Shown: piece after piece, positions 1-64,000 of the stretch | Layout: each line of letters begins with the position of its first letter | Position numbering within the stretch: position 1 is the first letter of the stretch | NCBI GenBank assembly: GCA_016931655.1 | Contig: JAFGEJ010000200.1 | Coordinates: 6,015-70,014, forward strand | Direction of reading: 5' to 3' | Source of the DNA: Phycisphaerae bacterium | GTDB taxonomy: Bacteria; Planctomycetota; Phycisphaerae; SM23-33 | Length of the DNA stretch: 64,000 nucleotides | Made by a program: the position numbers and the translations under genes | The notes under the pieces: model-generated | What the model was told of the DNA's origin: nothing | Seen by the model: only the letters and a program-made list of their open reading frames with translations | The model's database searches: none

Positions 1-58
1 CCCAACGACCGATATACGAATTGCCGAGGAAGAAGCGGCAAAGGAAAAACCCGACTGG

Positions 59-3000
59 TTGACGGTATTTCGTCACCTGGGTACGGCCATTCGGAATTCG
101 CAGGACCAGGCCGCCGCGGATCTTCTGTTCCGGGAGGCGGAACTGCGTTTTGAGAGGCTTCGTCGGGATCTCGATTTAAGTCGTCCCCAGCAGGACGAAC
201 TACGGCAACGAGGCTGGCAGGCGCTGGAACAGGCCGTTCGCAAGGACGGACGGCATCTCAAGGCGCGGAAAATGCTTGCCGATTTGCGCGGGACCGTCGC
301 CCAGTACAATCCGGACAGTTCCAAGGCCTGGCTGGAATACATCGAGGAACTCGACGGCGTACTTGCCGTTGACCCTCAGGACGCCGCGATCTATTTCCGT
401 CGCGGACAGGCGTATGCGCACCTGGCGATGACGGACCCCCAGCAGCAGAACAAAGCCGTGGAGGATTTTCGCAAAGCCGTCGAACTGGACAAGACCAAGG
501 TGGAATACTGGGATGCCCTGGCGAGATACCTTGTGTCCATCGACCGCATTTCAGAGGCGGAACAAACCTTCCGGGAGGCGATTCAGGCCAACCCCAACAA
601 GGCGATGCTGCGCGTCAGTTACGCCCGGCTTCTTCGCGGACAAAAACGTCTGGAGGAAGCGAATAAACTCACCCAGGAGGCCATTCAATGCGAGCCATCC
701 AGCCCGTTGGGATATCTCGATCAGGCCGGTGACCTGATCCGCGGGAGGAAATTCGACCCGGCGGAAGAGGTTCTGGAAAAAGCCCGGCAGATTGACAAAA
801 CCGACCCGCAGGTCTACGCGCAGTTCGTTACCCTCTACAGGCTCAAAAAAGATCTCCCCGCCGCGGATCGTATCGTGCGCGAGGGCATCGCGGCGCTGGA
901 TCAAAAAGACGCGGAAGCCGAACCGGACGACAAAATGGCCGCTTTGCGTCGCGGACAGACCCGCGCGATACTGAATTACCTGCTGGCGGAAGTCCTGCTG
1001 GATCAATACGCCTTAAGCAAGGATGAGAAGGAAAAGGAAAAACTTCTTCAGGAGTCGAAAGAGCGCCTCGAAGTTCTTGAGACGCTCAGTCCGAACCAGT
1101 TGCAACAACATCAAATCGCCGGGCGCATTTCCTACTACGAGCAGAAATGGCCCGAAGCGAGGGAATCCCTGGAAAAAGTGGTGGAATATGACACCACACC
1201 ACGCACGGCGATGCTGCTGCTGAACGTCTATCGCCGACTTGGCATTCCCGGGCAAAGTGAAAAACTGGCGGAGAACTTTTTGAAGCGTCGTATTTCTCCC
1301 AGGGTGCGGTTGTTGTTTTTGTTGGAATTGGCGCAACTGCAACTCGATTTGAGGGAATACGATAAAGCACAGGAACTGGTCCACCAGGCGGAGAAGATCG
1401 ATTCCAAGAACGAAAACATTAAGAGATTGCAACAGGCGCTGAACGTCTATCGCGGGAAAACAACGGAAGTTCTTTCCGAGGAAGGCGACGCCGGCCGGGT
1501 GGCGCGCGCCATGCTCTTTCGGCGCGTCCAGGACCTGATATTGAACGACCAGTATGATCAGGCTGAAACGGTTCTGGAAACAATGCTTCAGCACAATCCG
1601 CACGATTTACAGGCGCTGGCACAATTGCTTGCACTGCTGATGGAGAGTCAGAAGCGAGACAAGGCCCTGGAGTGGTTGTCCAAGTCCAGGGCATTGGACC
1701 CGGAAAACGAAGACCTGAAGCGCTTTGAGGACCTGTTAAAAGAATCCTCGATGGAAAAACGGTATGCAATTGAAATGGGGTATGTAGATCGGGCGCCGAC
1801 GGAAGACAAGCTGAACAAAGCCCTGCAGAAATGGAACATTGCAAGGCGATATCGCCGGGAGGAAGACGCTCGAAACTATCTGGATGAAGCCGAAGCGATC
1901 GATCCCAACAATAGTATCGTGGTCAACCTTCGTTTCCGCCAGGCCCTGGCGGGAGAGAACTGGACGGCGGCGGAGGAACTGATCGAACGCATCCCGGAAG
2001 GAGAATCGGGGTATCTTCGGAATCTGCGACGTGCGGAACTGGCGATGGCTCGCGGAGAGGCGGAAACTGCCGGCAGGAAGAAAGAACAGGCAGACGCACA
2101 GTACACCAAGGCGCTGTCTTATCTCCAAAACGTGGTCGAAGCCGCCCCGCATCTGCCCGCCCCCCGCCTGCTGATGGCGGAATCCTATCTCCGGTTGGGC
2201 AAGCGAGAAGACGCACGAAAGCAGTTTCGGGAATGTTACGAAAACAATCGTCAAAATCTTCAAGCCGTTGTGGGTCTGGCCCAACTTGCTCAGGACACCG
2301 GACGTTACGCCGAACGAAACCGCTGGATCGAAGAGGCGTATCAGATTCCTTCCGGAAAGGCGGATCCCTATGTGCGCGAACAATATCTCCAAATCCTGGA
2401 ATCCGACCCCAAAAATCTGGGCGAAGTGATTCACAAACGCGAACAGGTTCTTAAGCATGATCCGGACAACCTGATCAACGCCTTCCGATTGGCGGCGGCG
2501 TATGAGAAATCCGGGCAGATCAATCGCGCGCAGGAAATGATCGAGTACCTTTATCAGCGCACGCCGAACAAAATAACAATCGCTCCGATGTTGGCGGACC
2601 TGTATCTGCGCATGAAACAGCCCCTCAAGGCGGATGAAATGTTCTCCGACCTTCTCAAGGACGCCAAAACCGCGGTGGAGAAAGCCGATATTCGAATCGC
2701 CTACGGGGACTTTCTCGCCCGAAACGATGAAGACGCCGCGGTGCGTATGTACGAAAAGGCCGTCGCCGAGGAAGGGGAAGACGGAACTCACGGATTACGG
2801 GCATTGTCGAATTTCCGGGCGGCTCAGGCGCAGTTTCTGGCGTCCCGGGGAAAAACCACCGAAAGCCAGACAAGGTGGAAAGAATCCATCGACCTGCTGC
2901 AGACCGTCATCAAACGATTGCAGAAAAGCGTGGATTCCCTGCAAGCCAAAGCCGACGGCGACCCGTCCAATTCGGCGGCGCAACAAAATCTTACGCGGGC

Positions 3001-4513
3001 ACAACAGGAACTTCAGCAAATGCGACTGGCTCTCCTGGGGCGGTATATCGATTCCGATCAGTACGACAATGCCGTTGCGGGTTATCAGAAGATGATTCAG
3101 GCCGATCCGGAGGACGCCCAGGCCCGGCTGGGGCTGGGGTTGGCGTATCTGGAGAATGACCAGCTCAATCAGGCCGAGGAACAGTTTACCGAGGCGATCA
3201 AAATCCAGTCGGATCTGCCCAACGCCTATCTACTTCGATCCCGCGTGTACCAGTCCAAAATGGAACTTTCCAGAGCCGCCGCGGATATTGCCGCCTGCGC
3301 GGACTTAACGGGGAACGTCGAACAAAAAATGGATTTGGCGAGAATTTACGAAGCCATGAACGATTTCCAGCAGGCCGGCCGAATCTATGACACGATTATT
3401 GCCGACAACCCCGAGTATTTTAACGCATATGAAAAACTGCTGAATCTGTTCCGCCAGCAGAAGCGATGGAGCGCCCTGGAAGCTCTGGCGAACAAGGGAA
3501 TGGACGTTTTTCCCGAAATTCCCGCGTTTGCCCTGCAACTGGCCGCCGCCGCGGAAGAACAAGGCGACAAGGATTCGCAGCGGCATTGGCTGGAGCGAGC
3601 GGCGGAAACAGCGCCCGATGCCATAAGTGTGGTGCGACGCTATTGGGTGCATCTTCTGGAGAACCGGGACTACATTCGGCTGCAGCGGGAGGCGCAGAAA
3701 TACGGCCGGCGACCGGCGCAGACCTTCGGCGCCCAGGCGGTTCTGGCCGCCGCCCAGGCCAAACAAAATCCCGGCGACGCCAAATCCTTCCAGGCGCTTC
3801 TGTCTCTCCTCCAGTCCGCGAAAAATTCCACGGATGTGTATTTTGTGGGACATCTGTTTGAAGAAGCTTACGGCTCGGCAAAGATCGCTTCGGCGTCTTC
3901 CGACATATTGAAGGCGAGACCCGAAGACTGGAATCTCCATGCTTTTCTTGGGGACGTATGCCTTCAGGAAAAACAGTACCGCCAGGCGGAGCGTTATTAT
4001 CAAGAGGCGTTGAAATTATGTAAAAACACGTCCGGCCAGATTACTCTGAATCTGCGTTTGGCACAATTGTATAGCAGCGAAGGCGCGTATCCCAAGGTTG
4101 AAGAGCAATACCTTGCCGTGTTGAAAAACAACCCCAACCACAGAATGGCACTGAACAATCTTGCGTATACATACATTGATCAGTTGAATCGTCCCGAAGA
4201 GGGGCTCAAACTGATCCAGCGGGTAATGAAAGCCACTCCCGGTGATCCGAACCTGGTGGACACCTATGCCTGGGCGCTGGTGAAACTGGAGCGGTTTGAA
4301 GAAGCCCGCGCGATGTTCGAAAAGGTGGTGGAAATCGGCGGCGCCGGCGGCGCCGAGCGGTTGTATCACATGGGATACGTTCTGGAAAAAACCGATTCCC
4401 CACGGGAAGCGGAAAGATATTACCGGCAGGCGCTGGAAGTCGCCCGCGCCCAGAAAAACGTGGAACTTCAGGCGACGATTGAAACCGCCATGGCGAGAGT
4501 CGAGCGGAAATGA
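59..4513 (+). CDS. Very large TPR-repeat protein (over 1480 aa). First in-window start is TTG at 59, but the frame stays open back to nt 2, so the gene may be 5'-partial.
   Basis: Single 4.4-kb ORF whose translation is a long run of TPR-like helical repeats (the track sequence reads like many ~34-aa A/L/Y-rich helical repeats, which I did not enumerate). There is no in-frame stop upstream of 59. Its stop is 17 nt before the next gene, which has AAGGAG ahead of it. Confidence 0.75.
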   Translation: MTVFRHLGTAIRNSQDQAAADLLFREAELRFERLRRDLDLSRPQQDELRQRGWQALEQAVRKDGRHLKARKMLADLRGTVAQYNPDSSKAWLEYIEELDGVLAVDPQDAAIYFRRGQAYAHLAMTDPQQQNKAVEDFRKAVELDKTKVEYWDALARYLVSIDRISEAEQTFREAIQANPNKAMLRVSYARLLRGQKRLEEANKLTQEAIQCEPSSPLGYLDQAGDLIRGRKFDPAEEVLEKARQIDKTDPQVYAQFVTLYRLKKDLPAADRIVREGIAALDQKDAEAEPDDKMAALRRGQTRAILNYLLAEVLLDQYALSKDEKEKEKLLQESKERLEVLETLSPNQLQQHQIAGRISYYEQKWPEARESLEKVVEYDTTPRTAMLLLNVYRRLGIPGQSEKLAENFLKRRISPRVRLLFLLELAQLQLDLREYDKAQELVHQAEKIDSKNENIKRLQQALNVYRGKTTEVLSEEGDAGRVARAMLFRRVQDLILNDQYDQAETVLETMLQHNPHDLQALAQLLALLMESQKRDKALEWLSKSRALDPENEDLKRFEDLLKESSMEKRYAIEMGYVDRAPTEDKLNKALQKWNIARRYRREEDARNYLDEAEAIDPNNSIVVNLRFRQALAGENWTAAEELIERIPEGESGYLRNLRRAELAMARGEAETAGRKKEQADAQYTKALSYLQNVVEAAPHLPAPRLLMAESYLRLGKREDARKQFRECYENNRQNLQAVVGLAQLAQDTGRYAERNRWIEEAYQIPSGKADPYVREQYLQILESDPKNLGEVIHKREQVLKHDPDNLINAFRLAAAYEKSGQINRAQEMIEYLYQRTPNKITIAPMLADLYLRMKQPLKADEMFSDLLKDAKTAVEKADIRIAYGDFLARNDEDAAVRMYEKAVAEEGEDGTHGLRALSNFRAAQAQFLASRGKTTESQTRWKESIDLLQTVIKRLQKSVDSLQAKADGDPSNSAAQQNLTRAQQELQQMRLALLGRYIDSDQYDNAVAGYQKMIQADPEDAQARLGLGLAYLENDQLNQAEEQFTEAIKIQSDLPNAYLLRSRVYQSKMELSRAAADIAACADLTGNVEQKMDLARIYEAMNDFQQAGRIYDTIIADNPEYFNAYEKLLNLFRQQKRWSALEALANKGMDVFPEIPAFALQLAAAAEEQGDKDSQRHWLERAAETAPDAISVVRRYWVHLLENRDYIRLQREAQKYGRRPAQTFGAQAVLAAAQAKQNPGDAKSFQALLSLLQSAKNSTDVYFVGHLFEEAYGSAKIASASSDILKARPEDWNLHAFLGDVCLQEKQYRQAERYYQEALKLCKNTSGQITLNLRLAQLYSSEGAYPKVEEQYLAVLKNNPNHRMALNNLAYTYIDQLNRPEEGLKLIQRVMKATPGDPNLVDTYAWALVKLERFEEARAMFEKVVEIGGAGGAERLYHMGYVLEKTDSPREAERYYRQALEVARAQKNVELQATIETAMARVERK

Positions 4514-4529
4514 GGCAAGGAGTAGTCGT

Positions 4530-6791
4530 ATGAGTCTGGTGCCGACCCGAAAAGAGACGCCACAGATCGTTCCGGCCGGGCGGGGTGTGCCGCTTTCCGC
4601 GGGGCCCCGGGCGCCGGGTCCCTCCGCGCCGGCCGGCGGAGGCGCCGGGATCACCGGAAAAGACATTCTTCGAATGCTTCGCCGGCGCAAGTGGATGATC
4701 ATTCTCTCGGTGTTCATTTTTACCGTGGCGGCAGGCGTCTCAACGTGGTTGTGGCTGATGTATGCGCCGTTGTACACCTCCAGCGCGTTTTTAAAGGTCA
4801 ATCCCCCCAAGGCCTCGGAAATGCACGCGGGGAATCAGTTTTTGGGCGAGGACATCATGGAGCGTCTGATGATGACGTATGCCCAGGCGTCGGCATCGGA
4901 AAAGGTGCTTGGCGAGGCGGCCAAGGCGCTCATTCACACGCACTGGTACAGTGAAGCCAACCAGGCCGGGTCCGACCCCGTGCAGGTGCTGATGAAGGAA
5001 GTCAGCATCGGCATGGTACCCAAAACCAGTCTGCTTCGCGTATCCATGACCGGCCAGGATCGAAATGAAATTACGGAAATTGTCAACGCCGTTGCCACCG
5101 CGGCGGAAAAAGACTCCCAAACGGATGCCGGTGACGCGCATAACCAGGCGATCCTTCGAATACAAGCCGAAAGAAAGAGCATGGAAAATGTTCGCGACGA
5201 AAACGCGAATAAAATCCAGGCTCTGCAGGAACGAGGTCTGGGCGGCGAAGCCGTCGAATCCCGGGCGACCATTGCCTACAAACAAGGAGCATATGTATCA
5301 ACGCTCTCTCAACTGACGGAAGAATTCAAGCAGGTGGCGAAGGCCTGGGACAACATCAAAGGATTGACGGATGAAGAATTGGCCCAGCAGCCGGAAGTGC
5401 AGCAAATGCTGAACGCAGACCCGGAACTGCAACAGCTTCGCTATCGTGTTTTGGGTTTGAAAATTGATCTGGCCGCGATGAAAGATCGTTTCGGTCCGAA
5501 CCACAAATCCATCATCCGACTGGAAACAGCCTTAAGCAGTGCTCAGGAGTTACTGGAACAAAAGAAACAGGAATTGACTCAGCAGAATGTCCAACAACTC
5601 AAAATTCTGCGAGAAAACGATTTTCTGCAGAGGCAGGAAGCGATCATCGAGCTGGGCAACAAGATTAAAGACCTGGACGAGAAACTCAAAACCCTGGAAA
5701 AACAGGAAAATGAGTTACTCCGCGCCAAGGAAAACGAAGACGCCGCCGAGGAAAGCATCGCCGAAATGGATGCGCGCCTCATGGACCTGCGCATGTTGAT
5801 GCAGGGGGAACGACCACTGGTGCTGTATCGTCGCGCCATGCCCCCGCGGGAACCCTCCACGCCGAAATATATCATCATGATCCCCGCCGGTGTAATGCTG
5901 GGGCTGGTTCTGGGCGTTGGGTTGGCGTTTCTGCTGGAGTTCCTCGACACGTCCATCAAGGCTCCCTCGGACGTTTCGCGGCGGGTGGACCTGCCCCTGT
6001 TGGGCATGATCCCGCACCTGGACGACGTCGAGGAAGACATCGAGGACATGCGCCTGGCGTTCCTGACGAATCCCAAAGCCATCATTTCCGAAGCCTTTCG
6101 CCAGACCCGAACCACCCTGATGTTCAGTGGGACGGCCGAGCAGCGCAAAAGCATCCTGATCTCCAGCGCCATGCCCGAAGACGGGCGCACGACGGTGGCG
6201 CTGAATCTCGCTCACGCCATTGTCTCCGGCGGGAAAAAGGTGCTCGTGGTGGACGCCAATTTCCGCCAGCCCATGATCCGAACGCTGTTTCCCCAGTGTC
6301 CTGACGGCGGCCTTTCCACCGCCCTGGTCGGACAGGCCGACTGGCGCAGTCTGGTGCACGAGGTGGAAGAGAACCTGTACGTGATGGCGTCGGGTCCTCA
6401 GCCGCCGAATCCCGCCGACCTGCTCGGATCCGGCCAGATGCGCAGGCAGATCGAGGAATTCTGCGAGGAATACGACCAGATCCTTTTTGACAGCAGCCCG
6501 TGTCTCGTTGTTTCCGACGCGGTGACTCTCAGTACCATGGTGGAAGGCGCGATCCTCGTGGTCCGGGCGGGCGTCAATACATATGGCATCGTCCAGCGGG
6601 CGCGCGACATGATTACCCGTCTGGGTACGCCGATTTTCGGCGTGATCTTGAACGGCGTGCGCGTCACCGCCGGCGGGTACCTGCGAAAGAACTACGAAAC
6701 GTTCTACGAGTATCGCGAGCAGCCCAAACTCGCCGCCGCGGAGGTTGGCGCCGATACGACGGCGACAGAGACCGCCGAGGAAGAGGAATAA
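4530..6791 (+). CDS. Polysaccharide co-polymerase / tyrosine autokinase (Wzc/GumC-like BY-kinase) with an N-terminal transmembrane domain and a C-terminal P-loop kinase
   Basis: ATG at 4530 is preceded by AAGGAG. The track ORF 4296..6791 overlaps the TPR gene and its real start is internal. TM helix WMIILSVFIFTVAAGVSTWLWLM, then long coiled-coil. Walker-A-like ISSAMPEDGRTTVALNLAHAIVSGGKKVLVVDANFRQP and a DxxP-like FDSSPCLVVSDAV motif. C-terminal Tyr cluster YLRKNYETFYEY. Confidence 0.75.
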   Translation: MSLVPTRKETPQIVPAGRGVPLSAGPRAPGPSAPAGGGAGITGKDILRMLRRRKWMIILSVFIFTVAAGVSTWLWLMYAPLYTSSAFLKVNPPKASEMHAGNQFLGEDIMERLMMTYAQASASEKVLGEAAKALIHTHWYSEANQAGSDPVQVLMKEVSIGMVPKTSLLRVSMTGQDRNEITEIVNAVATAAEKDSQTDAGDAHNQAILRIQAERKSMENVRDENANKIQALQERGLGGEAVESRATIAYKQGAYVSTLSQLTEEFKQVAKAWDNIKGLTDEELAQQPEVQQMLNADPELQQLRYRVLGLKIDLAAMKDRFGPNHKSIIRLETALSSAQELLEQKKQELTQQNVQQLKILRENDFLQRQEAIIELGNKIKDLDEKLKTLEKQENELLRAKENEDAAEESIAEMDARLMDLRMLMQGERPLVLYRRAMPPREPSTPKYIIMIPAGVMLGLVLGVGLAFLLEFLDTSIKAPSDVSRRVDLPLLGMIPHLDDVEEDIEDMRLAFLTNPKAIISEAFRQTRTTLMFSGTAEQRKSILISSAMPEDGRTTVALNLAHAIVSGGKKVLVVDANFRQPMIRTLFPQCPDGGLSTALVGQADWRSLVHEVEENLYVMASGPQPPNPADLLGSGQMRRQIEEFCEEYDQILFDSSPCLVVSDAVTLSTMVEGAILVVRAGVNTYGIVQRARDMITRLGTPIFGVILNGVRVTAGGYLRKNYETFYEYREQPKLAAAEVGADTTATETAEEEE

Positions 6792-6865
6792 ACCGAACGT
6801 CCGATGCTTCCACGCGATGCTATGGCGGGACAAAGCGGCGTTGCGTATAATCTCTTCTCCGAATC

Positions 6866-6937
6866 GCCGGCGTAGCTCAACGGTAGAGCACAGCTTTTGT
6901 AAAGCTGGGGTTGTGGGTTCGATTCCCTCCGCCGGCT
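6866..6937 (+). tRNA. tRNA-Thr (anticodon UGU)
   Basis: Manual fold. Acceptor GCCGGCG/CGCCGGC, D-arm GCTC-AACGGTA-GAGC, anticodon stem CAGCT/AGCTG with loop TTTGTAA (U33, UGU, A37), T-loop TTCGATT. One U-U mismatch in the T-stem. No encoded CCA. Confidence 0.8.
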
Positions 6938-6974
6938 ATTCCCCTTTTTTGCTTTTGGTTCCCCGCGTTTTGCC

Positions 6975-7904
6975 TTACCGCGCTGGTGCGGAGGCGGGCG
7001 CGGCGGCGCGAAGAGTCGGCAGTTGCAGGAAGTTTTCGGCAAACCAGTTTGCCCCCAGCAGGAGGATGGTGGAATGGCCGGCGGCGGGGAGGGAAATAAG
7101 CTTCTTCGGCCCGGGCGCCGCGGCGTGGAGGCTTTTGCCGTTTTCGTAGGGCACGATGGAATCCAGCATGCCGTGAACGAGGATGATCGGGCATTGCAAT
7201 TTTCGGGCGGCGGCCAGCACGTCCGTCTCGGCGGGATCGAACCCCGCGATTCGGCCGGCCTCTCGCCAGGCGGCCTGGAAAGCTTCCTCGTTGTCAAAGG
7301 GTAAAAGGGCGCGTGTGATCTCGCGTCCGTCGCGATAGGGCGCCACGGCAAAGACGCCCCGGCATCGCGGGTCCAGCGCGCCATACAGAATGGCGGTCGC
7401 CCCGCCCATCGAAACGCCCCAGACGTATATCGGCTCGGCGGAGAGCTTCTCCGCCAGCATCGCGTCCACAACGGCGATCACGTCGCGGGATTCCTTCGCG
7501 CCCCACGTGACGTATTGTCCCGTACTCGCGCCGTGGGCGCGGTGATCGGGCAGAATCACGTCAAAGCCCTTTTCCGCCAGCGCCTCGCCCACGCCGAGGT
7601 TCTGGGCCTTGCTGTTGAGCCAGCCGTGCAGGACGACCACCGTGCCCCGGGCCTTGGCCCGGCCTCGATGGCGAATCACCCACACGTCGATCTCCACGCC
7701 GTCGTCGGCCTTGACGCGACGGTGGGCGTCGATGCGACCCTTACGAACAAGATCCTCCGGCTTACCAAGCAGCGCCAGGGATATCCTGCCGCTGGAAGTG
7801 TTGTGTCGTAGAATTTTCTGCGCGTCGTGTTCCTTGCCGCAGCCGGTGCAGCCACACACCACCGTCAACAGACACACCCCAAAAATGTATCGCAACCCTT
7901 TCAC
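6975..7904 (-). CDS. Alpha/beta-hydrolase-fold lipoprotein
   Basis: Probable GTG start at 7904 giving VKGLRYIFGVCLLTVVCGC, a lipobox signal peptide. The long N-terminal extension of track ORF 6975..8213 was rejected. Motifs VVVLHGW, GVSMGG (nucleophile elbow GxSxG) and HGMLD. Paralogous to the next gene. Confidence 0.65.
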   Translation of the reverse strand: MKGLRYIFGVCLLTVVCGCTGCGKEHDAQKILRHNTSSGRISLALLGKPEDLVRKGRIDAHRRVKADDGVEIDVWVIRHRGRAKARGTVVVLHGWLNSKAQNLGVGEALAEKGFDVILPDHRAHGASTGQYVTWGAKESRDVIAVVDAMLAEKLSAEPIYVWGVSMGGATAILYGALDPRCRGVFAVAPYRDGREITRALLPFDNEEAFQAAWREAGRIAGFDPAETDVLAAARKLQCPIILVHGMLDSIVPYENGKSLHAAAPGPKKLISLPAAGHSTILLLGANWFAENFLQLPTLRAAAPASAPAR

Positions 7905-7972
7905 GCGAAAAAAGCGATAGGCTGAAAATGTGGCGAAGCGAGCGCTTCGCCACACAATTTTTTTGTGCGTCG

Positions 7973-8923
7973 TCACTTTGCCGGCTGGGTTGTCGGTGTG
8001 GCGGAGGCTTTGGGTTTGATTTTTCCCTTGGCCAGCATATCCGCCTGGTCCGCCAGCCACTGTTCCCAGATGAGCATCAGCGTTACCTGTTCCGGGCCGG
8101 GCGTGATAACGTGAAGGCGTTTGGGTTCGTTGGCGGCGTTGAACAGGGCCTGGCTTTCTTCCACGGGCACGCCGGAAAGGTCCAGCAGGCCGTGGATGAG
8201 ATACACGTCGCACCGGAGTTTGGGAATGTCCAGCAGGGCGCTGGTGGTCATCGGGTCGAAATCGGCAAGTTTGCCCGCTTCCTGGAGGGCCGATTCGAGT
8301 TTCTTTTTATCGGCCAGCAATCCCAGGTCGCGTTGGGCCTTGCTGACGGTATCCTTCCAGGCCGCCACCGCCAGCACGCCGCGGACCTTTGGCTCGACGG
8401 CGGCGTACTGGATGGCCGTCGCCCCGCCGAACGACACCCCGCAGACGTATAACGGTTCAGGCGTAATCGCCCCTTCCTTCGCCAGGGCGTCCACGACGGT
8501 CTTGACGTCCTGTTTTTCCTTCGCACCGCAGGTGATGTACTTGCCGGTACTTCGGCCGTGCATGCGCAGGTCGATCAGCACAACGTCGTAGCCCATTTTC
8601 GAGAGGTTTGTCGCGACGGTGAAATAGTTGGCCTTGCTCTCACCCAGCCCGTGCAGCACGATGATCGTGCCCAGGGGTTTGGGGGCGTCCGGGCCGGTTT
8701 TGGCTTTGAGAACCCACGCGTCGATCAGTGTTTCGTCGGGCATGGTAAACGCCCGGGCCTGGTCGATCTTCTTTCGCGCCGCGAGCTGCTCACCCGAGCC
8801 GACGAGTTCCATGGTGATCTGGTTCGGTCCGCTCGTGCCGCCGGTAACGATTTGTTTGCCCTCGCAGCCGATCCCAGCCGCCAGCAGGATGCATCCGCCC
8901 AGCAGAGAAATGATTCGTTTCAT
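7973..8923 (-). CDS. Alpha/beta-hydrolase-fold lipoprotein, tandem paralog of the previous gene
   Basis: Internal ATG at 8923 with GGAG upstream gives MKRIISLLGGCILLAAGIGC, a lipobox. Motifs IIVLHGL, GVSFGG and HGLLD are collinear with gene 6975..7904. Confidence 0.7.
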   Translation of the reverse strand: MKRIISLLGGCILLAAGIGCEGKQIVTGGTSGPNQITMELVGSGEQLAARKKIDQARAFTMPDETLIDAWVLKAKTGPDAPKPLGTIIVLHGLGESKANYFTVATNLSKMGYDVVLIDLRMHGRSTGKYITCGAKEKQDVKTVVDALAKEGAITPEPLYVCGVSFGGATAIQYAAVEPKVRGVLAVAAWKDTVSKAQRDLGLLADKKKLESALQEAGKLADFDPMTTSALLDIPKLRCDVYLIHGLLDLSGVPVEESQALFNAANEPKRLHVITPGPEQVTLMLIWEQWLADQADMLAKGKIKPKASATPTTQPAK

Positions 8924-9024
8924 GCTTCCTTCTCCATAAGGCCTTGCGGGATTTCCGTTCACTCCGGTAGTAAACGCCATTTCCCGCCGAAAAGAAAGCA
9001 TTTTTTCGGGACGCGGAGAGGTAA

Positions 9025-9165
9025 TGAGCGACCGGATTTTCTGTCACGACAATACGTCGAGAAAATCCGACACCCCTTGGGGGCAGGCTCCGTTCCTGAG
9101 AGACAGAGAAGATATAGAGGAGGGAAAAAATAAAAAATCTTCTCAGTTCCTCAGTTTCTCTGTGT
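9025..9165. repeat. About 140-bp intergenic repeat, copy 1 of 2 (second copy at 15054..15196)
   Basis: Shared sequence TGAGCGACCGGA(T/C)TTT...GAAAATCCGACACCCCTTGGGGGCAGGCTCCGTTCCTGAGAGACAGAGAAGATATAGA...AAATCTTCTCAGTTCCTCAGTTTCTCTGTGT, near-identical in both copies. Contains a short GAGAAGAT / ATCTTCTC inverted repeat. Confidence 0.8.
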
Positions 9166-9319
9166 AGGATTTTATCCGGCCATGGGGTTTGGGGCGATTA
9201 CGGAATTACCGCCAGAAAAAATGTCATATACAGGAATAGAAAAAGGGCGTCGCGGCCATGGATGCCTGGCGCGACGCCCCGGGCGGACCCTCCGTCCCAA
9301 CTGCACGTGTTCTGCATCC

Positions 9320-9850
9320 CTACGTTTGCCCCATTCCGAGGGACAGAAGAACCGTTTCCTCTTCCCTGGCAGATGGGGGCTTGGGCGGCTTGTCTTCCTT
9401 CTTTTTGGGCGGCGTGTCCGCTTCTTCCAATTCTTCGCTGATGTGCAGCCGCCACTGATTCAGCAGCACCGCCAGTTCGCGGGGTTTCATGCCGTAATTG
9501 TCCGGCAGGTAGTGCACCTGCATCACGCGGTTGCCGTTGAGCATGTAGTACACCCCCAATTGCCCCGTGATTCGCCGATCGGCCCAGAATTTCTGGATGT
9601 CGTCCCAGTGGTAGTGGGAGCTCTTGAACAGGTGGCGGATGGTCAGGGCGTCCTCGTCGAACTGGAGATAGGAAGAGCTGGGCAGCAGCCAGAGCAGGAG
9701 GATCATGACCAGCAGGATGCACGCCACCGTCAGGGGCCAGGCCGAGACGGTATGAAACTCCCGGATCGACCAGAGGCCGAAGGCGACAAACAGGAGGGCG
9801 AAGAGAATCAGGATCCAGGTGTAGGTCTTCTGCGGACGGAGGATTTTCAT
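9320..9850 (-). CDS. Small membrane protein with 2 TM helices and a PH-like C-terminal domain
   Basis: ATG at 9850 preceded by AAGGAG. MKILRPQKTYTWILILFALLFVAFGLW, then a second TM, then a soluble domain and a K/P-rich tail. The longer track ORF start at 10078 was rejected. Confidence 0.55.
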   Translation of the reverse strand: MKILRPQKTYTWILILFALLFVAFGLWSIREFHTVSAWPLTVACILLVMILLLWLLPSSSYLQFDEDALTIRHLFKSSHYHWDDIQKFWADRRITGQLGVYYMLNGNRVMQVHYLPDNYGMKPRELAVLLNQWRLHISEELEEADTPPKKKEDKPPKPPSAREEETVLLSLGMGQT

Positions 9851-10074
9851 AATACGTCTCCTTTGTGTGAGAGGGTCACGTGCAATTTCAGGCGCCCTCG
9901 TGTGTGTATGGCGTGGGCCGGCACATACAAAATACGCGGAGAGCCGTCGCCCCCGTTTCGGAGTCCCCCACGGCGGCTCCCCATAGTCTTTCATAGGATT
10001 TCTCGCCGCCGGGGAGAGGATTTTTGCGAAGTTTTTTTTGAGGGGGAGGCAGATTAATCCGAAATTTTCATTGA

Positions 10075-10154
<80 letters not shown>

Positions 10155-10161
10155 ATCCGGG

Positions 10162-11115
10162 TTAATGTCTCAGGCAGGCTTCGTCGTCGCATTCGGTGGC
10201 GGAGTCGATCAGTTCCTCCATGGTCGTCAAGGCCACGCAGATGGACGTGTCGGCGGCGCCGTAGTAGATCTTCACCTCGCCGTCGTCCTCGACGATCGCG
10301 CCGCAGGCGAAGCAGACGTTTCCCACGTCCCCCACGCGCTCGTAGTCGGTTCGCGGGCTGAGCAGCGGTTCCAGGCATCGGCCTATGACCTTCGAGGGAT
10401 CGTTCAGGTCGAGCATCACCGCCCCGATGCGGTAGATCGGCCCGGCGGAGGTCATTTTCACGCCGTGATAGATTTCCAGCCAGCCCTTGTCGGTTTTGAT
10501 CGGCGGCGCGGAGGCGCCGATACGATACTGATCCCAGAACCGCGGGCGCGGGCCGAGCACGTAGTCGCTTTTGCCCCAGTGTTTCAGGTCCGGCGAGTAG
10601 GAAATCCAGATCGCCCCCACGCCGTACCCGAAGGGCCGGTCCAGGCGGGCGTACAGGCCGTTGACCTTTTCGGGGAACAGCACGCCGTCCTTGTTGCCCG
10701 GTTCGGAGACGATGGCGATGCGCTCGTAATGGTGGAAGTCCTCGGTCTTTGCCAGAGCGATGTAATGTCCGTATCCGCTTACCGCCGTGTACATGATGTA
10801 GTATTCCCCCTCGATAACGGTCAGACGGGGGTCTTCGATGCCGTTTTCCTCCCACGAGCGCCAGGGTTCCTGACTGGCTGGGAGCATGCAGGGGCTTTTT
10901 TCCATCTCGAAGTGCAAGCCGTCGCCGCTGCGGGCCAGCGTGAAGAAGGAATACCCCTGCTGTCCCTCGATGCGGATGAGCAGATAATACTCGCCGTCCA
11001 CTTTCACGGGCGTTCCGTTGAAAACGGTGTTGCAGCGGAAGGGCACGTCCTGGAGCGTCAGGATCGGGTTGCGTTCCCATCGGTGCAGCCGGTCGGTTCC
11101 GTGTCGAATAATCAT
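10162..11115 (-). CDS. GH130-family glycoside phosphorylase-like protein (beta-mannoside phosphorylase superfamily)
   Basis: 317 aa, no signal peptide, five-bladed beta-propeller GH130/DUF377-like sequence (RNPILT...GEYYLLIRIEG...DPRLTVIEGEYYIMYTA...). Its start overlaps the upstream paralog's stop by 4 nt. Confidence 0.65.
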   Translation of the reverse strand: MIIRHGTDRLHRWERNPILTLQDVPFRCNTVFNGTPVKVDGEYYLLIRIEGQQGYSFFTLARSGDGLHFEMEKSPCMLPASQEPWRSWEENGIEDPRLTVIEGEYYIMYTAVSGYGHYIALAKTEDFHHYERIAIVSEPGNKDGVLFPEKVNGLYARLDRPFGYGVGAIWISYSPDLKHWGKSDYVLGPRPRFWDQYRIGASAPPIKTDKGWLEIYHGVKMTSAGPIYRIGAVMLDLNDPSKVIGRCLEPLLSPRTDYERVGDVGNVCFACGAIVEDDGEVKIYYGAADTSICVALTTMEELIDSATECDDEACLRH

Positions 11116-12104
11116 TCGTCTTCGTCCTCCGCGTCCCCGCTGAGGTAATCCTGCACGACGGCGCAGGCGAGGCAGAATTCCGCGATTTCATCAATGCGGG
11201 CCGTACCGAGGCAGATGCAGCTGTTGCTCGCGCCGTAGTAAATCCACAGTTCGTGTTCGTGGAGAATCGCCCCGCAGGAAAAGACCATGTTGGGTACGTC
11301 GCCGATGCGCTCGTAGACCTCGCGCGGGCCGATGATCGGGATGTTTGAACGGGCGATGACCTTGGAGGGATCGTCGCGGTCGAGGATGGCGGCTCCCAGT
11401 CGCACGAGCGGCCCGGCGGAGGTGTCCTTCGCGCCGTAGTAGATCAGCAGCCAGCCCTGTTCGATTTCAATGGGAATCGCCGCGGCGCCGATGCGGCTGG
11501 AGTCCCAGTGCCCGCCGCGCGTGGTCATCACGACTTTTTCGTCGCCCCAGTAGGCCAGGTCTTCGGAATAACTGATCCAGATATCCCCGCCGGCGGGTCG
11601 TTTCAGCAGGGCGTATCGGCCGTCGAATTTGCAGGGGAACAGCGCGCCGTTTTTCACGTCCGGCTGGGAGACGTATCCGAGGAACTCGATGGTGTCCCAG
11701 TCGGTGGTGGCGGCCAGCCCCAGCCGCAGGCCGAACTCGCTGTCGGCGAGGTAGGTGATGTAGTACTTTCCGTCCAGGGGCGTGATGCGCGGGTCGCGAA
11801 TGCCGAACGTTTCGTACTGGGCGCGCGGGCCTTCCTTCGGCGGCTGAAGGAACGGCGTGGGGTCCACGGTGAAATTGATGCCGTCCTGGCTGCGGGCGCG
11901 ATAAAACAGATTGTGCCCCTGAAGGCTCTCCACGTTCAGGAGCATCATCAGCTCGCCGTTCCGCCGCACCACGCCGGCGTTGTGGATGTCCGCCACGCGG
12001 AAAGACAGATCCTCCAGGGCAATCAACGGATTGCCCTTCCAGCGATGAATAATGTCAGGACCAGTGGACAGCGACATGTTCGATTTGCCTTTCCGTACCA
12101 ACAC
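11112..12104 (-). CDS. GH130-family glycoside phosphorylase-like protein, tandem paralog
   Basis: 330 aa, collinear with 10162..11115 (GNPLIALEDL...GIRDPRITPLDGKYYITYLA...). The start may be the internal MSLS at 12077. Confidence 0.65.
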   Translation of the reverse strand: MLVRKGKSNMSLSTGPDIIHRWKGNPLIALEDLSFRVADIHNAGVVRRNGELMMLLNVESLQGHNLFYRARSQDGINFTVDPTPFLQPPKEGPRAQYETFGIRDPRITPLDGKYYITYLADSEFGLRLGLAATTDWDTIEFLGYVSQPDVKNGALFPCKFDGRYALLKRPAGGDIWISYSEDLAYWGDEKVVMTTRGGHWDSSRIGAAAIPIEIEQGWLLIYYGAKDTSAGPLVRLGAAILDRDDPSKVIARSNIPIIGPREVYERIGDVPNMVFSCGAILHEHELWIYYGASNSCICLGTARIDEIAEFCLACAVVQDYLSGDAEDEDE

Positions 12105-12190
12105 AGACGGGATATACAGATTCCGTATCTTATTATCGGCAAATCCGGGCGGGGGGTTGACTTACGAATTTCTTGAGACAAAGATGTGGC

Positions 12191-12349
12191 GAAGAGAACA
12201 CGAATTACGCGAATAAAGACGAATTTCACGAATATTTTTTTAAATAGAAAATGTCGCCCTCTGGAACATTCCTTCCGTAGACGATTTGTTTTTTTTATCA
12301 GGAAAATTCGTAACTATTCGTCTTTATTCGCGTAATTCGTGTTCTCTTG
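12191..12349. repeat. Perfect 33-bp inverted repeat pair flanking a roughly 91-bp AT-rich spacer
   Basis: Left arm AAGAGAACACGAATTACGCGAATAAAGACGAAT (12192-12224) is the exact reverse complement of the right arm at 12316-12348. The spacer contains TTCACGAAT. The region ends 6 nt from the LolA-like gene's stop. Confidence 0.85.
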
Positions 12350-12354
12350 AAATG

Positions 12355-13188
12355 TTATTGTTCCAGCCGCTGGACGATCAGCTCAAAGCCGGCCGGTTTG
12401 GGCACGTTAAAAAGTTTCGGGTCGATTTTGGCGTCGGTTTTGGTGTTCGTGAAGGTAACGGTCTTGATGTTCTCGTTCTCGTCGCGGGCGATCAGTTTGA
12501 CCGGCAGGTCGGTTTTGCGGCTGATCCACATCTCCAGGCGGTTGAAGTTCACGTCCTTTTCCTTGCCCGGCAGGGGGGTGAGTTTCAGATAGTCGGTGTC
12601 GGGGGGATCGGACGGGTCGGGATTTCGCGTCCGGGCCTGCAGAAGGGCCAGCACGTCATTGGTCTTTTGGCCGAAGGGCACGGGGAAAGGCCCCTTGCCG
12701 ATCTTGAGCGGTTCTATTTTCTCGCCCTCCGCCGCCACCTGCCATTGCGTGCGGGTTTTGGTGTTGTATTGGTCCTTGGTGACGAATCGGCCGTCAAAAA
12801 CGTAGTCCACCTGGTTTCGTGTTTCCGGGCCTTCCTCCAGGCGGAGCGTCTGGAAATTCACGCGGAATTTGGCCGGCTGATCCTTCGTTTCCTTCTGATA
12901 CGCCGCCCAGCCGGTGCGCTGCTCCTTCTCGCCCGTCATGCGGTTGACGACTTCGTAGCGGATGTCTGTTCGCAGCGTGGTGAAGGCGTCGCCGGCCTTC
13001 TCCAGGCGATCCAGAATCGCCCGGGCCGGGGCGTCCGTGGGATTCGCGACGGGCGCCGCGGGCTTGTCCGCCTTTTTCGCCTCCGGCTGGGAAGCGTCCT
13101 TTTTGGCGTTGAGTTTCTCTTCCCCACAGGCCAGGTTGACCAGGCACAGCGATACCACCAACGCGTATGTCATCGACATTTTATTCAT
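12355..13188 (-). CDS. Secreted lipoprotein, LolA-like outer-membrane lipoprotein-sorting fold (tentative)
   Basis: MNKMSMTYALVVSLCLVNLACGEE signal peptide with lipobox. 277 aa, K/T-rich, predicted beta-rich. Confidence 0.45.
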   Translation of the reverse strand: MNKMSMTYALVVSLCLVNLACGEEKLNAKKDASQPEAKKADKPAAPVANPTDAPARAILDRLEKAGDAFTTLRTDIRYEVVNRMTGEKEQRTGWAAYQKETKDQPAKFRVNFQTLRLEEGPETRNQVDYVFDGRFVTKDQYNTKTRTQWQVAAEGEKIEPLKIGKGPFPVPFGQKTNDVLALLQARTRNPDPSDPPDTDYLKLTPLPGKEKDVNFNRLEMWISRKTDLPVKLIARDENENIKTVTFTNTKTDAKIDPKLFNVPKPAGFELIVQRLEQ

Positions 13189-13208
13189 ATCGAGTCCTTT
13201 CGCACTTT

Positions 13209-13318
13209 ATGTCATCCTGAGCGGAGCGAAGCGGAGTCGAAGGACCTCACGCCTAACTACCCGTAAGATCCTTCGACTTCGTGTCTCGCTTTGCTCGACA
13301 CTTCGCTCAGGATGACAA
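13209..13318. repeat. MITE/REP-like palindromic element, copy 1 of 3, with GTCATCCTGAGCG...CGCTCAGGATGACAA termini
   Basis: Termini ATGTCATCCTGAGCGGAGCGAAGCGGAGTCGAAGGA ... TCCTTCGACTTCG...CGCTCAGGATGACAA are internally palindromic. The same termini recur at 24098 and 40621. Confidence 0.8.
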
Positions 13319-13320
13319 TT

Positions 13321-14076
13321 TTAATTTGTCTTTTTCCGCGTTCGCCGGACGATTCCCACCGCCAGCCGGCCCAGGGCCATCACGAACGCCAGACCCAGCA
13401 GGACGAGGACGGCGATATATCCTTTATCCGCCAGGCGATAGGTCACGTAGGTGATCACGGCGTATCGGATCAGTCTGCCCAGAAAATTGGCAGCCGCGAA
13501 AGGCCAGCGACTGTAACGATGCGTCGCCGCCAGCATACGGGCGACATCCACCGGAATCGGCAAAAGATTGAAGATAAACGTCAGCGCGAACGGCGCCCGC
13601 TCGAACCATCCGACGGCCCGGCGGTACGTCCGCCAGTGGCGCACGCGAGCGACCCGATGATGCCGCAGCAGCAGCGTGAAAACGTGGTAATCATTGAGAT
13701 TCGCTATCGTCGAGCCCGTCGCCCCCACGACGCTGACCGCCAGCACCGTCGTCCACAGCTCGCCCGTGACGGCGTATTGCTCCATCGCGACGGCCGCGGT
13801 AATCCAACTGGTGTTCAGCGGCAGGAACGTGCAGGAGAGCGTCATGTACAGGCCGAAGACCAGCAGTTTCACCGCCGGGGAGGCCTGGCGCACCGAATCC
13901 TTGAAGGCCGACCAGCCAGCCAGCGAAATCGGCTCCCTCGGTAATAGCACCGCCAACGCCGCCCCAGCCGAGAGCAGAACGACGAGATAAAACGCGAACC
14001 AGATTCGCAGCGTGACCTTGCGATAGTCCGCCGTCAGGGCGGCTGCGTCGATAAGTTGTTCGGGGTGGGAGGTCAT
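13321..14076 (-). CDS. DedA/VTT-domain family inner-membrane protein (tentative)
   Basis: Multi-TM ORF with a DedA-like core (...FIFNLLPIPVDVARMLAATHRYSRWPFAAANFLGRLIRYAVITYV...). Start chosen at ATG 14076; the alternative ATG at 14157 lies inside a hairpin element. Confidence 0.5.
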   Translation of the reverse strand: MTSHPEQLIDAAALTADYRKVTLRIWFAFYLVVLLSAGAALAVLLPREPISLAGWSAFKDSVRQASPAVKLLVFGLYMTLSCTFLPLNTSWITAAVAMEQYAVTGELWTTVLAVSVVGATGSTIANLNDYHVFTLLLRHHRVARVRHWRTYRRAVGWFERAPFALTFIFNLLPIPVDVARMLAATHRYSRWPFAAANFLGRLIRYAVITYVTYRLADKGYIAVLVLLGLAFVMALGRLAVGIVRRTRKKTN

Positions 14077-14117
14077 CAGGTTTTTGGAGGCGTTATGCTT
14101 TGTTAAAAATTTTTTTT

Positions 14118-14203
14118 GCCACAAAGGACACAAAGGTCTCAAAGTAAAAAACAACAAAAGGGTTTTGTTTTTCTTCTTTGTGACCTTTGTGCTCTTTGTG
14201 GCG
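14118..14203. repeat. Long hairpin, CACAAAG variant of the CACAGAG family, in the divergent promoter region between the DedA-like and ferredoxin genes
   Basis: GCCACAAAGGACACAAAGGTCTCAAAG, AT-rich loop, CTTTGTGACCTTTGTGCTCTTTGTGGC. Confidence 0.75.
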
Positions 14204-14350
14204 GCTTTTCTTTATTTTGTTTTTTTGCGATTTCAATGGAGCAAAGGCGTTACACGTTTCGCCGCGGGAACATTGTATTGTCCCAGCCGACGTTTTGCGT
14301 TACGTTTTTCCTCGCGGGGCCGATTTTTCCCCCGGCCCGGGAACACCGCC

Positions 14351-14710
14351 ATGCCGAAATATCGCGTAACCTTCCAGCCGATGGGCAAAACCGTGGAAGC
14401 GGACCCGGCGGCGTATCCCTACGGCGACCACGGCCTGCCCGGAAGCCTGCTGGATATCGCCCTGGCGTTCGGCGTGCCCATCGAACACGCCTGCGGCGGC
14501 GTGGGCGCCTGCGCGACGTGCCACGTGATCGTGACAGCCGGCGAGGAGAATCTCTCCCCACCGAGCGAAGAGGAACTGGACCAGGTGGAACTCGCCCCCG
14601 AAAGTTCGCCCGATTCGCGTCTGGCCTGCCTGGCCGTCGTGCGGGGCGACGTGACGGTGAGAATCCCCGGCTGGAACCGAAACGCCGTTTCAGAAAACGC
14701 CTCCCCGTAA
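14351..14710 (+). CDS. fdx: 2Fe-2S ferredoxin (adrenodoxin/putidaredoxin type)
   Basis: Start at MPKYRVTF (ATG 14351). Cys ligands are ACGGVGACATCH (C-x5-C-x2-C) plus the downstream RLAC. 119 aa. Confidence 0.8.
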   Translation: MPKYRVTFQPMGKTVEADPAAYPYGDHGLPGSLLDIALAFGVPIEHACGGVGACATCHVIVTAGEENLSPPSEEELDQVELAPESSPDSRLACLAVVRGDVTVRIPGWNRNAVSENASP

Positions 14711-14789
14711 AAAACGACGAAAGCACCGCCAAGGCGCTTCCGTCGCCTGGTTTTCCTCGTAATTGCAATTGAGAATTCTAAAAGACCTA

Positions 14790-14863
14790 CCACAGAGACA
14801 CAGAGGTCACAGAGAAAAACATAAAAAATTAGGTCTTTCTCTTTGCTCTCTGTGTCTCTGTGG
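14790..14863. repeat. Long hairpin of the CACAGAG family, in bidirectional-terminator position between fdx (+) and tRNA-Leu (-)
   Basis: CCACAGAGACACAGAGGTCACAGAGAAA, loop, TTTCTCTTTGCTCTCTGTGTCTCTGTGG. Confidence 0.75.
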
Positions 14864-14904
14864 TAAAAATTCCTTTTTTTCAGAGGTCTCAATTCAAAAA
14901 CCAC

Positions 14905-14990
14905 TGCCCGGGACTGGATTTGAACCAGCATGAGGTATAAACCTCACCAGGCCCTCAACCTGGCGCGTCTGCCAATTCCGCCACCCGGGC
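14905..14990 (-). tRNA. tRNA-Leu (anticodon GAG), type II with long variable arm
   Basis: Reverse complement reads GCCCGGGTGGCGGAATTGGCAGACGCGCCAGGTTGAGGGCCTGG-TGAGGTTTATACCTCAT-GCTGGTTCAAATCCAGTCCCGGGCA. Acceptor 7 bp, anticodon loop UUGAGGG, long variable stem-loop, T-loop TTCAAAT. Confidence 0.85.
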
Positions 14991-15053
14991 GGGAATCCCC
15001 GTAGAATAATTCCGCCGGCGTGGTATGTCAATACGCGGCGGGGCGGGAAGACG

Positions 15054-15196
15054 TGAGCGACCGGACTTTCCGGCATAAAGAAAAAAACAGAAAATCCGAC
15101 ACCCCTTGGGGGCAGGCTCCGTTCCTGAGAGACAGAGAAGATATAGATGATGAAAAAAATTAAAAAAATCTTCTCAGTTCCTCAGTTTCTCTGTGT
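15054..15196. repeat. About 140-bp intergenic repeat, copy 2 of 2 (first copy at 9025..9165)
   Basis: Near-identical to 9025..9165, including TGAGCGACCGGA..., GAAAATCCGACACCCCTTGGGGGCAGGCTCCGTTCCTGAGAGACAGAGAAGATATAGA and ...ATCTTCTCAGTTCCTCAGTTTCTCTGTGT. Confidence 0.8.
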
Positions 15197-15272
15197 CGCG
15201 TTTTTTACGCGCCCACAGGGCTCAGGGCGATCAGAAAGTTGCCGCCGGGAAAAAGGTCGCTTACCGGGAAGA

Positions 15273-16538
15273 CTATTCCTGCACGCGGCGGATGTTCGCG
15301 CCGAGTTGATTGAGCTTCGTTTCGATGTGCTCGTATCCGCGGTCGATGTGATACACGCGGCGGACTTCCGTTTCGCCGCGGGCGACCAGCCCCGCCAGCA
15401 CCAGCGCCGCGGAGGCCCGCAAGTCGCTGGCCATCACCGGTGCGCCGATGAGTTCCCGCACGCCCGTGACGATGGCGGTGGGGCCTTCCTTGCGGATGTT
15501 CGCGCCCATGCGCAGCAGTTCCGCCACGTGCATGAAGCGGTCGGGGAAGATTTTCTCCGTGATCGCGCTGTTACCGTCGGCCAGGCACAGCAGCGTCATG
15601 AGCTGGGCCTGTAAGTCGGTGGGGAAGCCCGGATACGGCTGGGTGGTCACGTCGGCGGGGGCAAGTCGCCTGGCCGAGGCGACCACGGCGGCGCCGTTGT
15701 GTTTTTCGACCACCACGCCGACTTCGCGGAGCTTATCGACGACGGCCAGCAGGTGATCGAGGCGGCAGTTGTGGACGGTCACGTCGCCGTTGGTAACGGC
15801 GGCGGCGAAGATGAACGTGCCGGCTTCGATGCGGTCCGGAATGACCGTATGCTCCACGCCGCCGAGTTGCTTCACGCCCTCGACGGTCACGCGCGGCGTG
15901 CCCGCGCCGCGGATTTTCGCGCCCATGGCGTTGAGCATGTCGGCCAGGTCTTCGATTTCCGGCTCGCAGGCAGCCGACTCGATCATCGTGGTTCCCTCGG
16001 CCAGCACCGCCGCCGACATCACGTTGGCCGTCCCCAGTACGGTCGAACCGAACGGCCCGCCGAGGAAAATCTCCGCCCCTTTCAGGCGGTCGCAGGAAGC
16101 GACGATGTCGCCGCCGTCCAGTTCGATCTTCGCCCCCAAAGCCCGCAGGCCCCGCAGGTGCAGGTCCACGGGCCGGGCGCCGATGGCACAGCCGCCGGGC
16201 ATGGACACCCGCGCGTAGCGGCGTTTCGCCAGCAACGGTCCCAGCACGCAAATGCTCGCGCGCATCTTCCGCACGAGGTCGTATCGCGCGTGGCTGTGGG
16301 ATTCGTCCGTCACGCGGATGCGCAATGCGCCGTTTTCGTCGCGGTCGGCGGCGACGCCCAGTTCGCCCAGGATCTCCAGCATCGCGCGGATATCGGCCAG
16401 GTCGGGCACGGATCGCAGTGTGCAGGGCTCTTCCGTCAGCAGACATCCCGCCAGGATCGGCAGGGCGGCGTTCTTCGCGCCGCTGACGGTCACCTCGCCC
16501 TTCAATCGCACACCGCCGGGAATGATGAATTTGTCCAT
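15273..16538 (-). CDS. murA: UDP-N-acetylglucosamine 1-carboxyvinyltransferase
   Basis: 421 aa, MDKFIIPGGVRLKGEVTVSGAKNAALPILAGCLL..., full-length MurA/EPSP-synthase fold. Confidence 0.9.
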   Translation of the reverse strand: MDKFIIPGGVRLKGEVTVSGAKNAALPILAGCLLTEEPCTLRSVPDLADIRAMLEILGELGVAADRDENGALRIRVTDESHSHARYDLVRKMRASICVLGPLLAKRRYARVSMPGGCAIGARPVDLHLRGLRALGAKIELDGGDIVASCDRLKGAEIFLGGPFGSTVLGTANVMSAAVLAEGTTMIESAACEPEIEDLADMLNAMGAKIRGAGTPRVTVEGVKQLGGVEHTVIPDRIEAGTFIFAAAVTNGDVTVHNCRLDHLLAVVDKLREVGVVVEKHNGAAVVASARRLAPADVTTQPYPGFPTDLQAQLMTLLCLADGNSAITEKIFPDRFMHVAELLRMGANIRKEGPTAIVTGVRELIGAPVMASDLRASAALVLAGLVARGETEVRRVYHIDRGYEHIETKLNQLGANIRRVQE

Positions 16539-16783
16539 ACGTTACATAACCTTCGTTATACAGAATCCGTTTTTGGCCCCAAAGGGGCGACAGCAATTTT
16601 GTACTTCTGTTATATCGCTGCCGCCCCTTCGGGGCTACCGCCTTTTTATCATCTTTCCGGGGGTTCGCTGCGCTCACCCCCGGCTATGCGCTTACCAGCC
16701 CTTCGGGCTTCAAGAATACACACAAAAAGATCAACTCCGCTTTCATAGATTGTGCGTTTAATTGGAATTCCCAATACATAACG

Positions 16784-18568
16784 CTACTGAATTTTCGGGC
16801 GTTTGCGGGGATCGCTCCGCTGGAATCGCGCGTGCAGTTCGCGAAGGCTCTCGTCGTCCAGCGGGCCGGTTTTTAATTCCTGCACGCTGTGGGTTTCCTT
16901 TCGGTGCAGAATCCGGTCCACCGCCTCCTGAAGCGTGCGATGGTGATTTCCTCGCCGTTGGCCGGCCAGGGACAGTTCCGTCAGCGTCGGGGCGTAGCCG
17001 ACCATTTCCTCATCGGCCAGCAGTTCCTCCAGGGCGAGTCGGCCGTCCGTGCCCAGCGGCCAAATGCGTTCTGCAAGACGTTGCAGCATGGCGTCCTGAA
17101 AGTCAGCCGGGTCAATGCGTTCGGCGGCCTGGTCGAACAGTTCCGGTTCGTCCAGCAGCACCTCCAGCACCACGCGTTCGGGGTTCGTCGTCACGCCGAT
17201 CGCAGCCCGGCCGTCCGCGGCTGGGCGGGCGGACCGGTCGGGCCGAATTTTTCGCCCCAGGCGTCGCATCTGTTGCTGCACTTCCGCCGCCGGGGCGTTG
17301 AGCAGGTGGGCGATGTGCTGGGCCAGGCTCTGCCGGCGGATTTCGTCGATCGCGCCGTACGCGCCGCTGGCGACCACGAGCGTCAGGAATTCCTCCATCA
17401 GGCGGTTCCGCTCCGCGAGATTTCCCCCCGCCGACAGGCAGGCGGCGAACTGGCGATCCCAGACGTATTGCAGCGCGTCGGGCGCCTGGTCGATCAGCGC
17501 CTGGAAGGCTTCTCCGCCCTCGGCAAGGCTGAAGTCGCACGGGTCTTTCCCGGCTGGGATCGTCGCGACGCGCACGTGCATCCGCTGGGCGAGGAACAGC
17601 TCCAGCGCCCGCTGGGCAGCCGCGGCGCCGGCCTGGTCCGCGTCGAACACGAGCACCACCTCCGGGGCGTATCGTCCCAGCAGGCGCACGTGTCCTTCGG
17701 TTAAAGCCGTTCCGAGGGTCGCGACCACGTTCGTCACGCCCGTCTGGTGGGGCAGGATCACGTCGAGATAGCCTTCCACGACGACGGCCTGGCGGCGCTG
17801 CACGATACTCTCGCGCGCCTCAGCCAGGCCGTACAGAAGCGAGGATTTGTCGAACAGCGCCCCTTCCGGGCTGTTGAGGTACTTTGCCCGTTCGTCGGCC
17901 GCCAGCGCCCGCCCGCCGAAGGCGACCACGCGCCCCGTAACGTCGCGGATCGGAAACATCAGCCGCTGACGGAAATAATCGTAGCAGCCGCTCTTGCCCT
18001 CGCGCCGGCGCACCAGCCCCGCAGCCACCATCTGTTCCTCGGAGAATCCCTTTCGCCGCCCGGCGGACAGAAACGCCTCCCAGGAGTCGCAGGCATATCC
18101 GACGCCGAACCGTTCGATGGTCTCGTCACTCAGCCCCCGGCTGTGGGCGTAGCCCAGCGCGTCCCGCCCGGCCGGTTCGCGCAACTGGCGCTGAAAATAC
18201 CCACCCGCGAATTCCGTCACGGCGGCCAGGTCGTTTTTGCTCATTCCGTCGGCGACGGTCTCCGGCGCATAGTCTTTCGGCAAGGGAATGTTCACCCGCT
18301 CGGCAAGGCGGCGAATGGCTTCGGGAAAGCTGAGCTTTTCATAGCCCATCAGAAACTGCGCGGCGTTTCCTCCCGCGCCGCAGGCGAAGCATTTGTAAAT
18401 CTGCTTGCCCGGCGAGACGTACATGGAAGGGTTTTTGTCCTCGTGGAACGGACAAAGCCCCACGAACTCCCGGCCTTTGTGTTTCAGCGCGACGTATTGC
18501 CCGACCAGCTCGACGATGTCCGTCGCCTGGAGCACCTGCTGAATGAACATTTCGGGAAACCGGGCCAT
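16784..18568 (-). CDS. dnaG: DNA primase
   Basis: Zinc ribbon CPFHEDKNPSMYVSPGKQIYKCFACGAGGNA, then TOPRIM (VVVEGYLDV...VLVFDAD) and a C-terminal helicase-interaction region. ATG at 18568 with GAGGAA upstream; the track's upstream TTG at 18589 is less likely. Confidence 0.9.
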   Translation of the reverse strand: MARFPEMFIQQVLQATDIVELVGQYVALKHKGREFVGLCPFHEDKNPSMYVSPGKQIYKCFACGAGGNAAQFLMGYEKLSFPEAIRRLAERVNIPLPKDYAPETVADGMSKNDLAAVTEFAGGYFQRQLREPAGRDALGYAHSRGLSDETIERFGVGYACDSWEAFLSAGRRKGFSEEQMVAAGLVRRREGKSGCYDYFRQRLMFPIRDVTGRVVAFGGRALAADERAKYLNSPEGALFDKSSLLYGLAEARESIVQRRQAVVVEGYLDVILPHQTGVTNVVATLGTALTEGHVRLLGRYAPEVVLVFDADQAGAAAAQRALELFLAQRMHVRVATIPAGKDPCDFSLAEGGEAFQALIDQAPDALQYVWDRQFAACLSAGGNLAERNRLMEEFLTLVVASGAYGAIDEIRRQSLAQHIAHLLNAPAAEVQQQMRRLGRKIRPDRSARPAADGRAAIGVTTNPERVVLEVLLDEPELFDQAAERIDPADFQDAMLQRLAERIWPLGTDGRLALEELLADEEMVGYAPTLTELSLAGQRRGNHHRTLQEAVDRILHRKETHSVQELKTGPLDDESLRELHARFQRSDPRKRPKIQ

Positions 18569-18902
18569 GCAATCACGTTCCTCGCGCAAGAAAGGGCCTT
18601 CCGAACACTCGTTTCAGGGGATATTCTATCCTCCCAGCCGCGGCGTGTCCAAACAACTCCCCGCGAGTGGAATTTGTAAGCCGTCTGAGATCCTATTGTG
18701 AGGACTACGACCTTTTATCCCAAATCACACTGTTGAGAAATCATCCACGGATTACACTGATTTTTTAGAGATTTCACGGATTCCTTCTATAATTTTGTGA
18801 AAATATCTTTTCCGTGTAATCCGTTTTTTCATTCGTGAAACTTGCCTACCGGCAGGTAGGTCCGTGGACTCTTTTTACAGACAGCATAACCGCGAAAGAA
18901 AT

Positions 18903-20300
18903 ATGTATCGAACGGACGACACGATTGCCGCCATTTCTTCGGCGGCCGGCTCGGGCGCTCGGGCGCTGGTGCGCCTTTCCGGGCCGGAGGCTGTGGCGCT
19001 GGCGGAAAAGCTGTTTTTCCCCGCCGACGGGCGGCTGGCGGACCTGGGGGGATTTCGATTCGCCGACGGGCGCGTGCGGATTTCAGGCCTGCCGGGCGAA
19101 CCGCTGGAGACGCCCGCTCGAGCGTATGTCTTTCGCGCCCCGCAGAGCTATACGCGCCAGGACGTCGTGGAAGTGCATCTGCCCGGCTGTTCCGCCCTTG
19201 CGCGGGCGCTGCTGGAGGCGTTCCAGGCCGCCGGCGCACGGCAGGCGGAACCGGGCGAATTCACGCTGCGGGCCTTTCTCCACGGGCGGATCGATCTTTC
19301 GCGGGCCGAGGCCGTCGCCGACGTGATCCACGCCGCCGACGAGACTCGCTTGCGGGCGTCGCTGGCGGCGCTGGGGGGTGAAGTTCACCGCCGCACGGGT
19401 CGGTCCGCCGAGGCAATTGCCGAAGCCCTCGCGACGGTGGAGGCGTCCATCGACCTGGCGGAGGAGAATCTGCAACTGGCCCAGCCGGGCGAACTGGCGG
19501 GAATTCTGCACGCCGAGGCGAAGACGTTACGCGGCATCGCCGAGACGGCGCTGCATCTGCCCGACGCCGCGGAAACGCCCACCGTTGTTTTGGCGGGCCG
19601 GCCCAACGTGGGCAAAAGCTCCCTGCTCAACGCCCTGACCGGCTGCGATCGCGCGATTACTTCCGCGCTGGCCGGCACGACGCGCGACGTGCTCAGCGCC
19701 CCGCTGGAACTGCCCGGCGGCGCGACGGTGGACCTGCTCGACGCGGCTGGGTTCGGCGCGACGGACGACGAACTGGCGACTGTGGCGAACAACGCCGCCG
19801 ACGCCGCCGTCGCGCGGGCCGACGTGGTCTGCTTCGTTACCGACGCCGACGCGTCGCGCGACGACGACGAACTGCTGGAGCGCCTTGGTAGAGTCAATCC
19901 GTCCGCCCCTCTGCTGCGGCTGCGGAGCAAGTGCGACCGTCCGGCGACTTCGGTAAAGCAGCCGGCGGGCGATTCGGCGATCCTTCTGACTTCCGCTCAT
20001 ACCGGCGAGGGCTTACCGGCTGTCAAACAGCGGCTGGCGGAACTGCTGCACCTGGAGGCGCAGCGCTCCGGCGAGGCCCTGGGCCTGCACGACCGCCAGC
20101 GCCGCTGCCTGCACGCCGCCGCGGAGGCCTGCCGGGCCGCCGGCAATCTGCTTTCGCGGGCGATAACCGTCGCCGATACGGCTGAGCTGACGGCCCTCGA
20201 ACTGCGCGAAGCCCTGCGACACCTCGGAGGGATTTCCGGGCAGGTCGTTACCGAAGATATCCTCGGAAAAATCTTCGCCCGGTTCTGCGTGGGAAAGTAA
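18903..20300 (+). CDS. mnmE: tRNA modification GTPase MnmE (TrmE)
   Basis: Start at MYRTDDTIAAISSAAG. G-domain GRPNVGKSSLLNALTG. C-terminal ...ILGKIFARFCVGK, the conserved CxGK tail. Confidence 0.9.
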   Translation: MYRTDDTIAAISSAAGSGARALVRLSGPEAVALAEKLFFPADGRLADLGGFRFADGRVRISGLPGEPLETPARAYVFRAPQSYTRQDVVEVHLPGCSALARALLEAFQAAGARQAEPGEFTLRAFLHGRIDLSRAEAVADVIHAADETRLRASLAALGGEVHRRTGRSAEAIAEALATVEASIDLAEENLQLAQPGELAGILHAEAKTLRGIAETALHLPDAAETPTVVLAGRPNVGKSSLLNALTGCDRAITSALAGTTRDVLSAPLELPGGATVDLLDAAGFGATDDELATVANNAADAAVARADVVCFVTDADASRDDDELLERLGRVNPSAPLLRLRSKCDRPATSVKQPAGDSAILLTSAHTGEGLPAVKQRLAELLHLEAQRSGEALGLHDRQRRCLHAAAEACRAAGNLLSRAITVADTAELTALELREALRHLGGISGQVVTEDILGKIFARFCVGK

Positions 20301-20420
20301 GAATTGGGGACTAGGGACTAGGGACTGGGCAAGTCCCGTGCGAGGAGTATTTTCTTCTGGGAATACCTTTTGATGTCTTGCCAGTGGACATCTTTTGGGC
20401 GGGACGCTATATCCAAGGCC

Positions 20421-21872
20421 ATGAAGAAGCAGATGTATCGAGCGGTATGGATACTTTCGGCGGTTTTCGCCGTCCTGACGGCTGGGGCGCGGGCGCAAAA
20501 TTTACCCGAAAGCCGTCCGGCCGTCGCGGACAATCTCGCCCGGCTGGTCGAGGCGTTTGAGCGGGCAAACAAAGCTCGCGTGGGCGTTTCGGTGGTCGAT
20601 CTGCGGACGGGTCAGCCGATCTTCGCTCATCGGCAAGGCGAGGCGATGATCCCGGCCAGCAACCAGAAGATTCTGGCCGCCGCCTTCGCCCTGGATCGCC
20701 TGGGGCCACAGGGCGTGTTTGCCACGGCGGTATACGCAGCCGGGCGCGACATCGTCGTAACCGGCCAATACGATCCGCTGCTGGGCGATCCGATCCTGGC
20801 GCGACGCGAGGGAAAAAGCATCTACGCCGAACTCGATCGCTGGGCCGAGGCGGTCCGCGCCGCGTATGGCGAGGCGATTCCCGGCGACCTGATCCTGGCC
20901 AGCCGGTCCACGTCGGCGGGTCTTCATCCGCCGGCCTGGCCTGTGCGTCATCACGGCCGCTGGTACGGGGCGGCTGTGGCGGACCTGAACTTCCACGACA
21001 ACTGCTTCGACGTGACGTTCGTTGAACGGGACGGAACCATTCAGCCCGCCGTGGCGCCGGCGAGTCGATATATTCGCGTTCTCAGCGAGTTGAAGCTTCA
21101 GCCGAGGGGCCGGCACCTCTGGCGGCTGAGGGAATCGCCCGACGGCGCGACGTTGACACTCACGGGCCAAATCCGTGGCCCGGCTGCCGATCCGCTCAGC
21201 ACGCCGATGCGCGATCCCCGCATTACGCTGGGGCGCGTACTGGCGGGCCGACTGGCACAGGCGGGCGTTCGCGTCGGAGGGCAGTTGCGCATCCTGCCGG
21301 CGGACCGAGTGAATCTCGCCGGCGCTCGCCTGTTGGCCAAGAGCGAATCGACGCTCCGCGACGTTCTGCATCGCGCCAACAAGCGCAGCCTGAACCTGGC
21401 CGCCGAGTGCATGCTGCTCCGCGCCGGCGACGGCGCGTGGGCCGGCAGCGCACGGCAGATGCACGACGTGTTGGTGGAACGCTTCGGCCTGGACGCCCGA
21501 ACGCTGGCGATTCACGACGGGTCGGGGCTGGCGGAAGACAACCGCGTTACCAGCGGCGACCTGGCGAAGCTCCTGGCCGCCCTGAGCAATGGCCCATGGG
21601 CGGAGATGTTCCTGGCGAGCCTGCCCCGAAGCGGCGTGGACGGATCGCTGAAACGCCGGCTGAGGGAGGAACCGTATCGCGGGCGGATCGCCGCCAAGAC
21701 CGGAACCCTCGCCGGTGTCCGCACGCTCAGCGGATACGTCCTGGACGCGGGCGACGACAAAAAACCCGTTATCGCGTTTTCCATTCTCGCCAACGACCTG
21801 TCCAGCCGGGCGCAAGGCCTCGCCAAATCCCTCCAGGATCAACTCTGCCGGGAACTCGTGGACGCCAGATAA
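20421..21872 (+). CDS. dacB: D-Ala-D-Ala carboxypeptidase/endopeptidase, PBP4 / peptidase S13 family
   Basis: Signal peptide after MKKQMYRAVWILSAVFAVLTAGARA. SxxK motif ASNQK, KTG motif KTGTL. About 480 aa. The start could be the upstream ATG at 20370. Confidence 0.8.
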   Translation: MKKQMYRAVWILSAVFAVLTAGARAQNLPESRPAVADNLARLVEAFERANKARVGVSVVDLRTGQPIFAHRQGEAMIPASNQKILAAAFALDRLGPQGVFATAVYAAGRDIVVTGQYDPLLGDPILARREGKSIYAELDRWAEAVRAAYGEAIPGDLILASRSTSAGLHPPAWPVRHHGRWYGAAVADLNFHDNCFDVTFVERDGTIQPAVAPASRYIRVLSELKLQPRGRHLWRLRESPDGATLTLTGQIRGPAADPLSTPMRDPRITLGRVLAGRLAQAGVRVGGQLRILPADRVNLAGARLLAKSESTLRDVLHRANKRSLNLAAECMLLRAGDGAWAGSARQMHDVLVERFGLDARTLAIHDGSGLAEDNRVTSGDLAKLLAALSNGPWAEMFLASLPRSGVDGSLKRRLREEPYRGRIAAKTGTLAGVRTLSGYVLDAGDDKKPVIAFSILANDLSSRAQGLAKSLQDQLCRELVDAR

Positions 21873-21895
21873 ATTCTCAGAGCCTGTATGAAAAT

Positions 21896-21980
21896 GTGTC
21901 GCGGGCCTCTGGCCCGCGCGTATCGAGGGCGTCCCGCCCTCGGAAAGGTCCCATTTGCGCGGGTAAGATACCCGCGACAC
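21896..21980. terminator. Cluster of GC-rich hairpins between convergent dacB-like and secA-like genes, likely bidirectional terminators
   Basis: GCGGGCC-TCT-GGCCCGC, GAGGGCG-TC-CCGCCCTC and GCGCGGGTA-AGA-TACCCGCG stem-loops. Confidence 0.5.
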
Positions 21981-22007
21981 TTGAAAATGCACTTTTCATA
22001 CACGTTC

Positions 22008-23996
22008 TCAGTGCTCCCGGCCGGCGAAGCCGAGGTATTCGTCCAGCCAGTCGTCGTTTTTGAGCACGCCTTTTCGCTGACGCAGGGCCTGTCGCTCGGC
22101 CTTGCGCTGGGCGTGGTCGAAAAGGCGGCGATTCCACTTCGTGGAAATTTCTTCCATCGCCTGGCCGTGACGTTTGCGCAGCACGCCGGAAAAGTACGGC
22201 GTGTGTCGTTCGACGAGTTCGTCTTCCAGGCAGACGATCGCTTCGGCGCTGCCCGGATCGCCCTGGCGGGCGCAGCGGCCGAAGAGTTGCCGGTCGATGC
22301 GCCCGGCTTCGTGCCGTTCCGTGGCGATCACGTGCAGCCCGCCGAGTTCCGCCACGCCGCGCCCGAGTTTGATGTCCGTTCCACGCCCGGCCATGTTCGT
22401 CGCGACGGTAATTCGGCCGGACTGGCCGGCCTGGGCGACGATTTCCGCCTCTTCCTTGTGGCGCACGGCGTTGAGGATCTGGCAATCCAGTCCGCGGGCC
22501 TCCAGCAGTCGGCCGAGGTGCTCGCTGGCGCGCACGCTCCGCGTGCCGATCAGCACGGGCCGGCCCCGCCGGTGCATCGCCTCGATGCTCTCGACGATGG
22601 CGGTGAACTTGGCCTGTTCCGTCGCGAACACGCGGTCGGGCGCCTTGGTGCGAATGCAGGGGCGGTTCGTCGGGATCACCACGACGGGCATGTGATAGAT
22701 CTGCCAGAATTCCGCCCGGGCCTCAGCGGCGGTTCCCGTCATGCCGCACAGCCGGCGGTACAGCCGAAAGAACCGCTGGAAGCTGATCCGGGCGTAGGTG
22801 TCCTTCGGCGCCTGTACTTCCAGGTTTTCCTTGGCGCTGACGGCCTGGTGAAGTCCGTCGCGCCATTCGCGGTCGGGCATCAGTCGGCCGGTGAACTCAT
22901 CCACGATAACGACCTTTTCCTCCTGGATGACGTACTGCTTTTCGAGCTGGTAGAACACGCGGGCGGTCAGGGCCTGGTTGACGAGCTCCTCCCGCCGCCG
23001 CGCGCCGGCCCACACGCCGCCTAAGGGTCTGGCAAGCTCCGCGAGTTTTCGCCGCCCAGCCGGTGTGAATTCGACCTCCCGATAGCGCGGGTTGACCTTG
23101 TAGTGTTCCTTCGGTTCCAGTTGCGCCGCCAGTTTGGCCGCTTCGGTGAAGGCCTCCACCTGTTCGGCGTTGGGCGCTTCGCCGGAGATAATCAGGGGCG
23201 TGACGGCTTCGTCAATGAGAATCGAATCGACCTCGTCGACGATGGCGTAAAACAGGCTCCGCTGCACGAGGCGGTCCGTGCCCGATCCGGCGCCTTTGGC
23301 GATCTTCGCCAGCAGCGCCTCGGGCAGTGATTTGACCCGTCCCAGCGCCAGGCGGTCGCGGAGGTAGTCGGCGGAGACTTCCTTGTTCGTGCAGTAGGTG
23401 ATGTCGGCCTGGTAGGCCAGCTTGCGCTGCGGCGGGGGCGTTTCCTGCTCGAGGAAGTCGCACCGCAGCCCGCAGGTGCGATAGATGTTCCGCATGGTCT
23501 CCGCGTCGCGCTTGGCGAGGTAGTCGTTGGCGGTCACGACGTGGCAGCCCTGGCCTCGCCAGCCGGCGATGGTCGCCGGGAGGGTGGCGGTGAGGGTTTT
23601 GCCCTCGCCGGTGGCCATTTCAGCGATGCCGCCGTCGGCCATCACCAGCGCGCCGGCCACCTGCACGGGGAAGGGCTTCATGCCCACCTGGCGCTGGGCC
23701 GCCTCGCGGATCATCGCGTAGGCGTGGTCAAGGTGCTCGGCGGTGTCGCGTCCGCGGCGGAAGGCGACCCGCAAATCCTGGAGCTTTCCCCGCAAGGCCG
23801 CGTCGGCGAGGCTTTTGTATTGGTCTTCCAGGGCGACGATTCGCCGGGCTCGCGCGAGATACGACCTGGTGTGCAGCGTCAATCGCCGCGCCAGGCCGGC
23901 TGCGTGATCCCAGGTTGCATCCAGGCCCTTGGGCAATTCCTTGCCCCGGGGACTCCGCGAAAGCATCTGCCAGGTTGTACTTGCCGCGGTGGACAT
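22008..23996 (-). CDS. SecA-family ATPase paralog with NBD1, PPXD and NBD2 but a truncated helical scaffold and no wing domain or C-terminal tail
   Basis: 662 aa. N-terminus and motor motifs align to SecA (MKPFPVQVAGALVMADGGIAEMATGEGKTLTATLP...VVTANDYLAKRDAE...TNMAGRGTDIKLG...). Ends at ...HAQRKAERQALRQRKGVLKNDDWLDEYLG, which is where the HSD begins in E. coli SecA. Followed by terminator hairpins, not by a shifted continuation. Confidence 0.75.
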   Translation of the reverse strand: MSTAASTTWQMLSRSPRGKELPKGLDATWDHAAGLARRLTLHTRSYLARARRIVALEDQYKSLADAALRGKLQDLRVAFRRGRDTAEHLDHAYAMIREAAQRQVGMKPFPVQVAGALVMADGGIAEMATGEGKTLTATLPATIAGWRGQGCHVVTANDYLAKRDAETMRNIYRTCGLRCDFLEQETPPPQRKLAYQADITYCTNKEVSADYLRDRLALGRVKSLPEALLAKIAKGAGSGTDRLVQRSLFYAIVDEVDSILIDEAVTPLIISGEAPNAEQVEAFTEAAKLAAQLEPKEHYKVNPRYREVEFTPAGRRKLAELARPLGGVWAGARRREELVNQALTARVFYQLEKQYVIQEEKVVIVDEFTGRLMPDREWRDGLHQAVSAKENLEVQAPKDTYARISFQRFFRLYRRLCGMTGTAAEARAEFWQIYHMPVVVIPTNRPCIRTKAPDRVFATEQAKFTAIVESIEAMHRRGRPVLIGTRSVRASEHLGRLLEARGLDCQILNAVRHKEEAEIVAQAGQSGRITVATNMAGRGTDIKLGRGVAELGGLHVIATERHEAGRIDRQLFGRCARQGDPGSAEAIVCLEDELVERHTPYFSGVLRKRHGQAMEEISTKWNRRLFDHAQRKAERQALRQRKGVLKNDDWLDEYLGFAGREH

Positions 23997-24097
23997 GAAA
24001 AAGGGATTCTACCATACAGACACGGCGAGCACAGAGAGGATGTGAAAAAAGAATCGGCGAGGTGTGCGAAGATTTTATCTGGCATTTCACCCCGAAC

Positions 24098-24219
24098 TGT
24101 CATCCTGAGCGAAGGCCCGAACGAAGTGAGGGCCGCAGTCGAAGGATCTAAAGCCTCAAAAGCATCAGGTCCTTCGACTGCGGGGCTCGCTCTGCTCGCC
24201 CCTCCGCTCAGGATGACAA
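24098..24219. repeat. MITE/REP-like palindromic element, copy 2 of 3
   Basis: TGTCATCCTGAGCGAAGGCCCGAACGAAGTGAGG...GTCGAAGGATC ... GGTCCTTCGAC...CCGCTCAGGATGACAAT. Confidence 0.8.
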
Positions 24220-24280
24220 TCTATAGTATGGCCGCCAGATAAAATCCTCGCATACTTGGTGAATCGGCGAGATTTGTATA

Positions 24281-25801
24281 TCAGGGAGTTTGTTTTTCCC
24301 AATCCACCATCGCCCTGACCAATGCATCAATGGTGTGCGGCTGGGCGATGACGGTGGGTTCCACGTCCGCGGCGCGGAGCGCGTCGGCCGTCACGGGTCC
24401 GATAGCGGCGATCTTGCAGCCGGCTGGTTTTCCCGCCAGTGTGACGAAATTTTCCACCGTCGAGGACGACGTGAACGTGATCCAATCGACGCGCCCGGTC
24501 TGGAGGGCTTCCTGCGCGGCGGCGGGAAGACCGGCGGGGCGGCGAGTGCAATAGGCGATCACGTTTGTAACGTCGGCCCCGGCGGCGGAGAGAGTTTCAA
24601 CCAGTTCGCGCGGTGCGATGTCCGAGCGGGCAAGCAAAATCCGTTTTTTTGCCATGCCCTGCTCGATCATCGCCCGGCTGAGGGCGGCGGAGGTAAATTC
24701 TTCGGGTACAAGGTCCGCCCGCAGGCCGCCCGCCCGCAGCGCCCGGGCCGTCGCGTCGCCCAATGCGGCGATTCTCACGCCCGCCAGCGCGCGGGCGTCT
24801 CGCCCTGTCGCCGCCAGTCGCTCTAAAACCGCCTCCGCGCCGTTGGGACTGCTCAGCGCCAGCCAGTCGAATTCCGACAGCCGCCCCAAGGCCGCGTCCA
24901 GGTCGCCCCAGTCGTCCGGCGGTGTGATTTCGATGGCCGGCGCCTCGATGACTTCCGCGCCGTACTCCGCCAGAGCAGCCGACAACCGCGACGCCTGCCG
25001 GCGTGACCGCGTCACGAGCACGCATTTGCCCGCCAGCGGCAGGCGCTCGAACCAGCCCCATCGCCGCGACGTTTCCGTGGTCTTTCCGATGATCACAACC
25101 GCCGGGGCCTGGAGCGCCTCGGCTCGGGCGATCTCCGGCAGGGTCGCGAGCGTCGCGCGGATGGTCCGCTGATGCGGCGTTGTGGCGTTTTCCACCGCGA
25201 CGGCCGGCGTGTCGGGCGCCCTGCCGGCCTCCAGGAGACTTCGACAAATTTCCCCCAGCCGTCCCACGCCCATGTAGAACACCACCGTGTCAATGCCCGC
25301 CAGGGCTTTGTAGTTGACGGAGGAGGCTTCCTTCTCCGGGTCCTCGTGGCCGGTGACGAACGCCACGGTGGAGGCGAATCGACGGTCCGTCAGACTCACG
25401 CCCGCGTACGCGCCGGCTGCCAGGGCCGCCGTTACGCCCGGGACGATCCGAAACGCCAGTCCCGCTTCGCACAGGGCGTCGAGTTCTTCTCCGCCGCGGC
25501 CGAAGAGTAACGGATCGCCGCCCTTGAGCCGAACCGTAAGTTTCCCCTCGCGCACCTTCGCCGTCAGCAGGTCGTTGATCTGCTCCTGCGGAATGCTGTT
25601 GCGCGAGGGCGATTTGCCCACGTCGATTTTCTCCGCACTTTCCGGTGCGAGACTCAGCAGGGTCGGGTTCGCCAGGCGGTCGTAGATAACGCACTGGCAA
25701 CGCCTTAGCCACGCCTCGCCCTCGCGCGTGAGCAACCCTTCCGCCCCGGGGCCCGCCCCCAGGAGCACCGCCAGGCCGGTATTGTTCGGCGTGTTCGACA
25801 T
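24281..25801 (-). CDS. cobA-hemD: Bifunctional uroporphyrinogen-III C-methyltransferase / uroporphyrinogen-III synthase (CobA-HemD fusion)
   Basis: N-terminal SUMT domain (LGAGPGAEGLLT...GGDPLLFGRGGEE...), C-terminal HemD-like half. 506 aa. Confidence 0.8.
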   Translation of the reverse strand: MSNTPNNTGLAVLLGAGPGAEGLLTREGEAWLRRCQCVIYDRLANPTLLSLAPESAEKIDVGKSPSRNSIPQEQINDLLTAKVREGKLTVRLKGGDPLLFGRGGEELDALCEAGLAFRIVPGVTAALAAGAYAGVSLTDRRFASTVAFVTGHEDPEKEASSVNYKALAGIDTVVFYMGVGRLGEICRSLLEAGRAPDTPAVAVENATTPHQRTIRATLATLPEIARAEALQAPAVVIIGKTTETSRRWGWFERLPLAGKCVLVTRSRRQASRLSAALAEYGAEVIEAPAIEITPPDDWGDLDAALGRLSEFDWLALSSPNGAEAVLERLAATGRDARALAGVRIAALGDATARALRAGGLRADLVPEEFTSAALSRAMIEQGMAKKRILLARSDIAPRELVETLSAAGADVTNVIAYCTRRPAGLPAAAQEALQTGRVDWITFTSSSTVENFVTLAGKPAGCKIAAIGPVTADALRAADVEPTVIAQPHTIDALVRAMVDWEKQTP

Positions 25802-25961
25802 GGGGGCATTGTAGTGCTTCTCGCGGGCGGGGGCAAAAAATTCCCTTCGTACTTAAGTAATCCCTTTCCGACTCGACAATACGTATGACGGGTCGAAGAC
25901 GGCGTATCACGCTTACCGCCGCCGCGTTGCCGGCGGCGAGCCTGGATGGGACGGTTTTGAT

Positions 25962-26315
25962 ATGGAAACGCAAACAATGGTACAAACGGACGTGAAGGAA
26001 CGCCGACGGTATCCGCGACGGAGCTGGGACGCTCAACTGCAAAGCATTTACATCAATTCCGAGGGGCGGCGAATCATTGAAATGATCCATGTCGTGGACA
26101 TTTCCCGCGGCGGCCTGGGCGCCGTAACCCGCGATGAACACGAAGTGGGGGAGCATTTCGTACTCGGCCTGCCGGAACCCAGCGGCCGAACGCGCTACGT
26201 GCACGCCAAGGTCGTGCGATGCTGGAACGACAACGCCGGCCCGCACATCGGCATGCAGTTTACGGATATTCCCGCGGACCTGGGCTTCTGGCTCAACGTC
26301 TGCCTGGCCGCCTGA
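25962..26315 (+). CDS. PilZ-domain (c-di-GMP receptor) protein
   Basis: RRRYPRR ... DISRGGLG, the RxxxR / DxSxxG PilZ signature. 117 aa. Confidence 0.7.
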   Translation: METQTMVQTDVKERRRYPRRSWDAQLQSIYINSEGRRIIEMIHVVDISRGGLGAVTRDEHEVGEHFVLGLPEPSGRTRYVHAKVVRCWNDNAGPHIGMQFTDIPADLGFWLNVCLAA

Positions 26316-26977
26316 GGCCGGTGCGCGAACTTCCCTCCCGGACCCTCCGAGGCCCGACGCTCTTTGGATGATCTTTCCGGAGCACGTTCACTTCGACTTC
26401 GGATTTGCTTTCCCCTCCGGCACGTGTTTTTGGTCCGCGCCGTTCCCCGCGGACAGGGGTAACGGGATGTATGCGCATCGGAGGGAGCGCCACGGGGCTC
26501 CGATCCACGGAGCCCCGATGTTTTTTGGCTCATCCGGTTTTCGCGTGCGCGGTAGTGGGAGCATGGCGGGGTGAAAATCTCGGCGAGGCCCTTCCGCCCG
26601 CAAAATTTTTTAAAAAGTCCCCACCCGCCTGGTTCGCGGACTCACCCGATTTTCCGGTCTACCCGCCGAGATTTTCACCATCCCGCAACGAGCAAAACGC
26701 ATGGGTCTTGACTGAAAATTGGGGGCCGTCTTCGGCAACACAGGGGCTTTTGGTAAAAACATTTTCAGACAAAAGGGCCCCATGCGTTTTGCGACCAGGG
26801 GGAAATCATGCTGAACAATACACACCTCCGCGCACGCGAAAACCGGATAAGCCTGAAAAACCCCTTCTTTGCGCAAAGTTTTCCCCCGCCCATGCCGATG
26901 TACCATGTGGAATCGGCTAGGCGGCGTTCACGTATCCACGCGGGGTCCCGTTGGCGGACCCCAGAGGAAATCCGCAC

Positions 26978-27388
26978 ATGGCGACAGTGGAAGACATTCT
27001 AATGAGCAAGGGCCCGGACATTATCGTGGCGGATCCCTCCACCACGGTGCACGAGGCTACGGTTTTGATGTGCGAAGCCAACGTCGGGGCGGTGGTCATC
27101 AAGGAGCAAAACGAAGCGCGCGGCATTTTTACCGAACGCGACCTGCTTCGGCGGGTCGTCGTTCCCGGGCGCAACCCGGACCAGATTGAACTGCGCGAGG
27201 TAATGACCTCGCCCGTCCGCAGCGTCTCTTTGGGCGCCGACGTGCGGGAATGCAGGGAAATCTTCACAAGGGAACATCTCCGTCACCTGGCGGTCGTCGA
27301 AGAAGGCGCCCTATTGGGCATGATCAGCCTGCGCGACGTACTGGCGGTGGAAGTGGCGGAAGACGAGCAACTGCTCCAAGACCGATAA
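26978..27388 (+). CDS. CBS-pair domain protein
   Basis: Two CBS motifs (TVEDILMSKGPDIIVADPSTTVHEATVLMCEANVGAVVI.. and ..LREVMTSPVRSVSLGADVRECREIFTREHLRHLAVV). Start at MATVED chosen; the alternative is ATG 26951. Confidence 0.7.
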   Translation: MATVEDILMSKGPDIIVADPSTTVHEATVLMCEANVGAVVIKEQNEARGIFTERDLLRRVVVPGRNPDQIELREVMTSPVRSVSLGADVRECREIFTREHLRHLAVVEEGALLGMISLRDVLAVEVAEDEQLLQDR

Positions 27389-27645
27389 GCAGGCGGGATT
27401 CCGGTAATCGGAACCCCTTGCCACATCTTTGGATACCGCCTCGGGGGTGTCGGGGTGACATCCCCGCCGCGCCGCGCGAGACGTTCGGAACAGAAAAATC
27501 CCGTTTCGCGGGAATTACAAGAAATATGGAATTCTCGGACTATTCCTGCTTGACATAAAAAGGAATAACGCGATATCTTAAGTTTGCAGCCGTATCTTCA
27601 GCCAGCCCGAGTAAAATTCCGTTTCTGGTTTAAGGAGTGTGTCCA

Positions 27646-28215
27646 TTGGCGGCGAAAGCAACGAATTTATCGACCTTCGCGATCGCGGAGTTGCTGCACG
27701 TGGACCCGGGGTCCGTGGCGAACTGGATTGATCAGGGGTTACTCAAGGCGCATCGCACTCCCGGCGGGCACCGGCGCGTGCAGGTGGACGACCTGGTCAA
27801 GTTTCTTCGTGAGCACAAGATGCCCATCCCCGCGGAGCTGGACACGACGCCCATTCGTGTTCTGGTCGTGGACGACGAGGAAGGCGTCGCCAAGCTCATC
27901 GCACGGGCTCTCCGGGCGCAGTTTCCCAATTTCGAGGTCGTCGAAGCCAACGACGGATTCCGCGCCGGCACAACGATCGCCACCATTCATCCGGACGTGG
28001 TGATTCTCGATCTGCGCATGCCCGGCATGGACGGCTACGAGGTCTGCCGCATGATCAAGGCCCAGGACGCCACGCGCCACGCCGAGGTCATCGCGATGAC
28101 GGCCTTCCCTTCGCCCGAAAGCGAGCAGCGCATTCTCGACTGCGGCGCACGGGTGTGCCTCTCCAAGCCTCTGGACCTGGACAGCCTGCTGAAGGAAGTC
28201 GAAAAGTCGCTGTAG
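27646..28215 (+). CDS. Response regulator with N-terminal excisionase/MerR-type HTH and C-terminal receiver domain
   Basis: LSTFAIAELLHVDPGSVANWIDQGLLKAHRTPGGHRRVQVDDL is an HTH_17-like motif. It is followed by RVLVVDDEEG...ILDLRMPGMDGYEV...IAMTA, a receiver domain. Start probably TTG 27646, 8 nt after AAGGAG; GTG 27637 overlaps the SD. Confidence 0.65.
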   Translation: MAAKATNLSTFAIAELLHVDPGSVANWIDQGLLKAHRTPGGHRRVQVDDLVKFLREHKMPIPAELDTTPIRVLVVDDEEGVAKLIARALRAQFPNFEVVEANDGFRAGTTIATIHPDVVILDLRMPGMDGYEVCRMIKAQDATRHAEVIAMTAFPSPESEQRILDCGARVCLSKPLDLDSLLKEVEKSL

Positions 28216-28237
28216 GCGCCTCCGCCAGGCTCGCGTT

Positions 28238-28909
28238 TCAGGCGGCGCAGTTTTCCCTCGACCATTGGATCGCGAACTGGCGCAGCCGGGCGGTATTGGC
28301 CAGGTTAAGCTTTTCCTTGATGCGGCCGTAGTACGTCTCCACGGTTCGAACGCTCAGACAGCACTGCTCGGCGATTTCGGGATTCGTCAGGCCCTCTCCC
28401 AGTCGCTCAAAGACCTGAAATTCCCGCTCGCTGAGACGTTCCACCCCCGGCGGGGGGGCGTTGCGGACGGGAACCAGCCGGGACAGCAGCACACTGGTCG
28501 TATCCTCCGAGAGATAAATTTTCCCCTCGGCGCATTGCCGAATCGCCTCGATGAGCTTCGCGGGGGCGTGGATTTTGGCCAGGTATCCGTTCGCACCGGC
28601 GCGAAGGGCCCGCTCGGCGAACACGCGATCTTCGCATATCGAGAGAACCAGCACGCGCGTTTCGCTCAGGCGGGAGCGAATGGTCTCCGTCAGGTCGATG
28701 CCGTTTCCGTCCGGCAGGTGCACGTCCACGACGCACACGTCAGGGCGGGCTTCGCACACCCGCGCCAGTCCCTCCGCGGCGCTCGTCGCGCCGCCGCAAA
28801 ATCGCATGTCCGCCTCCCGCTCGAGAATCCCCCGAATTCCCTCCACGAGCAGGGGATGATCGTCGATCACGAACACGCGCACGGATTTTGATTCTCCGCT
28901 GGACGTCAT
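28238..28909 (-). CDS. NarL/FixJ-family response regulator (receiver + LuxR-type HTH)
   Basis: Start at MTSSGESKSVRVFVIDDHPLL. LuxR HTH LSEREFQVFERLGEGLTNPEIAEQCCLSVRTVETY. Confidence 0.8.
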   Translation of the reverse strand: MTSSGESKSVRVFVIDDHPLLVEGIRGILEREADMRFCGGATSAAEGLARVCEARPDVCVVDVHLPDGNGIDLTETIRSRLSETRVLVLSICEDRVFAERALRAGANGYLAKIHAPAKLIEAIRQCAEGKIYLSEDTTSVLLSRLVPVRNAPPPGVERLSEREFQVFERLGEGLTNPEIAEQCCLSVRTVETYYGRIKEKLNLANTARLRQFAIQWSRENCAA

Positions 28910-28939
28910 GATGCAACCTCCCACAGTCAGTCTGCCCCC

Positions 28940-29650
28940 TCAAAACGGCACGACACAGCGTACTGCGGTTCCGCGTCCAGGCAGGCTTCGAATCTCCAGT
29001 TGCGCGCCGAGAGCCTCGGCCCGGGCGGACATACCCCCCAGCCCCAGGCCTCCCTCGCCGCGCGCCTCGACGGACATTCCCTTGCCGTCGTCCCGAACCA
29101 CCAAACAAATGGATTGTTCCTCAGTTTTGAGAATCACGCAAAGACGGCTCGCCTCGGCGTGTCGAATGACGTTATGCACCGCTTCCTGTACGATCCGATA
29201 CAAATGCTCCGCCGTCGCGTCACTCGGCAGGGACGTCTCGGAAAGCATCACAATGGTATGCAGCCCCGTCGCCCGACGGACGTTCTCCAGCAGGTCGCGA
29301 ACGGCGCGAGTGAACGTCCGGGCGGTGACCGTCGCGCACTTCGCGCGGCGGGAAAGGCTTTGCACCTCCCGGCTGATGTTCAGCAGGTGCTCCTGAATGC
29401 GATGAATCTCGTCGGTCTGGGATGGGTTCTTGCCGGCCTGGTTCCGAGCCACTCGCCCCAACAACAGCGAAACGGCGGTCAACTGCTGGCCTACGCTGTC
29501 ATGCAATTCCCGGGCAATGTCGAAATCCGTCAGCCACAACGAACCGCCGGGAAACACCGAACCCCGGCGAAACGAATGAACGCGAAGAGAAATATTCTCC
29601 GACAACGCGACATCACCCGTCCCCGTCATTTTCCTGGCATACTGTGCCAT
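28940..29650 (-). CDS. Soluble sensor histidine kinase (HisKA_3 + HATPase only), partner of the preceding response regulator
   Basis: ARELHDSVGQQLT is an H-box of the NarX/DegS type. The ATPase domain carries ...HNVIRHA... and ...DDGKGM... motifs. No TM or sensor domain. 236 aa. Confidence 0.75.
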   Translation of the reverse strand: MAQYARKMTGTGDVALSENISLRVHSFRRGSVFPGGSLWLTDFDIARELHDSVGQQLTAVSLLLGRVARNQAGKNPSQTDEIHRIQEHLLNISREVQSLSRRAKCATVTARTFTRAVRDLLENVRRATGLHTIVMLSETSLPSDATAEHLYRIVQEAVHNVIRHAEASRLCVILKTEEQSICLVVRDDGKGMSVEARGEGGLGLGGMSARAEALGAQLEIRSLPGRGTAVRCVVPF

Positions 29651-30132
29651 GACTTTCCCCTCGATAGAGTTTTGACCCCAATGGATTCAAACCTCTACGC
29701 TCGTTTGGATGTCCTGGCGAGGCCTTTGAACAAAATCCGTTTGGCGAATCTGTCTTCCGAACGGCAACGTTTCCCAACCAATGCGGCTGGGCGGATCAGG
29801 AAGACGCAACAGCGGTTTCCGGTTTTGATTCGCCGCCGCACCAGCTATCCGCCGGCTCGGCTGTTTGAATTCGTTGGTCCGTTCCTTTCAAAACCCTCAG
29901 GCTCTGAAACCCCGCGGAAAACGGACAACAACGGTTCCGAAACGGAGTCTTGTCAAAAGATTCTCGCTTCCCGGATATCCCCAAACCCCGTGGGACGCCT
30001 TGTGAGTACAGCCCAGACATCACAACTTTCTATCGGAATCCCCTACGCCAAACTTTGTATGAAATTTTTCTGTTTTTAAGATTTTTCAGATTATTTGAAT
30101 CTGGGTGAATTTATCAAGAGGCTCGTCATATC

Positions 30133-33100
30133 TCAGGCGTCCTGGCCGCGCAGAGCGCGGGTCACGGAACGGCAGAGATCTTCAGGAGAAAAGGGTTTCT
30201 GGAGGAAGTTCACCTTGGCGAAGTGGATTTCGCGGCGGAGGGTTTTTTCGTCGGTGAATCCGGAGATGAACAGAACGCGCAGGTGCTTGTATTGTTGTTG
30301 AAGCATTTTCGCCAGCGTCGGCCCGCTGGTTCCGGGCATCACGACGTCGGAGACCAGCAGATCGATGGTTCGGCCGGCCTGTTCGACAAGGCAGGGCGCA
30401 TCTTCGGGCACACCGGTTTCGAGCACCGTGTAGCCGTGTTCCCGCAGAACGCGAACCACCAGTTGTCGGACGGTGGCGTCGTCTTCGACGACGAGAATGG
30501 TTTCGTCGCCTCTTTCGGCGGGTGTGGTTTCGCCCAGGGGCGTTTCGACGTCCAGGGGCGCCGAGACCCGCGGCAAGTACATGCGGAACGACGTTCCGCG
30601 GCCGGGGTAACTTTCCACGTGGATGTGTCCGTCGCTCTGCTGCACGAAGCCGTACACCATCGAGAGTCCCAGGCCGGTGCCTTTGCCTTTCTTTTTCGTG
30701 GAAAAGAACGGCTCAAAGATCTGTTCGGTGGTTTCGGCGTCCATACCCAGGCCGGTGTCTTTCACTTCGATCATCACCATCGGCTGGGTCAGCCCCAGGG
30801 CCCGCAAGTCCGGGACGTCCTCGGCGTTTTCGATGTTGGCCGTGCGAATCACCAGGTCGCCACCGTTGGGCATGGCGTCGCGGGCGTTGATGGCAAGGTT
30901 CATCACCGCCTGTTCGAGGCGGTTGGGGTCCACGCGGATATGCCCCGCGTCTTTCTGCAGCTCCAGTTGCAGGCGAATGTCTTCTCCCACCAGGCCCAGC
31001 GACTTGCGGATGTCTTCGAGGATTCGGTTGGGATTGACGACCTGGGGCTTGAGGATCTGTTTACGGCTGAAGGACAGCAGTTCGCTGGTGAGCGTGGAGG
31101 CCTGGCGCGTGGCGTGGTCCACCTGCTCGATGCATTCCCGCACGGGGCTGGCTGCGTCCAGGTCGCGCAGCAGCAGGTCGCAGTATCCGCGAACGACGGT
31201 CAGTTGGTTGTTGAAGTCGTGCGCGATGCCGCCGGCCAGTCGGCCGATGGCTTCCATTTTGGCGGCCTGGCGCAACTGGGCCTCCAGGTGCGCCTCCTTG
31301 GAAACGTCCCGCAGGATGTGCACGAAATGGGTGATGTCTCCGCCCTCCTCGTTTCGGACGGGGGAAAGGTTTACCTCCACCTCCAGCGCCTCCCCGCCTT
31401 TGCGGCGGACCGCCATGCGCTTCAGCCAGGCGCGGCCGTCGAGCATGGCCTGGTACATGTTTCGGAGGGAATCCGGCTCGTTCGGATCGTTGTAAAACAG
31501 GCTCATGTTATGATCGAGCACGTCTTCGGTTTCGTATCCGAGCATTTTCGCGACGCCCTGGTTGACGTATTCGACGGTTCCGTCGCTGCCGGTGATGACG
31601 ACGGCTTCGGAGGCCTGTTCGATCGCCGAAGCAAGGCGCACCCGCTCCCGCTCGGTGTTCACGCCGGTGATCAGGTTCGCCAGGGTGGCGGCCAGGAGCG
31701 TCAACACCCGCTGCTGCACGGGGGAGATTTCCTTTCCGGATATGAGGGAATCGGCGGAGAGGTATCCGATGACTTCATGTCCGTTCCAGAGCGTCGCCAC
31801 GGCGTTGGGGCCTTCGCCGACCCGTTTTGCCCTGTGGTCAAACAGGTTGTGAACTCGATAGTACGTCTTGGGCGACGATTCCTGCAGCGCCTGACGAACC
31901 AGCGCATCGCCCGCAATGGACAACTGATTTCCCCGCTCATCGCGAAGAATGCCGTTTTCATCCACGCCGTAGGACCCGTACACGATGTTCGGATCGTCGC
32001 TCTTGAACCAGATTCCCAGGCGTTCGAATCCCAGGCGCTCGTGGGCCAGTTCCACTGCCCGTCGGCAGAGTCCTTCCCAGTCGCGCTGGGTTGTCAAATC
32101 CACGATGACCTCGTGCAGGGTGGTGAGTTTTTCGCGCGACAGTCTTTCGGTTTCCTCGGATTTCCGTAGGGACTCCTCGGCCTGTTTGCGGGCGGTGATG
32201 TCCTGGAAGTTCACGATAATGACGTTTCGATCTCCCAGGGAAATTTTCCGAAAACTTCGGAGCACCGGAACGTCACGCCCGTCTTTGGTGCGAATTTGTC
32301 CCTCTACGTTCACAAATTGTTCTTCGTCGGATTCCTGCAGAAGGTGGAGTTCCGGAGATTCCACGCTGAACAACTGGCACGGCCGGCCGAGCAGTTCGTC
32401 CCGCGCGTATCCCGTCAACTGGCAGAGGACTTCGTTAACGTCTTCGACGCACCCCTTTTCGTTAACGATGTAGCTGTAACCGGGCAATCCTTCATACAAC
32501 ATGTGCCAATGGGCCTCGCGCTGCCGGAGCAATTTCTCGCGTCGACGGCGGCGTAGCATGCTGGCCAGCAAAAGCAGGATCAGGAGCGTCAGCCCACACA
32601 AGGTTGCCCCGGCAGCCAGCAGAACGTTCCGATGGCGCTGATAAAACGACGGATGCGGAAACAGAATTTCCGCGCCGGCCGGCAGACGGGAGACGTCCAC
32701 GCCGAAGCGGCGCAGGGCCCGGCCGTCAAAGACGTAGCGGTTGGGGCTTTGGATGTGGACGGGGATCGCGTCAGCGGATTCGCCGTTCAGGATGCGCCGG
32801 GCGAGTTTGCCTGCTTCCTCGCCCTGCCGTCGGCCACTGACGACCTTCCCGCCCAGAACGCCCGTGTTCATCGTGTATTCCCAGCACGTAAAAATCGGCG
32901 CCCGGGATCGTTCCGCCAGGCGGGTAATCCCGGCGATTTCGTCCACGGAGTACCCGTGTTTATCGCGGTTCAGCGCCAGGCGCAACACAAGGGCGTCGGA
33001 AGGCAACTGCTCCACTTCTCGCAGAAGCTCTTCCATATCCCAGTCTTCCCGGATCGTGCAGGGAATCTGCAGCGGCGCCTGCTGGGCGGCCTGGAGAAAC

Positions 33101-33729
33101 AACTGCTTGTTCACCTGTCCCGTCGTGGTTTTGTCGGTGATGACGAACAGGCTCCGGGCCCTGGGAAACAACGCCTGGGCCGTCTGGAGCGTCTCGCCGA
33201 CCTCGATCGTCTCGACGACACCGGTATACCCCGTTTTCCCCTCGAGCATGTCGGGCGTGTAATTGTTGATGCCGCAAAATACCACCGGAACGTTCGGAAA
33301 CAGCCTCTCCCGATACCGGAAAAGAAAATCCAGGGCATTGTTGTCCGAAGCAATAATGACGGCAAAGGAGGTGTTTTTGTACTTTTTCTCGTAGAAGTCC
33401 GCCAGTTCCGCGAAATACTCCGGGCTGGAGAGAAACTTCGTGTCCATGTGTTCCGTGTAAATGTCCACGTTTTTATCTTTGCCCAGAATGTCCAGGATGC
33501 CTTTATGCAGGCTGGAAGACCAGGGCGAATCGTGATGGTACGAATCCAGGTGCAGGACGCGCAGCGCCTCCGCCGCCGGGCGCGACTGCGCCAGGATGGG
33601 CCCGGAGATCATCGCAAGGGCAAAAAACACGAGTCCCCACCGGAAGACGGCGCCGCCTCGCGGAACCATCGCGAATTCCCTCCGTCCCAACATGCCGTTT
33701 CCTGTAGCCATGAGTTCAAATCCGCCCAC
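30133..33729 (-). CDS. Large hybrid sensor histidine kinase: periplasmic ABC-substrate-binding-like domain, TM, PAS/GAF modules, HisKA, HATPase, C-terminal receiver
   Basis: About 1190 aa. N-terminal signal/TM FRWGLVFFALAMISGPILAQS, then a solute-binding-like domain and the TM LLAAGATLCGLTLLILLLLASML. H-box IAHDFNNQL. ATPase GLGLSMVYGFV. Receiver TILVVEDDATVRQL. The start could be ATG 33669. Confidence 0.8.
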   Translation of the reverse strand: MGGFELMATGNGMLGRREFAMVPRGGAVFRWGLVFFALAMISGPILAQSRPAAEALRVLHLDSYHHDSPWSSSLHKGILDILGKDKNVDIYTEHMDTKFLSSPEYFAELADFYEKKYKNTSFAVIIASDNNALDFLFRYRERLFPNVPVVFCGINNYTPDMLEGKTGYTGVVETIEVGETLQTAQALFPRARSLFVITDKTTTGQVNKQLFLQAAQQAPLQIPCTIREDWDMEELLREVEQLPSDALVLRLALNRDKHGYSVDEIAGITRLAERSRAPIFTCWEYTMNTGVLGGKVVSGRRQGEEAGKLARRILNGESADAIPVHIQSPNRYVFDGRALRRFGVDVSRLPAGAEILFPHPSFYQRHRNVLLAAGATLCGLTLLILLLLASMLRRRRREKLLRQREAHWHMLYEGLPGYSYIVNEKGCVEDVNEVLCQLTGYARDELLGRPCQLFSVESPELHLLQESDEEQFVNVEGQIRTKDGRDVPVLRSFRKISLGDRNVIIVNFQDITARKQAEESLRKSEETERLSREKLTTLHEVIVDLTTQRDWEGLCRRAVELAHERLGFERLGIWFKSDDPNIVYGSYGVDENGILRDERGNQLSIAGDALVRQALQESSPKTYYRVHNLFDHRAKRVGEGPNAVATLWNGHEVIGYLSADSLISGKEISPVQQRVLTLLAATLANLITGVNTERERVRLASAIEQASEAVVITGSDGTVEYVNQGVAKMLGYETEDVLDHNMSLFYNDPNEPDSLRNMYQAMLDGRAWLKRMAVRRKGGEALEVEVNLSPVRNEEGGDITHFVHILRDVSKEAHLEAQLRQAAKMEAIGRLAGGIAHDFNNQLTVVRGYCDLLLRDLDAASPVRECIEQVDHATRQASTLTSELLSFSRKQILKPQVVNPNRILEDIRKSLGLVGEDIRLQLELQKDAGHIRVDPNRLEQAVMNLAINARDAMPNGGDLVIRTANIENAEDVPDLRALGLTQPMVMIEVKDTGLGMDAETTEQIFEPFFSTKKKGKGTGLGLSMVYGFVQQSDGHIHVESYPGRGTSFRMYLPRVSAPLDVETPLGETTPAERGDETILVVEDDATVRQLVVRVLREHGYTVLETGVPEDAPCLVEQAGRTIDLLVSDVVMPGTSGPTLAKMLQQQYKHLRVLFISGFTDEKTLRREIHFAKVNFLQKPFSPEDLCRSVTRALRGQDA

Positions 33730-33825
33730 AGAATACGTTACATTATGAATTTGGCATACTGTACTATTATTACACTACATTACTTCGCTTTTTATTATCC
33801 GAGTATTCCGAGTAATTTGTGTAGT

Positions 33826-34656
33826 TTAATTGTTTTTTTCTCGGACAATTTGAAAAATTGCCAGGCATTGGCGAAGAACGCCTTCCATGTCCTCCAGTGC
33901 GATTTGGCTGGCCGCGTCGGACAGCGCCTTTTCCGGCGTGGGGTGGGTTTCGATGAACAGGCCGTCCGCCCCGGCCGCCATGGCGGCCCGCGCGAGCAGG
34001 GGTGCGTATTCCCGCTGGCCTCCCGAAGCCGACCCCAGGCCGCCGGGTTGCTGGACCGAGTGGGTCGCGTCAAAGACCACCGGGGCATATTCCTGCATCT
34101 GCGGAATCGACCGCATGTCCGTCACCAGGCGGTTGTATCCGAAAAACGTGCCCCGTTCGGTCAGCAGTACGCCGTGGTTGATATAGGCGTTGACTTTCGC
34201 CACGGCGTTTTTCATATCCCACGGGGCCATGAACTGGCCTTTTTTGATGTTGACGGCCTTGCCGGTCTTGCCCGCGGCGATGAGCAGATCGGTCTGGCGG
34301 CACAGAAAGGCGGGGATTTGCAGGCAGTCGACGACCTCGGCTACCGGCTCGGCTTGGGACGGCTCGTGGATGTCCGTCAGGACGGGCACGTGCACCTCGC
34401 GGGCGACCCTCGCCAGCCAATCCAGTCCTTCCTTCATGCCCGGCCCGCGATAGCTCTCGGCGCTGGAACGGTTGGCTTTGTCGAAGCTGGCCTTGAATAC
34501 GTATCCCACGTCCAGCCGGTCGCAGAGTGTCTTCATGTGCCTGGCCACGGCGAGGCACAGGTCGAGACTCTCGGCCATGCAGGGCCCGGCGATCAGGGCC
34601 AGTCGCCCCTCGCCGAACGTCACGTCGCCGACGGCGCACAGATCGGGTTTCGTCAT
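33826..34656 (-). CDS. kdsA: 3-deoxy-8-phosphooctulonate (KDO-8-P) synthase
   Basis: ATG at 34656 preceded by [16 protein letters not shown]...[12 protein letters not shown]... 276 aa. The N-terminal extension of track ORF 33826..34917 was rejected. Confidence 0.88.
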
Positions 34657-35591
34657 ACGGGGGCTCCTTTCCAGGGCCAAAACGGCCCGGGCCAGCCGGG
34701 AGGACTGCCCGGTACGATCAACTTGATTTTGCGGGGCGAGATCGAGATGTCCAGCGGTGTGGTGGGGCCCAGGTCGCCGTCGAGCTGGCAGTGGACGGGT
34801 TTGTCGGACTCCACGCGAATCCGCCGGGCCTGCCGGTAGATCACGTTGCCCTTGAGCGGATGGAGGCGCAGGAGCGTCCAGGCGGCGTGCAGCAGCAGGC
34901 GGGCCTGCTGGTCGCACTCAAAGACGACCAGGTCCAGCAGGCCGTCGTCGAAGCGGGCGTCGCGGCAGATGCGCAGGCCGGAGGAATAGCGGGAGATGTT
35001 ACCCACGAACACCAGACCCTGCCCCTGGAAGATCGTTTCGCCGTCGGCCTGCACGAGCAATCGTGGAAAATTGTGTTCCCAGAACGTCCGCCAGATCGGC
35101 CAAAAGTAGCTCAGGTGGGAGATGTGCCCCGTTCGGGTCCGGCTGACGCGACGGACGACTTCGGCGTCGAATCCCACGCCGAGGATCGAGTGGAAGCTCA
35201 GGCCGTTAATCATGCCGATGTCACAGGCCATGATCTCGCCCGATTTGAGCAGCCCGACCAGATCGGCTGGTCGTTTGGGGATGGACAGTTCCTTGGCCAG
35301 CAGGTTTTCCGTGCCTGCCCGGACGGCCAGCAGCGGAACGTTCGTGTCGGCCAGCCCGTTGGCGACCTCGTTGACCGTGCCGTCCCCGCCCCAGGCGATC
35401 ACCGCCGAGGCCTGCGGCGCAATGGACTTCGCGTACCGGGTGGCGTCGGCGACGGCCTGGGTGACGTATTCCACGACCTCCCAGCCCGCCTGGCGGATTT
35501 CCCGGCGCAGCTCGCCCAGCAGGCGCTTCTGCCCGCCGTATCCGCTCCGCGGGTTGATCACGACGTGAACGGGTTTTCCGGTTTCAATCAT
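34653..35591 (-). CDS. Diacylglycerol-kinase-catalytic-domain lipid kinase (YegS/BmrU-like)
   Basis: [11 protein letters not shown]...[11 protein letters not shown] is a DAGK_cat signature. Its stop overlaps the kdsA start (ATGA). ATG 35591 chosen; GTG 35612 would extend into a hairpin element. Confidence 0.7.
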
Positions 35592-35606
35592 ATTGGTAAT
35601 AAGGCT

Positions 35607-35691
35607 CGACACAGAGTTCCTGAGAAACAGAGAAAAGAAGAGAAACGTTCTTTTCTAAAGGTATTCTCTGTTCCTCTGGAACTCTGTGTCG
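35607..35691. repeat. Long hairpin of the CACAGAG family in a divergent promoter region
   Basis: CGACACAGAGTTCCTGAGAAACAGAGAA, loop, TTCTCTGTTCCTCTGGAACTCTGTGTCG. Confidence 0.75.
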
Positions 35692-35883
35692 GATTTGTTG
35701 TTTTTCTTCCTGCCTGGAATCCGTTTTTCGTTCAGCCCGTCCAGACGCTCAATTGGGATTGCAGCGGCGGGCAGAGTGACTATAATACCGAATTCCGCGG
35801 TGAAGGCAATCCGCCTTCCGTTTCCCCGTCGGACGGCCACGACGCGAAAAAGAAACCATTAGCATAACGAGGAGATACGAGAC

Positions 35884-37215
35884 ATGGAACCGGCAATTTC
35901 CGACGCCCTGGACGCGATCCTCTCCCGGGACGCCTGGACGATCAACGATTATCAGGACCTCATGACGGCTCTCTCGACCGCCCCCGGCGCTTCCAACCGC
36001 TGCCGGCAGATTCTGGCGGACCTGGAGGCGAAAAACCCCTCGCCCCGGGGCGCCAAGGCGCTGATGATCGGCATCCTGCGATACATGCTCTGCCGCTTCG
36101 AGGAAGCGATCTCGGTTCTGGCCGACGCGACGGACAACCGGGATCGTCACTTCTTCGCCGGCCAGTGTTATCGCGCCTGCCGCCGGTTCGACCAGGCCGT
36201 CGAGGAATTCGAGCGGGCCAAGGCCCGCGGCTGGGAGGGGCCGGACGGCGACGTGCTGATCGTCGAAGCCCTGGCGATGGGCGGGAAACCCGACCAGGCC
36301 GCTAAAACCCTCAAGGGAATCGCCAGACAGGTCGACGGTACGGCAACGGGATTGTACCTCCAGGGTCTGCTGACGGAACTGGACGGCCGCGGCGAAGAGG
36401 CGGCGGAACTCTACGAACAGGCTCGCGATCTGAACCCGGCACACGGGGAAGCCACGTTTCGCCTGGCCTACTACCTCGACCTGCACGGCCAGGAGGAAGA
36501 GGCGGTCGAACTGTACCGCCAGTGCCTTTCTCATCCCCCCATCCACGCCAGCGCGCTGCTGAACCTGGCCGTCCTGCACGAGGATATGGGACAGTATGAC
36601 AAGGCCATCTCGTGTCTGAAGCGCCTGTTGGCGGTCAATCCGAATCATCCCCGCGCCCGGCTGTTTCTGCGCGACGCCCAGGCGTCACGCCACATGTACT
36701 ACGACGAAGACCAGGCCCGGCGCATCGCCAAGCGCAACGCCGTGCTGGATATCCCCGTAACGGACTTCGAGTTGTCCGTCCGGGCCCGAAACTGCCTCAA
36801 GAAAATGAACATTATGACCCTCGGAGACCTGGTACGCACCACGGAAACCGAACTGCTGGGATACAAAAACTTCGGGGAAACCTCGTTGAAGGAAATCAAG
36901 GACATGCTGGCCGCCAAGGGTCTGCGCCTGGGACAGGACAGTGAAGGCGCCGGCGGGGAATTGGGCGAACTGCTCGAGGAGATCGAGTCGGACGAGCCGG
37001 GCGCCGACCATGGCGCGGCGGCTTTGACCATCGAACAGGTGGAGTTTTCCGTTCGCGCCCGGCGCGTCCTGGAACAACTCAACGTCCGAACCCTCGGCGA
37101 CCTGGCCGCCAAGACCGAAGCCGAACTGCTCAGCCAGAAAAACTTCGGACAAACCAGCCTCGCCGAAATGCGCCAGCGCCTCTCGGAAAACGGATTGCAT
37201 TTCCGGGAAATGTAA
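35884..37215 (+). CDS. TPR-repeat protein with two C-terminal RNA-polymerase alpha-subunit CTD-like domains
   Basis: N-terminal about 280 aa of TPR. Two repeats follow: FELSVRARNCLKKMNIMTLGDLVRTTETELLGYKNFGETSLKEIKDMLAAKGLRLG and VEFSVRARRVLEQLNVRTLGDLAAKTEAELLSQKNFGQTSLAEMRQRLSENGLHF. Both closely match the RpoA alpha-CTD consensus (LTVRSANCLK...IGDLVQRTE.ELL...NLGKKSLTEIKDVL). Confidence 0.8.
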   Translation: MEPAISDALDAILSRDAWTINDYQDLMTALSTAPGASNRCRQILADLEAKNPSPRGAKALMIGILRYMLCRFEEAISVLADATDNRDRHFFAGQCYRACRRFDQAVEEFERAKARGWEGPDGDVLIVEALAMGGKPDQAAKTLKGIARQVDGTATGLYLQGLLTELDGRGEEAAELYEQARDLNPAHGEATFRLAYYLDLHGQEEEAVELYRQCLSHPPIHASALLNLAVLHEDMGQYDKAISCLKRLLAVNPNHPRARLFLRDAQASRHMYYDEDQARRIAKRNAVLDIPVTDFELSVRARNCLKKMNIMTLGDLVRTTETELLGYKNFGETSLKEIKDMLAAKGLRLGQDSEGAGGELGELLEEIESDEPGADHGAAALTIEQVEFSVRARRVLEQLNVRTLGDLAAKTEAELLSQKNFGQTSLAEMRQRLSENGLHFREM

Positions 37216-37254
37216 TGGCTGCACGCTGAACAATTCCATGCCTTTCGCTATCGG

Positions 37255-37920
37255 ATGGACACGAAAATGATTCGCGCCCTACTTTTCGACAGCGACGGAG
37301 TGTTGGTGGACACGGAGCCATTGTTCTTTGACGCGACCCGAATCGCTTTTGCCTCCGCCGGCGCAAACCTTTCCCGCGAACAGTGGGCGCGATGGTATCT
37401 GGCGGAGGCAAAGCACTCCGGAGAAATCGCGGACCAGCTCGGCCTGGGCGAATCCCGCCGACAAACCGCACTGGCGGAAAGAGACAGGCTCTTTTGGACG
37501 CGAATGGACGAGGGCGTTCCAATCTTTCCCGGCGTCGTGGAAACCCTTCAGACCCTTGCCCGCCGGTTTCGCCTGGCTGTTGTGACCGGCGCGCCCCGAA
37601 AACGCTTCGAGCGGATTCACGCGTCCACGAATCTTTGCCCGTTCTTTGAAACCATTGTCGCGTGTGACGAACACGAATACGCCAAGCCGCATCCGTGGGG
37701 CTATCGGACCGTCCTGGAACGGCTGGGTCTGAAACCCGAGGAATGCCTGGCCGTGGAAGACTCCCCCCGCGGCGCGGTCGCCGCCGTTTCGGCGGGAATC
37801 GCCTGCTGCGTGATTCCGACCCCCTTGACCCTTCGGACGCTCTGCCCCCCCGAATGTGCGATCCTGAACGATTTCACACAACTGATTCCCTTCCTGGACG
37901 AGGAGAACCGAAATCCATGA
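37255..37920 (+). CDS. HAD-superfamily hydrolase, subfamily IA (phosphatase / beta-PGM-like)
   Basis: IRALLFDSDGVLVDTE is HAD motif I. ...AVVTGAPR... and ...AVEDSPRG... are motifs II to IV. Confidence 0.75.
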   Translation: MDTKMIRALLFDSDGVLVDTEPLFFDATRIAFASAGANLSREQWARWYLAEAKHSGEIADQLGLGESRRQTALAERDRLFWTRMDEGVPIFPGVVETLQTLARRFRLAVVTGAPRKRFERIHASTNLCPFFETIVACDEHEYAKPHPWGYRTVLERLGLKPEECLAVEDSPRGAVAAVSAGIACCVIPTPLTLRTLCPPECAILNDFTQLIPFLDEENRNP

Positions 37921-38549
37921 GAACCTTGCCCCAATTGTTTGAAAACAATCGTCAATGGGCCGAAACCATCACGAAAAACCAGCCGGACTTTTTCCCGACG
38001 CTCTCACGACAGCAGTCGCCGAACCTGCTCTGGATCGGCTGCTCGGACAGTCGCGTCCCGGCCAATGAAATCGTGGGACTTCTGCCCGGAGAACTGTTCG
38101 TGCATCGCAACGTCGCCAATCTCGTCGTTCCTTCCGATATGAATGGTCTTTCGGTGATCCAGTATGCCGTGGACGTGCTGAAGGTGCGGCACATCATCGT
38201 GTGCGGCCATTACGGCTGCGGCGGCGTCAGGGCGGCGATGGAAGCCCCGCGGCACGGACTGATCGACAATTGGCTGGGGCATATACGCGCCCTGTATCAT
38301 CGGCAACGGGAGGAATTGGCGTGTATCGCGGAGGAAAAAGCGAGGGTGGATCGTCTCTGCGAGATCAACGTCATGGAGCAGGTGAAAAACACCGGCAACA
38401 CGACCATCGTGCAGGACGCCTGGCAAAGAAGACAGCCTCTGGTGATTCACGGATGGATGTACAGCATCTCGAACGGTCTTCTGAAGGATCTCGGTCTGTC
38501 CATCGCTTCGTCCGAAGAACTGGAAGAATCCCGGGATCGCGGAAAATAA
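37917..38549 (+). CDS. can: Beta-class carbonic anhydrase
   Basis: ATG 37917 overlaps the HAD stop (ATGA). CSDSRV ... HYGCGG are the beta-CA zinc-ligand motifs. 210 aa. Confidence 0.85.
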   Translation: MRTLPQLFENNRQWAETITKNQPDFFPTLSRQQSPNLLWIGCSDSRVPANEIVGLLPGELFVHRNVANLVVPSDMNGLSVIQYAVDVLKVRHIIVCGHYGCGGVRAAMEAPRHGLIDNWLGHIRALYHRQREELACIAEEKARVDRLCEINVMEQVKNTGNTTIVQDAWQRRQPLVIHGWMYSISNGLLKDLGLSIASSEELEESRDRGK

Positions 38550-38584
38550 CAGCCGGCGGAAATTCCATGAATCGCAAGGCCGGG

Positions 38585-39247
38585 TTATGTTTCCCGTCCC
38601 GCGGCGCTGAGGGTGCGGAAGACCGGCCCGGGCGGGGCCAGGCGGTGCGGTTGGGTGATCTCGCGCGTTTTGAGGAACCGCACGCCCTTGGCGTTCATTC
38701 GGCTGTAGGCCATTCCCGCGGCCGGATCGTCCAATCCCAGCACCGCGTCGGTCGCCAGCGTCACACGAAAACCGCGCGCCCGCAGCCCCACCGCCGCCTG
38801 GACAATCCCGTGGGCCACGCCCGCACCGCAGAGAACAAATTCCACGGAGGGCAGTTCGCTCAGCAGACGCTCCGCGCGGGCGTGCAGAAAAATATCCGTG
38901 TTGCGCTTCTCGAAGATCACCTGCCGGTACTGCTCGAACAGGTCGTCCGGCAGGTCCGTGGTGTTCAGCAGGCCGAGGTTCAGGTACGGCCTGACAATGG
39001 TCTTGAAGAGCTTCCTCTCGCCGGGCGTGCCTTCCACACAGTGCGGCTTATCCGCCAGCGGACCGATGCGTCCGTCCGGCACGCGCAGAACGGTGCTCAG
39101 GATCGGATGATCGTTCCGCTTCGCCCAGTCGAACAGGCTGTAGATGTTAGATCGGGCCGCGTCCGCCTCGTGGGTGTAGCAGCGCCCCTGGGAGAGAAAG
39201 AAATCCCGTTGCACTTCAATGTCGAGCAGAATCAAATCATACGTCAT
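38585..39247 (-). CDS. Isochorismatase-family (cysteine hydrolase) protein
   Basis: MTYDLILLDIEVQRDFF ... FVLCGAGVAHGIVQAAVGLRARGFRVTLATDAV. Typical D/K/C arrangement. 220 aa. Confidence 0.6.
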   Translation of the reverse strand: MTYDLILLDIEVQRDFFLSQGRCYTHEADAARSNIYSLFDWAKRNDHPILSTVLRVPDGRIGPLADKPHCVEGTPGERKLFKTIVRPYLNLGLLNTTDLPDDLFEQYRQVIFEKRNTDIFLHARAERLLSELPSVEFVLCGAGVAHGIVQAAVGLRARGFRVTLATDAVLGLDDPAAGMAYSRMNAKGVRFLKTREITQPHRLAPPGPVFRTLSAAGRET

Positions 39248-39411
39248 GGCCCACCTCCCTTCCCGGGCCTGGGCTTTCCCCTAACCTCCAGATCATTGTA
39301 GGCGCACAACAGACGGGGCGGGGCAAAGGCCCCTTTATATTTAGACGAACGTTTCTCCCGGAGGGTTCGGGGAAAATGGAACTTTTTTGCCCGTTCGAGC
39401 TTTGAGCCTCG

Positions 39412-40599
39412 CTATCGAACGGTCAGGAAAAATTCCATGAGATTCGCGCCGGCGTCGATGTGCAGGTCGCTTTGGCGTGCATTTGCCTCGGTGAACGAAC
39501 CGGTCAGGACGTGCTCCATGCGTTTTCCGGCGATGGCAAACGGCACGGCTTCGGACGTATGCGTGCGAAGCCGGCAGGGCGTGGGGTGGTCCGGCAGGAC
39601 GAGGATGCGCCACTCGTCGCCCTCGGCCTGGAGGCGCTCCAGCAGCGGTGCGATGATTTTCTCGTCGATTCGCTCCAGGCCGACGAGTTTCGCCTTGCCG
39701 TCGGCGTTGTGCCCGGCTTCGTCCGGGCCTTCCAGGTGCACGAGCACCAGGTCGTGGGTGTCGAGGGCTTCGACGGCGGCGGCGGCTTTGCCTTCGTAGT
39801 TCGTGTCCACCAGTCCGGTCGCGCCGGGCACGTCGATCACGTCCCAGCCGATCAGCCGCGAAAGCCCGCGAACCAGATCGACGGCGGTGATCGCGGCGCC
39901 CCGTACGCCGAATCGCTCCTCGAAGCCGGGCAGTTGGGGCATCTTGCCCTGCCCCCACAGCCAGATGTTCGTGGCGGGATTTTCGCCCAGTTCCCGGCGG
40001 ACGGCGTTGATTTCCTCTCCCGCCAGGAGCGTTTCCGCCGCGGCCATGAGCTTGCGCAGCCGTTCGGCGCCCCGGCCGGTCGGAAGGTGATCGTCGGCCT
40101 TTCGGCCGAGAATGTCATGCGGCGGGATCGTCTGAACGTCGAAGTCGGCGTCTATGGTTGTCAGGTGGCGGTAGCTCACGCCGGGATAAAAATGCACGCC
40201 GATTTCGCCAAGAGCGGCCTGGAGCTTCCGAAGGATCTCCCCGCCTTCCTCGGTCGTGATATGCCCCGCGGAGTGATCCTCCATCACGCCGTCGATAATC
40301 GTCACGAGATTGCAGCGGAAAATCCACGCCTCCGGCGGGACGGTCAGTCCCTGTGCGGCGGCCTCCAGCGGCGCCCGGCCGGTGTAGAACTCGACAGGGC
40401 TGTAGCCCAGGACCGAAAGAATCGCCACGTCCGAACCGGGGGCCATATCGGCGGGGATATTCCGCACCGTACCGATTCGTCCATGCTTGGCGATCCAGTC
40501 CATGTTCGGCGTGCGGGCCGCCTCCAGGGGCGTCTTGCCGCCGAGTTCCTCCAGCGGTTCGTCGGCCGCCCCGTCCGGTATGATGATGGCGTATTTCAT
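39412..40599 (-). CDS. Archaeal-type cofactor-independent phosphoglycerate mutase homolog (ApgM family). Family members next to hom have been proposed as non-canonical homoserine kinases.
   Basis: Start at MKYAIIIPDGAADEP (ATG 40599). Alkaline-phosphatase-superfamily metal ligands (...VLPDHPTP..., ...HLEGPDEAGH...). 395 aa. Immediately downstream of hom. Confidence 0.75.
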   Translation of the reverse strand: MKYAIIIPDGAADEPLEELGGKTPLEAARTPNMDWIAKHGRIGTVRNIPADMAPGSDVAILSVLGYSPVEFYTGRAPLEAAAQGLTVPPEAWIFRCNLVTIIDGVMEDHSAGHITTEEGGEILRKLQAALGEIGVHFYPGVSYRHLTTIDADFDVQTIPPHDILGRKADDHLPTGRGAERLRKLMAAAETLLAGEEINAVRRELGENPATNIWLWGQGKMPQLPGFEERFGVRGAAITAVDLVRGLSRLIGWDVIDVPGATGLVDTNYEGKAAAAVEALDTHDLVLVHLEGPDEAGHNADGKAKLVGLERIDEKIIAPLLERLQAEGDEWRILVLPDHPTPCRLRTHTSEAVPFAIAGKRMEHVLTGSFTEANARQSDLHIDAGANLMEFFLTVR

Positions 40600-40620
40600 T
40601 TTTGTTACCCAGCTATCTTT

Positions 40621-40754
40621 GTTGTCATCCTGAGCGAAGTCGCGTGTGAGCGAAGCGAACATCGCGACGAAGTCGAAGGACCTTATGGGATTGAGGAGGC
40701 GAGGTCCTTCGGCTTCGACTCTCGCTACGCTCGAGTCTTCGCTCAGGATGACAA
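40621..40754. repeat. MITE/REP-like palindromic element, copy 3 of 3, inserted between hom and the apgM-like gene
   Basis: GTTGTCATCCTGAGCGAAGTCGCG...GAAGTCGAAGGACC ... GGTCCTTCGGCTTCGAC...GTCTTCGCTCAGGATGACAA. Confidence 0.8.
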
Positions 40755-40780
40755 TGGATGTTATTTTGTTTAATGAACCG

Positions 40781-42106
40781 TTACAACTCCTCCGGGTACT
40801 CCTCCACAATCCCAATGCACACGCTTTTGCCTTTCACGACGTTCAGGGCGTCGATTTCGGCCACGGCGTTGCGGACGTTGCCCTCGCGGGCGTGGTGGGT
40901 CGTGATGATCACGGGCACGCCCCCAGCCGAGGCGCTGTGGGGTTCCTGCTGAAGGACGGAGGTGATGCTGATTTCGTGCTTACCCAGAATCGCGGCGATC
41001 TGTCCGAAGACGCCGGGTGCGTCCTGGCAGGTGATGCGGAGATAGTAGCGACTCTGGACGGCCTCGATGGGCAACTGCTCCGCCTTCTCGGACAGGTCGG
41101 GCCAGAGCTTCAACTGGGCGAACTGATTCTGCCACGCCCCCATCGCCAGGGAGAGAATGTCCGCCGCCACCGCCGAGGCCGTCGGTTTTCCGCCCGCGCC
41201 GCGTCCGTAGTACATCGTATGGCCGGTGGCGTGGCCGTACACACTCACCGCGTTGAACGGCCCGGAAACCCACGCCAGCGGATGCTCTTTCGAGATGAAC
41301 GCCGGGCGGACGCGCAGGGATAAGCCATCGTCCTGGCGAGAGGCGATCGCAAGCAGCTTCACGACGTATCCGAGCTGCTGGCCGAAGGCCACGTCGCACA
41401 ACTCCAGCGTGTCGATGCCCTCGACGGGAATCGCGTCGTAGTCGATTTTCCGCCCGAACGCCAGCGAGGCCAGAATGGCCAGCTTGTGGGCCGAGTCCTC
41501 GCCGGAGACGTCCAGTGTGGGGTCGGCCTCGGCAAGGCCCGCCTTCTGTGCCTCGGCCAGTACGTCGGCGTAGCTTCGGCCGGCAGTGGTCATCTCCGTG
41601 AGAATGAAATTGCACGTACCGTTGACAATGCCATACAGCGCGTCGAGACGATTGGCAATCAACCCGCCCGTCAGCGCGCGGATGATCGGAATCCCTCCGG
41701 CACAACTGGCCTCGAACGCGATGCTCACATTCTGCCGCCGCGCAAGGGCGTACAGTTCCGCCCCGGCGTGGGCGAGCAGGGCCTTGTTCGCCGTCACCAC
41801 GTGCTTGCCGGCACGGAGGGCTTTTTCCATCACGTCCCGCGCGATGGTTTGCCCGCCGATCAGTTCCACGACGACGTGCACGTCCTTGTCGTCGAGAACC
41901 TTTTGGATATCCGTACAAAACAGAGCCTCGTCCAGGCCGAGGCTGCGGGCGTGGTCGAAGTTCACGTCCACGACGTAGCGCAGAACCACAGCCGGGGCAC
42001 ATCGGCCGGCGAGAACCTCCCGGTCGCGAGTCAAAAGCTGCGCCGCCGCGCCACCTACCGTACCGCAGCCGACAATCGCCACTCCAAACTGAACGGATTC
42101 AGACAT
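40781..42106 (-). CDS. hom: Homoserine dehydrogenase (with C-terminal ACT domain)
   Basis: ATG 42106 preceded by AAGGAG. VAIVGCGTVGG is an NAD-binding motif. Catalytic region and ACT tail follow. 441 aa. Confidence 0.88.
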   Translation of the reverse strand: MSESVQFGVAIVGCGTVGGAAAQLLTRDREVLAGRCAPAVVLRYVVDVNFDHARSLGLDEALFCTDIQKVLDDKDVHVVVELIGGQTIARDVMEKALRAGKHVVTANKALLAHAGAELYALARRQNVSIAFEASCAGGIPIIRALTGGLIANRLDALYGIVNGTCNFILTEMTTAGRSYADVLAEAQKAGLAEADPTLDVSGEDSAHKLAILASLAFGRKIDYDAIPVEGIDTLELCDVAFGQQLGYVVKLLAIASRQDDGLSLRVRPAFISKEHPLAWVSGPFNAVSVYGHATGHTMYYGRGAGGKPTASAVAADILSLAMGAWQNQFAQLKLWPDLSEKAEQLPIEAVQSRYYLRITCQDAPGVFGQIAAILGKHEISITSVLQQEPHSASAGGVPVIITTHHAREGNVRNAVAEIDALNVVKGKSVCIGIVEEYPEEL

Positions 42107-42383
42107 TATCTCGTGTCTCCTTGCAACCACAAATCATGGTATGCGCCCCAACGAAAAAACGCAAGAACGTGTCACCTTCAAGCGAGTTTTTCAAAAAACG
42201 AGCTTGTGGGTGCCTGGGGAAGCGGGAAGCCGGGAGCAGGCAGCAGAGAAAATGAAGCACCCACAAAAATAGCGAGTTTCGATGAAACGTTCGATTTTTG
42301 AAGGCGCCACATTTCAGGCAAGAACATGACACTCTTGCCGAGGAAAGGAATGGACAGTACGATACCCCCCAAAGGGATTCCCC

Positions 42384-43556
42384 ATGAGCGAGACAAAACC
42401 GATCGACGCGAAACGAACGCTGGCGGCCATCGTCTTTACGGACATCGTGGACTACAGCGCCCGGATGCAGAAAAACGAAGACCAGACGCTCCAACTCGCC
42501 AAGCGCGACATGGCGGCGATCGACGAAATCTGCCGCCAGTGTGAAGGACGCGTGCTCAAGAACACGGGCGACGGGCTGTTGATGTACTTCGAGAGCGCCA
42601 CGCAGGCGGTGGCTTGTGCCATGCGGGCCCAGGCGCATTTCGTGTCGGTGGCCAAAAAGGTCCCCGCCGAAGAGCAGTTGCAGCATCGAATCGGCATTCA
42701 CCTGGGCGACGTGTTCGTCAGCGACGACGACGTGATGGGCGACGGTGTGAACGTCGCCGCCCGACTGCAGGCCGAGGCCCCGCCGGGAGGCATCTGCGTC
42801 TCGCAGACCGTCTACGACGTGGTGAAGAACCGCCTGGGCGTGAAGGTGACGTACCTGGGTCCGCGGGAACTGAAGAATATCCGCGAGGCCGTCCCGGTGT
42901 ACCAGATTCTGCTGGACGCAGCCGGGTTCGGCGAAAAACCCATCCGCGCGGACAACCGGGCCGGCTGGAAGTGGATCCTCGCCGGCGCCCTAGGCGCCGT
43001 CGTGTTGGCCGGCGGAATCGTGGCAACCTGGCTGGCGACGCGGGAATCCCCTTCCTCCGCTTCGCCGTCGGCCTCGAATCGCTCCTCAACCACCCAGCCG
43101 CACCGCCGTCTGCCGGGCCTGCGCTCCAGCCGGGAACAGCCCGACGAGCAGCGCCAGGCCGTCGAGGAAGCGCGCAGACGATATCTGCCGGGCGGCGATT
43201 TTCAGGGCTTCGTCGACTGGCTGGAGAAGCAGAATATGGGGCAAGCCCCGCTGGCGGAGCAATATCGCCAGGCGGTCCGCCTGAAAAAGCTGGCCATGAT
43301 TCGCCTGCAAAGCACCCGCCGGGATGAACCCATCGATATCGAATTCCGCACGCCGCGCGGGCCTCGCCGCGCGCAGATCTGGGCCGACGAGGACGGCGGG
43401 TTTCGGCTTCGCAGCCAGGACGGCCCGGAGCGAACCCTCCGCCGCATTCCGCCGAGAATGATGCTGGAAGTGTACCAGGCTGTGGCGGTCTCCCCCGAAC
43501 AGCGGCGCACCGTCGGCTTCCTTCTGTCGGAATACCGACGCCTCGGTCCGGAATAG
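42384..43556 (+). CDS. Class III adenylate/guanylate cyclase with one TM helix and an uncharacterised C-terminal domain
   Basis: N-terminal CHD (AIVFTDIVDYSARM...NTGDGLLMYF...GIHLGDV...). TM helix WKWILAGALGAVVLAGGIVATWLA. Confidence 0.8.
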   Translation: MSETKPIDAKRTLAAIVFTDIVDYSARMQKNEDQTLQLAKRDMAAIDEICRQCEGRVLKNTGDGLLMYFESATQAVACAMRAQAHFVSVAKKVPAEEQLQHRIGIHLGDVFVSDDDVMGDGVNVAARLQAEAPPGGICVSQTVYDVVKNRLGVKVTYLGPRELKNIREAVPVYQILLDAAGFGEKPIRADNRAGWKWILAGALGAVVLAGGIVATWLATRESPSSASPSASNRSSTTQPHRRLPGLRSSREQPDEQRQAVEEARRRYLPGGDFQGFVDWLEKQNMGQAPLAEQYRQAVRLKKLAMIRLQSTRRDEPIDIEFRTPRGPRRAQIWADEDGGFRLRSQDGPERTLRRIPPRMMLEVYQAVAVSPEQRRTVGFLLSEYRRLGPE

Positions 43557-43753
43557 GCAATTCTCTACCGCGGCGTCCGAAGAAGAAGGCCGAAAACTAC
43601 CATTTTTCCGATAAAAATCGGCGGGGCGCCTTCCGATATCTTTTTTGATGGGGAAGGGGTGTGTCCACCGGGCCGGACGTACCACCGGGAGGAATCCTGT
43701 GTATTTCGGACCACGTAGGGCCTGCGAACATTCGGGGAACGGGGAAAAACTTC

Positions 43754-46192
43754 ATGCAAGATCCTGTGCAGAACACTGAAAATCCGCGTACGGCGGACAC
43801 GGTAGAGACGCTATCGCCTCCCCAAACCGGCACAACTCCACCGCCGAAAAAACGTTTCCGATTCCGATTGACGTCGCTGCTGGCGATGGGAGCGGGCGTT
43901 GCGATGTGCCTGACGACGTTCCAGGCCATCCGCGAAACACAATTGCGAATGACGCACCCGACGTGGTACGCCTGGGGCATGCTGATTTCCGGCCTGATTC
44001 TCACGACATTCCTGGCGATTTCTCTCCATCTGCTCTTCTCGCAACCGGCACGCTTCGGGCAAACCCTGAGCCCCCGGGCCGAAAAACGCCTGCAAAAAAC
44101 ACTGCACTATTCCGTCGGCATCCTGGAAGCCCTGCCGTTCGGTGTGTTCGTCGTCGGGCCGGATCGGCGCATTCGAATGATCAATCAGACCGCCCTGGCG
44201 ATGATGGGGCGAAATCGCCGGGACGTTCTCGGAAGCGTCTGTCAAACCCATGTTTGTTTTTCCGGCCTGGACGGCTGCCCGATATTGGATCACGGCGAAA
44301 TCGTCGACCAGGCCGAATGCACGCTCCTGCGCGCCGACGGGGAACAGATTCCGGTCCTTAAAACCGTCATTCCCGTCCGGCTGGACGACGAAGAAGTCCT
44401 GCTGGAATCGTTCATCGACATCACCAAACGCAAGCAGGTGGAGGAAAACCTCCGCGAGGCGAAAGAACAGACCGAATCGCTGAACGAGGAACTGCGTCAG
44501 CAGACGCTTCTGGCTCGCCAGATGGCGATGGAGGCAAAAGTCGCCGCGGAAGCGAAAGACCGGTTCCTGACCAATATGAGCCACGAAATCCGCACGCCGC
44601 TGAACGGCGTGATGGGAATGAACCAACTGCTGCTGGGCACGTCTCTCGATCCGGATCAACGCTATTACTCTGAAACCATCCATACCTGCGCCGGGCAACT
44701 CCTCAAATTCATCGAGGACGTGCTGGATTACGAAAAGCTGGAAACCGGCGAACTGCAGCTCCAGAAGGTGGAGTTTGATTTACGCAGCCTGGTGGAGGAA
44801 ACCGCCGAGACCCTGGCCTTAAAAGCACATCAGCAGGAACTGGCGTTTTCCGTGTACGTTGATCCCGCGGCGCCCCGGTTCCTGCGTGGAGACGCGAATC
44901 GGCTGCATCGGGTCCTGGTCAATCTGATCGGCAACGCCGTCAAATTCACCGAAACCGGCGAAGTAGCCATGTCCGTCACGCTGTGCGAAGAACCCCCCGC
45001 CCACGCCGTGTTGCGGTTTTCCGTGCGGGACACGGGAGTCGGGATTCCCCCGGATCAGCAGGAACGGATTTTTGACCTGTTCGCCCAACTGGACGATTCC
45101 ATGTCGCGCCGTCACGAGGGAATGGGGCTGGGACTGACCCTCGCGCGACAATTTGTCCTGTTGATGGGCGGAGACATCCACGTTCACAGCGACGTGGGAC
45201 AAGGCTCGGAATTCTGGTTCGTCATCACGCTGGAGAAGCAACTCGACGCGGAGCAGACGCTCCCCGTTCCGTCGGAGCTGAACGGCCTGGACGTTCTGGT
45301 GGTAAACGAAGACGCCGCCGGTCGGCGCGTGCTGCGTCGTTACCTGGAAAGCTGGGGCTGCCGCGTTCGGGACGCCCTGGACACTCGGGAAGCCCAAAGG
45401 TTCCTCGAAGCCGCCCGCGACGAAGCTCCCTGTGTTCCGGTTGTGCTCATCAGTCGCTCTTTGCCCGACAACGGGGCCGAAGTATTGGCCCGGTGGATTC
45501 GTCGGTCGGAGACACTGCATGGAACGACGATGATTTTGTTGACGCCCCGGGTGCAGCGCGGAGACGCACGACGGATTCGGGAATTGGGATACCTCGGATA
45601 TCTGCCACAACCGATCAAGTATCAAAACCTGCTGGACGTCCTTCAGGCGGCGGTGGAATTTCAGAAAGGGGAAACACCACCGGACGAAGAGGAATCGTTT
45701 GAGGAACCGGCGTCTGTTTTGTCTTCTTCCGCCTTCCGCGCGAACGGATCTTCCCTGTTTTCCGCCCGCATCCTCCTGGTGGAGGACAACCACGCCAATC
45801 AGGTCATTGCAATGGAAATTCTCAAGTCGCTGGGATTTACCTCACGGGCGGTTCGTAACGGACGCCAGGCCGTCGATCTGCTCAGCCGGGAGGATTTCGA
45901 CCTGGTTCTGATGGACTGCCAGATGCCCGTAATGGACGGATACGAAGCCGCGCAGATTATCCGCGACCCTTCCTCGCCGGTTCGCCGCCATGACATGCCG
46001 ATCATCGCAATGACCGCCCACGCCCGCGACGGCGACCGGGAAAAATGCCTTTCCGCCGGCATGAACGACTACCTGGCCAAACCCGTCATGCCCGAAGCGT
46101 TGTCCGTCGCCCTGGCGCGCCATCTTCCACCGCCGGCTCCTCCCGACGAGTCGTCGCTTCCGCTTACCTCTCCCTTTCCCCGTTCGGAATAA
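43754..46192 (+). CDS. Hybrid sensor histidine kinase (2 TM, PAS, HisKA, HATPase, two receiver domains)
   Basis: Start at MQDPVQN. H-box MSHEIRTPLNGV. ATPase GMGLGLTLARQFV. Receivers VLVVNEDAAG... and ILLVEDNHANQ...LMDCQMPVMDGYE. The C-terminal receiver of this protein ends at 46192. Confidence 0.85.
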   Translation: MQDPVQNTENPRTADTVETLSPPQTGTTPPPKKRFRFRLTSLLAMGAGVAMCLTTFQAIRETQLRMTHPTWYAWGMLISGLILTTFLAISLHLLFSQPARFGQTLSPRAEKRLQKTLHYSVGILEALPFGVFVVGPDRRIRMINQTALAMMGRNRRDVLGSVCQTHVCFSGLDGCPILDHGEIVDQAECTLLRADGEQIPVLKTVIPVRLDDEEVLLESFIDITKRKQVEENLREAKEQTESLNEELRQQTLLARQMAMEAKVAAEAKDRFLTNMSHEIRTPLNGVMGMNQLLLGTSLDPDQRYYSETIHTCAGQLLKFIEDVLDYEKLETGELQLQKVEFDLRSLVEETAETLALKAHQQELAFSVYVDPAAPRFLRGDANRLHRVLVNLIGNAVKFTETGEVAMSVTLCEEPPAHAVLRFSVRDTGVGIPPDQQERIFDLFAQLDDSMSRRHEGMGLGLTLARQFVLLMGGDIHVHSDVGQGSEFWFVITLEKQLDAEQTLPVPSELNGLDVLVVNEDAAGRRVLRRYLESWGCRVRDALDTREAQRFLEAARDEAPCVPVVLISRSLPDNGAEVLARWIRRSETLHGTTMILLTPRVQRGDARRIRELGYLGYLPQPIKYQNLLDVLQAAVEFQKGETPPDEEESFEEPASVLSSSAFRANGSSLFSARILLVEDNHANQVIAMEILKSLGFTSRAVRNGRQAVDLLSREDFDLVLMDCQMPVMDGYEAAQIIRDPSSPVRRHDMPIIAMTAHARDGDREKCLSAGMNDYLAKPVMPEALSVALARHLPPPAPPDESSLPLTSPFPRSE

Positions 46193-46223
46193 CATGGAAC
46201 CGCGCATAGAGGCGCAGAAAAAA

Positions 46224-46257
46224 GCGGCGGATGCCGCCGTGGCTGGGCATCCGCCGC
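46224..46257 (-). terminator. Intrinsic terminator for the small basic-protein gene; also closes the convergent hybrid HK gene
   Basis: Perfect 12-bp stem GCGGCGGATGCC / GGCATCCGCCGC with a 10-nt loop. On the minus strand it is followed by TTTTTT (AAAAAA at 46218-46223 on the plus strand). Confidence 0.65.
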
Positions 46258-46355
46258 ACATTCGAGTCACCCCCGCCGGTTTCAGCGAGGGCCGTCGTCG
46301 AAAAATCTCTGACGACAATTGCAAAGTTTTAGGGCTGTCTACCTTTTCTTCGCAA

Positions 46356-46469
46356 CTTACCTTCTTTTCTTCGCTACTTTTTTCTTCTTCGCCACTTTCT
46401 TCTTCTTCGCTACTTTCTTCTTGGCGACTTTTTTCTTGGCCGCCTTCTTCGCTGCTTTCTTCTTGGCCA
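46356..46469 (-). CDS. 37-aa Lys/Ala-rich highly basic small protein (histone-H1-like tail / nucleoid-associated-like), absent from the ORF track
   Basis: Reverse complement reads ATG GCC AAG AAG AAA GCA GCG ... AGA AGG TAA, giving MAKKKAAKKAAKKKVAKKKVAKKKKVAKKKKVAKKRR. The ATG is preceded by AAGGAGGTGAAAAGAC, a perfect SD with 7-nt spacing. An intrinsic terminator lies downstream and a sigma70-like TTGCAT-18-TATAAG sits upstream. Confidence 0.6.
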
Positions 46470-46527
46470 TGTCTTTTCACCTCCTTCCGTGAGTAAAGGA
46501 GACATTCCAGAAGAAAAAACTTTTTCT

Positions 46528-46557
46528 TCTTATATCGTTGTTTCGGCAATCAATGCA
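46528..46557 (-). promoter_or_regulatory. Putative sigma70-type promoter for the small basic-protein gene
   Basis: Minus-strand TTGCAT (46557-46552), 18-nt spacer, TATAAG (46533-46528), about 55 nt upstream of the ATG. AT-rich context. Confidence 0.3.
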
Positions 46558-46965
46558 AGTGGTTGACGAAATTTTTTTTTGCATTTTTCATTCTCTTACA
46601 TTTCGACATATCGTCGGCCGATCCTTAAAAAAACTTCGCGCCGGGCGCAACAAAACGCCGGCCAACGCAAATGGCAAGGCGCCGGATTTCACCAAGAGAA
46701 TTTTATGCCCATTTTACGGCCTTTTTTTGACCAATTACAATTATATCATTATATGTCAATATATAATATTGTTGAAGACGGGCGCCCGTGGGCAAAAAAT
46801 TTTGTCCTCCGCGCCCGTTTTTCCGCCCCCGGGTGCCCCCAAAAAAATTTTTCGCCGAAAAAGAAACTCTTGCTCTGTGCGCGGGAAATCGTTCTTCATT
46901 TTTCCCCGGCGCGCGGGTATAAAACGACGTGGTTTTATCGGCGGGCTTCTACGAGGACGCTCCGT

Positions 46966-47877
46966 ATGCGGAAGACAACGTGGATGAAAAATATCGGACT
47001 GCTTCTCCTGGCCTTTGCGCCGGCGGGCTGTCCTTCCGAACCCACGGGCGAGACGCCCGTGGGCAAATGGCTGCTTCGGGAACCGGTCACGGGACAGAAC
47101 TATTACATCTACGTCCCGAACCGCTATCGGCACGAGACCCCCGCGCCGGTCATTATCAGTTGCCACGGCACGGTTCCGTTCGACGTGTCGAATTCGCATA
47201 TCGAAACATGGAAGGGATTCGGCGAGCGATACGGATTCATCATCGTCTGCCCGGACCTGGTGGGCACGGACGGCATCCTCGGCGACGGACCCGTCTCGGC
47301 CATGCTGGAATGCGAACGGCGTATCCTGAGCATCCTCAGCACGTTGAGCCACAAATACAACCTCGACCGCGCCAATGTTTTCCTGACGGGATTCTCCGGC
47401 GGCGGGTTCCCCACCTATTTCGTCGGGCTGCGCCATACGGACATCTTTCGCGCCGTTGCGCCGCGCAACAGCAATTTCAACGAGCGAAACCTTGACGGCT
47501 GGTATCCTCCCGAAGCCCGGTCCATGCCCATGTTTATCGTCTGGGGAGACAGCGACCCGGCTACGATCAAAGCGCAGGCGGAAAACGCCGTGAATTACCT
47601 CCGTCGGAAGGGATTTCGCCCGACGACCAAAATTCTCCCCAGCACCGGCCACGAGCGAAAACCCCGGTATTCGATGGATTTCTTCCTGGCGCATCGCAAT
47701 CCAACGCCGCAGGGAACGATGACCTTCTCCTCTTCCCCCGCCAGTGCACGTCCAAGGCCGTCTCCTGCAACCCCGGTTCGCCCGTCGGCCAGTCCGCGAA
47801 CGCCGGCGCCGCCGCGCAGAACCGCACCCCCAAGGCCGTCGCCTCGCGAAAGAACCTACGACGCCCCGCCGCCGTAA
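46966..47877 (+). CDS. Esterase / PHB-depolymerase-like alpha/beta-hydrolase lipoprotein with Pro/Ser/Arg-rich C-terminal tail
   Basis: MRKTTWMKNIGLLLLAFAPAGC is a lipobox. GFSGGG is the nucleophile elbow. The tail is PRPSPATPVRPSASPRTPAPPRRTAPPRPSPRE. The start could be MKN at 46984. Confidence 0.65.
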   Translation: MRKTTWMKNIGLLLLAFAPAGCPSEPTGETPVGKWLLREPVTGQNYYIYVPNRYRHETPAPVIISCHGTVPFDVSNSHIETWKGFGERYGFIIVCPDLVGTDGILGDGPVSAMLECERRILSILSTLSHKYNLDRANVFLTGFSGGGFPTYFVGLRHTDIFRAVAPRNSNFNERNLDGWYPPEARSMPMFIVWGDSDPATIKAQAENAVNYLRRKGFRPTTKILPSTGHERKPRYSMDFFLAHRNPTPQGTMTFSSSPASARPRPSPATPVRPSASPRTPAPPRRTAPPRPSPRERTYDAPPP

Positions 47878-47889
47878 TGCTCCCGCCGC

Positions 47890-48660
47890 CTACGACGCCA
47901 ACAGGTCGCGGAGCGTCTCGGCGTCGGAGAGAAATTGATCCGTCGAATCATCCCGAACGGATTCGATCAGCGCGAAGTGGTCCCGTCCCGTCCCGTATAT
48001 GATATCCATGTACTCCCGCCAGAGCTCTTTTCCATCCGCCAGCGGAAGACGACGGGTTTTTCCGTCCGTCATCTCACTGTGGAACACATGGACATAGCTG
48101 AGATAGGGCAGGAACCGCCCCAGGGATTCCTCGCGCGTAGCCGGGTCGGCTTCGGGCGCCGGCTGCCAGTACAGGCGGAGATTTCCCGCGTCGACGGCCT
48201 GGACGAGTTCGACAGCCGAGACGGCCTGGTCCGTCAGTGTGTTTTTGTGATGCTCCAGGGCGATATCGATTTCTGCGCCCTCGGCCAGGGCGGTGATCCG
48301 CTGCAGGTCGTCCGTCACGGCGGCGCGATGCTGTTCATCGACTTCGGCGGCGCTCATTCCGCCCGCCCAGACGCGAATGATCGGCGCGCCCAGCGCCTGA
48401 GTGGTATCCAGAACGGACTGAAACGACAACCCCTGAGGCTCGCTTAGCCCGGCTTTGTAATACGATCCGTAGGACGCCACCGCCAGGCCCGCCTCGCGGG
48501 TGGCGGTTCCGACCCGAAAGGCCTTCTCCAGATCGCCGTGCGGTACGTGAACGTCCCCGCCCCATTCCACGCCCTCCAGTTCGGCGTGACTCGCCAGAAC
48601 GACGATCTGCTCCGCCGTCAAGGATCGAAACGCAACCGACGCCAAACCGCTTCGAATCAT
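47890..48660 (-). CDS. Sugar-phosphate isomerase/epimerase (xylose-isomerase-like TIM barrel)
   Basis: Start at MIRSGLASVAFR. AP-endonuclease-2/TIM-barrel pattern (...RVWAGG..., ...IALEHH...). 256 aa. Confidence 0.6.
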   Translation of the reverse strand: MIRSGLASVAFRSLTAEQIVVLASHAELEGVEWGGDVHVPHGDLEKAFRVGTATREAGLAVASYGSYYKAGLSEPQGLSFQSVLDTTQALGAPIIRVWAGGMSAAEVDEQHRAAVTDDLQRITALAEGAEIDIALEHHKNTLTDQAVSAVELVQAVDAGNLRLYWQPAPEADPATREESLGRFLPYLSYVHVFHSEMTDGKTRRLPLADGKELWREYMDIIYGTGRDHFALIESVRDDSTDQFLSDAETLRDLLAS

Positions 48661-48720
48661 GGTGTTCTCCCTGTTCCCGACGCCGGGGAGTCTATCGCGC
48701 GGTTCCCCGGATTGCAACGA

Positions 48721-49704
48721 TCAGAATGCCAGAACGCCTCGCACAGCCGGGTGGGCGCCAAAACGGAGGATCGCGGCACTGAGCGCCACATACAGCAGCA
48801 CAACCCCCCAAAGCACCTTGTCGGCAAATAAAACCGCGGCAATGTCGCCTTTGTGAATGCGCCTTCCAACGCGAATAAACCGAAATATGCCGTACATCAC
48901 CAGCGGGATCGTCCAGACCATGTGCGCCGAGCCGATGCGATGGATCGTCGACGGTGCAAGGCAATACAGGGCGTAGGACGTCACCGCCAGGGCCGTGGTG
49001 ACCGTGACCATGAAGTCCAGGTTTTCCATGCGATACCCCAAACTGGCGCGACGGGCGCCGCGGGCCTGTTCTTCGGACAATTCCGTCATCTCCGCGCGGC
49101 GCTTCGCCAGCGCCAGGAACAGGCACAGCGTGAACGTGCAGATCACCAGCCAGGGGCTGGTCGGAACGGCGATGGCGGCCGCTCCGGCCATCGCGCGAAG
49201 CACGAATCCCAGCGCCACCAGGATCACGTCGATCACCGCGTATCGCTTCAGCCAGAAGGAATACAGCAGGTTCAGCAAAAGGTATGCACCCGCCCAGACG
49301 GCGGTTCCCATGCCGCCTAAGGGTTGATTCGGATGCAATGGCTGCACGCCCGGAAGGACGGAAACCACAAGCCCGGCAGGCAGGAGTATCGCCGCGGCCA
49401 TCACCGCCAGTGCGGGCGAAAGACGCCCGGACGCCACGGGTCGATTGCATTTGTCGGGATGGGCGCGGTCGGCGGCGCGATCGGCAACGTCGTTGAGAAG
49501 ATACACTCCGCTGGACAGCAGATTAAAGGCGCCCACCGCCAGCAAACACCGCCACCAGGCGTCCCACTGCAAAAACGCGCCGGCAAAAAGAATCGGCGCC
49601 ATGACAAAGGCGTTTTTGACCCAATGTGTCGGACGCATGGCTTCGATCAGCGCATGGAAGCTTCGGCCGACCGAAGAGAAGGGCGATATGGATGGTTCCG
49701 TCAT
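48721..49704 (-). CDS. UbiA-family prenyltransferase, decaprenyl-phosphate phosphoribosyltransferase-like
   Basis: RPTHWVKNAFV and LNDVADRAADRAHP (NDxxDxxxD). 8-9 TM helices. Confidence 0.7.
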   Translation of the reverse strand: MTEPSISPFSSVGRSFHALIEAMRPTHWVKNAFVMAPILFAGAFLQWDAWWRCLLAVGAFNLLSSGVYLLNDVADRAADRAHPDKCNRPVASGRLSPALAVMAAAILLPAGLVVSVLPGVQPLHPNQPLGGMGTAVWAGAYLLLNLLYSFWLKRYAVIDVILVALGFVLRAMAGAAAIAVPTSPWLVICTFTLCLFLALAKRRAEMTELSEEQARGARRASLGYRMENLDFMVTVTTALAVTSYALYCLAPSTIHRIGSAHMVWTIPLVMYGIFRFIRVGRRIHKGDIAAVLFADKVLWGVVLLYVALSAAILRFGAHPAVRGVLAF

Positions 49705-49787
49705 CTCTGTAAAGCTCCCGCGCCGCCGGCGCGTTTTGTGTCACAGCCGTTTCAAGAGAATATCATTCTACCCGATCAACTCGCGGG

Positions 49788-51359
49788 GTGGAATCGTCAA
49801 TTCATATCTGTACAATATGTCGCATGGAATCCAATAAAACGTTAGAACGTCCGGCGACGAAAGAATGTCGTCTCGGCGTACCCGGCTGGCTGGGAATCGT
49901 GGTGGTCTTTGCCGTGCTCTACGGTGCAACGGCACAGCGCAGTGTCAACTGGCAGGACAGTGGTTCCTTCCAGTATCGCGCGCTGGTGGGCAACTATGAA
50001 AGATCCCTGGGTCTGGCACTGTCGCATCCCCTGTATATCGCCCTGGAGCAAGCCGTACTGTGGGTCGGCGGACACGAGCATTTTCCCCTGCTGACGAATT
50101 TACTCAGCGCAATGGGAATGGCGGTGGCCTTGGCAAACGTGGCTGTCCTTGCAACGTGGCTGAGCGGGCGCCGATGGATCGGGGTGCTGGTGACAGGGGT
50201 CCTCGGCCTGGGACACACCGTCTGGTGGCTGGCGACGATTTGCGAGACGTATTCCTGGAGCCTGGTCGGGCTGACGGGAGAATTGCTGCTGTTTACGGCG
50301 TTTCTGCGTCGGCCTCGCGCAATAACGCTGGCGGGTCTGGCGCTTCTCAGCGGCCTGGGGTTGTGCATCCATAACTTCGCACTGTTGCCCCTGCCGGTGT
50401 ATGGAATTGCCGCATTGGTGCTTGTTATTCGACGGCGCCTGCCGGCCTGGTCGCTGGCGACGGCGTTGGGCGCCTATCTCCTCGGCGCGGGGCTGTTTCT
50501 GACAATGATCGCCATGCAGGCTGTCCGGGAAGGCAACTTTCCGGGGGCAATCGCCTCGGCGCTGGTGGGCGAATTCGGCGGGGAAGTTACCAACCTCGTG
50601 AGCATTTCGAAATACTGGAAGGAAAACGCCCTGTTGTCAGGCATGAATTTTTTCAACCCCATGCTGCCATTGGCTGTGGTGGGCTGGATTCGGTTCCGCC
50701 GCCGCCTGGGTGGCCCCCTGGCCGCGGCGCTGGGGGCAATCACGCTGATCGAAATCCTCTTCTTCATTCGTTACCCCGTGCCCGATCAGTTCATGTTCAT
50801 TCTGCCCAGCCTGGTGATGATTGCCCTCGGGGCAGCAGTCGGACTGGCGGTCATCGCGGAGGCAAATCGCAACCTCCGACGGGCGGTGGTGGGTCTTTGC
50901 CTGCTCTCGCTGGCGGCCCAGCCGGTGTTCTACGCCTTCGCGCCGGACCTCGCCCGGCGCTTTCGCGGCAAACCACCTTCCCGCCGCGCGTTCCGCGACG
51001 AATGGCGCTACTGGCTGACGCCCTGGAAGCAGAACGAAACCTCCGCGGAGCAATTCAGCCGGGCGGTTTGCCACATCGTGAAACCCGACGCCGTCGTGCT
51101 GCTGGACACCACCGCCTTGCCGCCGCTGCAGGCTTATCTGGCAACTTCGCAACAGCGTCAGGATATCTCGGCAATGAGTCTGAAACAATTCGGTGCACTG
51201 AAACACGACGATCCCGCAATGTATCGGGAATGGGTGGAGCGAAGACCCATCTACATTCAGCCCGCCCCTTCAGAGAAAACGGCGAAGAAGCTTTTCGAGC
51301 GAGCAACGTTTTCACTTTGTCCCGAAGGTCTACTTTATCGCGTCGAACCCCAGCCGTAG
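49788..51359 (+). CDS. DUF2723-family polytopic membrane protein (GT-C-fold glycosyl/mannosyltransferase-like)
   Basis: Multi-TM N-terminal half plus a soluble C-terminal domain. Family resemblance only. The start may be MESNKT at 49824. Confidence 0.45.
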   Translation: MESSIHICTICRMESNKTLERPATKECRLGVPGWLGIVVVFAVLYGATAQRSVNWQDSGSFQYRALVGNYERSLGLALSHPLYIALEQAVLWVGGHEHFPLLTNLLSAMGMAVALANVAVLATWLSGRRWIGVLVTGVLGLGHTVWWLATICETYSWSLVGLTGELLLFTAFLRRPRAITLAGLALLSGLGLCIHNFALLPLPVYGIAALVLVIRRRLPAWSLATALGAYLLGAGLFLTMIAMQAVREGNFPGAIASALVGEFGGEVTNLVSISKYWKENALLSGMNFFNPMLPLAVVGWIRFRRRLGGPLAAALGAITLIEILFFIRYPVPDQFMFILPSLVMIALGAAVGLAVIAEANRNLRRAVVGLCLLSLAAQPVFYAFAPDLARRFRGKPPSRRAFRDEWRYWLTPWKQNETSAEQFSRAVCHIVKPDAVVLLDTTALPPLQAYLATSQQRQDISAMSLKQFGALKHDDPAMYREWVERRPIYIQPAPSEKTAKKLFERATFSLCPEGLLYRVEPQP

Positions 51360-51378
51360 TCGCTCGCGGAAGGGTTTG

Positions 51379-52299
51379 TTATTGCGCGTCAAGGAAGGAC
51401 CAGAGCATTTCGGCCTGTTCGTAGTAGGGCGCCCGGCCGGTGGGCGCTTGGCCGGGAGGAATGGCTGCGCTTTGTATCGTACCGTCGTCCGTGATTGTCG
51501 TTACCCCGCCATGGCCGAAGAGTACGTTGTATTTTTTCTCGTGACAACGGCCTCGCCATACGCGCTTTGCGCCGGGGTCTGACGATGTGGCGCTGTATTC
51601 CCGCGTCCAGAACGTATCGGCCAGCAGGGCGCTGAGGGCAGGATCGTACACCCCGCCGTCGGTGTCGTATGTATACTCCGTGTGCACGTAGGGAACCATC
51701 TGCCGTGTCGCGCCCCCACCGGAACCGCCGGGGATGTACTCCCAATGTCCGCTGGCGGCGAACCGATAGATCGCCAGAACGTCCGGGCCTCCCTTGGGAC
51801 TGGCGCGAAGTTCTTGCGCCCCGCGGAACAGGTCTTCGCTGTGCGGGAAACGAAGGCAATACGTGCTGAACTGGTCGGAGTAGGGGAAGTAGCTCGCTTT
51901 TCCGTCGCGCAAGGCGCCGTCGGCGCCGGGGCAGATCAATCCCTCCGCCGTAATGTAATGGGTATGCACAAGCGTCTGGAGGTTCACGCGGGCCATCTCG
52001 TCGGGGAATCGGCCGAACAGATCGGGATCGGCGGGATTTTGCGATCCGCCCCAATGGCCTGACAACAGCAGGTCCGGCTGGGCGGCGCTGCTGAAGGCGA
52101 ACGGCGGAAAGAGGCTTTGGTACTCGGCGGTGTACAACCAAAGCCCGGCGCTGAGATTTTTCAGTCCGGCCTGGCAGGCGGCCAGGCGGGCGCTGTTCCG
52201 GGCGGAGCGGACGGCTGGCACGAGAATCGAAACCAGAAGACTGATGATGGCAATAACAATCATCACCTCCAGTAACGTGAAACCCCGGCTCCTGTGCAT
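51379..52299 (-). CDS. Prepilin-type N-terminal cleavage/methylation domain protein with a DUF1559 C-terminal domain (planctomycete pseudopilin family)
   Basis: MHRSRGFTLLEVMIVIAIISLLVSILVPAV is a class III signal peptide. The C-terminus carries KYNVLFGHGGV, the DUF1559 NVLF-DG-V signature. Confidence 0.85.
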   Translation of the reverse strand: MHRSRGFTLLEVMIVIAIISLLVSILVPAVRSARNSARLAACQAGLKNLSAGLWLYTAEYQSLFPPFAFSSAAQPDLLLSGHWGGSQNPADPDLFGRFPDEMARVNLQTLVHTHYITAEGLICPGADGALRDGKASYFPYSDQFSTYCLRFPHSEDLFRGAQELRASPKGGPDVLAIYRFAASGHWEYIPGGSGGGATRQMVPYVHTEYTYDTDGGVYDPALSALLADTFWTREYSATSSDPGAKRVWRGRCHEKKYNVLFGHGGVTTITDDGTIQSAAIPPGQAPTGRAPYYEQAEMLWSFLDAQ

Positions 52300-52508
52300 C
52301 GCGCGAATACCTCCCGACGCCTTTTTTCAAAGGCAAGAAACCATTATCCACGACCCGGTCCGGGGTGTCAACTGTGCGGCACGTGAAATACACCGCGTTT
52401 GGGCGAAAAAGGACGTTTTTCAGCAATGGCTTGCAATTCGGCGGGGGGGATTTCATAATCCCGTGTAATGAAATCCCCATTCGTTGTATCTCCCGCGAGG
52501 ACGTTCCC

Positions 52509-53384
52509 ATGGCCGCCACGCTAGCCTGCATCGCCGAGGAGGAAATCCACCGCCAATGGGACGCCGGCCTGCTGAAGGGCCAGGCGCTGGGCCGTCGCGC
52601 CACGCCCTACGGCGACAGCGGCGATATCTTCCGCGCGGGGAATGACGAGACGGCGTTCTACCTCCTGGCCCGCTGTGGTTCCGGAATGGACCGAATCGCC
52701 CCGCATCGCGTCAACGCGCGGGCGAATCTGTACGCACTGAAGGACCTGGGCGTGCATTGCATTCTCGGCTGGGGGCCCGGGGCCGCCATCACGCACAACA
52801 TCGCCGAGGGCGACCTGGTGATTCTCAGCGACCTGATCGACCAGACGCATCTGCGCCCGCGGACGTTCTTTGAAGATTCGCCGCTGGGGGAGCTGCGCCA
52901 GTTTCCGGTGTTCTGCGAGGAACTACGCCGCCGGCTGGCCGGGGCGCTGGAAGGCCTGAAACTGGTGTACCACGCCACCGGCACGGCGGCGGTGCGGGAA
53001 GGGCCGCGTTTGGAAACGCCCGCGGAGGTCCGCATGCTCTCGATGCTCGGCGCGGAGATCGTCACGCACACGTTCGCGCCGGAGGCGTTTCTCGCCCGCG
53101 AACTGCAGATGGGCTACGCGGCCGTCTGCTACGTCACAAGCTACGCCGAAAGGGGCAGCCGCCATCAACCCTTCGCGGCTGGGGAATTGTTCAAGGACCT
53201 GGGCTACGCCGCCGAAGCGGACCGCCGCGGCGCCGCCGAGGCCCTGGGACGCATCGCCGCGCAACTGGCGGGCGGCCTGGCGGAGCTGGACCTGAAGACC
53301 TACCCCCCAGCCGCCTCCCAGACCGACCACGTCGGGCAGTACAACCTCCCCGCCGACTGGCGCGAATGGTTCGAACATCGATAA
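52509..53384 (+). CDS. Purine-nucleoside / 5'-methylthioadenosine phosphorylase family protein (PNP/MTAP fold)
   Basis: ATG 52509 preceded by GAGGACG. GDLVILSDLIDQTHLRPRTFFED and THTFAPEAFLARELQMGYAAVCYVTSYAE resemble MtnP motifs. Confidence 0.6.
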   Translation: MAATLACIAEEEIHRQWDAGLLKGQALGRRATPYGDSGDIFRAGNDETAFYLLARCGSGMDRIAPHRVNARANLYALKDLGVHCILGWGPGAAITHNIAEGDLVILSDLIDQTHLRPRTFFEDSPLGELRQFPVFCEELRRRLAGALEGLKLVYHATGTAAVREGPRLETPAEVRMLSMLGAEIVTHTFAPEAFLARELQMGYAAVCYVTSYAERGSRHQPFAAGELFKDLGYAAEADRRGAAEALGRIAAQLAGGLAELDLKTYPPAASQTDHVGQYNLPADWREWFEHR

Positions 53385-53418
53385 AACGCGGGGCGTGCAA
53401 TCTTATGGGGATAGGCTC

Positions 53419-54459
53419 TTACTTCCCGATGTTCAGAAGCTCATCGGAGAACTCCGCCAGACCGATGCCCTGGGACGGGTTCGGGAGCGGTTCATCGCCG
53501 TAACGCGGTTTTCCATCGTGCACGGCGGCCAGGCCGGTGTAGAACAGCAGAACTTTACCCCGCCACCGGACGGGCTGAGCCACAGCGATCACGCTGCCGC
53601 AATCGAATCCACCCCGCGGACCGAGCGGAAGAATGGGTGTTCTGTCATTCTCGCGTTTCCACACCCAGCCGTTCGGACTGCTCAGAAGCTGCACGTCCAT
53701 TGTCTGATCTTCGGTATGGTGACAGTTCAGCAGTCCGCCGAAACCGCCCGCTGTCGTCCGGAAAGGCGTCAGCCAATAAAACTGCACGTCGGGAACGTCC
53801 TGCTCGTCGGGTTCGAAAATCGTGATCGGCCCCCGCCAGCCGCCCGCGAAATCCTCCGCCACCCAGAGCGAAATCCGCCGGTGCATGTACTTCAGGTTGT
53901 CCCGATCGGCGGGCAGGAGCGGATTGTACTTCCAGGTCTGCTGGTAGATGAGGGTTGTGGCCTTTTTGCGGGTCGGGTCCAGGTTTGGTTCGGTGGTAAT
54001 CATGGACATGGCGTCGTTGTGGTTGATAATCACCGGCCGCGTGTGCACGGGCTGCCAGTCCAGGCCGTCAGCGCTTTGGGCGAGGCAGATTCCCGCCTTC
54101 ATCGACTCGTCAGGCCGATCCCAATACACCATTTTCCACCGGCGGGCCGGATCGGTTTCTTGCGGGTTTCGGAGAATCGTCGCGGGCATGAATTCGCCCC
54201 AGCCGCACTGGTTGCCGCAGCCGCGCATGACGATATTGGTTCCGTCGCCGCAATCCGGTTTTGTCCAGGCACAGCCGTCCCGCGATCGGGCAAGGCAAAG
54301 CACATTGTTCAGCGACTTGTCCTCGAACCGAACCAGGTAATACAAAAGAAGATCGTCGGTTTCCTCGTCCGGAATCGCGGCGACGGCGAGAAACGACGAA
54401 TCCTTTTCCCATTCCTGATCGGCGGGGAAAATCGGCTGGGAAGATCGGTTCAAAAGCAT
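53419..54459 (-). CDS. Hypothetical beta-propeller glycoside-hydrolase-like protein (GH43/GH32/GH117-like fold, tentative)
   Basis: 346 aa, Trp/Gly-rich repeats (WGEFMPATI..WKMVYWD..WQPVHTRPVIINHND..). No signal peptide. Confidence 0.35.
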   Translation of the reverse strand: MLLNRSSQPIFPADQEWEKDSSFLAVAAIPDEETDDLLLYYLVRFEDKSLNNVLCLARSRDGCAWTKPDCGDGTNIVMRGCGNQCGWGEFMPATILRNPQETDPARRWKMVYWDRPDESMKAGICLAQSADGLDWQPVHTRPVIINHNDAMSMITTEPNLDPTRKKATTLIYQQTWKYNPLLPADRDNLKYMHRRISLWVAEDFAGGWRGPITIFEPDEQDVPDVQFYWLTPFRTTAGGFGGLLNCHHTEDQTMDVQLLSSPNGWVWKRENDRTPILPLGPRGGFDCGSVIAVAQPVRWRGKVLLFYTGLAAVHDGKPRYGDEPLPNPSQGIGLAEFSDELLNIGK

Positions 54460-54759
54460 GCTCTATCCTCTTGTTGAGTTTCAATCCTTCCACTTCTTGG
54501 AAAATTTCAGGACAAGCGAATGGACTCTCTAGGAATTTCTCTGATATACTTACAAGACGAGAAGACTATCCGGATATTTTGACGGCTGCAAGAATACATT
54601 TTCCCGTATCGGATAGATTGACCAAGTCCGCTGGATAAGCCGTTTGTGGGTACATATGCATAAATATCGCCTGTATCTTACGAATCGTTTTTTTCGCGAT
54701 AAACTTTACTATCGAATAGAAGTTAGCGATCTTGGAAAACAAATTTCCCTGCAACAAAA

Positions 54760-55701
54760 TTGCATCAGAGAGAAAGGCCTGGCGACGTGCGAGTAAATAA
54801 TATTCCACAAGCTTTTCCCTACCAAGGAAGCAAGCGAAAGCTAGCGTCAGTGATTCTCGCCTGTATTCCGAAAAACACACGCCGACTGGTGGAACCATTT
54901 GCGGGTTCCGCTGCCATATCGGTGGCGGCTGCCTGGAATGAAAGGGTAGATTCGTTTTGGCTCAATGATGCACATTCGCCTCTCATGGCACTATGGAATG
55001 CCATTCTCAACGCTCCCCTTGCTCTTGCCGACGACTATGAGAAAATCTGGACGGCGCAGCAGGGACGCGAAAAAGAGTATTACAATGCTGTCCGGGACAG
55101 ATTTAATCGGGATTCCCAGCCGGCGGATTTCCTTTTTCTCCTAGCACGATGCGTAAAAGCGGCGATTCGATATAACAGGAGTGGAGAATTCAATAACAGT
55201 CCGGATCACCGCCGTCTCGGAATGAAACCGGAGACAATGCGCAAAAATATCCTGATGGTTCACGAGGTATTGCGAGACCAGACAATGCTCACAACAGGGG
55301 ACTTCAGGGCGGTTCTTCGAAAGACGCGAAAAACAGATTTTGTCTATATGGACCCGCCATATCAAGGGGTCTGTAAAAATAGGGATAACCGATACGCGAA
55401 AAGCGTGGTATTCGAGGAATTTGTTAAGGAATTGAACGCTTTGAACGAGAGACAAATTCCCTTCATTGTCAGCTATGACGGCCGCACGGGAAACACGATA
55501 TACGGGGAGAAATTGCCTGAGTCCCTTGATTTGTTTCACAGTGAAATTTTTGTCGGAAGATCCACGCAGGCGACATTACTTGGCCGAAGTCACGATACAT
55601 ATGAATCGCTGTACCTGTCTCCGTTAGCGGTAAGAAGACTTGGTGATATTCCGAGAGTTCTTCGGGAAAACGAATCGACGGTTCAACTGTTGTTCGATTA
55701 A
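54760..55701 (+). CDS. Dam-family (D12 class, alpha group) N6-adenine DNA methyltransferase
   Basis: AFPYQGSKRKL...LVEPFAGSAAIS is the AdoMet-binding motif I region and VYMDPPYQG is the DPPY motif IV. Collinear with E. coli Dam. TTG 54760, or GTG 54787 with AGAAAGG upstream. AT-richer than the flanks. Confidence 0.8.
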   Translation: MHQRERPGDVRVNNIPQAFPYQGSKRKLASVILACIPKNTRRLVEPFAGSAAISVAAAWNERVDSFWLNDAHSPLMALWNAILNAPLALADDYEKIWTAQQGREKEYYNAVRDRFNRDSQPADFLFLLARCVKAAIRYNRSGEFNNSPDHRRLGMKPETMRKNILMVHEVLRDQTMLTTGDFRAVLRKTRKTDFVYMDPPYQGVCKNRDNRYAKSVVFEEFVKELNALNERQIPFIVSYDGRTGNTIYGEKLPESLDLFHSEIFVGRSTQATLLGRSHDTYESLYLSPLAVRRLGDIPRVLRENESTVQLLFD

Positions 55702-56435
55702 TGGGTTCTTTTCATCGTGTTTTTAATGAATACAACCAGGGAGACGCCGGTTTGTTCGCACCGTTTCCGCAATCGCTCATATTCCGCCACTTCCTCCGGT
55801 CCTATCCAGACAATCTCAACTCTGCGTCTCTCCTCCATTGCTATATGCTCATATTTTTCCGGGGAAGCCCAATAACATCGTTTACACGTTGCCGATCGTT
55901 TGAACTCCATCCAATTCCTGCAATGTTCACAAGACCAGCTTTTTTGTCGTTGCGCCGCCGTTGAAATCAACATAAATGCTGAAGGGTTCTCTTCGCCTGA
56001 AATTTGATCGCCCGCCACTTCATATGGAATTCGATGGTCTATGGAAAGATATCGCGGATGAAACGGTTCGCCCGTGATCGCGCAAACGGCCCCTCGTTGT
56101 TCAACGAGTAGTTTCTTGAATGCTTTTGAAAATACTTTTCGTCCTCCAAGTTTATGATGTTCAATTTTTGAAGGATCGCCGAAAATATATGCCGCGATAA
56201 GACGTCCGTCAGAATTACGAACTCGGATCGTATCTAGGGGAATTCCCTGTTCCCGAACATCGCGCGCGGCACGCGGAGCGTGGTTGTAACCGTATATATT
56301 TTTGAGATCCTCCGTTGTAATTTTACCGTGTTTTAGAATGTGGTTTATGACAGCCAGTGGTCGTTTGCCTGTAACTCTTCTGATCTGTGCTCGTATTTTC
56401 GGATGAACTTTCGCCATACTATTCTCATTCAACAC
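55698..56435 (-). CDS. HNH-family endonuclease, putative restriction endonuclease partner of the methyltransferase
   Basis: SIDHRIPYEVAGD ... CEHCRNW ... CKRCYW form an HNH core with Cys pairs. Convergent with the MTase and overlapping it by 4 nt. Same AT-richer composition. The start could be MAK at 56417. Confidence 0.6.
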   Translation of the reverse strand: MLNENSMAKVHPKIRAQIRRVTGKRPLAVINHILKHGKITTEDLKNIYGYNHAPRAARDVREQGIPLDTIRVRNSDGRLIAAYIFGDPSKIEHHKLGGRKVFSKAFKKLLVEQRGAVCAITGEPFHPRYLSIDHRIPYEVAGDQISGEENPSAFMLISTAAQRQKSWSCEHCRNWMEFKRSATCKRCYWASPEKYEHIAMEERRRVEIVWIGPEEVAEYERLRKRCEQTGVSLVVFIKNTMKRTH

Positions 56436-56657
56436 GTTGAAAATTTACTTCGTAACGCGGATGCGCGGAACTATGTGGCCTTCCCGTCGTAAAAGGATGA
56501 AATCACAGAACATATTTTATTTTCTGAAATTTGCGCATGTTATAACCGCCAAGAGGGAACCCGGCAATTTTAATTTGACGCCAGGCATTGGCGAAAAGGA
56601 TTTCATTACTGAGTACGGTTTCTCAAAACGCGCGAAACATCATTCTGGTGGAACAGA

Positions 56658-57512
56658 TCATCCCATGGGAATGGTTCCGACGGCGCGGAAGCGGCCTGGC
56701 GTCATGCCCAGGATGTGCTTGAAGGTGCGCGTGAAATGCGCGGGCGCGTCGTAGCCGAGGCGCACGGCGATTTCCTTGTGCGTCAGTTGGGTGGTTTTGA
56801 GCAGCCGGCAGGCCAGCAGCATCTTTTGCCGCAGCATATACCGCCGCGGCGTCCGGGAGGTCTGCTCCTTGAAGATGCGCGTCAGGTGCTCGCGCGAGAC
56901 CCTCAGCCGCTCCGCCAGCTCCGATACGTTCATGTTTTCGTGCAGGGTCTCGCGGATGATCTCGACGGCCCGGGCGGCCAGGCGGTTGCCCATATTGTCC
57001 TGACGGGGTTGTTCTTTGCTCTCGGCCAGCTCCGTCAGAAGACGTATCGCCAGCCGGCTGGCGAAGGCGGGGGAAATCCGAGGCCGGGCGTCATGGTAAT
57101 CGGCGAAAGACAGCATCTCCGCCACGACGCCGTCCTCACGCGGCAATTCATACACCGGCCCGTAGCGATGCAGCAGTTCACGCACCATCTCGAAGGCCGG
57201 CGCACCGGTAATGCTCATGTACACGAACGACCAGGGCTTGCTCGCGGCGGCGGGATAATAGTAGGCCGTCGCGGGATCGCGGATTTCACACAGAAACCCG
57301 CACCCGGCTGGGATTCGATGCTCGCCCGCGGCGTCGCGGAACACACCCTCCCCAGCCAGCGTGTATTTGAACAGGCAGGTCTCCTCCCTTCGCCGATATC
57401 GGCCTTCATGATGATACGACGGCTTGGAAACCGTCTCGCTGGCGACGGTGATTGCCCGCGGCAATGACGCCATCGGACGAAAGATCTGAAAATTCACGGC
57501 CCAGTGAATCAT
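56658..57512 (-). CDS. AraC/XylS-family transcriptional regulator (cupin + dual HTH)
   Basis: C-terminal ...MNVSELAERLRVSREHLTRIFKEQT...LTHKEIAVRLGYDAPAHFTRTFK... Divergent from the GH4 glycosidase gene. Confidence 0.8.
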   Translation of the reverse strand: MIHWAVNFQIFRPMASLPRAITVASETVSKPSYHHEGRYRRREETCLFKYTLAGEGVFRDAAGEHRIPAGCGFLCEIRDPATAYYYPAAASKPWSFVYMSITGAPAFEMVRELLHRYGPVYELPREDGVVAEMLSFADYHDARPRISPAFASRLAIRLLTELAESKEQPRQDNMGNRLAARAVEIIRETLHENMNVSELAERLRVSREHLTRIFKEQTSRTPRRYMLRQKMLLACRLLKTTQLTHKEIAVRLGYDAPAHFTRTFKHILGMTPGRFRAVGTIPMG

Positions 57513-57704
57513 GATATCACAAATTGGATAGTAATATCATTATTATACCCTTGCAACTTATATTTTGTGAGATATTCTTGATATTGAGGATGTGCACAAA
57601 ATGGTAAATTCATTGGTTGGTTGACCGGCGAATTGGCAACTCGGCCTATCGAGATGAGAGACAAACAGATGGAGTATTCCATCCGTCGAAGGAGTTGAAG
57701 AGAC

Positions 57705-59102
57705 ATGCCGAAAATTACGTTTCTTGGTGCGGGCAGCATGGTGTTTGCCAAGAATATTCTGGGCGATTCCATGCTCAAGCCGGCCTTGCGGGACAGCCAC
57801 ATCGCGCTGTATGACATTGACCCCGAGCGATTGAGCGACTCGAAGTTGATGCTCGAGAACCTGAACGCCAACATCAACGAAAATCGCTCGAAGATCACCA
57901 CCCACCTGGGCGTGGAAAACCGCAAAAAAGCACTCGACGGCGCGGATTACGTCATCAACGCCATCCAGGTCGGCGGATACAAACCCTCGACGGTGATCGA
58001 CTTTGAAATCCCGAAGAAATACGGCCTGCGGCAGACCATCGCCGATACGCTGGGCATCGGCGGCATCTTCCGGGCGCTGCGGACGATTCCGGTGATGTTC
58101 GATTTCGCGCGGGAGATGGAAACGGTCTGCCCGAACGCCTGGCTGCTGAATTACACCAACCCGGCCTCCATGAACGCCGGGGCCATGCTGCGCGGCACGG
58201 GCGTCAAGACCGTGGCCCTTTGCCATTCCGTACAAAATTGCGCAAGGAAACTTCTCCAAATCCTTCAGATGCTCGATGACGTGAAAGACCTGCGTTGGCG
58301 GATCGCGGGGATCAATCACCAGGCCTGGCTGCTGGACATCCGCGACGGGAACAGGGATTTGTACCCGGAGGTCCGCCGGCGCGGCGCCGAGGCGCTGAAA
58401 AAGCTCCGCAAACTCGGCGGCGCGAAGGTCGAGGCAGACGCCAGAAAACGCCTGGGCGACAAATGGCGGGACGATCCCGACGCGTGCATCGCCCATAATA
58501 TGGTCCGCCTGGAGATCATGAACCAGTTCGGATATTACCATACCGAGTCGTCCGAACACGCCAGCGAATACGTCCCCTGGTTCATCAAGGCCGGGCATCC
58601 CGAACTGATCGACGAATATAACATCCCGCTGGATGAATACATCACCCGCTGCATCGACCAGATTGAGAACTGGAAAAAGCAGCGAAAGGAATTGGTGGGC
58701 AAGGCCCTGACGCATGAACAAACGCAGGAGTTCGGTTCGGGGATCATGAACGCCATGGAAACCGACGTGCCGTTCCGCATTCACGGTAACGTGTTGAATA
58801 ACGGCCTAATCACCAACCTGCCGTCTAAAGCCGTCGTGGAAGTACCCTGCCTTGTGGACAAGAACGGCGTGCAGGGATGCTACGTCGGCGATCTGCCGGA
58901 AGTCTGCGCCGCGATCAATCGCCTCAGCATCAACGTGCAGTTGCTGACGCTCGAAGCGTTGCTGACGGGAAAGAAGGACCCGGTCTACCAGGCCGCGATG
59001 CTCGATTCACACGCGGCGGCGGAACTGACCCTCGATGAAATCCGAAACATGTGCGACGACCTCTTCGAGGCCCACGGCGACATGCTGCCGAAATTGACGT
59101 AA
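57705..59102 (+). CDS. GH4-family NAD/Mn-dependent glycosidase (alpha-galactosidase/alpha-glucosidase, MelA/AglA-like)
   Basis: MPKITFLGAGSMVFA is the Rossmann motif. ...LNYTNP... and ...ALCHSV... are GH4 signatures. 465 aa. Confidence 0.8.
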   Translation: MPKITFLGAGSMVFAKNILGDSMLKPALRDSHIALYDIDPERLSDSKLMLENLNANINENRSKITTHLGVENRKKALDGADYVINAIQVGGYKPSTVIDFEIPKKYGLRQTIADTLGIGGIFRALRTIPVMFDFAREMETVCPNAWLLNYTNPASMNAGAMLRGTGVKTVALCHSVQNCARKLLQILQMLDDVKDLRWRIAGINHQAWLLDIRDGNRDLYPEVRRRGAEALKKLRKLGGAKVEADARKRLGDKWRDDPDACIAHNMVRLEIMNQFGYYHTESSEHASEYVPWFIKAGHPELIDEYNIPLDEYITRCIDQIENWKKQRKELVGKALTHEQTQEFGSGIMNAMETDVPFRIHGNVLNNGLITNLPSKAVVEVPCLVDKNGVQGCYVGDLPEVCAAINRLSINVQLLTLEALLTGKKDPVYQAAMLDSHAAAELTLDEIRNMCDDLFEAHGDMLPKLT

Positions 59103-59269
59103 CACGAACGCAGCAAAACCGCTGGAAAATTAAACCTTCCTCGAAAACCGCGGGAACCCTGCCAATTCCGCCTTGTGCGGATCGAGGCGAACCCGCAAAT
59201 GCGCTTGACCGATGCCAAGGAAATCCGTAGGCTGTATGGACTTGGGTAAAACTCCCAGGCCGGCCGTTC

Positions 59270-61033
59270 ATGCGGCGGGCCGGGATGTATCGGCCCCGTT
59301 GCAGAAAAACGATCATGTGCGCACGAAAGCAGAAAAAGCGGCTGGGGGACATTCTGAAGGAATGGGGGGTAGTTACGGAAACGGGGCTGAAGGAGGCGGT
59401 CGAATACAGCCGCAATGAGGGCGTCCGCATCGGCGAGGCGATGATCTCGCTGGGATTGTCCGACGAGGAAGACGTCACCAAGGCCCTGGCCGTCCAGTAC
59501 GACATGGAGTACGTGGACCTGGACCGGAACATTATCAGCGCCTCGGAGGCGACCCTGCTGCCGGAAGATCGGGTCAAGCGTCACCAGGTCATACCGATGG
59601 CCCGGGACGAGAAAGGCCGGCTGAAGGTCATCATCACCGACCCGCTGGACCTCGAAACGCTCGACATGCTCCGGTTCATGCTCAACGAAGACCCCATCCC
59701 CTGCCTGGCGTCGAAATCCAAGGTGCGGGCGTACATTGACACGAACATCGGCACGAAGATGTCCGTCGACCAGCAGGTGAAGGAATTCCAGGCCGCCAAC
59801 GCCGCCAACGGCGAAATCCCCTCGGAACTGGCCGGCGAAGACATGGACAACGCCGCCCCCGTCGTGCGCCTGGTCTCGATGATTATCACCGAGGCCGTCA
59901 ACATGCGCGCCAGTGACATCCACGTCGAGCCGATGGCCAACCGCGTCCGCGTGCGCTACCGCATCGACGGAATGTGCATCGAGCGGGACAACATCCCAAA
60001 ACGAATGCAAGGGCCTGTGGTTAACCGATTTAAGATCCTTTCCGGCATGGACCTTGCCGAGAAGCGCGTCCCGCTGGACGGGCGTATCAAGATGCATATC
60101 GCCGGAACGGACATCGACTTCCGCGTCTCGGCCCTGCCGGCGTATCACGGCGAGAGCGTGGTGCTGCGTATTTTGCGCCCCGACGCCGCCAAGATCGGAA
60201 TCACGGCGTTGGGATTCGAGGAGGAAGATAACCAGCGGTTCCATCGGATCATCAAAAGGCCTAACGGGATATTCCTGGTGACCGGGCCGACCGGATCAGG
60301 GAAAACCACGACCCTCTATTCCGCCCTGAACGAGCTGAATCGCCCGGACAGGAAAATCATCACCGCCGAGGACCCGGTGGAGTATAATTTCACCGGAATT
60401 AACCAATGTCAGGTACGGGACGACATCGGATTGACATTCGCTTCCATTCTCCGATCCATGCTTCGCCAGGCGCCAAACATCATACTTGTTGGCGAAATCC
60501 GCGATTTAGACGTAGCGGAAGTGGCAATTCAAGCCGCTTTAACTGGACACTTGGTTTTCAGTACACTTCACACGAACGACGCGCCCTCCGCAATTACCCG
60601 CCTGATCGACATGGGAGTCAAGCCATTCCTCGTGGCCAGCAGTATCCAGGCAATCATGGCCCAGAGACTGGTCCGAAAAATCTGCCCGAACTGCAAGGAC
60701 ATCGACCCCGATCCTGATCCAAGGACGCTCAAACTTCTTGGATTTACAGAGGAGGAAGTGGCAAACTCAACCTTCTTTGTCGGAAGGGGTTGCAATCAAT
60801 GTAATGGAACGGGATATCATGGGCGGCAGGGAATTTTTGAACTGCTGGAAATGAACACCGCCCTGCGTCAACTGGCCTTCGACCGGGCGCCGCTTTCGGA
60901 AATCCGAAAAACCGCCATCGCCGCCGGCATGAAAACGCTCCTGGAAGATGGAAAACGAAAGATCCGAAACGGCATTACCACGACCGAAGAGCTTGTTCGC
61001 ATCACGCAGAGCCTCGATAACCTCGACGCATAA
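59270..61033 (+). CDS. GspE/PilB-family secretion/pilus-assembly ATPase
   Basis: N-terminal GSPII_E_N domain. Walker A VTGPTGSGKTT, Asp box, Walker B and His box. Tetracysteine CPNC...CNQC. The start could be ATG 59315. Confidence 0.8.
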   Translation: MRRAGMYRPRCRKTIMCARKQKKRLGDILKEWGVVTETGLKEAVEYSRNEGVRIGEAMISLGLSDEEDVTKALAVQYDMEYVDLDRNIISASEATLLPEDRVKRHQVIPMARDEKGRLKVIITDPLDLETLDMLRFMLNEDPIPCLASKSKVRAYIDTNIGTKMSVDQQVKEFQAANAANGEIPSELAGEDMDNAAPVVRLVSMIITEAVNMRASDIHVEPMANRVRVRYRIDGMCIERDNIPKRMQGPVVNRFKILSGMDLAEKRVPLDGRIKMHIAGTDIDFRVSALPAYHGESVVLRILRPDAAKIGITALGFEEEDNQRFHRIIKRPNGIFLVTGPTGSGKTTTLYSALNELNRPDRKIITAEDPVEYNFTGINQCQVRDDIGLTFASILRSMLRQAPNIILVGEIRDLDVAEVAIQAALTGHLVFSTLHTNDAPSAITRLIDMGVKPFLVASSIQAIMAQRLVRKICPNCKDIDPDPDPRTLKLLGFTEEEVANSTFFVGRGCNQCNGTGYHGRQGIFELLEMNTALRQLAFDRAPLSEIRKTAIAAGMKTLLEDGKRKIRNGITTTEELVRITQSLDNLDA

Positions 61034-61170
61034 GCAATTTCTTTGATATTCCCGTAAGACATTCTCATGGAAGCAATTATGTAATTATTGCGGCCTGAAT
61101 CCATCGGGGAGCACTACCCGGCGGTGGAGGGAAACTCCAATAATTCAGTGACAGAAAGCGAAAGGTTCTC

Positions 61171-62328
61171 ATGGCCTCCATTCACATCGACAGGCTGTTG
61201 GAAACATGTATCCGACGGGGTGCAAGCGACTTGCATCTCCACGTGGGTCGGCCTCCCACGCTTCGGCTTCGGGGAAGGCTCCGCCCGCTGGAGACGAAGG
61301 TTCTCGAGCCGGAGGACACGGTGGCGCTGATGAAGGCCATCACGCCCGACCGGAATCAGCAGGAGCTCCAGGAGCAGGGCGGCACGGACTTCGGCTTTGA
61401 GTTCAACGAAGAGGGGCGATTTCGAACAGCGGTTTATCAGCAGCGGGGGCATATCTCACTGACGTTGCGTTTGATTCCCACCCGCCTGTTCACGCTGGAA
61501 GAGATCGGCCTGCCCAAACAGATTCCCTCCCTGCTGCGTCGCCCGCGCGGGTTGTTTCTCGTGACCGGGCCGACCGGCTCGGGCAAAACCACCACGCTGG
61601 CGTCGATGATCAACTACATCAACGAGAATCTCGACCGGCATATCATTACCGTCGAGGATCCGATCGAATACTACCACCAGCACAAGAAGTCGCTGCTCTC
61701 TCAGCGCGAGGTCGGCGTGGACGTGCCGAGTTTTGCCGAGGCCCTCCGCCGGGCGCTGCGTATGGACCCGGACGTGATCCTCGTGGGCGAGCTTCGAGAC
61801 CTCGAGACGGTGGAGGCTGCTTTGGCGGCGGCGGAAACCGGCCACCTCGTGTTCGGCACGCTTCACACCACCACCGCCCACCGGACGGTCACGCGTATCG
61901 TGGACATTTTCCCGACCGACGAGCAGGAGCGAATTCGCGTGATGCTTTCCGAGGCTTTGATCGGCGTGTTGTGTCAGGCGTTGCTGCCCCGCGCGGATAT
62001 CCGCAACATGATCGCCGCCTACGAGTTTCTCGTCGTGACCAACGCCGTGGCGAACCTCATCCGCGAAAACAAGGTCTTCCGCATCCCCTCGGCCATCCAA
62101 ACGGGAAGGGGTCTGGGCATGCAGATGCTGGACGATCACCTCTTCGGCATGTTCAGCGAGGGGAAAATCTCCGAGGAGGACGCCATTGACCGTTCGCAGA
62201 GTCCCGCGGAGATGCAGGAGAGAATTGCCGCCTTGCGCACCGGCGCCGCCGCGGCGCAGGGCAGGGGCGGAAAGGCCGGAACGCCCCCGTCGGCCGGGCC
62301 GCAACAGGTCGGCGCCAAGACGCCCTAA
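61171..62328 (+). CDS. pilT: Twitching-motility (pilus retraction) ATPase PilT
   Basis: MASIHIDRLLETCIRRGASDLHL, Walker A VTGPTGSGKTTT, then ...ITVEDPIEY..., ...VILVGELRD... and ...GHLVFGTLHT... No tetracysteine, as expected for PilT. 385 aa. Confidence 0.88.
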   Translation: MASIHIDRLLETCIRRGASDLHLHVGRPPTLRLRGRLRPLETKVLEPEDTVALMKAITPDRNQQELQEQGGTDFGFEFNEEGRFRTAVYQQRGHISLTLRLIPTRLFTLEEIGLPKQIPSLLRRPRGLFLVTGPTGSGKTTTLASMINYINENLDRHIITVEDPIEYYHQHKKSLLSQREVGVDVPSFAEALRRALRMDPDVILVGELRDLETVEAALAAAETGHLVFGTLHTTTAHRTVTRIVDIFPTDEQERIRVMLSEALIGVLCQALLPRADIRNMIAAYEFLVVTNAVANLIRENKVFRIPSAIQTGRGLGMQMLDDHLFGMFSEGKISEEDAIDRSQSPAEMQERIAALRTGAAAAQGRGGKAGTPPSAGPQQVGAKTP

Positions 62329-62358
62329 TCCAGTAAAACACATTCCGGAACGGAAATC

Positions 62359-64000
62359 ATGGCCCCAACAGCACAACAAAACATCGACTCACTGCGGGGA
62401 CGGCCGCTCGGACGCGTTCTGGTCAAGATGGGCAAACTCACCCGCGAACAGGTCCACCAGGCCCTGGACGTGCAGAAGCAGCGCGGCGGGCCCCTGGGGG
62501 AAATCCTCGTCGACACGGGAATGATCGACAATGACACGCGAAGCCTCGCCCTGGCCTATCAGGCGGGTATGGAATTCGTCGATCTCAACTCCGTCAACAT
62601 CGCCGACGAGGTTATTCGTCAAATCCCCGCCCAGATGGCCAATTCCTACAAGATCATCCCCATCGAATACGACCCAGCCGCCAACCATCTGGTCATCGCG
62701 ATGGCTTCCCCGGACAACTTCCGCGCCACCGACGACCTGCGCACGCTGATGGGGTATACCGTCACCGCCAAAATCGCCGACGCCGACGCCATCGAGACGG
62801 CCCTGCTGAAGCATTACGACGTGGAACCCGAGAGCATTTCCGACCTGATCAACGAAGTGGCAGGCGACGACACCTTAGCGGCCCTGGAGAATCGCGGCGA
62901 GAGCATCGACCTGGACACCATCAAGGAGATGGCCGACTCCAACCCCGTCAAGCGCCTCGTGAACATGGTCCTGCTGGAGGCCATCCGCAATCGCGCCAGC
63001 GATATTCACTTTGAGCCGTTTGAAGACGAGTTCAAAATGCGCTACCGCATCGACGGCGTGCTGTACGAAATGCTCCCCCCGCCGCGGTCCATCGCCGTGG
63101 CGCTGGCGTCGCGCATCAAGGTCATGTCCAACCTCGACATCGCCGAGCGCCGCCTGCCCCAGGACGGCCGAATCGAACTGGTCGTCAACGGAAACCCCGT
63201 GGACCTGCGCGTCGCGGTCCTGCCGACCATGTTCGGCGAGAGCGTGGTCCTGCGCGTGCTGGACCGATCGAACGTCCAGCTCGACCTGGAGCGCCTCGGC
63301 CTGCGGGAGGACGACCTGCGCCTCTTCCGCCAACTGATCCGAAAACCGCACGGGATTATCCTCGTGACCGGGCCGACCGGGTCGGGCAAGACCACCACGC
63401 TCTACGCCGCCCTCAATGAACTCAACAGCGTCGAAACGAAAATTCTCACCAGTGAGGACCCCGTCGAGTACGATATCGACGGCCTGGTTCAGTGCCAGAT
63501 CAACGAAGACGTCGGCCTGACCTTTGCCCGCTGTCTTCGCAGTTTCCTGCGTCAGGACCCGGACATCGTGCTGGTGGGCGAAATGCGCGACCTGGAGACC
63601 GCCCAGATTTCCGTGCAGGCGTCCCTGACGGGCCACCTGGTCTTCAGCACGCTGCACACGAACGACGCGCCGTCGTCCATTGCGCGGCTGCTGGACCTGG
63701 GCCTGGAGCCGTTCCTTGTGACGGCGACCCTGGAGGCCATCGTCGCCCAGCGACTCGTGCGAAAAATCTGCCCGCATTGCAAAATCGAGTTCACGCCCAC
63801 GGAAGAAATGCTCATGGAGCTGAGCCTCAGCAGCGACGACATCGCCGGGCGCGTGCTGTACTCGGGCAAAGGCTGCGACTACTGCCGCGGAACGGGATAC
63901 AGCGGGCGGGTGGCCATTTACGAAATCATGCTGATCGACGATGAAGTCCGCGACCTGATCATGAAGCACGCCAGCAGCGGCGCCCTGCGCGAAGCCGCCC
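62359..64000 (+). CDS. PilB/GspE-family assembly ATPase with duplicated N-terminal GSPII_E_N domains; 3' end beyond the window
   Basis: ATG 62359. The frame is open to the end of the window, and the track lists no plus-strand ORF here because no stop falls inside. Walker A VTGPTGSGKTTT. Tetracysteine CPHC...CDYC. Confidence 0.8.
   Translation, partial: MAPTAQQNIDSLRGRPLGRVLVKMGKLTREQVHQALDVQKQRGGPLGEILVDTGMIDNDTRSLALAYQAGMEFVDLNSVNIADEVIRQIPAQMANSYKIIPIEYDPAANHLVIAMASPDNFRATDDLRTLMGYTVTAKIADADAIETALLKHYDVEPESISDLINEVAGDDTLAALENRGESIDLDTIKEMADSNPVKRLVNMVLLEAIRNRASDIHFEPFEDEFKMRYRIDGVLYEMLPPPRSIAVALASRIKVMSNLDIAERRLPQDGRIELVVNGNPVDLRVAVLPTMFGESVVLRVLDRSNVQLDLERLGLREDDLRLFRQLIRKPHGIILVTGPTGSGKTTTLYAALNELNSVETKILTSEDPVEYDIDGLVQCQINEDVGLTFARCLRSFLRQDPDIVLVGEMRDLETAQISVQASLTGHLVFSTLHTNDAPSSIARLLDLGLEPFLVTATLEAIVAQRLVRKICPHCKIEFTPTEEMLMELSLSSDDIAGRVLYSGKGCDYCRGTGYSGRVAIYEIMLIDDEVRDLIMKHASSGALREAA

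Follow-up and report, generated by a model that had tools for sequence, protein, structure and literature searches.

In the textbook view, RNA polymerase recognizes UP elements and responds to activators by means of the C-terminal domain of its alpha subunit (alpha-CTD), a module usually regarded as belonging to RpoA. The locus described here raises the question of what this module does when it is present twice in a protein of a different kind. The gene is located in a 64,000-nt stretch of DNA from a Phycisphaerae bacterium (assembly GCA_016931655.1, contig JAFGEJ010000200.1, positions 6,015 to 70,014), hereafter referred to as the window. A preliminary description of the sequence had claimed that the product is a tetratricopeptide repeat (TPR) protein ending in two tandem alpha-CTD–like domains.

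Domain architecture of the window protein

The open reading frame given in that description is a complete coding sequence. Its product is 100% identical to a database entry (P0001) recorded as [quoted passage not shown] The following features were assigned:

35759..35786, + strand, predicted sigma-70–like promoter of the gene: TTGCAG (35759–35764), 16-nt spacer, TATAAT (35781–35786)
35869..35874, + strand, Shine-Dalgarno sequence GAGGAG, read from the sequence, 9 nt before the ATG
35884..37215, + strand, complete coding sequence, ATG start, 443 amino acids plus stop
35884..36693, + strand, N-terminal helical TPR solenoid, amino acids 1–270, TPR-type Pfam matches only
36694..36759, + strand, conserved pre-CTD segment MYYDEDQARRIAKRNAVLDIPV, amino acids 271–292, helix at 275–288 in the model
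36760..36918, + strand, alpha-CTD copy 1 (CTD1), amino acids 293–345, PF03118 81.3 bits
36919..37032, + strand, flexible acidic linker, amino acids 346–383, pLDDT <50 at residues 353–376 in the model
37033..37194, + strand, alpha-CTD copy 2 (CTD2), amino acids 384–437, PF03118 59.3 bits

The whole protein scored 132 bits against PF03118 (RNA_pol_A_CTD) over two stretches. Taken alone, the CTD1 fragment (amino acids 271–350; E = 4e-23) and the CTD2 fragment (amino acids 375–443; E = 3e-16) gave the scores listed above, both exceeding the gathering cutoff of 23.8 bits. PF03118 was the sole family listed at E ≤ 0.001 for either fragment, while generic helix-hairpin-helix (HhH) families reached only E ~0.006 to 0.008 at best in the whole-protein scan. 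The claim of two tandem domains was thus borne out by two PF03118 hits, neither of them subthreshold or better fitted by another HhH family: both C-terminal repeats are genuine alpha-CTDs attached to a TPR solenoid. CTD1 can be aligned over its full length with alpha-CTDs of solved structure (E. coli 1lb2_B, E = 5.6e-15) and is identical to the E. coli alpha-CTD at 36/67 positions (54%). The identity between CTD1 and CTD2 is 44 to 50%, the upper value coming from a BLASTP alignment of 58 residues (E = 9e-20); at 54% against 44%, CTD1 is closer to the E. coli domain than to its own partner.

In the N-terminal part, several TPR families (PF14559, PF07719, PF13428, and others) scored above their cutoffs. 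In the AlphaFold model (mean pLDDT of 84.7), residues 1–270 form a solenoid of 16 helices, with pLDDT of ~90 to 97 in the solenoid from residue 40; the placement of domains in the model is uncertain (pTM of 0.59). A Foldseek search against the PDB returned generic TPR superhelices only (a designed eight-repeat TPR, OGT, and APC subunits) and no solved protein combining TPRs with tandem alpha-CTDs. The solenoid is acidic, with a net charge of −9 in the window protein and −12 on average in the family, as is the linker (−9 in the window protein, −3 on average), which varies from 23 to 61 amino acids.

The window protein is not RpoA since it has no alpha N-terminal domain. RpoA equivalogs scored well below their cutoffs and matched the CTD portion only (TIGR02027, 123.8 versus 227.8 bits; NF003513, 133.2 versus 302). 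In the window and the related loci scanned, no match was found to an alpha N-terminal domain anywhere or to an alpha-CTD outside this gene.

Conserved surfaces and relation to known proteins

The window protein belongs to a large family of fixed length, drawn from metagenome-assembled genomes of Phycisphaerae/Planctomycetota, in which 438 clusters at 50% identity score E ≤ 1e-30; a second homolog search returned only such genomes labeled “Planctomycetota bacterium.” Full-length homologs are 56 to 79% identical to the window protein, and a more distant set is 36 to 50% identical. The layout is constant: within ~435 to 470 amino acids, a TPR solenoid is followed by a 22–amino acid segment, a 53–amino acid CTD1 (motif NFGETSL), an acidic linker of variable length, and a 54–amino acid CTD2 (motif NFGQTSL). 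The window protein shows every one of these features, as do the 362 members compared. The architecture is conserved across Phycisphaerae and other Planctomycetota. Names given by NCBI are generic (“tetratricopeptide repeat protein” or [quoted passage not shown]), and no study of the architecture or its role was found in the literature.

Residue conservation was assessed in the 362 members using E. coli alpha-CTD numbering. CTD1 is the most constrained module (column identity of 0.81, compared to 0.48 for the TPR part) and contains no indels. The pre-CTD segment is exactly 22 residues long in every member, again with zero indels (mean column identity of 0.65). Equivalents of R265 and N294 are 98 to 100% conserved in both copies. 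In CTD1, the positions of R265, N268, C269, N294, G296, S299, and E302 are 96 to 100% conserved, and V264 and the sigma region 4 contact residues D259 and E261 (the 261 determinant) are also kept. In CTD2, R265, N294, G296, and S299 equivalents are 98 to 99% conserved, and position 268 is R or K in 85% of members; the E302 equivalent is kept alongside G296 and S299. Variable CTD1 positions map to the equivalent of the CAP-contacting “287” patch and not to the 265 or 261 patches.

Other positions depart from the E. coli domain. K298 is replaced by T (99% in CTD1 and 95% in CTD2), a difference from E. coli that may be family specific or typical of the lineage. K291 is replaced by S, A, or G in both copies, so both lysines that form backbone salt bridges on the alpha-CTD DNA surface are missing from each domain. 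At the K297 position, CTD1 has E (95%) and CTD2 has Q. At the same time, family-specific basic residues are found beside the 265 surface, namely R at A267 (99%), K or R at A272 (93%), and K at P293 (96%).

Compared to RpoA, then, the modules have the same fold and belong to the same family (PF03118; E. coli structures 1lb2, 1coo, and 3k4g), but the window protein has two copies. In the alpha dimer, two CTDs are likewise carried on flexible tethers; here, however, both belong to one polypeptide, and a 270–amino acid TPR solenoid stands in place of the absent alpha N-terminal assembly domain.

PF03118-type modules are also known outside RpoA. The BREX protein PglW (NF033442; PADLOC PDLC02512) has one but is a Ser/Thr kinase of ~1400 amino acids; only amino acids 263–353 of the window protein matched it, at 31 bits versus a cutoff of 990, and no BREX genes were found in the gene neighborhood. 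PRK07758 (NF005841) is a stand-alone single alpha-CTD–like domain of ~95 amino acids, in contrast to the 443–amino acid window protein with its TPRs, and matched the CTDs only (44.6 versus 115 bits). Both scores reflect the shared alpha-CTD domain only. A defense-system or phage origin was also considered and rejected, since PADLOC and PHROGs gave only domain-level matches to PglW or TPRs.

Viral alpha-CTD–like proteins (loci L099 to L111) came to light with an NFGxTS pattern; the R265 equivalent is kept in those whose sequence was read. PglW, PRK07758, and the viral proteins each contain one copy of the module, which either stands alone or is joined to a kinase, an HTH_3 domain, or a sigma-70 region 4–like domain; unlike the window protein, they have neither a TPR solenoid nor two modules in tandem. 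The viral single-module proteins suggest that use of the alpha-CTD module outside RpoA is more widespread than generally appreciated.

The combination of TPRs with a small DNA-binding module in one chain is found in RRNPP regulators (PlcR/NprR/Rap-like) and in HilA/EilA. These are local or quorum regulators whose DNA-binding module is an HTH or winged helix, usually N-terminal to the TPRs, whereas the DNA-type modules of the window protein are two C-terminal HhH domains of the alpha-CTD type. The HilA model gave 17 bits versus a cutoff of 589, and the likeness, which offers a useful model for the possible mode of action of the window protein, is best described as analogy, without homology beyond the TPRs.

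Candidate functions of the paired modules

R265 and N294 of the E. coli alpha-CTD insert into the minor groove of UP elements (PMC7822876), and the 265 surface also binds proteins in E. coli, including Rob, MarA, SoxS, and TAP (PMC9178005). Conservation of this surface is therefore no proof of DNA binding. The activities proposed in the preliminary description, i.e., binding of UP-like DNA, mimicry of the alpha-CTD, or tethering of partners, are all compatible with conserved R265/N294 and with D259/E261 in CTD1. The losses of lysines (K298→T, K291→S/A/G, and K297→E in CTD1) count against a plain UP-element reader.

We tentatively favor, with a probability of about 40%, a constitutive adaptor whose alpha-CTD modules would be placed on DNA or on a polymerase interface while the TPR solenoid recruits a partner. 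Such an adaptor would be cytoplasmic, specific to Planctomycetota, and found mostly in Phycisphaerae. Its two HhH modules would engage DNA as the RNA polymerase alpha-CTD does, with Arg and Asn inserted into a narrowed minor groove while the backbone of the hairpin lies on the phosphates. CTD1 would probably also touch polymerase partners, e.g., sigma region 4. A protein partner held by the TPR solenoid could in this way be tethered to DNA or promoter complexes, or a second, trans-acting alpha-CTD pair could be added to them. Action would be expected genome-wide rather than at the gene’s own locus.

The adaptor reading is favored because both C-terminal domains are true alpha-CTDs, with CTD1 under stronger constraint than any other part; because the minor-groove residues are retained in both copies; and because variability in CTD1 falls on the 287 patch and spares the 265 and 261 patches. 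The first 270 residues match TPRs only, and the N terminus, by direct reading, bears no obvious signal peptide, which also favors an adaptor. The near-consensus promoter and housekeeping neighbors (ruvA/ruvB and SpoIID-tgt-yajC; see below) point the same way and fit a core, constitutively made factor. As to how DNA would be contacted, the two modules on their modeled disordered linker could reach adjacent minor grooves, like the two alpha-CTDs of one polymerase. The changes at K298, K291, and K297 should weaken DNA binding of the alpha-CTD type unless compensated, and the fixed basic residues at the A267, A272, and P293 positions could replace the lost lysines. The strongly acidic TPR part and linker count against a DNA-binding adaptor.

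The same features can be read in terms of protein contacts only. In this case, the modules would not bind DNA but would present alpha-CTD surfaces to factors that dock on the RpoA CTD (activators, sigma region 4, or NusA-like proteins), thus sequestering these factors or bridging them to TPR cargo. The loss of both phosphate-contacting lysines, the Glu at K297 in CTD1, and the overall acidity of the protein agree with such a decoy, as do the documented role of the 265 determinant as a protein-contact surface and the retention of D259/E261 in CTD1. Every face of CTD1 is highly conserved, as expected of several protein interfaces. However, R265 and N294, the documented minor-groove inserters, are invariant in both copies, and new basic residues became fixed right beside them. 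We consider a decoy unlikely. If correct, it would represent a built-in regulator of activator traffic.

A more specific proposal, which we regard as doubtful, is that Planctomycetota, especially Phycisphaerae, possess a dedicated trans-acting alpha-CTD pair. The protein would be a conserved accessory subunit or promoter-recognition factor; CTD1 and/or the TPR solenoid would attach it to RNA polymerase or sigma region 4, and contacts of the R265/N294 type would let it read upstream promoter DNA. This would constitute a layer of promoter architecture undescribed in model bacteria, and the T298 and E297 changes would then tune the protein away from competition with RpoA’s own CTDs.

The transcription machinery of Planctomycetota has hardly been studied, and here an orthodox alpha-CTD with invariant groove-reading residues has been duplicated, fused to a TPR scaffold, and kept at a fixed length across hundreds of clusters. 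Should the protein work at promoters or on the polymerase, it would represent a new class of global transcription factor or accessory subunit.

Expression signals, gene neighborhood, and the intergenic hairpin

The promoter position predicts a 5′ untranslated region of ~90 nt. In an alignment of seven orthologous intergenic regions, TATAAT is invariant and a TTGCA-like box is conserved; TTGNNN-N16-TATAAT was found 95 to 187 nt before the start codon in 8/8 loci of the window clade, and AGGAG of the Shine-Dalgarno sequence is kept across orthologous loci. The motif is retained in a locus without a lipid-kinase neighbor (L004). A consensus promoter scanner made no call on TTGCAG-TATAAT, whose −35 box matches the consensus at only 3/6 positions, and reported a minus-strand promoter-like site overlapping the conserved TATAAT box.

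The relatives are embedded in a housekeeping context, with SpoIID-tgt-yajC or ruvA(-ruvB) downstream. In the first 11 distant loci, ruvA was downstream in all 11. In the wider sample of 80 metagenome loci, SpoIID followed by tgt-yajC was the more common arrangement, found in 50 of 81 evaluable loci compared to 13 for ruvA, and the view of ruvA as a dedicated partner was downgraded. The string ruvAB-queA-tgt-yajC is an old and conserved one in bacteria, and with ruvA in only 13/81 loci, its adjacency is probably inherited gene order.

The ruvA loci raise the question of whether the protein is a RuvAB-linked accessory of recombination or repair, its HhH modules binding branched or duplex DNA while the TPRs recruit repair proteins, those of Ruv or others. 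RuvA, too, is a DNA binder of the HhH type, and in the 13 loci, ruvA directly follows the family gene on the same strand, usually after a gap of 8 to 90 bp, despite differing upstream genes; in locus L007, the order is family gene-ruvA-ruvB-SpoIID. Yet, besides the low frequency and likely inheritance of this arrangement, neither the window nor the closest relatives of its gene have ruvA nearby, making such a role improbable.

Other neighbors are connected with the cell envelope. SpoIID-like genes lie downstream in the 50 loci mentioned above, lipid kinase and kdsA genes lie upstream in 26/98 related loci and in the window, and MurA-family genes (Pfam EPSP_synthase) lie upstream in several ruvA-type loci. 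The protein might then be an envelope or cell-division scaffold, with TPRs organizing peptidoglycan or lipopolysaccharide enzymes and alpha-CTD–like domains redeployed outside transcription. This is quite improbable: the N-terminal 270 residues are of TPR type without an evident signal peptide, the strongest constraint falls on an orthodox alpha-CTD whose nucleic acid–contacting residues are intact, and the neighbors span more than one pathway and differ between clades.

The divergent lipid-kinase/kdsA neighbors and the intergenic hairpin noted in the preliminary description exist as described. The hairpin has 14-bp perfect arms (35607–35620 and 35678–35691), and the 111-nt stretch across it (35595–35705) folds at −48.8 kcal/mol (z = −8.4). 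The functional link to the operon that this arrangement implied was not supported: none of the six orthologous intergenic regions compared contains the hairpin, which has a single copy in the window and was rejected as a regulatory element of the locus. A local regulator of the divergent lipid-kinase/kdsA operon, acting through the hairpin or a palindrome, is thus very improbable, as the divergent layout with a shared 130- to 370-bp intergenic region (the 26 loci and the window) and the minus-strand promoter-like site are outweighed by the absence of the hairpin, the location of most family members away from lipid-kinase/kdsA, the persistence of the promoter in L004, and a family far more conserved and uniform than usual local regulators. 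Rfam returned only subthreshold microRNA precursor–like hairpins for this element, and its distribution marks the CACAGAG hairpin as a lineage-specific insertion.

The TPR-(alpha-CTD)x2 protein and its family

The preliminary description had reported a tetratricopeptide repeat (TPR) protein with two tandem RNA polymerase alpha-CTD-like domains, encoded divergently from a lipid-kinase/kdsA operon. Both the reading frame and these neighbors are present in the window:

35884-37215, plus strand: TPR-(alpha-CTD)x2 gene, 443 aa, ATG start
9 nt upstream of this ATG, plus strand: Shine-Dalgarno sequence GAGGAG
34653-35591, minus strand: DAGK_cat/YegS-type lipid kinase, divergent from the 35884-37215 gene
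33826-34656, minus strand: kdsA, after the lipid kinase
downstream of 35884-37215: HAD hydrolase, beta-carbonic anhydrase, isochorismatase-like gene, cofactor-independent phosphoglycerate mutase

A Pfam scan of the whole 443-aa protein matched PF03118 (RNA_pol_A_CTD) in two stretches with 132 bits, together with many TPR families. Scanned alone, aa 271-350 (copy 1) scored 81.3 bits (E = 4e-23) and aa 375-443 (copy 2) 59.3 bits (E = 3e-16) against a gathering cut-off of 23.8 bits, and PF03118 was the sole family at E <= 0.001 for either fragment. Since both copies score above the cut-off and generic HhH families appeared only at E ~0.006-0.008 in the whole-protein scan, the tandem alpha-CTD observation stands. 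The whole of copy 1 aligned with solved alpha-CTD structures (E. coli 1lb2_B, E = 5.6e-15), and it is nearer to E. coli alpha-CTD (36/67 identical, 54%) than to its own copy 2 (29/66); BLASTP between the copies gave 50% identity over 58 aligned residues (E = 9e-20). The protein is not RpoA. In the family scan, aa 1-270 matched TPR-type families only, with no match to the alpha N-terminal domain, and RpoA equivalog models aligned only within the CTD part, with scores far under their cut-offs.

An AlphaFold2 model from 45 orthologues (mean pLDDT 84.7) had a low pTM of 0.59, which leaves relative domain placement undefined. The predicted parts are as follows:

up to residue 270: TPR solenoid of 16 helices, pLDDT ~90-97 from residue 40
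residues 275-288: helix before copy 1
residues 293-345, roughly: copy 1, compact helical domain
residues 353-376: disordered stretch, pLDDT <50
residues 384-437, roughly: copy 2, second compact domain

Foldseek against the PDB returned generic TPR superhelices only (8-repeat designed TPR, OGT, APC subunits); it returned no structure of a TPR plus tandem alpha-CTD protein.

The sequence has a 100% match on record, 'MAG: tetratricopeptide repeat protein [Phycisphaerae bacterium]'. The 120 homologues listed all have 97-100% query coverage and 56-79% identity, almost all with lengths of 435-455 aa; where named, their sources are Phycisphaerae or Planctomycetes metagenome-assembled genomes, with one labelled Hydrogenedentes. 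When 1.84 billion cluster representatives were searched exhaustively with HMMER, 438 clusters (50% identity level) reached E <= 1e-30; among the best 150, most are full-length, with 36-50% identity and a length of about 435-470 aa. A second search seeded with a distant member again returned Planctomycetota metagenome-assembled genomes only. The architecture recurs across Phycisphaerae/Planctomycetota; the preliminary description had proposed to check its phylogenetic distribution. Database names are generic, some homologues being called 'DNA-directed RNA polymerase subunit alpha C-terminal domain-containing protein', and no study of the TPR plus tandem alpha-CTD architecture was found in the literature searched.

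Mean column identity in the family alignment (362 full-length members)
Copy 1: 0.81
Copy 2: 0.65
Pre-CTD segment: 0.65
TPR: 0.48
N-terminus: 0.33

Constraint is therefore strongest in copy 1. Across the same members, no indels occur in the 22-aa pre-CTD segment, the 53-aa copy 1 or the 54-aa copy 2, and the linker between the copies varies from 23 to 61 aa. The TPR and linker are acidic (family mean charges of -12 and -3); the CTDs carry almost no net charge. The alpha-CTD itself is textbook knowledge; here it occurs in tandem and fused to a TPR, in an architecture that is phylum-wide and under strong constraint.

Proposed groove-reading surface and role

At the UP element, E. coli alpha-CTD places R265 and N294 in the narrow minor groove and salt-bridges the phosphates through K291 and K298 (PMC7822876). 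The equivalent residues were located by adding 35 (copy 1) or 126 (copy 2) to the E. coli number.

Residues at E. coli alpha-CTD positions (362 members; copy 1; copy 2)
R265: R 100%; R 99%
N294: N 100%; N 98%
G296: G 100%; G 99%
S299: S 99%; S 99%
E302: E 100%; E 99%
N268: N 96%; R/K 85%
C269: C 99%; A/C/V, variable
V264: V 98%; V/I 93%
D259 (sigma region 4 contact): D 94%; E/Q/D, variable
E261 (sigma region 4 contact): E 98%; E/D 85%
K298: T 99%; T 95%
K291: S/A/G; A/S/G
K297: E 95%; Q 78%

In both copies, the groove-inserting residues are retained and the phosphate-contact lysines are replaced. New basic residues have become fixed near the 265 surface: at the A267 position R (copy 1, 99%; copy 2, 90%), at A272 K/R (copy 1, 93%), and at P293 K (copy 1, 96%) or K/R (copy 2, 86%). 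Where copy 1 varies, the positions correspond to the CAP-contact '287' patch. The picture suggested by the alignment is of a groove-reading surface under strong selection, with its electrostatics re-arranged.

The protein has a TPR solenoid followed by two genuine alpha-CTD modules with a flexible acidic tether, and we tentatively propose (probability about 0.4) that it is an adaptor. Its alpha-CTD modules would bind DNA and probably also those polymerase surfaces with which alpha-CTD makes contact; the TPR would meanwhile hold a protein partner, and the action would be global, not local. Conservation of the 265 surface alone is no proof of DNA binding, because in E. coli this surface also contacts the proteins Rob, MarA, SoxS and TAP (PMC9178005). 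A decoy that mimics alpha-CTD toward proteins only is rather doubtful, given the groove-inserting residues kept in both copies. Specialists in transcription would want to know the function of the protein, and the hypotheses are directly testable; nothing so far shows an unprecedented activity.

Genomic context and promoter

The divergent lipid-kinase/kdsA pairing is kept in close and moderately distant relatives, and in total it occurs in 26 of 98 related loci plus the window. In all 11 of the first distant loci, ruvA lies directly downstream on the same strand, and the upstream genes differ. The sample was widened by 80 metagenome loci; among the 81 loci with enough downstream sequence, the next gene encodes a SpoIID-domain protein in 50, ruvA in 13 and something else in 18, the window included. 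Commonly, tgt and then yajC come after the SpoIID-domain gene. In the divergent locus L007 (8001-12530), the order is family gene-ruvA-ruvB-SpoIID; in the other ruvA-type loci, ruvB does not adjoin ruvA. The string ruvAB-queA-tgt-yajC is old and conserved in bacteria. The most economical reading is that the family gene has long been the first gene of a housekeeping string, ruvA(-ruvB)-SpoIID-tgt-yajC, broken at different places by lineage (related loci L007, L012-L018 and L019-L098).

These surroundings point to a core gene with constitutive expression; they do not single out one pathway partner. A DNA-repair accessory linked to RuvAB would account for the ruvA neighbors and is unlikely, ruvA being the next gene in a minority of loci. 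A scaffold for the envelope or cell division, to which the SpoIID, kdsA and MurA-family neighbors would correspond, is more improbable still in view of the same changing context. Local regulation of the lipid-kinase/kdsA operon is barely credible: the pairing is confined to part of the loci, and the L004 locus lacks the lipid kinase and keeps the promoter motif described next.

35781-35786, plus strand: -10 box TATAAT, invariant in seven aligned orthologous intergenic regions
35759-35764, plus strand: -35 box TTGCA(G) (TTGCAG in the window), conserved, 16 nt upstream of TATAAT
35607-35620 and 35678-35691: hairpin with perfect 14-bp outer arms CGACACAGAGTTCC and inner pairing, just upstream of the lipid-kinase start

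The promoter motif lies 95-187 nt upstream of the start in 8/8 window-clade loci, L004 included, and its retention there indicates that it belongs to the 35884-37215 gene, which by its sequence has a predicted strong, conserved promoter. A consensus promoter scanner made no call at the plus-strand site (35759-35786), since the -35 box matches only 3/6 positions. The scanner flagged a minus-strand site, TTGCCT-16-TATTAT, which overlaps the plus-strand TATAAT (shared -10 box) and could serve the lipid-kinase operon; 35759-35809 is a possible bidirectional promoter with overlapping -10 boxes. The GGCAAT block, which makes up the minus-strand -35 box, is also partly conserved in orthologous loci.

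The CACAGAG hairpin noted earlier is real (fold of -48.8 kcal/mol, z = -8.4, for the 111 nt at 35595-35705) and does not belong to the conserved apparatus of the gene, being missing from 6/6 orthologous intergenic regions compared. It occurs once in the window, and Rfam gave only sub-threshold microRNA-precursor hairpins for 35607-35691. Its appearance is that of a palindromic insertion specific to the lineage; it may be a MITE- or REP-like element, or else a structure in the 5' UTR of the lipid-kinase/kdsA operon.

Otherwise the window is ordinary chromosome, whose genes include dnaG, secA, murA and histidine kinases. On the kdsA strand and downstream of that gene, 30133-33729 (minus) encodes a 1198-aa hybrid sensor kinase with ABC-type substrate-binding-like, PAS, HisKA-HATPase and receiver domains; it keeps this position in the related loci L001, L002 and L010, and L011 has a related kinase nearby. 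A giant 1484-aa protein matching TPR-type families only (59-4513, plus) is followed by a Wzz/AAA_31 (chain-length determinant/tyrosine-kinase-like) protein (4296-6791, plus), in a region of unusually strong positive AT skew (0.16-0.20). The segment 54001-58000, adjoining a GH4 glycosidase and a type II/IV secretion ATPase, has a GC content of 0.49-0.53 versus ~0.60 elsewhere in the window and could be recently acquired.

Known systems and viral alpha-CTD-like proteins

The closest functional likeness is to alpha-CTD, the domains belonging to PF03118. RRNPP proteins and HilA likewise pair TPR with a DNA-binding domain, a likeness by analogy only. Membership in RpoA, PglW and PRK07758 failed on defining features.

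Scanning IMG/VR viral contigs with family motifs yielded 13 loci (L099-L111, contigs of 100-210 kb among them) with single-PF03118-domain proteins, each match lying at about 3001-3290; eight were confirmed at 40-72 bits. All 13 were retrieved by the pattern NFGxTS, which the search itself required, and the set therefore shows existence only, not frequency. The R265 equivalent is kept in those proteins whose sequences were read. Some are stand-alone (72-143 aa), in L110 the domain is joined to HTH_3, and in L104 and L111 it is accompanied by weak sigma-70 region-4-like matches. These findings indicate that alpha-CTD-type modules with T for K298 are used outside RpoA beyond the TPR-(alpha-CTD)x2 family, and the viral proteins may be phage factors mimicking or using alpha-CTD contacts. 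The L105 and L108 proteins start with MMYYDPKQMEP, similar to the MYYDED motif that the family keeps invariant just ahead of copy 1 (aa 271-276 of the window protein); the likeness may be due to chance.

What the first reader, a model, noticed from the sequence alone, without database searches (positions are those of the whole stretch)
39412..42106. hom followed by an ApgM-type phosphoglycerate-mutase homolog: a candidate non-canonical homoserine kinase route to threonine
Homoserine dehydrogenase is immediately upstream of an archaeal-type cofactor-independent PGM homolog, with no thrB in between. Established family annotation (TIGRFAMs, 'proposed homoserine kinase' subfamily of ApgM) describes exactly this context in genomes lacking ThrB. 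A MITE-like element sits between the two genes.
Basis: partly seen in the sequence, partly recalled or inferred. Interest (0 to 1): 0.5.

Follow-up and report, generated by a model that had tools for sequence, protein, structure and literature searches.

The report
Known alternative homoserine kinase (HomK) operon
Two adjacent genes in a Phycisphaerae (Planctomycetota) genome fragment encode homoserine dehydrogenase and a member of the already described HomK/ThrB2 family, a phosphoglycerate-mutase look-alike that replaces the usual homoserine kinase in threonine synthesis; it is an ordinary member whose public name, "phosphoglycerate mutase", is probably wrong.

Summary
On the minus strand, hom (40781-42106, 441 aa) is followed after a 181-nt spacer by a 395-aa ApgM-type protein (39412-40599). 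No thrB or thrC lies between them or anywhere in the 64 kb.

The protein passes TIGR02535 ("proposed homoserine kinase", 503 bits against a 446 cut-off) and fails the archaeal PGM equivalogs. It keeps the catalytic Ser56 and the metal ligands. It has Glu290 where solved archaeal PGMs have Lys, which is the published HomK signature. In 63 of 78 testable related loci hom lies directly upstream on the same strand. Five loci from other phyla have thrC immediately upstream of homK; in four of these hom precedes thrC.

Published work names the family ThrB2/HomK. BT2402 mutants need threonine, and BT2402 and DET_RS08350 rescue E. coli thrB. The phosphate donor is unknown.

The "MITE-like" spacer element is real. 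It is a 133-nt palindrome with three copies in the window, and it sits at the same site in an 84%-identical relative. At least 120 metagenome stretches match it. None of 121 copies shows a target-site duplication, so it resembles a REP-type element more than a classical MITE.

Absence of thrB from the whole genome could not be tested.

The parts
40781..42106 (-). hom, homoserine dehydrogenase with a C-terminal ACT domain (441 aa plus stop)
   Evidence: NF004976 at 493 bits. Pfam NAD_binding_3, Homoserine_dh and ACT. The orthologue in L001 is 85% identical over all 441 aligned residues.
40600..40780 (-). hom-homK intergenic spacer (181 nt; median about 29 nt in relatives)
   Evidence: Read from the sequence. 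Spacer lengths in 63 related loci run from overlap to 272 nt, median 29.
40622..40754 (.). Palindromic repeat element inserted in the spacer. Outer arms 40622-40644 / 40732-40754, inner arms 40668-40683 / 40702-40717, with a side hairpin on each arm.
   Evidence: Inverted repeats. As RNA it folds at -74.4 kcal/mol, z = -7.6. It aligns with two other window copies. The same family sits at the same site in L001. No Rfam match.
39412..40599 (-). homK (ThrB2 / TIGR02535), an ApgM-type homoserine phosphotransferase (395 aa plus stop). Key residues: D9, S56, H113, W213, W215, E290, D293, H297, D337, H338, H347.
   Evidence: TIGR02535 at 503.4 against a 446.3 cut-off; archaeal aPGM equivalogs are failed. 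Glu290 aligns with Lys in 2zkt and 3kd8. Key residues are conserved in 82 homologues.
42107..42383 (-). Region upstream of hom, shared with the divergent adenylate/guanylate cyclase gene at 42384 (+). It presumably holds the operon promoter.
   Evidence: Inferred from gene layout. The scan found no sigma-70-like site and Rfam found no RNA family.
13211..13316 (.). Second copy of the palindromic element, between two co-directional minus-strand genes
24099..24217 (.). Third copy of the palindromic element, between the secA-like and cobA/hemD-like genes (both on the minus strand)

Best explanation
This is a two-gene hom-homK operon for the homoserine branch of threonine synthesis in a Phycisphaerae bacterium.

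Hom reduces aspartate semialdehyde to L-homoserine. HomK belongs to the alkaline-phosphatase-superfamily, ApgM-like clade known as TIGR02535, ThrB2 or HomK. It takes a phosphoryl group from a donor that has not been identified onto Ser56 in a two-metal site (D9, S56, D337, H338 and D293, H297, H347). It then passes the phosphoryl group to the gamma-hydroxyl of homoserine. The product is O-phospho-L-homoserine for threonine synthase, which is encoded elsewhere. Glu290 is proposed to bind the substrate's alpha-amino group.

Shown here: family membership by score, the signature and catalytic residues, and conserved linkage to hom, thrC, asd and lysC. Taken from the literature: the genetic proof of function in two family members. 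Inferred: activity of this particular protein, the donor, and co-transcription.

The palindromic element in the spacer is a repeated REP-like insertion. It is not a threonine-specific regulator. At most it forms a strong hairpin in the mRNA that could affect the relative expression of the two genes.
For: - TIGR02535 scores 503.4 bits, above its 446.3 cut-off. The archaeal aPGM equivalogs NF003104 (282 against 489) and NF003160 (168 against 468) are failed.
- The solved archaeal aPGMs 2zkt and 3kd8 behave the opposite way. They pass NF003104 (576 and 525) and fail TIGR02535 (321 and 273) and NF003242 (320 and 278).
- I aligned 80 clade members with 2zkt and 3kd8. Exactly one column is Glu in the clade (80 of 80) and Lys in both PGMs, and that column is E290. 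Further discriminating columns are H113/R, W215/R, W213/L, V58/T and P336/G. The PGM motif D-R-R-A-G-R becomes D-[HYF]-S-A-G-H. Several cationic residues of the PGMs are therefore lost.
- D9, S56, D293, H297, D337, H338 and H347 are conserved in 81 of 82 homologues. The exception has Thr at position 56.
- hom lies directly upstream on the same strand in 63 of 78 testable loci. thrC is immediately upstream of homK in 5 loci from other phyla. asd lies upstream in L060 and lysC downstream in L076.
- Literature: BT2402 is needed for growth without threonine, and BT2402 and DET_RS08350 rescue E. coli thrB::kan. E299 is given as the specificity residue. thrB and thrB2 occur in complementary sets of genomes: 278 of 300 thrB2 genomes lack thrB (PMC9026213).
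Against: - No experiment exists on this protein or on any planctomycete orthologue.
- Only 64 kb of the genome was visible, so a canonical thrB elsewhere is not excluded. The separate PGM that would be expected was not seen either.
- thrC is not linked to homK here.
- NCBI's NF003242 names the clade 'cofactor-independent phosphoglycerate mutase', and that model scores slightly higher (521.9) than TIGR02535.
- I mapped BT2402 E299 to E290 from a constant numbering offset of 9 (D346/H347 to D337/H338) and from the column being unique. I did not have the BT2402 sequence. The preprint's other ligand numbers (D274, H278, H325) do not fit that offset.
- The reported complementation of E. coli thrB by BT2402 was weak (OD increase 0.14 after 47 h), and an earlier attempt had failed.
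Confidence: 0.85

Rival explanations
1. The protein is what NCBI calls it, a genuine cofactor-independent phosphoglycerate mutase of glycolysis, and its position next to hom is incidental.
For: It is clearly homologous to solved archaeal aPGMs (E = 1e-58). It passes NF003242, named 'cofactor-independent phosphoglycerate mutase', and the TIGR00306 apgM subfamily model. The catalytic Ser and metal site are intact. No other PGM was seen in the window.
Against: - It fails both archaeal aPGM equivalog cut-offs.
- The solved aPGMs fail NF003242, so that model describes the HomK clade and its name was never tested against them.
- The Lys and three Arg residues shared by both PGMs are replaced by Glu, His/Tyr/Phe, Ser, His and Trp.
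- Linkage to hom, thrC, asd and lysC holds across phyla.
- Two family members complement thrB.
Confidence: 0.05
2. It is a phosphotransferase of the HomK type, but its physiological substrate is another hydroxy-amino acid. One example would be L-threonine, giving threonine-O-3-phosphate for cobalamin, as proposed for cobD-linked homologues. Alternatively its O-phosphohomoserine feeds methionine rather than threonine.
For: The Glu signature is shared with cobD-linked homologues that are speculated to make threonine phosphate. thrC is not adjacent here. A cobA/hemD fusion gene lies in the window at 24281-25801.
Against: The gene is linked to hom, not cobD. The Pfam scan of the window named no cobD-type aminotransferase. 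The score is higher on TIGR02535 than on TIGR00306, unlike the cobD-linked proteins. hom adjacency holds in 63 of 78 loci, and thrC lies beside homK in five loci from other phyla.
Confidence: 0.05
3. The spacer element is a threonine-specific regulatory RNA (attenuator or riboswitch) that controls homK.
For: It has a very stable predicted fold (-74.4 kcal/mol, z = -7.6). It lies between two genes of one pathway. It is retained at the same site in the 84%-identical relative.
Against: - The same element lies between unrelated genes at 13.2 kb and 24.1 kb. It also lies downstream of homK in an Omnitrophota genome.
- At least 120 metagenome stretches match it.
- Most relatives have a spacer of 0-40 nt with no element.
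- There is no Rfam match and no U-tract after the hairpin.
Confidence: 0.03

Closest known systems
HomK / ThrB2 / TIGR02535 (BT2402 of Bacteroides thetaiotaomicron; DET_RS08350 of Dehalococcoides mccartyi)
   Same: It scores above the TIGR02535 trusted cut-off. It has D9 and S56 at the same numbering as BT2402, the Glu signature, the same metal-ligand motifs, and a gene on the same strand next to hom.
   Different: The lineage is Phycisphaerae, which the papers read here do not mention. The operon is hom-homK only. Bacteroidetes have thrA-like/thrB2/thrC, and other phyla sampled here have hom-thrC-homK. A palindromic repeat is inserted in the spacer. No experiment exists for this protein.
Archaeal-type cofactor-independent phosphoglycerate mutase (ApgM; PDB 2zkt from Pyrococcus horikoshii, 3kd8/3idd from Thermoplasma acidophilum)
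   Same: Same fold and domain pair (Metalloenzyme plus PhosphMutase), the same catalytic Ser and the same two-metal ligands.
   Different: It fails the aPGM equivalog models. Lys290 is replaced by Glu. The D-R-R-A-G-R motif becomes D-H-S-A-G-H, and Arg215 becomes Trp. The gene context is amino-acid synthesis, not glycolysis.
ThrB (GHMP-family ATP-dependent homoserine kinase)
   Same: The same pathway step and product, O-phosphohomoserine, by inference from complementation in the literature.
   Different: There is no sequence or fold relationship and no nucleotide-binding domain. No GHMP domain occurs in the protein or in the window. The donor is probably not ATP.
ThrH (phosphoserine:homoserine phosphotransferase of Pseudomonas aeruginosa, HAD family)
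   Same: It is a precedent for making O-phosphohomoserine by phosphotransfer from a non-nucleotide donor. The HomK preprint cites it as the functional analogy.
   Different: The fold is unrelated (HAD against alkaline-phosphatase superfamily). The donor for HomK is unknown.
REP/BIME-type repetitive extragenic palindromes and MITEs
   Same: The spacer element is short (92-133 nt), non-coding, palindromic, multi-copy and intergenic, and it lies between co-directional genes.
   Different: None of 121 copies has a target-site duplication, so a defining MITE feature is missing. I found no associated transposase or RAYT, though I did not search for one systematically. The longer variants carry side hairpins.

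Membership tests
HomK / ThrB2 / TIGR02535 | Score above the TIGR02535 trusted cut-off | tested here: met
   503.4 bits against 446.3
HomK / ThrB2 / TIGR02535 | Glu at the specificity position (E299 of BT2402) where PGMs have Lys | tested here: met
   E290 aligns with Lys in 2zkt and 3kd8. It is the only column that is Glu in 80 of 80 clade members and Lys in both PGMs. The equivalence to BT2402 E299 rests on a numbering offset of 9 shared with D346/H347; I did not have the BT2402 sequence.
HomK / ThrB2 / TIGR02535 | Catalytic Ser and two-metal ligands retained | tested here: met
   D9, S56, D293, H297, D337, H338 and H347 are present here and in 81 of 82 homologues
HomK / ThrB2 / TIGR02535 | Encoded near other threonine-pathway genes (hom, thrC, asd) on the same strand | tested here: met
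   hom ends 181 nt upstream on the same strand. The arrangement is conserved in 63 of 78 loci.
HomK / ThrB2 / TIGR02535 | Genome lacks canonical thrB (complementary occurrence) | not testable with these tools
   Only the 64-kb window is available. It holds no thrB. The rest of the genome could not be read.
HomK / ThrB2 / TIGR02535 | Forms O-phosphohomoserine / rescues a thrB mutant | not testable with these tools
   Shown only for BT2402 and DET_RS08350 in the literature
Archaeal-type cofactor-independent PGM (ApgM equivalogs NF003104 / NF003160) | Score above the equivalog cut-off | tested here: not met
   281.9 against 489 and 167.8 against 468. 2zkt and 3kd8 pass NF003104.
Archaeal-type cofactor-independent PGM (ApgM equivalogs NF003104 / NF003160) | Cationic residues shared by solved aPGMs (Lys at column 290, the D-R-R-A-G-R motif, Arg at column 215) | tested here: not met
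   The window protein has E290, D-H-S-A-G-H and W215. That these residues bind phosphoglycerate is an inference, not something shown here.
ApgM superfamily (TIGR00306 subfamily model; Pfam PF10143 plus PF01676) | Domain pair and subfamily-level score | tested here: met
   TIGR00306 at 482.6 against 320. PF10143 at 1e-51 and PF01676 at 6e-43.
ThrB (GHMP homoserine kinase) | GHMP kinase domains | tested here: not met
   No GHMP Pfam hit in the protein or in the window ORFs. tblastn with E. coli ThrB gives E > 0.1.
MITE | Terminal inverted repeats, small size, no ORF, multiple copies | tested here: met
   Arms of 23 nt at 91% complementarity. Three copies in the window and at least 120 metagenome stretches.
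MITE | Target-site duplication flanking each copy | tested here: not met
   Direct-repeat matches of 2-5 nt at four boundary offsets stay near chance in 121 copies: 0 of 121 for 4 or 5 nt, and 5-12 against 7.6 expected for 2 nt
MITE | Related autonomous transposon with the same termini | not tested
   I did not search for a transposase that carries these termini

The most novel reading that the evidence does not exclude
The spacer palindrome may belong to an undescribed family of structured hairpin elements that occurs in more than one phylum and leaves no target-site duplication. Members run from 92 to 133 nt, and the longer forms carry side hairpins whose stems differ between copies but stay complementary. 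Under this reading the copy has been kept inside the hom-homK operon since the ancestor shared with the 84%-identical relative because it sets the Hom:HomK expression ratio, for example as an mRNA-stabilising or processing hairpin. It would then not be neutral junk.
Probability: 0.12. Interest if true: 0.4.

Novelty: already known. Interest (0 to 1): 0.18.

Why it matters
The practical value lies in annotation. This clade is propagated in public databases as "cofactor-independent phosphoglycerate mutase" (model NF003242). Pathway reconstructions for Phycisphaerae and other Planctomycetota will therefore report a missing homoserine kinase and a spurious PGM.

The alignment made here adds a few discriminating residues to the single published one: H113, W213, W215, and loss of the D-R-R-A-G-R motif. 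These argue against phosphoglycerate as a substrate and could guide the search for the real phosphate donor. That donor is the remaining open question for the family. Nothing in this window makes the question easier to test than existing model organisms do.

Tried and rejected
- **Exact-sequence look-up.** Looking up the window protein's contig found no record, so I could not reach the rest of the genome. The only genome-contig scan went on homK relatives, and the window's own assembly was not among the species representatives it returned.
- **E. coli ThrC as a probe.** It was too divergent. It missed the thrC genes that NCBIfam later confirmed in L061 and L069. I repeated the window search with those bacterial ThrC sequences and it was still negative.
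- **BT2402 sequence.** I could not obtain it, so the E299 mapping is indirect. The preprint's D274, H278 and H325 ligand numbers are inconsistent with its own D346/H347 under any single offset to this protein. I set them aside.
- **Promoter and terminator scan.** It gave no promoter, and the terminator-like count was at chance (5 found against 4.2 expected). The hairpin at 39320-39333 has its T-run on the plus strand only, so it is not a clear homK terminator.
- **Rfam.** It found only two tRNAs in the window.
- **Literature search for the element's terminal sequence.** It returned one irrelevant primer match.
- **Structure prediction.** I did not run it. Sequence matches to solved structures at E = 1e-58 already fix the fold, and the tool does not return coordinates for measuring distances.
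- **Spacer as a threonine attenuator.** Rejected, because the same element lies between unrelated genes.
Full report
**1. What is there**

The window is a Phycisphaerae (Planctomycetota) metagenome-assembled contig. The ApgM-type protein is 100% identical to an NCBI entry from a 70,057-nt contig. That entry is named [quoted passage not shown].

Both genes of the finding lie on the minus strand.
- hom runs from the ATG at 42106 to the TAA at 40783-40781 and encodes 441 aa.
- The second gene runs from the ATG at 40599 to the stop at 39414-39412 and encodes 395 aa.

Hom matches NF004976 at 493 bits. It has the NAD-binding, catalytic and ACT domains.

The second protein has the Metalloenzyme and PhosphMutase domain pair. 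Its NCBIfam scores are:

| Model | Description | Score (bits) | Cut-off | Result |
|---|---|---|---|---|
| NF003242 | "cofactor-independent phosphoglycerate mutase" | 521.9 | 426 | pass |
| TIGR02535 | "proposed homoserine kinase" | 503.4 | 446.3 | pass |
| TIGR00306 | broad apgM subfamily | 482.6 | 320 | pass |
| NF003104 | archaeal aPGM equivalog | 281.9 | 489 | fail |
| NF003160 | archaeal aPGM equivalog | 167.8 | 468 | fail |

**2. No thrB or thrC in the window**

A Pfam scan of 40 predicted ORFs across the 64 kb found no GHMP kinase, no threonine synthase and no other PGM. tblastn with E. coli ThrB and ThrC gave nothing better than E = 0.1. Two bacterial ThrC probes taken from related loci also gave nothing.

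The gene downstream of homK is an isochorismatase-family gene at 38585-39247 on the minus strand. It is not conserved in relatives: L001 has a Maf gene there and L002 a large unannotated protein. The conserved unit is therefore hom-homK.

**3. Homoserine enzyme or phosphoglycerate mutase?**

Three independent lines favour the homoserine enzyme.

(a) Model behaviour. The solved archaeal aPGMs 2zkt and 3kd8 pass NF003104 (576 and 525 bits). They fail both TIGR02535 (321 and 273) and NF003242 (320 and 278). Diverse bacterial relatives of the window protein pass both of the latter models. NF003242 and TIGR02535 therefore describe the same clade under two conflicting names. The "PGM" name comes from homology only.

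(b) Residues. Pairwise alignments to 2zkt and 3kd8 put window E290, in H-L-E-G-P-D293-E-A-G-H297, opposite Lys in both PGMs. I then aligned 80 clade members with both PGMs using MAFFT. Exactly one column is Glu in the clade (80 of 80) and Lys in the PGMs. The other clean discriminators are:
- H113 against Arg
- W215 against Arg
- W213 against Leu
- V58 against Thr
- P336 against Gly

The PGM motif D-R-R-A-G-R is D-[HYF]-S-A-G-H in the clade, and E294 is invariant. D9, S56, D293, H297, D337, H338 and H347 are kept in 81 of 82 homologues. The one exception has Thr at the nucleophile position. The phosphotransfer machinery is therefore intact, but the residues that differ are mostly cationic ones lost. 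I infer that the pocket no longer suits an anionic phosphoglycerate.

(c) Gene context. I obtained 80 loci from species-representative genomes, plus two more by exact look-up.
- hom lies directly upstream on the same strand in 63 of 78 loci that have enough upstream sequence. The median spacer is about 29 nt, and in some loci the genes overlap.
- In five loci from other phyla thrC is immediately upstream of homK. In four of them the order is hom-thrC-homK. Two of the thrC genes were confirmed as TIGR00260.
- asd precedes homK in a Spirochaetes MAG, and aspartate kinase follows it in another MAG.

**4. What is already known**

TIGRFAMs curators proposed that TIGR02535 replaces homoserine kinase.
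- In B. thetaiotaomicron, BT2402 mutants need threonine (GapMind preprint 10.1101/741918).
- Ashniev et al. named the family ThrB2. They showed complementary occurrence with thrB, with 278 of 300 thrB2 genomes lacking thrB, and operons with thrC and asd-hom (PMC9026213).
- The GapMind 2026 preprint (10.1101/2024.10.14.618325) reports that BT2402 and the diverged DET_RS08350 rescue E. coli thrB::kan. It renames the family HomK.
- The same preprint identifies S56 as the catalytic serine and E299 as the specificity residue, where PGMs have Lys. It argues that the donor is not ATP and probably not phosphoglycerate, and suggests phosphoserine.

The window protein has D9 and S56 at the same numbers as BT2402. 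The offset of 9 that maps BT2402 D346/H347 onto window D337/H338 also maps E299 onto E290.

The preprint's other ligand numbers (D274, H278, H325) do not fit this offset, and I could not obtain the BT2402 sequence. The mapping is therefore indirect. It is supported by the Glu/Lys column being unique.

**5. Mechanism**

Shown here: the protein belongs to the HomK clade by score, signature residues and context.

Taken from the literature: clade members supply the homoserine-kinase function in vivo.

Inferred: this protein accepts a phosphoryl group on Ser56 in its two-metal site from an unidentified non-nucleotide donor. It then transfers the group to homoserine made by the co-transcribed Hom. 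The product, O-phosphohomoserine, goes to a ThrC encoded elsewhere.

I put 0.85 on this reading. The rivals are:
- a true PGM (0.05)
- a related phosphotransferase with another hydroxy-amino-acid substrate or a different pathway role (0.05)

**6. The spacer element**

The 181-nt spacer carries a 133-nt palindrome at 40622-40754. It has 23-nt outer arms, 16-nt inner arms and a side hairpin on each arm. As RNA the spacer folds at -74.4 kcal/mol (z = -7.6). No U-tract follows the hairpin, and it ends 22 nt before the homK ATG.

Distribution of copies:
- The 16-nt terminal motif occurs six times in the window against 0.04 expected. This makes three elements (13211-13316, 24099-24217 and the spacer copy), all between co-directional minus-strand genes.
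- A 92-nt form sits at the orthologous site, with similar flanks, in the 84%-identical relative.
- Another copy lies just after homK in an Omnitrophota MAG.
The modal length is 92-94 nt. The window's spacer copy is the longest seen.

The arms of the 93-nt class stay complementary, with compensatory changes at 16 of 44 arm positions. This is expected of any palindromic DNA element. Only a T before and an A after the termini are conserved. None of 121 copies shows a target-site duplication. Rfam has no match, and a text search for the terminal sequence found nothing relevant.

The element is thus a real, widespread palindromic repeat. It is better compared with REP-type elements than with a classical MITE. 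It is not specific to threonine genes. Any effect on hom/homK expression is speculation.

**7. Verdict**

The system is an ordinary member of a family that is described and partly validated by experiment, so both novelty and interest are low.

Points of use:
- The clade's database name is probably wrong.
- The alignment adds discriminating residues that strengthen the case against a phosphoglycerate substrate.

Still untested: whether thrB is absent from the whole genome, what the phosphate donor is, and any direct assay of this protein.

Noticed in passing
window 13211-13316 and 24099-24217: Two further copies of the palindromic element. Each fills an intergenic gap between co-directional minus-strand genes: a LolA-like and a VTT-domain gene, and the secA-like and cobA/hemD fusion genes. 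The 13-kb copy has a side hairpin on one arm only.
   Followed up: partly
metagenome loci L084-L163 and others: The element family is abundant in JGI metagenomes. The commonest form is 92-94 nt, with a conserved stem of about 25 bp (GTCATCCTGAGCGAAGCGAAGGACC...) and a variable interior. There is no target-site duplication. I found no description of it in Rfam or in the paper library.
   Followed up: partly
NCBIfam models NF003242 and TIGR02535: The two models score the same clade almost identically, and solved archaeal PGMs fail both. Yet one is named 'cofactor-independent phosphoglycerate mutase' and the other 'proposed homoserine kinase'. The PGM name is what reaches GenBank records for this clade.
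   Followed up: yes
L069 6001-7209 (Myxococcales MAG): This HomK homologue lies in a hom-thrC-homK operon and has Thr instead of Ser at the nucleophile position 56. It is the only exception among 82 homologues.
   Followed up: no
L015 12741-13124: A second ApgM-family paralogue fragment, 32% identical over residues 2-130, lies about 5.6 kb downstream of homK in a planctomycete MAG. It could be the organism's true PGM. The locus ends before the Glu/Lys column.
   Followed up: no
preprint 10.1101/2024.10.14.618325, Appendix 3: The metal-ligand numbers given for BT2402 (D274, H278, H325 against D346, H347) cannot all belong to one numbering if the usual D-x-x-x-H ... D-H ... H motif order holds. 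This is probably a numbering mix-up in the text.
   Followed up: partly
window 35884-37215 (+): A 443-aa protein combines TPR repeats with two copies of the RNA polymerase alpha-subunit C-terminal domain (PF03118, two stretches). This is an unusual architecture for a protein that is not RpoA.
   Followed up: no
window 54001-58000: G+C drops to 0.49-0.53 against about 0.60 elsewhere. The region holds ORFs with no Pfam match, and an AraC-type regulator and a GH4 glycosidase lie at its edge. It may be horizontally acquired.
   Followed up: no
window 59-4513 (+): A very long ORF (1484 aa) lies in a stretch with strong A-over-T skew (0.16-0.20 over the first 6 kb). I did not scan it against any family library.
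   Followed up: no
window 6866-6937 (+) and 14905-14990 (-): Two tRNA genes. They are the only Rfam matches in the window.
   Followed up: no

What the first reader, a model, noticed from the sequence alone, without database searches (positions are those of the whole stretch)
54480..56660. AT-richer islet carrying a Dam-like methyltransferase and convergent, 4-nt-overlapping HNH endonuclease: a likely acquired Type II R-M system
By eye (not computed), about 54.5-56.6 kb is clearly more AT-rich than the roughly 65% GC flanks. The MTase has complete D12-class motifs (PYQGSKR, DPPY). The convergent partner has an HNH core (DHRIPYEVAGD, CxxC pairs). HNH restriction enzymes paired with Dam-family MTases are a less common combination than PD-(D/E)xK partners. 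Specificity is unknown and GATC should not be assumed. No integrase or TIRs are visible, so the insertion mechanism is unclear.
Basis: partly seen in the sequence, partly recalled or inferred. Interest (0 to 1): 0.65.

Follow-up and report, generated by a model that had tools for sequence, protein, structure and literature searches.

The report
SphI-family restriction-modification gene islet
A 2.2-kb AT-rich insert in a Phycisphaerae (Planctomycetota) genome carries an intact two-gene restriction-modification defence system related to the classic enzyme SphI; it is a real, horizontally acquired system but an ordinary member of a very widespread known family.

Summary
Window 54460-56657 has 45.7% GC against 60.6% elsewhere, and GC3 is 0.40 against 0.74-0.82 in neighbouring genes. 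It fills the gap between two host genes and holds two intact convergent genes whose stop codons overlap in TTAA: a D12-class N6-adenine methyltransferase (54787-55701, +) and a 239-aa winged-helix + HNH nuclease (55698-56417, -).

Both proteins are full-length homologues of the SphI system of Streptomyces phaeochromogenes. The nuclease is 38% identical to R.SphI. The methyltransferase is 44% identical to the gene next to sphIR. Both match PADLOC Type II R-M models. Relatives occur in at least 586 species genomes from more than 20 phyla. In 78 of the 80 best loci the nuclease sits beside this methyltransferase (60 tandem, 18 convergent).

The interpretation "acquired Type II R-M" is therefore supported. 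The HNH + Dam-like pairing is not unusual, because it is the known SphI kind. The recognition site is probably GCATGC or similar, not GATC, but this is inferred and site-avoidance tests were inconclusive.

The window shows no integrase, tRNA or flanking repeats. In a sister genome and about 10 of 61 other loci the same cassette is bracketed by 29-101-nt target-derived direct repeats. This is the known "insertion with long target duplication" pattern.

Verdict: new member of a known kind, low interest.

The parts
54460..56657 (.). AT-rich islet (2,198 bp). It fills exactly the space between the start codon of host gene X346 (53419-54459, -) and the stop codon of the host AraC-family gene (56658-57512, -).
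   Evidence: GC is 0.457 against 0.606, the lowest 2.2-kb window in the 64 kb. GC3 is 0.40 against 0.74-0.82.
54460..54786 (+). Non-coding leader upstream of the methyltransferase gene (327 bp, GC about 0.42). It has one sigma-70-like match at 54521-54550 (TGGACT-18-TATACT with TG) and an AAAGG Shine-Dalgarno-like element 9 nt before the GTG start.
   Evidence: The promoter match is a consensus match only; the region as a whole is not significantly enriched (6 sites against 3.1 +/- 1.6). No similarity to any other fetched locus. No Rfam match.
54787..55701 (+). D12-class (alpha group) N6-adenine DNA methyltransferase, 304 aa. Motifs: PYQGSKR 54817-54837, FAGSAA (SAM binding, motif I) 54898-54915, DPPY (catalytic, motif IV) 55351-55362.
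   Evidence: PF02086 at 3.8e-37; TIGR00571 at 127 bits (cutoff 114.85); PADLOC MTase_II PDLC03341 at 8.4e-75, full length. It is 44% identical (E 2e-83) to the D12 methyltransferase encoded next to sphIR, and 77% identical to L001.
55698..55701 (.). TTAA stop-on-stop overlap of the two convergent genes. There is no room for an intergenic terminator.
   Evidence: The same 4-nt overlap occurs in L001, L003/L004 and L011/L012.
55698..56417 (-). SphI-family Type IIP restriction endonuclease, 239 aa. Domains: N-terminal winged helix (about residues 15-80, 56178-56375), HNH/beta-beta-alpha-Me domain (about residues 110-191, 55845-56090), C-terminal helical pair.
56034..56039 (-). D127-H128, the invariant Asp-His of the HNH motif (presumed general base).
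   Evidence: Invariant in a 21-sequence alignment that spans the window clade and the SphI clade.
55875..55931 (-). Two invariant CxxC pairs: C163-E-H-C166 at 55920-55931 and C178-K-R-C181 at 55875-55886. This is the presumed structural zinc site.
   Evidence: The CxxC pair that lies N-terminal to DH in SphI is reduced to C112...T115 in this clade.
56418..56657 (-). Non-coding leader upstream of the nuclease gene (240 bp, GC about 0.45), with two sigma-70-like matches on the - strand (56594-56567 and 56543-56514).
   Evidence: consensus matches only. No similarity to other loci.

Best explanation
The islet is an intact, horizontally acquired Type IIP restriction-modification system of the SphI family.

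Methyltransferase. It is a D12-class, SAM-dependent enzyme with a DPPY active site. It methylates N6 of an adenine on both strands of a short palindromic site. The site is most likely GCATGC (giving GCm6ATGC), as for SphI.

Nuclease. It reads the same site with its N-terminal winged helix. Its recognition helix, H-x-PRAxRD, is conserved with R.SphI. It cuts unmethylated incoming DNA with a metal-dependent HNH (beta-beta-alpha-Me) active site centred on D127-H128. By analogy with SphI it probably leaves 4-nt 3' overhangs.

Expression. Each gene has its own AT-rich leader. The genes are transcribed towards each other and overlap at their stops, and there is no controller (C) protein. Any timing control would therefore have to come from promoter strengths or convergent transcription.

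What is shown: gene integrity, motifs, predicted fold, homology of both proteins to the SphI pair, obligate R-M linkage across phyla, and foreign base composition.

What is inferred: enzymatic activity, the recognition site, the cleavage geometry and the regulation.

Arrival. The cassette came as a roughly 2-kb gene-pair unit without its own recombinase. Sister loci suggest the known 'insertion with long target duplication' route. The window itself keeps no trace of it.
For: - Composition.
- Family assignments: PF02086 and TIGR00571 above their cutoffs; PADLOC MTase_II at 8.4e-75 and REase_II at 6.9e-45, both full length.
- R.SphI identity: P0121 is 100% identical to the protein named 'SphI restriction endonuclease [Streptomyces phaeochromogenes]'. 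It is 38% identical to the window nuclease, E 2e-50.
- The D12 methyltransferase adjacent to sphIR (L006-L008) is 44% identical to the window methyltransferase, E 2e-83.
- 33 invariant nuclease residues are shared across both clades. They include the recognition-helix motif G43-Y44-x-H46-x-P48-R49-A50-x-x-D53, D127-H128 and four cysteines.
- The methyltransferase segment RCVKAA-RY--G-FN---DHRRLG, taken by analogy with Dam to be the target-recognition hairpin, is conserved in 84 family members including the SphI-linked one.
- The structure model shows a winged helix plus an HNH domain.
- Linkage: 78 of 80 genome loci carry the methyltransferase next to the nuclease, as do L001-L005 and L009-L012.
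- SphI recognises GCATGC and is blocked by m6A (PMC6191088).
- SphI is classed as an HNH nuclease with an HTH-like domain before the His-Me finger (PMC2441816 and PMC5714182).
- Cassette GC is on average 7.8 points below its flanks across 73 loci.
Against: - No biochemical or methylome data exist for this organism.
- Identity to the SphI pair is only 38% and 44%, a range in which specificity can differ.
- GCATGC is not specifically avoided. In the window there are 10 sites against about 20 expected at zero order, and other palindromes are lower. In 0.97 Mb of flanks from 71 carrier genomes O/E is 0.67, rank 23 of 64. In 83 cassettes there are 9 sites against 17 expected under synonymous-codon shuffling, z = -2.3, rank 33 of 80.
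- The window nuclease gets no Pfam HNH hit at E <= 0.01.
- The CxxC pair that lies N-terminal to the DH motif in SphI is degenerate in this clade.
- Gene order differs from SphI, which is tandem M->R.
- The promoter-like sites are not enriched over shuffles.
Confidence: 0.85

Rival explanations
1. It is the same SphI-family Type II R-M system, but this clade recognises a different sequence from GCATGC, either another CATG-containing site such as RCATGY or an unrelated palindrome.
For: Identity to the SphI pair is only 38% and 44%. The window clade differs from the SphI clade at the first CxxC and at the N/Q of the HNH motif. GCATGC shows no specific avoidance.
Against: The recognition helix of the nuclease winged helix and the presumed target-recognition hairpin segment of the methyltransferase are conserved across both clades. 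Site avoidance gave no alternative candidate either.
Confidence: 0.35
2. It is a decaying or inactive remnant: a solitary working methyltransferase with a dead nuclease, or both genes silent. In that case it would have an epigenetic role or none, rather than a defence role.
For: There are no expression or activity data. The cassette is AT-rich in a GC-rich host and could be poorly expressed. One relative (L003) has the methyltransferase called as only 154 aa by the gene caller.
Against: Both ORFs are full length with every family-invariant residue and all catalytic motifs. In L003 the full 304-aa methyltransferase frame still aligns. The pair keeps 74-78% amino-acid identity with intact partners in three related genomes.
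Confidence: 0.07
3. It is a selfish mobile nuclease-methyltransferase unit whose own HNH nuclease drives insertion into new sites with long target duplication. It would then act primarily as a mobile element rather than as a host defence.
For: Target-derived direct repeats of 29-101 nt bracket the roughly 2-kb cassette in L001 and in 10 of 61 other loci, against 3 of 292 control positions. No recombinase gene lies inside. The family is spread over more than 20 phyla.
Against: The window has no flanking repeat. The inner ends of the inserts share no motif, and the repeats have no common CATG or GCATGC junction. In Pseudomonas and Rahnella the cassette rides inside larger phage-like islands. The long-target-duplication phenomenon is already described for all R-M types without an established nuclease role (PMC2853133).
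Confidence: 0.1
4. It is an assembly or binning artefact: a foreign low-GC fragment wrongly joined into a high-GC contig.
For: There is an abrupt 15-point GC drop in a metagenome-assembled genome.
Against: A separately assembled contig (L013) carries AraC-R-M-X346-PNP with 100% identical proteins across both junctions. The sister genome L001 has the same cassette embedded in high-GC DNA.
Confidence: 0.02

Closest known systems
SphI restriction-modification system (Streptomyces phaeochromogenes; GCATGC, m6A-sensitive)
   Same: Both proteins are full-length homologues: nuclease 38% identity (E 2e-50), methyltransferase 44% (E 2e-83). The nuclease architecture is the same (winged helix + HNH with CxxC pairs) and the sizes are similar (239 vs 235 aa; 304 vs 316 aa). 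The methyltransferase is D12 class in both. The recognition-helix and DHRRLG-hairpin motifs are conserved.
   Different: The genes are convergent with overlapping stops here and tandem M->R in SphI. The first CxxC is degenerate, and the HNH motif has Q instead of N in this clade. The host phylum is different. Specificity has not been tested.
NlaIII / IceA1 family (CATG; Pfam PF05315)
   Same: It is another Type IIP HNH nuclease. From my own knowledge it is paired with a D12-class adenine methyltransferase and its site lies inside GCATGC.
   Different: The window nuclease has no PF05315 hit at E <= 0.01. The literature treats it as a separate His-Me finger group, 27 rather than 28.
Dam / DpnII-type GATC methyltransferases
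   Same: Same D12 fold and motifs. The best solved-structure relatives are M.DpnII 2dpm at 1.2e-10, and EcoDam and T4Dam at about 1e-6.
   Different: These relatives are distant. The Dam equivalog model scores 50 bits against a cutoff of 441. The window methyltransferase is linked to a nuclease rather than solitary. GATC occurs 10 times in the islet and 335 times in the host DNA and is not avoided.
R-M 'insertion with long target duplication' (Furuta et al. 2010, PMC2853133)
   Same: In L001 and about 10 other family loci, a roughly 2-kb R+M unit with no recombinase is bracketed by target-derived direct repeats longer than 30 nt, often at a gene's 3' end.
   Different: This is not seen in the window itself. 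No empty site was available for a formal comparison.

Membership tests
SphI-family Type IIP R-M system | Nuclease homologous over its full length to R.SphI | tested here: met
   38% identity over 220 of 239 aa, E 2e-50, to P0121. P0121 is named 'SphI restriction endonuclease [Streptomyces phaeochromogenes]' by UniRef and nr.
SphI-family Type IIP R-M system | Methyltransferase homologous to the methyltransferase of the SphI system | tested here: met
   44% identity over 288 aa, E 2e-83, to the D12 methyltransferase immediately upstream of sphIR in L006-L008. That this neighbour is M.SphI is inferred from adjacency.
SphI-family Type IIP R-M system | Nuclease and methyltransferase genes adjacent | tested here: met
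   They have a 4-nt overlap in the window. They are adjacent in 78 of 80 genome loci.
SphI-family Type IIP R-M system | Recognises GCATGC, cuts GCATG^C, and is blocked by m6A | not testable with these tools
   Only indirect evidence is available. Recognition motifs are conserved. Site-avoidance tests were inconclusive.
HNH / His-Me finger nuclease superfamily | Beta-beta-alpha-Me fold | tested here: met
HNH / His-Me finger nuclease superfamily | Conserved catalytic His (DH) on the first strand, plus a downstream N/Q and a metal ligand | tested here: met
   D127-H128 are invariant. The Q/N-R-x-K-S and C-E-H/N-C motifs are conserved.
HNH / His-Me finger nuclease superfamily | Match to Pfam HNH model PF01844 | tested here: not met
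   No Pfam family matches at E <= 0.01 for the window protein. Some family members do carry precomputed PF01844 or PF14090 hits. The family is known to lack its own Pfam model (group 28 in PMC5714182).
D12-class (Dam family, alpha) N6-adenine methyltransferase | PF02086 and TIGR00571 above their curated cutoffs; FxGxG-type SAM motif and DPPY motif | tested here: met
   PF02086 scores 128.8 bits (cutoff 22). TIGR00571 scores 127 bits (cutoff 114.85). FAGSAA and DPPY are present.
Orthologous Dam (GATC, solitary) | Match to the Dam equivalog model; no partner nuclease | tested here: not met
   NF008152 scores 50.3 bits against a cutoff of 441. A partner nuclease is present.
NlaIII/IceA nuclease family | Match to PF05315 | tested here: not met
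   No hit at E <= 0.01.
R-M insertion with long target duplication | R+M unit under 20 kb, no other mobility gene, bracketed by target-derived direct repeats longer than 30 bp | tested here: not met
   Window: no flanking repeat above chance. The feature is met in sister locus L001, which has a 62-nt repeat with 60 of 62 identical, and in about 10 of 61 other loci.

The most novel reading that the evidence does not exclude
The SphI-family gene pair may be an autonomous mobile unit that inserts without a recombinase by long target duplication, possibly using its own HNH nuclease. Two related Phycisphaerae genomes would then have acquired it independently within about 1.1 kb of the same PNP-like gene because of a hotspot. 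The many fresh target duplications in this one family would make the unsolved mechanism testable. A lesser novelty would be that this clade has a recognition site different from GCATGC.
Probability: 0.1. Interest if true: 0.6.

Novelty: new member of a known kind. Interest (0 to 1): 0.2.

Why it matters
For the window, it matters little. It adds one more predicted SphI-type restriction-modification system, now in Phycisphaerae, an uncultured and genetically intractable lineage. Knowing a likely GCATGC/m6A barrier could help future transformation attempts and the interpretation of methylomes.

The wider by-product has some value. The SphI family is one of the most widely dispersed HNH Type II systems. 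It occurs in at least 586 species genomes, and cassettes from different phyla are 50-57% identical. A sizeable fraction of its roughly 2-kb cassettes are bracketed by fresh target-derived repeats. This gives a large natural data set for the still unexplained 'insertion with long target duplication' route of R-M mobility.

Tried and rejected
1. NlaIII/IceA membership. There is no PF05315 hit, so it was rejected.
2. Sequence search of the nuclease against PDB chains. It gave nothing at E <= 1.
3. Inferring the site from palindrome avoidance, tested three ways:
   - in the 64-kb window;
   - in 0.97 Mb of flanks from 71 carrier genomes;
   - in 83 cassettes, with Markov and with synonymous-codon-shuffle nulls.
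   GCATGC is mildly depleted but no more than many other palindromes, so the result is inconclusive.
4. Literature search for methylomes that tie GCATGC m6A to this family. Nothing decisive was found. From memory, PaeI of Pseudomonas aeruginosa is an SphI isoschizomer, and a 56%-identical nuclease is common in P. aeruginosa and P. paraeruginosa. I could not verify that this protein is PaeI.
5. Empty-site comparison. The closest metagenome relatives of X346 are at most 65% identical and not syntenic. The exact-protein look-up found only an identical copy.
6. Flanking direct or inverted repeats, and a second copy of the PNP 3' end, in the window. None is above the shuffle level.
7. Similarity of the two non-coding leaders to any other locus. 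None was found.
8. Rfam search of 54000-57000 and a tRNA search of the whole window. There are no Rfam matches and no tRNA near the islet.
9. Synteny with L003 through the GH4 gene. It is only 36% identical and not orthologous.
10. Conserved inner termini of the inserted units. None was found.
Full report
**Observation.** The composition claim holds when computed. Window 54460-56657 is 45.7% GC against 60.6% for the rest of the window. It is the lowest 2.2-kb window of the 64 kb, about 4 sd below the mean. Third-codon-position GC is 0.40 in both island genes against 0.74-0.82 in five neighbours. The low-GC stretch fills exactly the space between two host-like genes. On the left is the start codon of a 346-aa gene of unknown family (53419-54459, -). 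On the right is the stop codon of an AraC-family regulator (56658-57512, -). A separately assembled contig (L013) carries AraC-R-M-X346-PNP with identical proteins across both junctions, so the islet is not a mis-join. The organism is a Phycisphaerae MAG, because the nuclease is 100% identical to NCBI MBN1943357.1.

**The two genes.** The methyltransferase is best read from GTG 54787 to 55701, giving 304 aa. This matches its homologues' length and keeps the conserved N-terminus. It has PYQGSKR, FAGSAA and DPPY. It scores above the curated cutoffs of PF02086 and TIGR00571, and far below the Dam equivalog cutoff (50 bits against 441). The nuclease runs from 56417 to 55698 on the minus strand and is 239 aa. 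The stops overlap in TTAA (55698-55701). The nuclease has no Pfam, NCBIfam or PDB sequence match. It does match a PADLOC Type II restriction-enzyme model over its full length (6.9e-45), and the methyltransferase matches a Type II methyltransferase model (8.4e-75).

**Identification.** I recalled the sequence of R.SphI and treated it as a lead to be tested. The recalled sequence is 100% identical over 100% of its length to database protein P0121. UniRef and nr name P0121 'SphI restriction endonuclease [Streptomyces phaeochromogenes]'. The window nuclease is 38% identical to it over 220 residues, E 2e-50. In Streptomyces contigs the gene immediately upstream of sphIR is a D12-class methyltransferase. 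The window methyltransferase is 44% identical to it over 288 residues, E 2e-83. Both components are therefore SphI homologues.

A 21-sequence alignment spanning both clades has 33 invariant positions. They include:
- G43-Y44-x-H46-x-P48-R49-A50-x-x-D53;
- D127-H128;
- K159-S160-x-S162-C163-E164-x-C166;
- C178-x-x-C181.

**Is it a real R-M pair?** The nuclease family has more than 3,800 proteins in the large protein database. The best 80 loci come from more than 20 phyla, including Planctomycetota, Chloroflexota, Acidobacteriota, Verrucomicrobiota, Proteobacteria, Nitrospirota, Bacteroidota and Cyanobacteria. In 78 of these 80 loci a homologue of the window methyltransferase lies next to the nuclease. 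The arrangement is tandem M->R as in SphI in 60 loci and convergent as here in 18. The other two loci end at a contig edge. The convergent pair with overlapping stops is also seen in Pseudomonas and Rahnella, inside phage-like islands. This obligate linkage, together with a biochemically characterised homologue, argues against a homing endonuclease and against an orphan Dam.

**Specificity.** SphI cuts GCATGC and is blocked by m6A (PMC6191088). The nuclease recognition helix is conserved between the SphI clade and the window clade. So is a strongly conserved methyltransferase segment (RCVKAA-RY--G-FN---DHRRLG), which I take by analogy with Dam to be the target-recognition hairpin. GCATGC is therefore the best guess, at roughly 55%. 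I could not confirm it.
- In the window there are 10 GCATGC sites against about 20 expected at zero order, and other palindromes are more depleted.
- In 0.97 Mb flanking the cassette in 71 carrier genomes, O/E is 0.67, rank 23 of 64.
- In 83 cassettes there are 9 sites against 32 (Markov) or 17 (synonymous-codon shuffles) expected, z = -2.3, rank 33 of 80.

**How it arrived.** The window has no integrase, no transposase, no nearby tRNA, no inverted terminal repeats and no flanking direct repeat above chance. No empty site could be found.

A sister Phycisphaerae genome (L001, GCA_016929245.1) carries a cassette 77-78% identical at the protein level, and it is also low in GC there (0.41-0.45 against about 0.6). 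In L001 the pair is bracketed exactly by a 62-nt direct repeat with 60 of 62 positions identical and a spacing of 2,051 bp. The repeat is the last 62 nt of the adjacent PNP/MTAP-like gene. That gene is the orthologue (79% amino-acid identity) of the window gene at 52515-53384, which ends only 1.07 kb from the window islet.

The two L001 copies share about nine differences from the window sequence and differ from each other at two sites. The duplication is therefore younger than the split of the two lineages. So the two insertions look independent, yet they lie next to the same gene. I cannot explain this.

Across the family, 10 of 61 testable loci have target-derived direct repeats of 29-101 nt bracketing a 1.8-2.8-kb unit. 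One of these is doubtful, and one is a tRNA 3' end. Only 3 of 292 shifted control positions in the same loci have such repeats (Fisher p = 2e-6). The repeats differ from locus to locus and the inner ends share no motif. This is the pattern described as 'insertion with long target duplication' for R-M systems of all types (PMC2853133). It is a plausible route for the window islet too, but the window gives no direct evidence for it.

**Regulation.** No C-protein gene is present. The two AT-rich leaders (327 and 240 bp) contain sigma-70-like matches facing each gene. Such matches are not enriched over shuffles, and Planctomycetota promoters may differ. No Rfam family matches. Convergent transcription through overlapping stops may influence the R:M balance. 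This is inference only.

**Verdict.** The system is a new member of a known and very widespread kind, the SphI family. It is not a rare HNH/Dam combination. The unknowns are the exact site, the activity and the insertion history. Interest is low, about 0.2. The family-wide target duplications and the repeated insertion beside the PNP-like gene are the only mildly unusual points.

Noticed in passing
L001:9711-9772 and L001:11762-11823 (sister Phycisphaerae MAG, GCA_016929245.1): A 62-nt direct repeat (60 of 62 identical, 2,051 bp apart) brackets exactly the homologous R-M pair. It is a duplication of the 3' end of the adjacent PNP-like gene. The orphan copy keeps two states (CATCGAT) shared with the window's PNP gene that L001's functional copy has lost.
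   Followed up: yes
window 52515-53384 (PNP/MTAP-like gene) relative to islet 54460-56657; L001:11762-12637: The window and L001 cassettes appear to be independent insertions, because the L001 duplication is younger than the lineage split. Yet both lie within about 1.1 kb of the 3' end of the orthologous PNP-like gene, while nothing else in the neighbourhood is syntenic. This is an unexplained coincidence or an insertion hotspot.
   Followed up: partly
L051, L081, L089, L096, L100, L105, L108, L110, L120 (coordinates): About one in six SphI-family cassettes in unrelated phyla is bracketed by a locus-specific direct repeat of 29-101 nt (10 of 61 against 3 of 292 control positions, p = 2e-6). 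No recombinase gene lies inside and the element ends are not conserved. L100's repeat is a tRNA 3' end.
   Followed up: yes
genome loci L041-L120: Gene order in the family is tandem M->R in 60 loci and convergent in 18. The window methyltransferase is closer to many tandem-type methyltransferases (about 50-55% identity) than to most convergent-type ones (about 43-45%). This suggests repeated re-pairing or inversion of the two genes.
   Followed up: partly
L010:5703-5945; L011:7571-7837 and L012:1778-2044: A small HARE-HTH (PF05066) gene lies next to the cassette in Rahnella (immediately upstream of the methyltransferase) and in one Pseudomonas-type contig. It could be a controller-like regulator. 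It is absent from the window.
   Followed up: no
L003:10717-11181: In one JGI contig the methyltransferase next to an intact nuclease was called as only 154 aa, although the full 304-aa frame aligns by tblastn. This could be a frameshift, an assembly error or a gene-caller artefact.
   Followed up: partly
window 45800-46500: This is a second, milder low-GC stretch (about 0.50 against 0.60) around the end of an 843-aa ORF (43661-46192). It was not examined.
   Followed up: no
window 51379-52299 (-) and 59270-61033 (+): The host neighbourhood includes a prepilin-type N-terminal-methylation protein typical of Planctomycetota, and an ORF resembling a PilB/GspE-type secretion ATPase (assigned from its sequence and about 40% identity to Pseudomonas T2SSE genes). 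The 3' part of the latter also dips to about 0.51-0.53 GC.
   Followed up: no
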